Positions 1-25,861 are shown, counted from the stretch's first letter. The stretch is DNA of 25,861 bases from Verrucomicrobiota bacterium (GCA_039815375.1 JBCBZJ010000034.1:1-25861); one strand, 5' to 3'. Made by a program: numbers and translations. Notes: a model not told the origin generated them from the letters alone.

Positions 1-114
1 CGTCTTTCCACTTTTCAATTCCACAATGGCAGAACGCTCCTCTCCTTGATAAAAAACATCCAATCGACCTTGAATACCATAAGTTTCAGTCAAAATGCGA
101 AAAATATCAGCCAT
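1..114 (-). CDS. Partial or truncated PD-(D/E)XK nuclease segment (Dna2/Cas4-like), runs off left edge
   Basis: Manual translation: MADIFRILTETYGIQGRLDVFYQGEERSAIVELKSGKT, with GRLD...ELKSGK motifs; in-frame stop upstream at 145-147. Not in the ORF track. Confidence 0.5.
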   Translation of the reverse strand, partial: MADIFRILTETYGIQGRLDVFYQGEERSAIVELKSGKT

Positions 115-208
115 CCCCTCCAGCCAATTCCAAAGCAAAGCAACTCACTGGAACCCGCCTGCGTTTGTAATAAATAATTTCATCAGCCCTCTCCGAGAGA
201 AGATCACC

Positions 209-571
209 ATGATCTCGTATTTCAATTCGAACGATTGCGAAACACGACTTTTCATCGAGAACGAGTCGATGATCCGAACCTTGATTGACCTACCAGACTA
301 TTCCACCGAGGTAGAAATCTTTAGCGAGCCAACCAAAATTCCGGAGATTGGACGCCACGAGCACGTAGCGTACGTATCAACGATAAGGGTCAAGGAAAGA
401 AGCCCAAGCACCTGGAGCCACAAATTCAAGCCACGCCGCTCTTTCAGAAATGGCAGTTCGGGCGTCTATCTTGTCGGTGATTTCAAACAGTATTTGGTTC
501 ACATGGGAAAGACCACTGGAATCGACTACTGGACTTGCCGAAATGCGTTTTACCGCCCTCCCGTCGTGTAG
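209..571 (+). CDS. Hypothetical protein
   Basis: ORF 95..571, ATG at 209 taken as the likelier start; no recognisable motif; overlaps the opposing ORF 377..901. Confidence 0.35.
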   Translation: MISYFNSNDCETRLFIENESMIRTLIDLPDYSTEVEIFSEPTKIPEIGRHEHVAYVSTIRVKERSPSTWSHKFKPRRSFRNGSSGVYLVGDFKQYLVHMGKTTGIDYWTCRNAFYRPPVV

Positions 572-901
572 CCTACCCGATTTAAGTGTAACCCAACAAA
601 AACTTCCTCTACCCCCATCGCCGTATTTTAATTCTAGGAAAACATCAGAAAGTGTCGTGGTGTTGACACGTGCAAACACACGAGCGATCGACTGCTCTGC
701 TCCGAATGAGTCATCTATGATCAGCAACGACTCAAAACCACTGCTCCACCTAGGAATCTCCAATCCCGCTAGATCTTTGACCTCAGAAAGAAAGCTCTTG
801 CCAGTACCGCCAGCAGCCCTGCTCTTTTTAACAGCATTTGCAAAATTTTGCACCACAGACAGATAGGGGAGGGTCACTGATTGCTTCCTTAACTTTTTCA
901 C
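377..901 (-). CDS. Hypothetical protein
   Basis: GTG start with AGAGG 5 nt upstream; same strand as the T4SS cluster; contains AAGGTGKS and LLIIDD. Confidence 0.5.
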   Translation of the reverse strand: MKKLRKQSVTLPYLSVVQNFANAVKKSRAAGGTGKSFLSEVKDLAGLEIPRWSSGFESLLIIDDSFGAEQSIARVFARVNTTTLSDVFLELKYGDGGRGSFCWVTLKSGRLHDGRAVKRISASPVVDSSGLSHVNQILFEITDKIDARTAISERAAWLEFVAPGAWASFLDPYR

Positions 902-1015
902 AATAACCTCTATCTATAGCAAATTTACCTTCCCTCATCAATACATTTTTTCGGAGTATTGAAGCCAAACTCCAAAGTTGAAAAATTCACCAAACAGAAG
1001 AAACGACACCTTCAC

Positions 1016-1972
1016 TCACAGAATCTGTATGTAGAATTCAGCCCCTGACGGCAAAAAATAGATTTCGCCCGAGTTGGATTCATCATCTTCGAAGCCATCT
1101 AAATCCCAAGGGTCATCAACTGTCGGAAGTTCCAGTTCCCTCAAAATTTCGACCTGCGATTTTCTTACAGCGATAGGACGGACAATATCCTCAAGAAAGC
1201 GTTCGATCTTATGAACCTTCGGCTCATAAGTAATTTCAAGTGGTTCCATGCGAAGCCCTGTCACACCATCTAAAGCCCCATAAATCCTCTTAATCGGGTC
1301 GTAATCGCGTTCCTGTAAGTGCCCGTTTAAGGCATACCGATCTTTACCATCAATAATTACACGCCAATCCTGATCAAAGGAGGCCTGCCCACCACGCATA
1401 CTTTTGATTTGGCCAATCAATCTTGCTCGTGACGGCAGTATCGTTCTGGCATTAATCACCAGCGGCTTGACTAGCTCTCCATACACCGGCTGTTCCTTAT
1501 TTGAGAATCTTGAATCAACCGGCTTGAGCAATCGGGCATAGACCATCGTGCCAACAGGCAAATTGAGCTGCGGAATCTCCACCGCATGCTCAACTTCATC
1601 AGAAGCAACAATATGCTCAAACTTAATCAAGGCTGTTGTTGAAGCCTTCGCATCTTCGTCAGCGATTTCCCTTATTGGTGGATAAGCGACTTCAGAGCCT
1701 TCCTCAATAAACGACGGCCGATCCCGTAGTTTCTGATAGCCTTCATAGACCTTCTTGACCACAGGATCGCTCTCCTTCCTCTCAGCCTGAGATTCCACCC
1801 ATTCAACGGCAGAGGCTTTGCTTGGCTCAACTGTATTCCAACGCGGTTCAAGCGGTTCTTCAGGCGAACTCTGATGATTTAGAAAATCCCAGACCACCAC
1901 GCCAGCCAAAGCAACAGTGAGAATAATAAAGGCAATTACTTGCCCACGTTTTGTTTTGATCAGCTTATTCAT
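1016..1972 (-). CDS. TrbI/VirB10-like T4SS core protein
   Basis: ATG 1972 with GGAG upstream; N-terminal TM (VIAFIILTVALAGVVVW), charged linker, then LPVGTMVYARLLKPVDS...PVYGELVKPL...ILPSRARLIG resembling the VirB10 barrel start; last gene of the cluster. Confidence 0.7.
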   Translation of the reverse strand: MNKLIKTKRGQVIAFIILTVALAGVVVWDFLNHQSSPEEPLEPRWNTVEPSKASAVEWVESQAERKESDPVVKKVYEGYQKLRDRPSFIEEGSEVAYPPIREIADEDAKASTTALIKFEHIVASDEVEHAVEIPQLNLPVGTMVYARLLKPVDSRFSNKEQPVYGELVKPLVINARTILPSRARLIGQIKSMRGGQASFDQDWRVIIDGKDRYALNGHLQERDYDPIKRIYGALDGVTGLRMEPLEITYEPKVHKIERFLEDIVRPIAVRKSQVEILRELELPTVDDPWDLDGFEDDESNSGEIYFLPSGAEFYIQIL

Positions 1973-1985
1973 CTCAAAATCTCCA

Positions 1986-2957
1986 TTAAGATGCAAAGGC
2001 CAACACGACAACGGCACCGACTGCTAGAACTTTAACGCCATGCCCGACCCATTTGTTAAGGTTTTCGCCAATTTTTGAGCCTTTGGAAGGCCGTTGAATG
2101 GGAAGGTCTTCAGTAACCTTGAGACTGAAATCATTGAACAAATCAATGTGCCCTGGTTTGCCCTGACCATTGCCGATCAAAACGCCAACAAAGCGAAGTG
2201 GCTGCTTCGTGCGCTTCAAGTCGCGGCCTAGTTCAAAATGATTGAATGCGTAGTAGGCCTTGCCATTGATTTCCAATTGGATGTTGTGCTGCCGACTGCC
2301 TTTGCTCGCTTGAATGTCAGCTGGAAATTCCACTCGACCAACAAAAACTAAAGTGTCTTCCTTACCGAATTTAACGGCCCTTTCCAATACGTAATGATAG
2401 GAACCAACAGCTACGTTCGCATTTAGAGTGTGTGATTCACTGCCATTATAAAGCTCAGGCAATTGTTTTTTTAGGAAGGCCTCTTCCTTCGCGAGCCGGA
2501 TCAGTTCCATCATCCGCGGCTTTGATGGCAAACGCACCAAATCCTCGACATCGGATAGCTCCAACTTGGAGCTGACTTCCAGCCCAACCGTGTCCTTATC
2601 ACGAAATCGCACCACCGAAGCAGGCAGATCACTGCCTTTAAATTGGATCACATAGACCTTTCCACCCACCATGACCTGCATCAGAACACTGAAACGGCTG
2701 ACAAGCGGTTTTAGTGTGATCGTCTTGCGAGCGGCACCTACCTGATACTGCACTTGCCCTTCGCCTTCATTGACAAGGCCACTGCCGGACAGATGTTCAA
2801 TTTGATGCGGGAAGACCAGCAGCGTCTCGACAGCACGGTTTAGATCAACCTGAAGAATGTGGTTCTCTTCGAGAATCAAATCCTTTGGTGCCTTAGGCTC
2901 GTAGGCTTGGGTTAATGTCATTAGTAGTGTGAATAGAATAGTTAGTTTAATTTTCAT
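1986..2957 (-). CDS. VirB9/TraK-like exported T4SS core protein
   Basis: Signal peptide; VETLLVFPHQIEHL beta-rich N-domain; position between the VirB8-like and VirB10-like genes; 4-bp overlap with the upstream gene. Confidence 0.6.
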   Translation of the reverse strand: MKIKLTILFTLLMTLTQAYEPKAPKDLILEENHILQVDLNRAVETLLVFPHQIEHLSGSGLVNEGEGQVQYQVGAARKTITLKPLVSRFSVLMQVMVGGKVYVIQFKGSDLPASVVRFRDKDTVGLEVSSKLELSDVEDLVRLPSKPRMMELIRLAKEEAFLKKQLPELYNGSESHTLNANVAVGSYHYVLERAVKFGKEDTLVFVGRVEFPADIQASKGSRQHNIQLEINGKAYYAFNHFELGRDLKRTKQPLRFVGVLIGNGQGKPGHIDLFNDFSLKVTEDLPIQRPSKGSKIGENLNKWVGHGVKVLAVGAVVVLAFAS

Positions 2958-3550
2958 ACGGAAGGAATGGCTTTGGTTTTAAGGTTGAAGTTATAAACGA
3001 TTGTCGGGTAACGACCGTTTTGGAGCATGCTGCGGTTGAGCACGAAATGGAGTTGGCACTCAAAATCCAAAGCCTCGACGAAGATCTTATTCATGAACTC
3101 GCCTGTGCGGATGAGCTGCCCAGTCACCAGAATGAGCACAGAGTCGTTCTTCATCTTCAGCTGGCGTATTTCAGCGATACTGACCTTCTGGTGAATCGAG
3201 CGGTTCTTAAAATCGACAGCTTCACCATCAATGATCTGTTTCGCCTTAGGCAAGGCCTCTGGATGGAACAGATGCTTCAATCGGTCCTGACTATCAATCC
3301 CACCCGGCCCACGGTTGAGCAAAGTTTCGCAGGCGAGCTGCGCTTGGTCGAAGTGCAGGCCATGTGCTTCTTCGAAGGTAAAAGACTTCGGAAGGTAGAA
3401 GCAGCTCTCGTCTATAACCAGATATTCATATTGCTTCTGATCGGTAATCGATTGAATCAGGAAATAGCGTTCGGCGGTAAAGCCGATCACCGTCAATAGA
3501 TAAACCGCACAAAGAATGAGCGTCATATAATTTTTCAGTTTGTTCATCAT
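2954..3550 (-). CDS. VirB8/TrbF-like T4SS protein
   Basis: Single N-terminal TM, about 200 aa, C-terminal ILVTGQLIRTG...LNRSMLQNGRYPTIVYNF pattern; follows the VirB6-like gene. Confidence 0.65.
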   Translation of the reverse strand: MMNKLKNYMTLILCAVYLLTVIGFTAERYFLIQSITDQKQYEYLVIDESCFYLPKSFTFEEAHGLHFDQAQLACETLLNRGPGGIDSQDRLKHLFHPEALPKAKQIIDGEAVDFKNRSIHQKVSIAEIRQLKMKNDSVLILVTGQLIRTGEFMNKIFVEALDFECQLHFVLNRSMLQNGRYPTIVYNFNLKTKAIPSV

Positions 3551-3559
3551 TTCAGTGAG

Positions 3560-4597
3560 TTAGCGTGATTGATTGTAGATTGCTTCGGCCTGTTGGCTGT
3601 AATTGCCCCGTGGTGGCGTGGCTCGGCTACCAAGATAACCAGCCGCAACGCCAATAAACGCTGGTGGAAGAGTGCTTGAAGAACCTGCGGAGCTGCTTAC
3701 AAACCCAGCAGCTCCAGACGTAGCGGCAGCAGCTCCGGCCCAGCCTTTGCCGGCTCCCATCATAGATGCTGTAACTGCGCCCCCGACGGCATGGGTTCCC
3801 GCAGTCGCGATAGATGTCACAAAGTTCTTTACCAAACTGGCACCGGCATTAACGCCCGTGGAGAGCATCTTATGGATCACCAGCGGTGCTGCGATCGCGC
3901 TGAAAATGAGCCAAAGACTTAATAGCAGAACAGACCAGAAAGCATTACTGTTGAGTTCGCCTTCTGGCCCTGCACTTAATTGGATCAGACTTTGCGAAAC
4001 AACATTCGCAATTGCCCAGCCAAGCGGCCAGAAGGCCACACTGAACATTCCCATGAAAAACTTCCCTGCGACTGGACGCAGCACTTCCAGCATAAAGAAA
4101 GCCACAAACACTGGAGCAACGGCAGTGCCATAGATCAGTAAAACCTGCTGCAACCACTGAAGTAGGTAGCTAACTGCCCACGCGCACTGAGACCCGACGT
4201 ATACGAATGCGTAGGAGATGGCTTCTCCTAAACCAACATCACGGGATAGGATGATGTCCCAAAAACCAATCGGTTTATTGGCATCCTCACCACTACTCAG
4301 GATAAGCTCTGCAAAATCATGATGCAATGTGCTGGGCGATGCATCGATATGCTCGATAAAGGCATAAGCAAAACGCTGAAGATCGTTCATCAAATCAGGC
4401 AGAATTCCGATCATCAGCGCACAGACAGATACGCCAAGCAAAGCGCGTAGTATCTGCCCAGCATCGCCAAACATGCTCCAGCCGACCTTGAGGCTGAAAC
4501 CAATGAAAAGCAGAGCGATGACAATCGGTTTAGTCTGGCCGAAAAGCGTGATCGCACTGGCATAGAGTTCAGGGAGTTGAGTTTCGAGATTAGTCAT
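3560..4597 (-). CDS. VirB6/TrbL-like polytopic inner-membrane protein
   Basis: Multiple hydrophobic segments (APVFVAFFML, SVAFWPLGWAI) and a Gly/Ala/Ser-rich C-terminal tail. Confidence 0.8.
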   Translation of the reverse strand: MTNLETQLPELYASAITLFGQTKPIVIALLFIGFSLKVGWSMFGDAGQILRALLGVSVCALMIGILPDLMNDLQRFAYAFIEHIDASPSTLHHDFAELILSSGEDANKPIGFWDIILSRDVGLGEAISYAFVYVGSQCAWAVSYLLQWLQQVLLIYGTAVAPVFVAFFMLEVLRPVAGKFFMGMFSVAFWPLGWAIANVVSQSLIQLSAGPEGELNSNAFWSVLLLSLWLIFSAIAAPLVIHKMLSTGVNAGASLVKNFVTSIATAGTHAVGGAVTASMMGAGKGWAGAAAATSGAAGFVSSSAGSSSTLPPAFIGVAAGYLGSRATPPRGNYSQQAEAIYNQSR

Positions 4598-5394
4598 GGG
4601 TTGAACAGGGTTGGCCCACTTGGAAAGCGGTAGGTGTTAAGGCTTTTGCGCATTCCGACCTTCAGGGTCGCGCGTTGCTCTTGATCACGAGCTTTCTGGG
4701 CAATTTCGGTCTCAGCCTGATTTTGCAGGTGACGGGTCATGGCTGCGGAAGCTGCCAGATCAATTTCACGGGATACTTCAGCGCGCTGTGCATTTAGAGA
4801 GCTGATAACAACGGCCAGCTTCTCAACTTCACTCGCAGTCGATGCACCTTCCAGCTTACGCAAAGCCACCTGTAAATCGCGATCAATGGCATTACGCTTC
4901 TCTAGCGCTTCATTCTGAAGCTTATGATATTCCAGAAAGCCCTGTCGCGCCGCCAGATCCGGCTTATAAACTGACGTATCGCGAGCGGTCACTACTTCTC
5001 CATCCACAGTGATGTCTTTGGAGATCGGATCATATACATCCTGATCAATGAACAGGATATCATCAGAGAGTAAGCGTCTCAGCTCTTTGCTCGACTTGGA
5101 CACAGGTAGCTCACGGACAAGCTGGTATAGGTCCTTGAGTTCCTGTAACCGGATTTGGGCTGGATTTCCAAAACGATCCAAGTAGTCATCCAGCTGCGCT
5201 ATCTGCGAGGTCAGTTGCAAGATTTGCTGACGCTGGTTTTGCACCTGTGTGATTTGCTGCGCCAGATCTCGACGTGAGTTTACGATTTCCGTATAAATCG
5301 CACGAAAATCGATGACCGGATAAGCTGCCTGCACTTGTGTGCCAACGCTAAGCAAAGCAGCCAGCACAAATACGATTGGTATAATTGCTTTCAT
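4594..5394 (-). CDS. VirB5/TrbJ-like minor pilin
   Basis: Signal peptide then AYPVID and a Gln-rich coiled coil (QQITQVQNQRQQI); directly upstream of the VirB6-like gene with 4-bp overlap. Confidence 0.75.
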   Translation of the reverse strand: MKAIIPIVFVLAALLSVGTQVQAAYPVIDFRAIYTEIVNSRRDLAQQITQVQNQRQQILQLTSQIAQLDDYLDRFGNPAQIRLQELKDLYQLVRELPVSKSSKELRRLLSDDILFIDQDVYDPISKDITVDGEVVTARDTSVYKPDLAARQGFLEYHKLQNEALEKRNAIDRDLQVALRKLEGASTASEVEKLAVVISSLNAQRAEVSREIDLAASAAMTRHLQNQAETEIAQKARDQEQRATLKVGMRKSLNTYRFPSGPTLFNP

Positions 5395-5400
5395 GACGAC

Positions 5401-5715
5401 TTATTGCTCAACGAGCACTTTGATAGGAAGATGGTGCGAAGTAATCTTCACCCCCTGCTCATTCACATGGGCAGGAACCTGGATCATGTGATACTCTTCG
5501 CGGACTTGCTTGCCTGCGCCATCACTCTGGCGCTGATGCTCCTGCACCCGAATATACTGGGAGACGGCATCGTCATAGCCGCGTTGACGGAGTTTTTCAC
5601 CAATGTCTTCAACCTGACCTTCAGAATAAAGGCCAACGGTTGAGCAGGCACTATTAAACAGCAAAGGGAGCGCAATCAGCGCCCCCTTGAGTAGATGTGT
5701 GTGTGTATTTTTCAT
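5401..5715 (-). CDS. Small lipoprotein of the T4SS cluster
   Basis: Lipoprotein-type signal ending LLFNSAC; 104 aa; lies between the virB4-like and virB5-like genes. Confidence 0.7.
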   Translation of the reverse strand: MKNTHTHLLKGALIALPLLFNSACSTVGLYSEGQVEDIGEKLRQRGYDDAVSQYIRVQEHQRQSDGAGKQVREEYHMIQVPAHVNEQGVKITSHHLPIKVLVEQ

Positions 5716-5739
5716 AGGTATCGTAGCTGGTACCTATAG

Positions 5740-5766
5740 ATGCACAGAGCTAATTTGATTTATCCG
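5740..5766 (-). promoter_or_regulatory. Candidate alternative-sigma promoter CGGATAAA-N12-TGTGCAT (copy 2)
   Basis: Minus strand CGGATAAA TCAAATTAGCTC TGTGCAT; 24 nt before ATG 5715; same boxes and spacing as 8956-8982. Confidence 0.65.
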
Positions 5767-5770
5767 TCAT

Positions 5771-8251
5771 TTAAGCAGATTTTTCGACTTCCGTGTAAAT
5801 CCCTTCCAGTGGGTCATCGTAGCCTGCCAACACTCCCGCACGTTCATCATAAGCCCCGCCCGATGTAGAGGAGACATAGAGCATCTCAGGGCTTGCAATA
5901 CTGTAAGCAGTGACTACGCGGCGGCGTTCATCACTGAAGCTGCAATGGAGGAAAGGTGCCCCCTTCTCCGGCGTTGGTGCTCCAAAGCGCATAAGGTTCT
6001 GCACAGAGGCCTCCGGCAATTGGAACGCATTTTGGAGTGCGCGTGCCTCAACCTCATACTTTTGCGCAAGAAGAAGTGCCTGACCGGAATTACCCAAAAT
6101 CGAAGTAGCTAGATCCTCTGGTAGCAGTGACACTTGCTGAATCGTTGTCAGCACTGCGCAATTATACTTACGCATGCGCTCCATCATATCACGCAAGAGA
6201 GCTTTACCACCTGGAATCTGAAGAAAGGCACCGAGCTCTTCAAAAACCGCTACTTTCCCAAGTTTACGGGGTAGTTCCATAATGTAAGAGCGTACCCATT
6301 CTGTGATGACGTAACTGGCAACTTGTTGTAGCTCGGTGTCAACATCGCTGATCTTACTCAGCTCGAAATGGATCACATCAGCATTGAGTGAAACAGTCCC
6401 CTGTCCGTCAAACAGTGTGTAACCTCCTCTGTCCTTCCGCCATTTTTCAAGAAGAACAATTAGCTTAAGCAGGTCATCTCGAAAATCATCCTCGGTTTTA
6501 AGTTTGGTTTCCAGCCAGTCATGGAAATCGGCATGAGTCGGTTGTTCGTCTACTGACATCTCCTTGAAAGCTTGCTGATAGCTCACTTCATCATCCTCAG
6601 AAGTGCTGCTCCACTTATCTCCCCAGTGTTGATAAAATTGACGAACGTAACGTGCGATCAGTGCTTTGCGAGTGTTGTCCCCAGTGGCATACTGCCCCGC
6701 CATCAGAGTTAAAATTTCAGTGGCACGGCGGCAATGCTTCCAAGTCAAAGATTTGCCTTCTGTGCTGAGGTAATTCAGCGTCTCATCACCATAGGCCTCA
6801 ATCACCAGAGTTTTCACACTACCGGGAAAGGTTTTGACGTAAGTTGCATAAGAGAACCCAACATCAACAATCACTAGCTTATCCCAATGTGGTTGAGTTT
6901 GCGTCAATAGCTCCATCTGAAGGCATGATTTACCACTGCCAGTCTTGCCTGCAATGAAAGTATGGATAGGTTCACGTTCAAACAGATTAACTCCATGCAG
7001 GGCATCATTGTTGCCGTTGAACAAAGCCTGATAAGGTGTATGTGAATAGGCACTGTTCCCAGCTACAGGCAGCAAGTGAGATAGGTTGATCGATTCCGTG
7101 TAATGGCGAAATGCCTTATCAACATAGGGCGAGCCAGGCGCGCAGGCCATCAGCACATTGCGGCAGGAAGTTGGCAGTTCAACGGCTTGAGCACTGGCAC
7201 CTTGAAGCATCTGAAAGGTCGCTTGGATCGCTTCCAACTTCTTCTCTAGCTCTTCTTTCGTCGGCTCCCATACGTGCGCGTAGAATTGCAAATGAAAGGG
7301 ACGAACATCACCATTCATCAGGCGGCGAATTCGCTCACGTTTTACAGCGACAGTATTAGACAAGCTCGTCTGCTTGCTGGTTGCAACAGCACGGCTCAGC
7401 TTGGCGATTTCACGTTCTTCTTTCGCAATAACACTCTGCGGATCGACTGGCTCAATGGCCAGAACGAGTGAGTAGTTGCCGAATGGAAGATTGCACAGCG
7501 GCAAGACACAGCCAGAAGCGGTCGCCTGTGGCAATCGATTCATACCCACAAATCCATGATACTGCTCATTGCAGTAGATTGAACCGCGCCCCTTTCGTGG
7601 AATCTCGATATCATTAGTCAGACAGTTCTCCAATATGCTTTTCTCTCGATCAATCTGAACTGGCGCTACCGTCTTCCCACACTGACTAGGATCGAAGTGC
7701 TCTTTCAAACTATGACCGAAATCATCCTCATTCATCAAACGTGCATCTCCACTGGCACGTTCAAAACCACGAATGACTTCAGACAGAGAGCGACTAAGCT
7801 CTTTTTTAGCAGCGCCAATCCATTCTGCATAACGCATAGTATTACCAGATACTTCTACCTGCTTAATCAGGTAAAGCTCGGCTCTGGTTGAACGGAGATA
7901 CCCTTTATGCATAGCCTGACTAAGCCTCACGTAGTGGAAGTCTCGCTGGCGAAGACTCCACTCAGCAGACGACAAGCTCCGCGAATGTTCATAGAATTCA
8001 TTCAGCTCTGCCTTGAGATTAGTATATGAGCGAAAAATCAGCTGCATACGCATATCAGGCCCGATTGCATTATGCAGAACAACTTGTAGCTCGTTCATGA
8101 TCTGATTGAGCAGACTTGTTGGCGCATTCTCAAGGTTTGGGAAAGCTCCCAAAATACCTTGAACGATCTGAACGCTTCCGCTGGTTACATCACCATAGAT
8201 TAAAGTGTCGGCATCAAACCGTCCGTCGAGTTGCTTAAGATTCATTATCAT
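5771..8251 (-). CDS. virB4: VirB4-family conjugal transfer ATPase
   Basis: 826 aa; HTFIAGKTGSGKS Walker A, LVIVDVGFSY, VAVFEE Walker B, RKYNCAVLTTIQQ, ILGNS motifs. Confidence 0.92.
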   Translation of the reverse strand: MIMNLKQLDGRFDADTLIYGDVTSGSVQIVQGILGAFPNLENAPTSLLNQIMNELQVVLHNAIGPDMRMQLIFRSYTNLKAELNEFYEHSRSLSSAEWSLRQRDFHYVRLSQAMHKGYLRSTRAELYLIKQVEVSGNTMRYAEWIGAAKKELSRSLSEVIRGFERASGDARLMNEDDFGHSLKEHFDPSQCGKTVAPVQIDREKSILENCLTNDIEIPRKGRGSIYCNEQYHGFVGMNRLPQATASGCVLPLCNLPFGNYSLVLAIEPVDPQSVIAKEEREIAKLSRAVATSKQTSLSNTVAVKRERIRRLMNGDVRPFHLQFYAHVWEPTKEELEKKLEAIQATFQMLQGASAQAVELPTSCRNVLMACAPGSPYVDKAFRHYTESINLSHLLPVAGNSAYSHTPYQALFNGNNDALHGVNLFEREPIHTFIAGKTGSGKSCLQMELLTQTQPHWDKLVIVDVGFSYATYVKTFPGSVKTLVIEAYGDETLNYLSTEGKSLTWKHCRRATEILTLMAGQYATGDNTRKALIARYVRQFYQHWGDKWSSTSEDDEVSYQQAFKEMSVDEQPTHADFHDWLETKLKTEDDFRDDLLKLIVLLEKWRKDRGGYTLFDGQGTVSLNADVIHFELSKISDVDTELQQVASYVITEWVRSYIMELPRKLGKVAVFEELGAFLQIPGGKALLRDMMERMRKYNCAVLTTIQQVSLLPEDLATSILGNSGQALLLAQKYEVEARALQNAFQLPEASVQNLMRFGAPTPEKGAPFLHCSFSDERRRVVTAYSIASPEMLYVSSTSGGAYDERAGVLAGYDDPLEGIYTEVEKSA

Positions 8252-8576
8252 TTCCTTTCTTTTTTATGACACGTAGGAGTGGTGTTTTGGTCAGGCGAAG
8301 CACTTGAAGCTCGACCCAATCCAAGAGGTAATTGTCTGGTTTGTTGATCACTAGCCGGGTCAGGACGATAGCTGTAATGATGGGGAGGATTCCGCTAATC
8401 AGCGCACTGCTCAGCAGCGGCCATCCCTGCTCCTTGACCAGCAAGTAGAGTAAAAAAAAGCCGCCGAATAGTGCGGCGGCTTGGATGTAGATTGCTGCCC
8501 CGGTAAATGGGCCGATGCGTATCTGGCTCTCGGTGCCCTCATTCGTCGGCACCCATTCGGTGTTTTCGTCTTCCAT
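8235..8576 (-). CDS. VirB3-like membrane protein
   Basis: 113 aa, two TM segments followed by NKPDNYLLDW; overlaps the virB4 start. Confidence 0.7.
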   Translation of the reverse strand: MEDENTEWVPTNEGTESQIRIGPFTGAAIYIQAAALFGGFFLLYLLVKEQGWPLLSSALISGILPIITAIVLTRLVINKPDNYLLDWVELQVLRLTKTPLLRVIKKKGNDNES

Positions 8577-8590
8577 GGTAATGGTTCTGG

Positions 8591-8929
8591 TTAGATTTCG
8601 ATGAAGCCTTCAATTTCGATGCCACTATCGGCATCGCCGAAAAGGCTGACTACAATAACGTAAGCTGCCCCCATTAGGCCGGCAGCGCAGACTCCCATCA
8701 ATGCCAATCTAACGTCCCCTTGATTTAGCTGGAACGCAGCATACATTAGCCCAATTACAGCGAACAGAATTGAAATCAGCCGAAACATATTCAGCACGCG
8801 GGTCATAAATGCTTCAACGCCCACTTGCGCAATAATTGCGCCGTTATCGCCGAAGGCATTAAGAAAATCCAGAGCCAGATTAGGTGTAATTAAGTCATTC
8901 ATATTTATGTGATAGTTGATTGCAGACAT
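8591..8929 (-). CDS. VirB2/TrbC-like pilin
   Basis: Leader followed by two hydrophobic helices separated by FQLNQGD; first gene of the virB2-3-4 order. Confidence 0.7.
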   Translation of the reverse strand: MSAINYHINMNDLITPNLALDFLNAFGDNGAIIAQVGVEAFMTRVLNMFRLISILFAVIGLMYAAFQLNQGDVRLALMGVCAAGLMGAAYVIVVSLFGDADSGIEIEGFIEI

Positions 8930-8955
8930 TTCGTTGTGGTTGCCTGTAATCTGCT

Positions 8956-8982
8956 ATGCACATGCAGGGAGAGCTTTATCCG
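8956..8982 (-). promoter_or_regulatory. Candidate alternative-sigma promoter CGGATAAA-N12-TGTGCAT (copy 1)
   Basis: Minus strand CGGATAAA GCTCTCCCTGCA TGTGCAT; 26 nt before ATG 8929. Confidence 0.65.
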
Positions 8983-9011
8983 AAATTCTCTCCGCCAATC
9001 TCGACTTCTGT

Positions 9012-9049
9012 TACAAAGAAGCCCCGAAACAATCTGAATTCCGGGGCTT
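9012..9049 (-). terminator. Probable intrinsic terminator after the sigma-like gene
   Basis: Minus strand AAGCCCCGGAAT-TCAGATT-GTTTCGGGGCTT, 12-bp stem with two G.U pairs that form only on the minus strand, followed by CTTTGT (weak U tract). Confidence 0.55.
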
Positions 9050-9079
9050 AGTATAGCATTGGGACTGGTAGTTGCCAAA

Positions 9080-9820
9080 CTATCTGGCTGACTTGAAATA
9101 CAATTTTAATTTACCCTTCAGCGTGTTTTTTGCACGGCTTATTGCCTTCTTCGTCTCCGACTTTTCTGCCGGAGTTCCGAGGTGCTTTAATGGCGTGACA
9201 GCGCGAATTTCCTCTTTCGTCATCTCATCGTAAAACAGGTCAAGATCAATGCGCCAAACGCGAACCTCTTTATTTTTCGAATCTTCGGCTTCATAAATAA
9301 GATAATCAGCACGATCAACTACCCGAATAAAAATCCGCTCAAGCTCTGACAACGCAGAACATGAACGATTCATCACACTTGCAACTTCGCGCTCTCCTAC
9401 AACACGACGCAGTGCTTTCATGAAAGAAACATCAACAACGATTTCATCGCTATCGACTAGAGTTTCCCGGCCTACCCTCTTTCCGTATTTGATGGTAGCC
9501 CACCTGAGCTGATTACGAACACGGAACGTTAAAACTTTATCCAGAGAACCATGATCATTGATGTCTTTAGCTGTAACTCGCCCCAAAACAGGACGAAGCC
9601 CTCGCTTGATAAGTTTTGCCCGAAAATTACTATAGATTTCCTCGCGGTCCTGAAAATTGAGGCTGGGCCAGACGCAATAAATGTATGGAAGCCACAAGTC
9701 ATCTTTGACCACTTCCATGCACTCTAAAATGAAACGACCTGGTTCTTTAGGTTCATTACCGTATGGGATTTCATCATGAAAGCTTACAATATTATTTGTA
9801 GATGTATTACTTGGTTTCAT
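9080..9820 (-). CDS. Divergent ECF/sigma-70-family sigma factor-like protein
   Basis: Region 2-like QDREEIYSNFRAKLIK and TFRVRNQLRWATIKYGKR; region 4-like SALSELERIFI and ETKKAISRAKNTLKGKL. Confidence 0.65.
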   Translation of the reverse strand: MKPSNTSTNNIVSFHDEIPYGNEPKEPGRFILECMEVVKDDLWLPYIYCVWPSLNFQDREEIYSNFRAKLIKRGLRPVLGRVTAKDINDHGSLDKVLTFRVRNQLRWATIKYGKRVGRETLVDSDEIVVDVSFMKALRRVVGEREVASVMNRSCSALSELERIFIRVVDRADYLIYEAEDSKNKEVRVWRIDLDLFYDEMTKEEIRAVTPLKHLGTPAEKSETKKAISRAKNTLKGKLKLYFKSAR

Positions 9821-9957
9821 AGGGATTCTAGTGAAGACGCCCTATGATGGCAGTGTAAATCGGGCCACTAGCCCACTCGCCGCACAAGTCTCCTGATTTG
9901 CCGGAAAACATTGCCAACTCTCCTGACAATTTACCTGATAGAGTTTTCGGCCTAAAT

Positions 9958-11109
9958 ATGGACAAAGAATTCCAAGAACCTGTAGCTGTAGGTGTAGCAC
10001 TGACTGCGGAATGCGGACTTGCCGCAGTTAGGATAGGATTTAAAGAAGCACTTAAGAACCGAGGTGAGGCCATCTATTTTAATAATGTGTCCTTTGGAGA
10101 GAACAACGCAGGGACGGCATTTGCAGCATTCGCACTTTTTGCCGTATACGCTAGGATTCTCAAAGCCAATGCTCTGCCACAGAACCAAGAAAAAACTATT
10201 ATTCTAAGCGGGCTTCGCCCTTCCCCCGCGTTCAGCCTAGCTGATGTTTTGCAGCCTAAAGAGACTCTTGGGAAGAAATGGATTCAGAAGCTTGTTAGTT
10301 TAGATATCGATAAAACAGACTCCGACAAAGAAGAAAAACAGAAGGAAGCGGCACGGCGCTTCAAGACGTTTATCGACGGAACCAAATCGAACCGAAGTAA
10401 CAGGCCAAGTAAGGTCTTCCTAAAGCAAAGTGGAGTGAAATTCTATGTCTATCTCTCGCCTGACGAAGAGAAAAAAGGTGATGAGAAATTCAGAAGCATC
10501 GTTCGTATGGAGAAAGATGACATTGAAGACTATCAATTGATAGCTTCAGCCAAGAAGATTGTGAAGCTTGTCGATTCATGGAGAGAATACACGCACCCCG
10601 AAAGGTTTAGTTCGATCGCGCCCTCACAAAAAAACTCACTAAACAAAGAGGCAAAAATTGAAAGAGTTGTCTCACAAAGACATCAGTTGATATTGAATGA
10701 ATCCACACGGGGCAATGCTCCGGTCGACCAACAAAGGATTCAAGATTTCGAAGATAAGTTTCACGACTTGGCTTTTAGGTACCCTGATATTTTTGGAGAA
10801 GATTTTGTCATTGATATTTTCGGGCGGCAGAAAGTTGGCAGGAGTGCAGCACTGAGTTCGACACAGAACTTCGAGCTTTTTAAATCAATTGCCGAAACCA
10901 AGTCCCAAATACTTCCAAAGTATTTACCGATTGAGGTTATTGTTGCCCTTTCAATTGCCCTTGGGATTAGTCCGTCCGAACTTATTGAATCAGGATCTCC
11001 AGAGCAAATAGAGATTCAAGCACTGGAAGAGAAACGCCTTCTTGAAACTAAAACTGGCAAAAAATGGTCATTCAAGAAAACACTTGATTACTTATTTAAA
11101 ATACGTTAG
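9958..11109 (+). CDS. Hypothetical protein with C-terminal XRE/Cro-C1-like HTH segment
   Basis: Long ORF (TTG 9898 or ATG 9958); IEVIVALSIALGISPSELI resembles XRE helices 4-5; divergent from the sigma-like gene. Confidence 0.55.
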   Translation: MDKEFQEPVAVGVALTAECGLAAVRIGFKEALKNRGEAIYFNNVSFGENNAGTAFAAFALFAVYARILKANALPQNQEKTIILSGLRPSPAFSLADVLQPKETLGKKWIQKLVSLDIDKTDSDKEEKQKEAARRFKTFIDGTKSNRSNRPSKVFLKQSGVKFYVYLSPDEEKKGDEKFRSIVRMEKDDIEDYQLIASAKKIVKLVDSWREYTHPERFSSIAPSQKNSLNKEAKIERVVSQRHQLILNESTRGNAPVDQQRIQDFEDKFHDLAFRYPDIFGEDFVIDIFGRQKVGRSAALSSTQNFELFKSIAETKSQILPKYLPIEVIVALSIALGISPSELIESGSPEQIEIQALEEKRLLETKTGKKWSFKKTLDYLFKIR

Positions 11110-11145
11110 TATATTTTTCATAATATTTATTTATGGAGACAGCAA

Positions 11146-11613
11146 TTGCCTAAACAGTTTTTTCCGGACTTTCCCAGAGCAGACAAACAAAGAGTTAGGT
11201 CACTTTCTGACGTGGCACGTATCATGCAAGAACTTCCATGGTCAACAGAGGAAGAACAGCTAGGAATGCTCATGCTTGATTTCAAACGTCATACATGCGC
11301 ACCGCTTCTTCTTGCCGAAGGGCGCGAGGCCATCATGAATGTTTCTTACGAAGACATGTTTAAACCAGTCTTTGAGTCTGATTCTGTTGGCATATTTTTA
11401 GGCCACAATTATCCAGAAAAAACAGGTAGGAAACATCTTACTAATGATGATTTGAGACTAGCCAATGCGGCTACAGCGGTGGGAAACATGATTGGCAGGC
11501 ACATGCTAGACTACCTGGCTCTACTTCCATCAAAGGAAATTTACCCCGAAGGCTATTGTTCAGCCAAGCAATATGCTTATCAGGAGTTCGATTGGAAACG
11601 TGATTTGTCCTAG
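11146..11613 (+). CDS. RadC-like JAB domain protein with degenerate metal site
   Basis: TTG start with GGAG 7 nt upstream; EEQLGMLMLD...EG...IFLGHNYP...TNDDL...VGNMIGRHMLDYL aligns with RadC E...LD...HNHPSG...PS..D...LDH. Confidence 0.8.
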   Translation: MPKQFFPDFPRADKQRVRSLSDVARIMQELPWSTEEEQLGMLMLDFKRHTCAPLLLAEGREAIMNVSYEDMFKPVFESDSVGIFLGHNYPEKTGRKHLTNDDLRLANAATAVGNMIGRHMLDYLALLPSKEIYPEGYCSAKQYAYQEFDWKRDLS

Positions 11614-11679
11614 GATGAACCATCCCACGGAAACCGCTGATCGCATGGTGGATTTCAATAAAAAAGTGGCATACACTTC

Positions 11680-13707
11680 TCATCCAATACTGTCGACACC
11701 TTCCAAAGGTAGTTCTAAAGGACTGAGTAAGTCTTCCTTGTCATTTAGGAACTCTTTCAATTCTTCCTCGAATATGCCTAAGCCAGGAACTCCTCCTCTT
11801 TTAATCATAACGTCTAAGCTTTCAGCAAGGTAAGCACTTCCTGTAATTAATAAAACCTCATCAGATTCAGGCACATCGAAAACCATAAATACCAACGATA
11901 TTGAAGAGTTAATGATCAAAGTGAACCTACCAAGCTCGTCATCAAAATAACGGTTTGATTTCAAAAATGACCAACCATCGCGATCCTTTGAAATCTCGGC
12001 CTGCATAAGTAGTTCACGATATGAATCAGGATGTCCCAATCGGTGCCTGTTTTCCTCAATTTTTTGTTTTATATTCTTAGCGCACAAAACGAATTTCAGC
12101 TTTTTCGATTCTGTTGTTGGTAATCCAAAATTGTGCTTAATCTCGCTGGCAAAGAGTTTAAGTAGGGGATCGCTTTGCATTGTTGCTTTTAAATCACCGA
12201 TGATGTTCATTTGAACTCCTCCACCTAATACCCAAACATCGGTGTTTGGCACATCATAAAGAGCGACCACACGATTCAGCTTATCAATTAGAAATGCATA
12301 TTCACCTAATCTCTTATCAACGTATGCTGAAGAAAATAGAATTCGGTTTCCGTCCCGCTCTACCATATATTGTACCTTATTGTATTCCTGCGGAAACCAG
12401 TTAGGTTCTGAGAAGCGTTGAACTTTTTTGTTCATTTGAGCATTAATCAACGGGTCTTTCACCAACCATTTATTTACGGATTCTATATACTCAAAAGAAG
12501 GCGTGACTGTACCATCTTCCGCAAGGACCTCTTTTATCGGTGGAGTTTCACTCGCTTCATCCCGTTTTTTTGGCTGCTCTGAAGCAATAGTTTCTTCTTC
12601 GACGATCCGAACAAGAGGCGGTGCTACATAGTGGTAGATGCTGTTCTTAGTCAAAGTCACCTTATCTACGAGGCTTTCGTATCCTTCTTTCTCCAGACGA
12701 ATCTCGACTGATTTGGCGCTATGCAAGCGGCTTAGTGTTAATGGAGCAATCCCTTCAAACTCTCCGTTAACATACACTCTAACCCCTTTGTCGCTAGAAC
12801 CAATCGTCAAACCACTGGTTGGTTGTTCCTGTGCCGGGACTGGCTCTGAAGCAGGCTTCACTAGGAAGCGATCCATAATAATGTAGGCCAATAAAACACT
12901 AACCATTACAGTGAATAAAACAGCGCGCCAGTGCACGATAAACTTAGAGCGAGGATACGGGACTTTGATAACGCCGCCCTCCGCTTTGTGATATGGCTGT
13001 TGATTGTATCCATATTTTTGAGCAACATCTTCCGTCAACTGGATTGCCTCAGAAACGGCGGCACCGACATTTCTTGCTCCGTTGTCGAAAGCAGAAACCA
13101 ATGCAGCCGTAAAAAAACCATGCTTTTTCTTATCAAATGGATAAGCAACCTCTCCTGATTTACATGCAGAAACCACAATAGCATTGGCTGTCTTACTTTC
13201 GACTGTCTTGGGGCGTGACAGCGTCAGCGCCATGGACTGAACAACACTACCAATCTGAACGCTTCTAAGTCCCCCTGTAGAACGTTTTTTCTCACGGCAG
13301 CAGTCCAAAACAACGAAACTACTCTGAACGTCATTCTTGGCTAATTGCTCTGTCAGATAGTTAACATTAATGGCAGTGCCTTCCAGGTCATCCTCGCGCG
13401 AGTCACTCGCCAGCAGGTAAGGCACGTCATTATCATCCTCGGCACCATGGCCCCAAAAGCCAAAAACCAAGAGATCGAGCTTCTTGGCATTCTTGATTTT
13501 TTCCAGATGCGGCTCCAAGCTCGTCAACCGACCATGCTCGTCACCTTTTTTAGCACATGCCGCTAAAATTATCTCCGTCTTATCATCGAAACCAAAGTGC
13601 CGTTGAAGCACCTCCGAAAAAGCTTCAGCATCGCGCTCCGCATAATGCGCGGGAGGGGTATTCCCCTCATATGCTTCAATCGCTATCAGTAATGCTAATT
13701 TTCTCAT
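11680..13707 (-). CDS. Caspase-family (C14, metacaspase-like) protease - TM - PEGA - duplicated unknown domain
   Basis: ATG 13707 (MRKLALLIAIEAY...AERDAEAF); FWGHG and VLDCCR catalytic dyad; SACKSGEVA and HGFFTAAL; TM AVLFTVMVSVLLAYII; PEGA pattern LTIGSS...VYVNG...APL...LEKEGY. Confidence 0.88.
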   Translation of the reverse strand: MRKLALLIAIEAYEGNTPPAHYAERDAEAFSEVLQRHFGFDDKTEIILAACAKKGDEHGRLTSLEPHLEKIKNAKKLDLLVFGFWGHGAEDDNDVPYLLASDSREDDLEGTAINVNYLTEQLAKNDVQSSFVVLDCCREKKRSTGGLRSVQIGSVVQSMALTLSRPKTVESKTANAIVVSACKSGEVAYPFDKKKHGFFTAALVSAFDNGARNVGAAVSEAIQLTEDVAQKYGYNQQPYHKAEGGVIKVPYPRSKFIVHWRAVLFTVMVSVLLAYIIMDRFLVKPASEPVPAQEQPTSGLTIGSSDKGVRVYVNGEFEGIAPLTLSRLHSAKSVEIRLEKEGYESLVDKVTLTKNSIYHYVAPPLVRIVEEETIASEQPKKRDEASETPPIKEVLAEDGTVTPSFEYIESVNKWLVKDPLINAQMNKKVQRFSEPNWFPQEYNKVQYMVERDGNRILFSSAYVDKRLGEYAFLIDKLNRVVALYDVPNTDVWVLGGGVQMNIIGDLKATMQSDPLLKLFASEIKHNFGLPTTESKKLKFVLCAKNIKQKIEENRHRLGHPDSYRELLMQAEISKDRDGWSFLKSNRYFDDELGRFTLIINSSISLVFMVFDVPESDEVLLITGSAYLAESLDVMIKRGGVPGLGIFEEELKEFLNDKEDLLSPLELPLEGVDSIG

Positions 13708-14032
13708 ATATCTGGAAATTACGTGCGGATAAAACGTGATAAAGTGATGGGAAACAACCAAGTGCCAATCCTAAAGGATAAACCTTGATGAGGCATCACC
13801 ACGTATGCGGGGGCCCATTCGGCTGGTTTGCCCGCGAGATTGATCGCTGGGCGATCCGGGCCGCTTCCGCTAAACCTGCGCTCTGCGCACGACCTCAACC
13901 CCGGCCAGTGCCTATATAAGAGGCATGGTCGAAAATTAGCAGATAAAGCACCCCTTATAGCCGTATTAACCTAATGAACGCTCATGAGAATACTTTTTAC
14001 TCGGGCATAAGCTAATTCCAAAAAAGAACATA

Positions 14033-14230
14033 ATGAAACAGCATACTAGCGAAGAATTGATCACAATCAGCGATGTCTCAAAAAGATTAAGGCTTTCTAC
14101 ACGCACTGTATATCGACTGATCGCTTCAGGGGAATTCCCACCACCGGTCAAAATTGGTAGCGCAACCCGCTTCTATAAGAATGATTTAAACACATACCTG
14201 AATCGACTCCGCGACGAGCGTCAGGTATAA
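14033..14230 (+). CDS. AlpA-family HTH protein / excisionase
   Basis: LITISDVSKRLRLSTRTVYRLIASGEFPPPVKIGSATRF; 15 nt upstream of the integrase. Confidence 0.9.
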   Translation: MKQHTSEELITISDVSKRLRLSTRTVYRLIASGEFPPPVKIGSATRFYKNDLNTYLNRLRDERQV

Positions 14231-14245
14231 GGAAGGTAGCATCCT

Positions 14246-15600
<1,355 letters not shown>

Positions 15601-15682
15601 TAAAACGAAGCGGGTATGAAGTGATTCGAGGTGAATCCTGTCAATATTTTGTCTGGAATTTTTTCAAACCTGTTTGATCGCC

Positions 15683-17323
15683 CTATTTCTTTGACCTGAC
15701 AGGCACCTTAAGAGACTGGGCCTCAAGGTTCCAGCGCGAAGAAAGCGCCGACTGCCCGACTGCGGCCGCCACCGGAGAGCCACCGGTCAAGAGGGCAATC
15801 TTTAGGTCTTTCGGGATCGCGCGTTCTCCCAAAAGTTTTTGGTAGATATCAAAGGCCATCTCAGATTCGCCGTTCTTATGCAGAAGATTGGCAATTCGGA
15901 GCGCGAGGATGTTCTCATCGCGACTAAAGCTGCTAATGTAGCGAATGAACTTCAGAACCTCGACCGCCTGCTGATTCTGACCTGATTGCTCGAAATATTT
16001 TGCAAGGCGAAAAGCGACAGCAAGCGATGGATACCGGATAAAAAACTGGCGTGCATAAGCCTCAGCTGCCTCAACGCCCTCGACGGCTTCCAATCGGTTC
16101 ATATTCCTCAGTCCCAGATATGCCGAAAATGGACTCTCAATGGACTCTTCCAATTGTTGTTCGAGCCCTTTTTTGAAGGGTCTGTAGAGTGGATCGCCAA
16201 CCGCAACTGTCTGCCAACTCAGGCTTGGATTACTTATACTGATCGCGTCACCAAAACTGCCTCCCTTGAGAAGATACTCTAAAAAGAAATGCGGACGCAC
16301 CGTAAACTCAAGATAGGGCTCATAGGTATAACCAAATGTGGCGCAGTAGCCCTGCGCGACTAATGCACCGATCCATCCTTTCGTTAACGAACGGACGGTT
16401 GGCGCGGAGAAGCTATGAAGATGATAACCGATCGCTCCCGGGGGCACCGACCAGAGCCGATCCCGCCAAGGACCATAGGCATTTGCACGATACCAACCCA
16501 CATAGATGGCAGGTGCGTCCAATCGCTGACCATAGCTGCGTAAACGCCTACTGCTTTCAAAGTCGGTATCGAAGAAAGCGGCCTTTGCCAGATCGCCTGC
16601 GGCATTAATCCACTCGTCACCTTTCTTGTGAGGGCCACCGCTATCGATGTAGGCGCGCCCCATAAGTCCCGTCTCTTCGGCTTCCAAAGTGCGATCAATC
16701 AATCCAATGACGTCATCTTTGCTTGGCCCATCTAATCGACTGATTTTGATAACCCGGTTTGCATCAGTATCAGAGACCGCCTTACCACCGAAAAAAGGAT
16801 TCGGCACGAAAGCCGTCATCGTGGTGTTCGGAGGGCCCGTCAGGAGAGCCAATTCGCTATCAACAGAGCCGCGGTTTATCTGAAATTCCTTCGGGATATT
16901 ATCCAAACCGGATTCGATAAGCTCCGGCTCGTTATTGAAACGCAAAGGCACTCCACGCACTGTCACCAGATAGCGGATACGATGCACTACAACTGAGAGC
17001 CGTTCACGCCCATAGGCATCCAACTGAGGACTCTTTACTGCACTGATCCATTCTCTTTCCAACAACTCATTTAGCAAAGGATTACTTATCGTCTCTACAT
17101 ATTCACGGATTCCAATTGTCTCCGCTTTCGGCATCTTAAGGCCGATGATGTTTTCAGAAGGTATGCCCCTTCGTTTCGCATAATAATCTCCTATTGCAAC
17201 AGATTCGGGATCGCTACTATTGACGAGGACTACCACTGATTCGGCATCTGGATCGCTACTCACCGCAGCGGACAAAGCTATCCCTTGAAATAGCAAAAGA
17301 ATAGAGAAAAAAACCAGTTTCAT
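15683..17323 (-). CDS. TIGR03790-family exported protein with TPR-like C-terminus
   Basis: Signal peptide; VLVNSSDPESVAIGDYYAKRRGIP, SVDSELALL, SRLDGPS, HLHSFSA, GYTYEPYL, LSWQTVAVGDPLYRPF. Confidence 0.85.
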   Translation of the reverse strand: MKLVFFSILLLFQGIALSAAVSSDPDAESVVVLVNSSDPESVAIGDYYAKRRGIPSENIIGLKMPKAETIGIREYVETISNPLLNELLEREWISAVKSPQLDAYGRERLSVVVHRIRYLVTVRGVPLRFNNEPELIESGLDNIPKEFQINRGSVDSELALLTGPPNTTMTAFVPNPFFGGKAVSDTDANRVIKISRLDGPSKDDVIGLIDRTLEAEETGLMGRAYIDSGGPHKKGDEWINAAGDLAKAAFFDTDFESSRRLRSYGQRLDAPAIYVGWYRANAYGPWRDRLWSVPPGAIGYHLHSFSAPTVRSLTKGWIGALVAQGYCATFGYTYEPYLEFTVRPHFFLEYLLKGGSFGDAISISNPSLSWQTVAVGDPLYRPFKKGLEQQLEESIESPFSAYLGLRNMNRLEAVEGVEAAEAYARQFFIRYPSLAVAFRLAKYFEQSGQNQQAVEVLKFIRYISSFSRDENILALRIANLLHKNGESEMAFDIYQKLLGERAIPKDLKIALLTGGSPVAAAVGQSALSSRWNLEAQSLKVPVRSKK

Positions 17324-18351
17324 TGAATACGTTGAAGGCGTTTGTGATACGTCAGGATGCCGTCCATTAAACTTTCTGCAAGATTTTGCCGATAGGCACT
17401 GCTACGTATCTTTCGGGCTGACTCCGAGTTGGAGATAAAGCCCAATTCAAGAAGGACACCTGGGCATTCGAGATGTTTCAAAACCAGAAATCGAGCTCGC
17501 TTCAGGCCACGATCCGGGCCGCCAAGTCGATCAGTCATGGCCCGCTGCATGTGATACCCAAGCAATGTGTTCCAAGGATCTTGGTCATTGCCAAGGTATC
17601 GAGTACTATCCCGTGGAGCAGGCTTGGTGAACTTAGAAGAGGCCTGATACTGCGGCGTGAGTGCGAAAGTCTCAAGACCCGAGGCAGCTTTATTTGTAGC
17701 CGCGTTGAAATGTATGCTAAGAAAAAGGTCCGCATTAGCTCGATTCGCGATTTGAGGCCGTCGTTCCAAAGGTATATAAACGTCACTATCGCGGGTCAGA
17801 ATCACGCGATACCCTGCTTGCGTAAGTAATGCCCTCAGACGCTTGGCAATATCCAGTGCTAGGCTCTTTTCCCTCAGTCCATAAAAATCATTACGAGCAC
17901 CACTGTCTTTTCCACCATGCCCCACATCGATGACAATTGTTCTAAGATCCGGAGGATCCGGGAACAGCTGAGGCGTCAAAATTGACTGTAGAACATGTTG
18001 GTAGTCTGTTTTTGACAGATACAGGCGGCCCTTGGATTCCAGAGTTGGAAAGCCAAGATAAACAGGTAGTCGATTTATATGAAGGATCTTTTTCCTCTTA
18101 CCGACATCAATGTTCGTCCACTTACTTCGAAGTCTGAAGGTATCATATCCCTCCAGCCAATACGCCTTCATTCCAAAGCGTGCACCAGCTGTAGCCAAAT
18201 CAATATAGGTCCTTCCCTCGTGCCTGACCTCAATCGTTTGTGCCTTTAGAGGGCTACCTCCAAACGCGGCTAGAATAAGAAGAAATAGACTTTGCAGCCT
18301 GAATGGAAAATCAAACGAAACAAGGAGTAGCTGGTTGCTAACAACCCGCAT
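17320..18351 (-). CDS. N-acetylmuramoyl-L-alanine amidase (Amidase_3)
   Basis: IVIDVGHGGKDSGA, EKSLALDIA, FLSIHFNA, VLLELGFISN. Confidence 0.93.
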   Translation of the reverse strand: MRVVSNQLLLVSFDFPFRLQSLFLLILAAFGGSPLKAQTIEVRHEGRTYIDLATAGARFGMKAYWLEGYDTFRLRSKWTNIDVGKRKKILHINRLPVYLGFPTLESKGRLYLSKTDYQHVLQSILTPQLFPDPPDLRTIVIDVGHGGKDSGARNDFYGLREKSLALDIAKRLRALLTQAGYRVILTRDSDVYIPLERRPQIANRANADLFLSIHFNAATNKAASGLETFALTPQYQASSKFTKPAPRDSTRYLGNDQDPWNTLLGYHMQRAMTDRLGGPDRGLKRARFLVLKHLECPGVLLELGFISNSESARKIRSSAYRQNLAESLMDGILTYHKRLQRIQ

Positions 18352-18359
18352 GACCTGAC

Positions 18360-18998
18360 TCAGGACTCGTCGTCGTGGTCCTCTACATCGTCGTCCTCAC
18401 TCTCGTCGAGTTCATGATCTGGCGCGTTGAACTTCAACTTGCGACGGCTCTCAGGGAGCGGGGAAAGTATCTGCGTCACCTGGCGGCCTACGAGCTTTGG
18501 TTCCGAGTCAGGTGCGGACACTCCGGTCAGCTCATCGGCAGCGAGTCGGACGCGCTCGACTCCGAGTTCCTTGTGCTCGTTTTCACGTCCGCGGAACTGG
18601 AGGGTCAACTTTACCTTGTTGCCATGGTCAAGAAAGCTCTCGGCACGTCGCAACTTGGTTTCGAAATCATGCTGGTCAATCGATACACGAAACTTCACTT
18701 CCTTGAGCTTCGTCGTATGGCTCTTGCTGTCTTTCTGCTTTTTGCTTTCCTCGTATTTGAATTTCCCGTAATCGAGGATACGACAGACCGGCGGGCGAGC
18801 AGTGGGTGAGACTTCGATCAGATCCAGCCCGACCTTCTTGGCTAAATCCAAAGCCTTGGCCGGGGGCATCACTCCCAAATTTGTCCCTTCCGGGCCAATT
18901 ACGCGTACTTCGGGCGCACGGATGCGATCATTTCTTCTCGGGCCTCGGGGCCCACGGTTGCGGTTAAACTTTCCGCGAGAGTTCGGATATTTAGGCAT
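18360..18998 (-). CDS. infC: Translation initiation factor IF-3
   Basis: [49 protein letters not shown]. Confidence 0.97.
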
Positions 18999-19108
18999 TA
19001 ATTAATAATAGGAGTATAAAATTCCCGAAGCTGGTTCAGCGATTCGCACCCAAAACAAAAGCCGAAGCCGCCAGATGCGGCCCCTCTTGGAAAGGCTAAT
19101 GTTGTCAT
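18998..19108 (-). other. Possible 36-aa leader ORF coupled to infC
   Basis: ATG 19108, [36 protein letters not shown]; its stop overlaps the infC start (TAATG). Confidence 0.3.
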
Positions 19109-19172
19109 TGTGTCAGTTGATAGACCATTCGGGAAAAGACATGTTTTACGAAAGCTTGCAGGCGTTTCAACT

Positions 19173-19544
19173 CTAAATACTAAAGCTCTCACCGCAGCTA
19201 CAGCTGGATTTTGCGTTCGGATTGCTGAACTTGAAACCACCGCCGACCATCTTGTCTGAATAGTCGAGCTGTGTGCCACGCAGATAAAGCGCGCTCTTGG
19301 TATCGACCAGCACTCGAGCACCGGAAGAAAGCACCAGAATATCACCACGCTTCGGCTCCCCAACGAATTTCATCTTGTAGCTTAGACCATTGCAGCCACC
19401 ACCGGTAATCTTAACACGTAGATAACTTCCCCGTTGCTCCCGTTCCACGAGGGCAGTCAGCTTGGCACCGGCAGGCGGCGTAACGAGGACGAGTTTCTCA
19501 TTCCCTTCACGGACACCTTCAGGCAAATCTAGCGTATTAACCAT
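19173..19544 (-). CDS. iscA: Iron-sulfur cluster assembly accessory protein (HesB/IscA family)
   Basis: GGGCNGLSY and FSNPNAKSSCSCGESF; ATG 19544 preferred over TTG 19586. Confidence 0.92.
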   Translation of the reverse strand: MVNTLDLPEGVREGNEKLVLVTPPAGAKLTALVEREQRGSYLRVKITGGGCNGLSYKMKFVGEPKRGDILVLSSGARVLVDTKSALYLRGTQLDYSDKMVGGGFKFSNPNAKSSCSCGESFSI

Positions 19545-19582
19545 AATAAGACTGCTACTGAAAACTCCGACACCCGCAACTA

Positions 19583-20509
19583 TCAAGCCGTTAATTCCCG
19601 AAGGAGCCGGATCGCTGATACGAAACTGCGTTGGTCTGCAAGCCCTTTACCGGCAATGTCAAATGCAGTCCCATGGTCCGGACTGGTCCGCAGAAATGGC
19701 AAGCCGAGCGTGATGTTAACTGCGGAATCAAACTCAAGAGTCTTGACCGCAGCGAGACCTTGATCGTGGTAAGCCGCGACAACGACATCGAAGTCGCCCT
19801 TAAGCTGCCGAGTGAAAACCGTATCTCCTGGCAAACATTTCGAGAGACTGCGAAACTCGACTCGTAGGCGATCTAGCGCCGGATCCAAAAGATCACGTTC
19901 TTCAGTTCCAAGAATCCCACCCTCTCCTGCGTGGGGATTCAGCCCACAGACACCGATACGCGGTTCAGAAATTCCAAGCTGCTGTCCAAGCTCATTCGCA
20001 CGACGCACTGCTTTCTCCAACGCAACTGCATTCAAAGCGTCTGGAACTTCACGAAGCGGAATATGCCAGGTCGCGAGCACCACACGTAACTTTTCACCCA
20101 CAAAAGCCATGGTCGGATCACCGCCCCATGCTTTTGCAAAAAACTCGGTCTGGCCGGGAAAGGCAAAACCAACCTGCTTGAGCCAATGCTTGCTGACCGG
20201 GCCTGTAACCACTCCTCTATAGCTACCATTTCTACAGCCTTGCGCTGCAGCTTCCATCGCTGCTAAAGCAACTGCAGCACCCTCGATCGAAGGTGCCCGG
20301 GGTTCGATAACAAACTCAGGATCAGAAACCGCTGCACAACTTACACCGAAACGATCAGCCAGGGTTTCCAACCATCTCCGGGGACCGATCACGACGTAAT
20401 CGCCAGCCCAAACCGAATCCGCTTTCAAGAGGGCTTCGATCAGCTCCGGTCCGACTCCCGCAGGATCACCACATGTAATCGCAATCGGCAACTTGTGATC
20501 CACCGACAT
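19583..20509 (-). CDS. pdxA: 4-hydroxythreonine-4-phosphate dehydrogenase
   Basis: ITCGDPAGVGPE, GLNPHAGE, YHDQGL, NITLGLPFLRTSPDHGTAFDIAGKG; ATG 20509 overlaps the upstream stop. Confidence 0.95.
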   Translation of the reverse strand: MSVDHKLPIAITCGDPAGVGPELIEALLKADSVWAGDYVVIGPRRWLETLADRFGVSCAAVSDPEFVIEPRAPSIEGAAVALAAMEAAAQGCRNGSYRGVVTGPVSKHWLKQVGFAFPGQTEFFAKAWGGDPTMAFVGEKLRVVLATWHIPLREVPDALNAVALEKAVRRANELGQQLGISEPRIGVCGLNPHAGEGGILGTEERDLLDPALDRLRVEFRSLSKCLPGDTVFTRQLKGDFDVVVAAYHDQGLAAVKTLEFDSAVNITLGLPFLRTSPDHGTAFDIAGKGLADQRSFVSAIRLLRELTA

Positions 20510-21126
20510 CAATTGAAAAGGTTCATCTGGGGCTCCTTAACCATGTCGTAGATCTTCAAAATACGCATGAGTTGAAGTAGATCGGACTTCTGATAACTGT
20601 GGTTAACTTCTACATTCCGCAGAAGGTTCTCAAGAATTGTGCTGAAGGTAATGATGCCATCCACGCCGCCCTCTTTTAGGAGTGTAATACTTTCACTGCG
20701 CTGAGGATCACTCGTCGGAATACCCGGCAGGACGAGGATCTTTTTGAAAGGCATCTGATCCGAAAGGAGATCCTCATCAAAGTTTGCCTCATCGAAACTG
20801 AAATACTGCTCTGCTTTATTCAGCACATCCTTTTTTAAAAAATCAAAAATCCGGGAGCTACTTTTCAACATTGTCGGCGTAAAACGTGAAGTGTGCCAGG
20901 CTTTAACGACCACAATTGCCCGGCGAATTTTAACCATGTCCGCAGAAAAGAGTTGAAAGCCGATTTCAGAGGACTCGGTCGGAGCGTTTGGATTATAGAC
21001 GATCATATCGATTTCCTCGTCTGCACGCTTCTTACGTGATTGCACCTGATACTTCCTCAACTGGCGCACAAAGAAACCGTTGAGCTCAAAATACTCACGC
21101 ACAATATTTTCATCAAAACCAGCCAT
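20509..21126 (-). CDS. Hypothetical protein, possible restriction-endonuclease-like fold
   Basis: ENIVREYFELNGFFV...EIDMIV...VVVKAW pattern; coupled to pdxA. Confidence 0.7.
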   Translation of the reverse strand: MAGFDENIVREYFELNGFFVRQLRKYQVQSRKKRADEEIDMIVYNPNAPTESSEIGFQLFSADMVKIRRAIVVVKAWHTSRFTPTMLKSSSRIFDFLKKDVLNKAEQYFSFDEANFDEDLLSDQMPFKKILVLPGIPTSDPQRSESITLLKEGGVDGIITFSTILENLLRNVEVNHSYQKSDLLQLMRILKIYDMVKEPQMNLFN

Positions 21127-21319
21127 ACACTATTAACTCACGCATACCGTTGAAAAGGTCAATGCCATCAAAGCATGACTTAAGTTGCCTAACTGAGATC
21201 GAAACGAGCTCATCCTTTCAATTTTCACCGTCTATTTTACGATTAGGAAAATCTCAAAAAAGGGCTGTTTCAGAGTATACGAATCTAAAGATCGCATCGA
21301 CTTACCATAAGCTGCGAAC

Positions 21320-22342
21320 TCAACCGAGTCGAAGAGCCGGTTGAATCGAAAAGCTGTCCCGCATCAAACTCTGCGGGTCGGCGTAAGCTGCGAAAGCAAT
21401 CATAGCAGCGTTGTCGCCTGTATGTTTGGGATGCGCAATCAAACAGGGCATACCATAGCGTTTGGCCAACTTCTCGATCGAGGCACGCAACGTCCTGTTG
21501 TTCGAAACACCGCCGGATAGACCGAGACTCCTGTATGCGCTTCCTTCGAGAAGATGCTTGGTTTTCCCAACCAGCTGATCGACGACGGCACCTTGATAAG
21601 ACGCACAGATATCCGGCATTACCTTTTCCAAAGCTGTATCGTCGATCTTCTCCAAACGGTAACGAAGGCTAGTCTTCAAACCCGAAAAACTGAAGCGGCG
21701 TTCATTCCGCGGCGCAATAGCCCTTGGAAAGTCAAAGGCCTGAGCATTACCCTCCGAAGCAAGCTTCTCCACCATCGGACCACCCGGATAAGGAAGACCT
21801 AGTAATCTCGCGCCTTTATCCAAAGCCTCACCTGCCGCATCATCAACTGTTTCGGCCAGCACTTTGATACGACGCTCGGTGTTGATTTCAAAGAGGATAG
21901 TATTCCCTCCGGAAACAATCAGCCCTAGATGCGGGAGTAGCTCATAAAGCTTTGCATCGTAGTTTTCCGGCTCCGACTCATGTAATGCGATAAAAGGCGA
22001 GAATGCATGTCCCCTTAGATGATTCACGCCCACAACCGGAATCTTCCAAGCCAAGCCAAGGCTTCGTGCGAAAGCCAAACCTAGCGCAAGGCAACCGGCC
22101 AGCCCCGGTCCGTTCGTCACCGCAATCTGTGTAATCTCCTCCGACCTCTGCACCACGTTCGAATGCTTGAGAAGCGGAAAGAAATTCTTCAAATGTTCAC
22201 GACTGGCGAGATCGGGCACCACTCCACCGTATTCCTTGTGCAAGTCGATTTGGCTGTGCACCCATTCACCCACCATTCCTTCGGCAGGATCGAAAAGTGC
22301 CAACGCGGACTCGTCACAAGAACTTTCGACAGATAAAATCAT
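21320..22342 (-). CDS. tsaD: tRNA N6-threonylcarbamoyltransferase TsaD
   Basis: MILSVESSCDES, GGVVPDLASREH, GPGL, VNHLRGH, VSGGNT, DDAAGEALDK, FSFSGLKT, DNAAMIA; start at ATG 22342. Confidence 0.96.
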   Translation of the reverse strand: MILSVESSCDESALALFDPAEGMVGEWVHSQIDLHKEYGGVVPDLASREHLKNFFPLLKHSNVVQRSEEITQIAVTNGPGLAGCLALGLAFARSLGLAWKIPVVGVNHLRGHAFSPFIALHESEPENYDAKLYELLPHLGLIVSGGNTILFEINTERRIKVLAETVDDAAGEALDKGARLLGLPYPGGPMVEKLASEGNAQAFDFPRAIAPRNERRFSFSGLKTSLRYRLEKIDDTALEKVMPDICASYQGAVVDQLVGKTKHLLEGSAYRSLGLSGGVSNNRTLRASIEKLAKRYGMPCLIAHPKHTGDNAAMIAFAAYADPQSLMRDSFSIQPALRLG

Positions 22343-22348
22343 ATGAAG

Positions 22349-22383
22349 AACATCGAACATTGAATATCCAACGTTCAACACCG
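22349..22383. repeat. Degenerate heptamer tandem repeat (5 units)
   Basis: AACATCG AACATTG AATATCC AACGTTC AACACCG. Confidence 0.75.
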
Positions 22384-22427
22384 AATTAGTGCGTGAGCAA
22401 TTTTGGAAACCAAGACAAATTACAGCT

Positions 22428-23420
22428 ATGCCCTTTCGTAATGAAAAAATGATGACGCTCTTGAGCGAAAAATGCGCTCGTAGCCCGATAAGCTACCGTG
22501 ACTACATCGATTGTGTGCTCTACGCTAAAGATTGCGGCTATTATCAGGCGGACAGGGCCCGAGTCGGCCGGAGTGAAGACCGCGATTTCTATACCGCTGA
22601 AAGTCTGGGCAAGGTCTTTGCAAAGCTGGTTACGACCGCCGCCGAGGACCTACTTGGAGCCGAAAGAGCAAGGACCAGCACCTTTATTGAAATTGCCGCA
22701 GAGCCTGAACGCACTCTGCTTGGCCACTTAAAGGACCACCCATTTGAAAAGAACGCCACATTGCGACTCGGCAATAGGATCGAAGCCGATGGACCGGTCA
22801 TTCTCTTCGCAAACGAGTGGCTCGACGCCCTACCCTTTCATCGACTGGTCTTCAAAGACGGAATCTGGCGTGAAAGAGGCGTCGCTTTCCGCAACAAAGA
22901 GCTCGAAGACGTTTTGCTCGATGAGCTGAGTGCGCCGGTTGCGGCCATCACCGGTCGCTTACCGAGCGACATCGAAGATAGTTATCAACTCGACCTTCCA
23001 CTTGAGGCCGAATCGGCTCTGGCTAATTTGCTGGCTCAGGACTGGACCGGCCTACTACTACTTTTTGACTACGGCAAAACCTGGAAGGCTCTGATCAACG
23101 ACTGCCCGAACGGAACAGCCCGCACCTATTACCGTCACGAACAAGGCAGTGATTTACTGGATCTACCCGGCCAAAAGGATATCACATGCGACCTTTGCTG
23201 GACATCTCTGGAGACCAAAATCAGGGAATCCGGCTTCTCTAATACCACCCTCGAAAGCCAGGAAGCCTTTTTGGTCAAGCGCGCTGCGCGGGGTGCCGAG
23301 GCCATTACAATCGACAGTGCCGGTAGCTTCAGTTCCGACCGGCAGACCCTAATGGAGCTTATTCACCCAGCCAATATGGGACAGCGATTCCAAGTGCTCT
23401 GGGGTCTCCGCGAGGGCTGA
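22428..23420 (+). CDS. SAM-dependent methyltransferase, MidA/NDUFAF7 family
   Basis: GYY...VG...DFYTA, FANEWLDALP, LFDYG, PGQKDIT, LIHPANMGQRFQVL; start uncertain (22389/22428/22449). Confidence 0.9.
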   Translation: MPFRNEKMMTLLSEKCARSPISYRDYIDCVLYAKDCGYYQADRARVGRSEDRDFYTAESLGKVFAKLVTTAAEDLLGAERARTSTFIEIAAEPERTLLGHLKDHPFEKNATLRLGNRIEADGPVILFANEWLDALPFHRLVFKDGIWRERGVAFRNKELEDVLLDELSAPVAAITGRLPSDIEDSYQLDLPLEAESALANLLAQDWTGLLLLFDYGKTWKALINDCPNGTARTYYRHEQGSDLLDLPGQKDITCDLCWTSLETKIRESGFSNTTLESQEAFLVKRAARGAEAITIDSAGSFSSDRQTLMELIHPANMGQRFQVLWGLREG

Positions 23421-23438
23421 TTTTTCTCCGAAAAATGC

Positions 23439-23466
23439 TTGTCAGGGAGTTTCAACACCCTACTTT
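23439..23466 (+). promoter_or_regulatory. Putative sigma-70 promoter of rpmB
   Basis: TTGTCA-N16-TACTTT, 34 nt before ATG 23501. Confidence 0.5.
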
Positions 23467-23500
23467 CCAGCGTTTTCCAATTTTCAACCAAGGTATTTCC

Positions 23501-23731
23501 ATGGCACGTATTTGCGCAATCACAGGTAAGCGTCCCGTCAAAGGCGGTCGCATCATCCGTAAGGGTCTCACAAAAAAGAGCGGTGGCATCGGCACCTCTC
23601 TCGTTAAAAACACGAAGCGCCGTTTCCGCCCAAATGTGCAACGCATTCGCGTCAAGCTTCCAAGCGGCGAAGTGAAGCGTATGTGGGTCTCCGCCAAGGC
23701 CATCAAGGCTGGTAAGGTGACTAAAGCCTAA
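23501..23731 (+). CDS. rpmB: 50S ribosomal protein L28
   Basis: MARICAITGKRP...TKRRFRPNVQ...VSAKAIK. Confidence 0.97.
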   Translation: MARICAITGKRPVKGGRIIRKGLTKKSGGIGTSLVKNTKRRFRPNVQRIRVKLPSGEVKRMWVSAKAIKAGKVTKA

Positions 23732-23748
23732 GCAGCATCAAATTTTTC

Positions 23749-23785
23749 AAAAAGCCCCGGTTTCATCAAGGACCGGGGCTTTTTT
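23749..23785 (+). terminator. Intrinsic terminator after rpmB (possibly bidirectional)
   Basis: AAAAA GCCCCGGT-TTCATCAAGG-ACCGGGGC TTTTTT. Confidence 0.9.
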
Positions 23786-23869
23786 GTGCCTGAATATGAC
23801 CGATCCATCCGGATGCCACACTTTTGACATCATACTGGTCAGAATTGAATTCAATGCTAAGGTTATGGC

Positions 23870-25264
23870 ATGTCGCCTGCAAGAATGCTTCTGCTTTTCA
23901 TGGCAATTAGCCTACCGTTCAGTCCACTCATCGGTATCGAAATCTCGAATCGAGCCGGTAAAACGATTGAAGTTGAAGTTCTACAAATCGAGCCCTCTCG
24001 AATCCAGATACGTATGACGAATGGGCAAACTACCTGGCTCGAGCGATCTATGCTGTCTGAAAAAAGTCAAAGCCTGATCAACGACAGTGAAACTTCCGAA
24101 AAGGATTCCTACATGGAATTGAATGCGCTTCTTGGCATAGATCTTTTTACAGATACCGAGCTCTGGGACGATACCGCTGAAACCGTCGCAAAACGGCTCG
24201 GATGGCCAAAGGAGTCTCTAACCAATACTCAATCAAGCTATCGAAAGTATCCGAAAGAAGACTATCGTATACTGGATAGCCGCCCCTACTCCGCAGTCTT
24301 GTATGGAAACGAAGGCGAGACATCGAGTATCAGCATCGTTTTTGCCAACAAAGGTGATTTCAAATTCAGCGAACCGCCGACAGAAGATGAAATCGAAAAT
24401 ATGGAGGATGCCATCGAAGTAGATGCAAAGAGAATTGAGCAGCTTCTAACCAGGCTACTTGGAGAAGCTGAGCGCCAGCAATACGGATCAGGCCGCGGTA
24501 TCAAACAGCTAAAAAAACGTTGGGACTGGAAAGACCACGCCTTCCTGCTTGCCTCCAGAAAAGCAGAATATGTCAGCCTTAATATTCTTAAGCGTGAGAC
24601 GGCAGATAACAAGGGCCGGGGAAACAAAATCTCTGATGCCAGGTTACGTGAGCAAAATCTTGCTCAAATCATACGTGAAGAGAATGGCGACATCCGCATC
24701 GGCAACATCCCCATGGTCAACCAGGGACCTAAGGGATACTGCGTCCCTGCAACTTTCGAACGCTATCTCCGCTACCTGAACATGCCTGCTGACATGTATA
24801 CTCTGGCGATGACTGGGCAAACCGACATTGGTGGAGGCACATCGCTAAGCCGTATAATCGATTCGATCGAAGGATATGTTGCATCACAAAACCGTTCGAT
24901 GAAACGGATTGAAACGGAAATCGATGTAAGAACCGTCCGAAAGTACATCGACAAAGGACTGCCCATTATCTGGAGCATGTTTTCAACAAAGGAATACAAT
25001 GAATTTGCCAACAAACGGACTGAGGAGCGCAAAAAGACGATCGATTGGGCTGCCTGGAAAGAAGCCACCAAACGTTCAATTCGTAACCTTAAGTTAGGAC
25101 AGAGCTACGAAAGCGCCCACGCCTGTATGATTGTAGGATACAACCGAGAGACCGATGAAATCGCCGTGAGTGACTCATGGGGGCCAAAATATGAACTCCG
25201 GTGGTTACCGGCTGCCCATGCAGAGCAGGTTTCACAAAGCGTGATCTACCTCATCGAATACTAA
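23870..25264 (+). CDS. Exported protein with SHD1-like N-domain and C39-like cysteine peptidase C-domain
   Basis: Signal peptide; NRAGKTIEV...MLSEKSQ; IPMVNQGPKGYCVPAT (Q, C), HACMIVGYN (H), SDSWG (D). Confidence 0.8.
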   Translation: MSPARMLLLFMAISLPFSPLIGIEISNRAGKTIEVEVLQIEPSRIQIRMTNGQTTWLERSMLSEKSQSLINDSETSEKDSYMELNALLGIDLFTDTELWDDTAETVAKRLGWPKESLTNTQSSYRKYPKEDYRILDSRPYSAVLYGNEGETSSISIVFANKGDFKFSEPPTEDEIENMEDAIEVDAKRIEQLLTRLLGEAERQQYGSGRGIKQLKKRWDWKDHAFLLASRKAEYVSLNILKRETADNKGRGNKISDARLREQNLAQIIREENGDIRIGNIPMVNQGPKGYCVPATFERYLRYLNMPADMYTLAMTGQTDIGGGTSLSRIIDSIEGYVASQNRSMKRIETEIDVRTVRKYIDKGLPIIWSMFSTKEYNEFANKRTEERKKTIDWAAWKEATKRSIRNLKLGQSYESAHACMIVGYNRETDEIAVSDSWGPKYELRWLPAAHAEQVSQSVIYLIEY

Positions 25265-25347
25265 CTCGTTTTCCTGCCCTACCCGACCTGCTGGCCCGGG
25301 CGAATCGGACAATCGAAAGCTATCTTCTCGATCAGGCAGTTTATAGA

Positions 25348-25559
25348 TCATAAAAAGAAGGCACCTTCTTGTGTGCTTGGAAAGTCCCAGATATCTTCCT
25401 TGTAATCGGCTAAGGCAATACGAAAGGAATCCAATTGGACGTGGATAACTGATATGCCTTCATCGGGAAATGCTCTCACAACTGGCCAGAAAGTTACTAC
25501 GGAGATCGAGCAAACCAGAAAGATCAAAATTATGCCTATGATTGTGGTTTTATTTCCTT

Positions 25560-25563
<4 letters not shown>
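25348..25563 (-). pseudogene. Degraded cassette ORF with GspG/pseudopilin-like segment
   Basis: Begins ATT directly after the attC GTT; IKGNKTTIIGIILIFLVCSISVVTFW...LDSFRIALADYKEDIWDFPSTQEG then an early stop; no ATG. Confidence 0.45.
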
Positions 25564-25860
<297 letters not shown>

Positions 25861-25861
25861 C

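Follow-up and report, generated by a model that had tools for sequence, protein, structure and literature searches.

In our reading, an integrative conjugative element (ICE) of a Verrucomicrobiota bacterium features a conjugative-element version of protease- or sensor-gated sigma control, encoded in the window (the whole stretch of 25,861 nucleotides that was analysed). A divergent sigma-like factor likely switches on four conjugation operons through promoter-like sites of the form GGATAA-N16-GCAT; a divergently encoded protein of 383 aa is its predicted gatekeeper, and a membrane caspase would act as an input device, exchangeable for several others, that lifts the block by proteolysis. The lower half of this cascade, from the sigma-like factor to the conjugation genes, is fairly well supported. 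The scheme as a whole, with sigma-like activator, 383-aa gatekeeper and the caspase as interchangeable proteolytic input, is put forward tentatively, at somewhat below an even chance.

The element and its relatives

The sequence-only reading had located four genes between the T4SS and xis/int, and all four ORFs are indeed found there, with the T4SS operon on one side and xis and the integrase on the other. They are part of an ICE inserted in tRNA-Asn. The T4SS (mating-pair formation) operon (1016..8929, minus strand), recognised by VirB4/TraC/CD1110 matches in Pfam and NCBIfam, starts with a VirB2-like gene (8591-8929), followed by a VirB3-like gene (8235-8576), a VirB4-like ATPase gene (5771-8251), all on the minus strand, and six more ORFs. 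On the opposite flank an excisionase-like (xis) HTH_17 protein (14033..14230, plus strand; Pfam HTH_17 E 3.7e-13) precedes a tyrosine integrase (14246..15589, plus strand; Pfam Phage_integrase E 2.3e-22), the gene of which overlaps with its 3' end the tRNA-Asn (GTT) at 15526..15600 (minus strand; ARAGORN and Rfam), the right attachment site. An exact 31-nt repeat of positions 15523-15553 lies at G000:C5:1135-1165, and the rest of the ICE, with a TrwC relaxase gene and a ParA-T4CP operon, is found on contig C9.

This ICE is a rare mobile element of marine Verrucomicrobia: only four related elements were found (L023, L027, L044 and L048), and because only five elements are known, synteny statistics are thin. 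The nine T4SS genes are colinear in L023 at 42-58% identity and in L027 at 29-51%, and the integrase is 41% identical to that of L027. Three of the four relatives possess the sigma-like gene, and three the N-terminal domain of the 383-aa protein.

A sigma-like factor and a promoter-like motif

The gene at 9080..9820 (minus strand) codes for a 246-aa protein which, judged by fold and profile similarity, is a putative, very divergent ECF-type sigma-like factor. Scans of Pfam, NCBIfam and PHROGs returned no match, the curated models Sigma70_r2, Sigma70_r4 and Sigma70_ECF do not recognise the protein in the Pfam and NCBIfam scans, and no sequence match is present in the PDB. The PF04542 scan of the genome matched 15 other genes and missed this one; its family is tiny, and seven of its members remain without a Pfam match even at E<=10. 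The AF2 model (pLDDT 65) likewise found nothing at E<=1e-3 in Foldseek. With VIA-align, 14 of the 15 best matches of this model are sigma-family proteins, nearly all of them ECF-sigma or PhyR sigma-2 domains, led by 1h3l_B (SigR) with a modest Z of 7.5, an rmsd of 2.4 and 77/78 residues aligned. Among these best 15 rows the sigma-2 fold is matched over residues ~20-121 of the model, with Z 5.8-7.5 and rmsd 2.4-4.2; full-length rows superpose at an rmsd of 15-16 (one at 15.9). The model also shows a beta-hairpin insertion at 175-191.

Profile comparison suggests that the similarity may extend beyond region 2. The family alignment A6, compared by hhalign with 12 ECF sigmas of the same genome, gave 87.5% (E 3.6e-6) in a single colinear match from region 2 through region 4.2, in which residues ~155-242 fall on ECF region 4; the control against HTH_3 domains reached 0.8%, and a 6-sequence alignment of the sigma-like family only 12.9% (E 0.0022). 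In the homologue of L044 a region-2-like segment, DAEDI[YF], is duplicated. The earlier label "sigma-like" is upheld in part, by the sigma-2 fold matches and by the hhalign comparison, but not by any family match or PDB sequence match. Position points the same way: the VirB2-like gene follows the sigma-like gene directly and in the same orientation in the window, L023, L027 and L044, which places the latter at the head of the T4SS operon in three of the four relatives, while the contig of the fourth stops short of that position.

A bipartite, non-sigma70 motif, GGATAA-N16-GCAT, immediately precedes four conjugation operons in this ICE. The first site (GGATAA-N16-GCATAG, 8954..8981, minus strand) is situated 25 nt before the start codon of the VirB2-like gene, and L023 and L048 show the same bipartite motif at the syntenic position. 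The second (GGATAA-N16-GCAT, 5740..5765, minus strand), between VirB4 and a 104-aa gene, possesses syntenic counterparts in L023 and L048 and a weaker one in L027. The degenerate form GGATAR-N16-GCAT is found twice in the window, each time upstream of T4SS genes, against 0.08 expected, and none of 100 shuffles reached two. Two further sites on C9 precede the TrwC relaxase gene and the ParA-T4CP operon; the pattern had been defined without these two, and the Poisson probability of at least two sites there is ~0.0015. Altogether the ICE holds 4 of the 13 motif sites of the 3.56-Mb genome, within ~33 kb. No copy of the motif precedes the genes of the sigma-like factor, the 383-aa protein, the caspase or the excisionase (xis), and the T4SS operon also has a sigma70-like promoter match (10/12) in front of it.

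We consider it probable that the sigma-like factor reads this candidate target motif. Since the ICE contains its own divergent sigma-like gene and a matching motif at four DNA-transfer operons, it likely self-activates its transfer. The lower half of the cascade that had been proposed earlier gains genuine support from the gene position in three of four relatives and from the motif at the conjugation operons. A precedent exists in Tn916, in which the ICE-encoded alternative sigma Sig7-8, described by Gomberg and Grossman, activates the main promoter of the element, which requires it for both activation and conjugation; it is a split, two-subunit and autoactivating sigma of a Gram-positive ICE (bioRxiv 10.64898/2026.10.01.756105). 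The present ICE would likewise use a sigma-type factor of its own for transfer. However, the factor of the present ICE is one polypeptide without family match, has four promoter-like sites and lacks the motif at its own gene, and, while the account of Sig7-8 that we cite describes no protease or partner gate, here a divergent partner gene is present, the product of which has no fold match.

The putative partner and its downstream neighbour

The 383-aa protein (9958..11109, plus strand; a TTG at 9898 could serve as the start of a longer form) represents a new family with a conserved N-terminal domain (~residues 1-135, hereafter N-domain), a variable middle part and a helical tail. A word search gave no homologue; tblastn located the N-domain in three relatives, L027, L044 and L048. 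In L027 and L044 its gene is divergent from the sigma-like gene, and in L048 it immediately precedes the T4SS operon; the L044 and L048 versions of the domain are fused to NACHT-HEAT. The closest relative, L023, is devoid of the N-domain, and its 295-aa protein is weakly similar to the 383-aa protein (pairwise E 0.064).

An XRE tail, which the sequence-only reading had assigned to this protein, is not confirmed: no Pfam HTH matched at E<=10, hhalign of three tails of this type against five HTH_3 domains of the genome gave 0.5% (E 0.11), and structure searches with the AF2 model (pLDDT 56) revealed no fold match, the tail yielding generic helical rows only. A zinc-binding anti-sigma (ZAS) was also considered; because the protein contains a single Cys, the motif HxxxCxxC is ruled out. 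The role of repressor or anti-sigma is left with synteny and the presence of the N-domain in three of four relatives in its favour, but neither HTH nor recognisable anti-sigma features nor a known fold. By synteny the protein is a candidate partner of the sigma-like factor, and we regard the chances that its family controls either this factor or the promoters as evenly balanced.

The fusions allow a different interpretation, in which the N-domain would be the effector of a cell-death or exclusion device carried by the ICE. Its activation would come from cleavage, with the caspase, CHAT or the HExxH protein as protease, or else from oligomerisation of NACHT, in the manner of bacterial gasdermins or NLR-like defence. 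Bacterial NLR-like proteins usually have their effector at the N-terminus, and this is where the N-domain stands in the NACHT-HEAT proteins of L044 and L048; stand-alone forms have protease genes beside them, and the domain includes a conserved, strongly hydrophobic helix. Nevertheless, the N-domain gene keeps its place by the sigma-like gene and the T4SS operon although the T4SS proteins are only 29-58% identical, and such a fixed backbone position is more in keeping with a regulator than with defence cargo, which turns over fast. Moreover, the domain matches no known effector in fold or family, and L023 possesses the CHAT protease without it. We therefore consider an effector improbable and continue to treat the 383-aa protein as the candidate gatekeeper.

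Only 36 nt downstream of the 383-aa gene follows the gene of a 155-aa RadC-like JAB protein (11146..11613, plus strand; Pfam RadC E 8.7e-9, 35.8 bits against a cut-off of 22.1). Its description as a degenerate JAB was correct: the alignment to the intact homologue of L023 reveals HNY...TNDD in place of HNH...SPAD, so that the metal-binding motif HxH...S..D is not intact and one zinc ligand is lost.

In ICEBs1, the ImmR regulator gene is followed by the gene of a hydrolase, ImmA, next to int and divergent from the transfer genes. The ICE studied here likewise has a candidate regulator gene and then a putative hydrolase gene by int at its end, and one may ask if the product of the gene just downstream, a RadC JAB for the window and for L023 but the HExxH protein for L027, inactivates the 383-aa-type protein, with the caspase uninvolved. 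The downstream gene is on the same strand in all three and follows after 36 nt in the window, 3 nt in L023 and 12 nt in L027; JAB is a metalloprotease fold, the L027 protein contains HEFSH, and the order partner, HExxH protein, xis, int in L027 recalls immR-immA-int. On the other hand, the JAB protein of the window is short of a zinc ligand, and RadC-type JAB domains, as far as the cited source discusses them, are thought not to be peptidases (PMC5512222). Neither HTH_3 nor Peptidase_M78/ImmA signatures are present in the proteins of the window, L023 and L027, the HExxH protein of L027 showing no Peptidase_M78 match even at E<=10, and, in contrast to ICEBs1, the activator here is sigma-like. 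An ImmR/ImmA-like pair is for these reasons judged very improbable.

The membrane caspase and its variable slot

The fourth gene (11680..13707 from an ATG, or to 13761 from a TTG; minus strand) codes for a membrane orthocaspase, and the caspase-TM-PEGA organisation noted earlier is confirmed: Peptidase_C14 matches residues 20-259 (63.7 bits, cut-off 21.4), PEGA residues 316-376 (46.1 bits), and a single hydrophobic segment lies at ~273-302. The His-Cys dyad is intact, with GHG at 104-106 and DCC at 153-155; therefore the codon at 13297-13299, previously named as that of the catalytic Cys, is Cys155 (pair His105/Cys155 from TTG 13761, His87/Cys137 from ATG 13707). The C-terminus after PEGA consists of a duplicated ~110-aa domain without Pfam family match. 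There is no N-terminal signal peptide and basic residues are more numerous before the TM helix than after it; from sequence, the C14 domain is predicted to be cytoplasmic, with PEGA and the duplicated domain outside.

The space between partner gene and integrase is occupied by protease- or sensor-type genes only (window, L023, L027). L023 has a large TPR-CHAT protein with intact-looking His/Cys beside its RadC gene, L027 the protein with the HExxH motif HEFSH; L044 has nothing extra there, its NACHT-HEAT being fused to the partner. Synteny among relatives with sigma-like gene and T4SS, which had been suggested as a check of the cascade, gives a mixed picture: one relative has another clan-CD protease (TPR-CHAT), one an unrelated HExxH protein, and one an empty slot together with the NACHT-HEAT fusion to the partner domain. 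The chromosomal caspase paralogue on contig C54 lacks all these partners.

The strong rival is that the caspase is unrelated cargo: the sigma-like and 383-aa proteins would be the ICE regulators, and the caspase (probably also the JAB protein) an independent passenger in the variable region next to the integrase: a general type of membrane orthocaspase serving in defence, abortive infection or surveillance of the envelope. Genes for caspase, CHAT and NACHT proteins also belong to the defence cargo that mobile elements typically carry. Transcribed convergently with the 383-aa-JAB pair, the caspase gene is outside their operon; C14 caspases are found in none of the four relatives, and a search of 400 other genomes of the phylum yielded no full-length relative. 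The chromosomal paralogue in the same genome (G000:C54; caspase-TM-CarboxypepD_reg-PEGA-FGE-sulfatase) lies among transporter and pyrimidine genes without sigma-like or 383-aa-type partners, and other Verrucomicrobiota possess caspase-TM-LRR and caspase-FGE-sulfatase proteins. With these membrane orthocaspases the protein shares an N-terminal C14 domain with His-Cys dyad, one TM helix and PEGA, the same plan as in the paralogue, whereas the duplicated C-terminal domain sets it apart. Weak matches to the PADLOC "caspase" model (E 2.1e-6) and to NF047832 (NCBIfam caspase, EACC1-associated type; 66.5 bits, below the 140-bit cut-off) also fit cargo. So does the RadC domain, of a kind described as common in conjugative elements with a proposed role in nucleic-acid processing (PMC5512222).

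Against cargo, every element seen has protease- or sensor-type genes in the slot and no other cargo, the closest relative carries another clan-CD protease beside a RadC gene at the same place, and the partner domain is physically fused to NACHT-HEAT in two elements. The G+C content of the caspase gene (0.436) is low like that of the sigma-like (0.429) and 383-aa (0.424) genes, compared with 0.485 in the T4SS genes. We hold independent cargo to be a serious possibility, albeit rather unlikely.

Gating by proteolysis has counterparts elsewhere. In Myxococcus xanthus, the ECF sigma of DdvA/DdvS is held by a partner linked across the membrane to a caspase-like domain, TPR-CHAT, and signal-induced proteolysis is proposed to free it; as described, DdvA is one protein, with a cytoplasmic anti-sigma domain, a periplasmic CHAT and a zinc three-helix bundle, and the regulon is a CBASS/CRISPR island (PMC11506125). 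Here, by comparison, a cytoplasmic caspase domain and an external sensor part are predicted, a soluble protein of its own with one Cys is the candidate gatekeeper, and conjugation is the candidate regulon. In Type III-E Craspase (TPR-CHAT/Csx29)-Csx30-RpoE and in CalpL-CalpT-CalpS, by their described layout, a protease cuts a partner tied to an ECF-type sigma and turns a signal into transcription; the large TPR-CHAT protein of L023 recalls the former. Those proteases are described as activated by CRISPR RNA targeting or cyclic oligoadenylate, but neither CRISPR, gRAMP, cA4-SAVED nor Lon parts are present among the ORFs of the window or in the portion of the ICE on C9, and here conjugation would be the output.

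In the scheme that we favour, an outside cue would activate the caspase, which would cleave the 383-aa protein or a partner; for the caspase itself this is a doubtful step, and it is only possibly the trigger, because relatives carry other protease or sensor genes in its slot. Corresponding inputs might be TPR-CHAT in L023, the HExxH protein in L027 and NACHT-HEAT fused to the partner N-domain in L044 and L048. It is conceivable, though rather unlikely, that this ICE family gates its transfer by interchangeable immune-type modules, all acting on one new partner domain that would restrain the sigma-like factor. If true, machinery of cell death and immunity would have been put to a new use, deciding the timing of DNA transfer.

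Layout and conserved core of the element

The conserved core of the integrative conjugative elements (ICEs) compared here is a sigma-like gene and a divergently encoded partner gene at the head of the type IV secretion system (T4SS) operon. The window is an entire contig (G000:C19) of a marine Verrucomicrobiota genome, and its positions 1-15600 are part of such an ICE. The minus-strand T4SS operon (1016-8929), which includes a VirB4-like ATPase (5771-8251), is followed by the four genes under study, an excisionase-like gene of HTH_17 type (xis, 14033-14230), a tyrosine integrase (int, 14246-15589) and a tRNA-Asn gene (15526-15600) that overlaps the 3' end of the integrase. Given this gene order, the sequence-only reading was right to place the four genes between the T4SS and xis/int. 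All four have a G+C content of 0.42-0.44, compared to 0.485 in the T4SS, and G+C gives no separation among them.

A 31-nt stretch at 15523-15553 recurs exactly at G000:C5:1135-1165 as an att-like repeat of the 3' part of tRNA-Asn, and this second copy is likely the left attachment site. The remaining half of the ICE lies on contig C9 (~16.5-34.3 kb; about 16500-34292), so that the element is spread over three contigs; this half encodes a NikA/MobC-like protein, a TrwC relaxase, PIN, ArdA, an N6 methylase, ParB-like and ParA-like proteins and a VirD4/TraG-type coupling protein. The final 60 nt of C9 repeat window positions 94-153, which looks like either an assembly branch point or two variants. 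Beside the ICE half, G000:C9:1746-8000 and 9787-16304 encode an RHS-repeat protein of 2084 aa, which ends in a nuclease-toxin domain of the Tox-SHH type, and a full phage-type integrase; two short ORFs there are integrase-like, and the stretch may represent a second island abutting the ICE. In the window, chromosomal housekeeping genes begin at 15683; the chromosomal genes beside the element include one for a member of the TIGR03790 family (15683-17323; E 5e-85) and one whose 464-aa product contains a Peptidase_C39_2 domain (23870-25264).

Members of this ICE family are rare. Of 400 further genomes drawn from across the phylum, none yielded the sigma-like protein, and of 390 others none yielded close relatives of a T4SS protein (E<=1e-30); a 401-genome sample of the order yielded close T4SS relatives in two genomes beyond the window's own and remote T4SS in eight, and metagenomes contributed one further related contig. 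Nothing turned up in a first metagenome scan that used the sigma-like alignment, or in viral contigs scanned with the alignments of VirB4 and of the partner. Remoter T4SS loci (L045, L046 and others; VirB4 ~28% identity) were left out of the comparison as too distant. This leaves five elements, the window and four relatives, two of which (L023 and L044) come from one MAG; the MAG of the nearest related element is labelled Opitutales.

In L023 (= G461:C87) the T4SS proteins are 42-58% identical and the sigma-like protein 42% identical to those of the window; its divergent 295-aa partner lacks the conserved N-domain (pairwise E 0.064) and is followed after 3 nt by an intact RadC JAB gene and, on the same strand, by a gene for a 1313-aa TPR-CHAT protein, after which the contig ends. 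L027 (genome G436) has a weakly related sigma-like protein (profile E 6.4e-5), a divergent 358-aa partner with the N-domain, a 459-aa protein with an HEFSH motif, and xis, int and tRNA-Val. The gene for this 459-aa protein (L027:11920-13299, G436:C15), whose product matches no family even at E<=10, follows the partner gene at a distance of 12 nt, where the window has the JAB and caspase genes. L044 (G461:C41) combines a sigma-like gene with a divergent 1222-aa ORF comprising N-domain, NACHT and HEAT repeats, and nothing else precedes its integrase, which lies beside tmRNA. In the metagenomic L048 an N-domain-NACHT-HEAT gene is directly upstream of the T4SS operon on the same strand; neither a sigma-like gene nor further genes in the slot between partner and integrase were seen before the contig ends. 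Across the four relatives, the sigma-like gene and the N-domain are each present in three, RadC in one, a clan-CD protease in one (CHAT, not C14) and a C14 caspase in none.

A second sequencing run of the same study, which is not independent and is uninformative on function, produced near-identical low-depth contig pieces of the sigma-like, 383-aa and caspase genes. Its contigs differ from the window by ~4-9% at 5222-5755 (T4SS) and 14482-15087 (integrase), and by 0-1.3% at 8986-9242, 10103-10408 and 12684-12937 (sigma-like, 383-aa and caspase genes), which hints at a mosaic variant of the element.

A candidate sigma factor and its putative regulon

The 246-aa sigma-like protein (9080-9820, minus strand) has no match in Pfam, NCBIfam, PHROGs or PADLOC, nor by sequence in the PDB, and seven members of its family remain without a Pfam match even at E<=10. 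The family is tiny: a word-based search of 5.8 billion proteins returned two close relatives (82% and 80%), and an exhaustive HMMER search of 1.84 billion representatives added three (44%, 38% and 36%), a further match being dropped as spurious and repetitive. ESM Atlas gave a weak Sigma70_r2 lead (0.93). An AF2 model built from six sequences (pLDDT 65) found nothing in Foldseek at E<=1e-3, though ECF sigmas crowd the top rows; in VIA-align against 48,161 chains, sigma-family structures, nearly all of them ECF or PhyR sigma-2 domains, occupy 14 of the 15 best rows, led by SigR (Z 7.5, rmsd 2.4, 77 of 78 residues). PF04542 was used to collect 12 bona fide ECF sigmas from the same genome; compared with these by hhalign, the 8-sequence family alignment scored 87.5% (E 3.6e-6), and the match stays colinear over the whole span between region 2 and region 4.2. 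A 6-sequence alignment reached only 12.9% (E 0.0022), and a control against HTH_3 domains 0.8%. On the strength of the fold rows and the profile match we accept the label "sigma-like", for a predicted, very divergent member that fails every curated family model.

The sigma-like protein of L044 (L044:11974-12939) carries its region-2-like part as a tandem duplicate, each copy with DAEDI[YF], followed by a single region-4-like part. Three elements have a G+C-rich hairpin after the stop codon of the sigma-like gene (window 9015-9078, minus strand; L023:7292-7340; L027:10017-10082), a possible terminator or else a leader structure for the T4SS operon. Just before the hairpin of the window, between the sigma-like stop codon and the first promoter-like site described below, lies a strong sigma70-like match, TTGGCA-17-TATACT with TG.

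The upstream DNA of the VirB2-like genes, compared between the window, L023 and L048, revealed a common bipartite element, GGATA(A/G)-N16-G(C/A)ATA(A/G), which is unlike the sigma-70 consensus; all counts below use the slightly looser GGATAR-N16-GCAT. (An 11-mer common to the window and L048 is not enriched alone with two mismatches allowed, and is informative just as a component of this motif.) The window contains two sites, where 0.08 are expected and none of 100 shuffles reached two. Both are minus-strand sites: the first precedes the VirB2-like start by 25 nt, and the second lies within the 55 nt that separate VirB4 from the gene after it. At the syntenic position downstream of VirB4, L023 and L048 have the motif as well, and L027 a weaker GGAAAA-N15-GCATAA. 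Since the pattern was derived from T4SS sites, the fair test is provided by the C9 part of the ICE: a search over the loci examined found two sites there, immediately upstream of the TrwC relaxase gene and upstream of the operon of the ParA-like and coupling proteins, with 0.055 expected (Poisson probability of at least two, ~0.0015). On both strands of the whole 3.56-Mb genome the motif occurs 13 times, four of them within the ~33-kb ICE, and all four face conjugation operons (T4SS, relaxase, coupling protein); within the window it is absent before the sigma-like, 383-aa, caspase and xis genes. This is the expected look of an element-specific sigma regulon, with reading by the 246-aa protein as a candidate link, and the motif evidence suggests that the sigma-like factor probably drives the conjugation operons.

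A possible gatekeeper, and an input device or cargo

The partner protein of the window (383 aa; 9958-11109, plus strand) is an orphan for which word-based searches return nothing but itself and ESM Atlas nothing at all, and only by tblastn was its N-domain of ~135 residues found, in three related elements. The sequence-only reading had seen an XRE tail in it and had cast it as a repressor or anti-sigma factor. The XRE tail proved a resemblance by eye only: no HTH family matches at E<=10, hhalign of the tails scores 0.5% when five HTH_3 domains from the same genome are the target, and an AF2 model (pLDDT 56) has no Foldseek match at E<=1e-3 and, in VIA-align, generic helical rows for the tail only (best Z 5.4), the N-domain being barely covered. 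A zinc anti-sigma motif is likewise absent, because the sequence holds one Cys. Judged from position alone, there is an even chance that the partner is a gatekeeper.

Downstream on the plus strand, a gene (11146-11613) encodes a 155-aa RadC-type JAB protein (E 8.7e-9), which was correctly called degenerate, as HNY...TNDD stands where the L023 homologue has HNH...SPAD. That this JAB gene, or the HExxH gene of L027, has an ImmA-like role appears very improbable.

The convergent caspase gene (11680-13707, minus strand, with a possible alternative TTG start at 13761) has the predicted caspase-TM-PEGA architecture in full: Peptidase_C14 at residues 20-259 with its His-Cys dyad (GHG 104-106, DCC 153-155), one hydrophobic segment at ~273-302 and PEGA at 316-376. 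The proposed catalytic codon, 13297-13299, indeed encodes Cys155. Within the last ~300 residues, which match no Pfam family, a segment of ~110 aa is duplicated (local alignment score 89 versus 28 +/- 5 in shuffles). Basic residues are more numerous before the hydrophobic segment than after it, and the predicted topology has the caspase domain in the cytoplasm and PEGA and the duplicated domain outside. A 925-aa chromosomal paralogue (G000:C54:23003-25780; L052:7004-9781, minus strand) combines caspase, TM, CarboxypepD_reg, PEGA and FGE-sulfatase; its gene adjoins one for a DUF11/CARDB surface protein of 646 aa, and TRAP transporter, SIR2 and pyrimidine genes surround the pair.

The best single account overall, which we hold tentatively and at somewhat less than even chances, has three tiers: the sigma-like factor would turn on the conjugation regulon, the divergently encoded partner would act as its gatekeeper, and the caspase, replaced elsewhere by CHAT or NACHT modules, would serve as input device. 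This last step is the doubtful one. Defence genes carried as cargo classically include those for caspase, CHAT and NACHT proteins, and the caspase here might simply be an independent passenger, a possibility that we take seriously but consider rather unlikely. Consistent with cargo, the caspase gene is outside the partner's operon, L023 has CHAT without the N-domain, only five elements are known, the chromosomal paralogue of the same genome sits in an ordinary neighbourhood, and other Verrucomicrobiota have caspase-TM-LRR and caspase-FGE-sulfatase proteins. Against cargo, and for an input device, the genes that the slot contains are of protease or sensor type in every element, and in L044 and L048 the N-domain of the partner itself is joined to a STAND sensor, so that NACHT-HEAT cannot be dismissed there as neighbouring cargo; moreover, in the closest relative, L023, the place of the caspase is taken by a clan-CD protease that is not homologous to it. 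That the N-domain is instead an effector, in a cell-death module, seems improbable.

Relation to other sigma-linked systems

Mobile elements may encode their own sigma factor: in Tn916 the split sigma Sig7-8 activates the element's main promoter (bioRxiv 10.64898/2026.10.01.756105), which is a precedent for an element-encoded sigma driving its own element. Proteases tied to ECF-type sigma factors are described for DdvA/DdvS of Myxococcus, with a transmembrane anti-sigma bearing a periplasmic TPR-CHAT domain (PMC11506125), for the type III-E Craspase, which cleaves Csx30, itself tied to RpoE, and for CalpL-CalpT-CalpS, composed of a SAVED-Lon protease, an anti-sigma and an ECF-like sigma. The present locus resembles these by analogy at most. 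CRISPR parts and a zinc anti-sigma motif are both absent from it; the topology predicted here, caspase inside and sensor outside, inverts that of DdvA; and conjugation is the proposed output. The tests run assigned none of its proteins to the ImmR/ImmA family.

The new parts are the sigma-like family, hitherto unrecognised, the partner domain and the promoter-like motif as now defined, and a limited literature search did not find the arrangement in print. How ICEs outside the model groups take the decision to transfer is mostly unexplained, and to our knowledge no ICE of Verrucomicrobiota has been studied in this respect. Here one sigma-like gene and four promoter-like sites over the T4SS, relaxase and coupling-protein operons form a candidate regulon, accompanied by a new partner family, two members of which are fusions with a STAND NTPase. 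Should the caspase, CHAT and NACHT genes be cargo, what remains is a new family of ICEs whose divergent sigma invites comparison with Sig7-8 of Tn916. Should they be inputs, freeing a sigma by protease- or NLR-type signalling would have a second use besides the phage defence of DdvA/DdvS, Craspase and CalpLTS, and an input caspase would be a membrane orthocaspase with an assigned physiological role, in a class of largely unexplained function.
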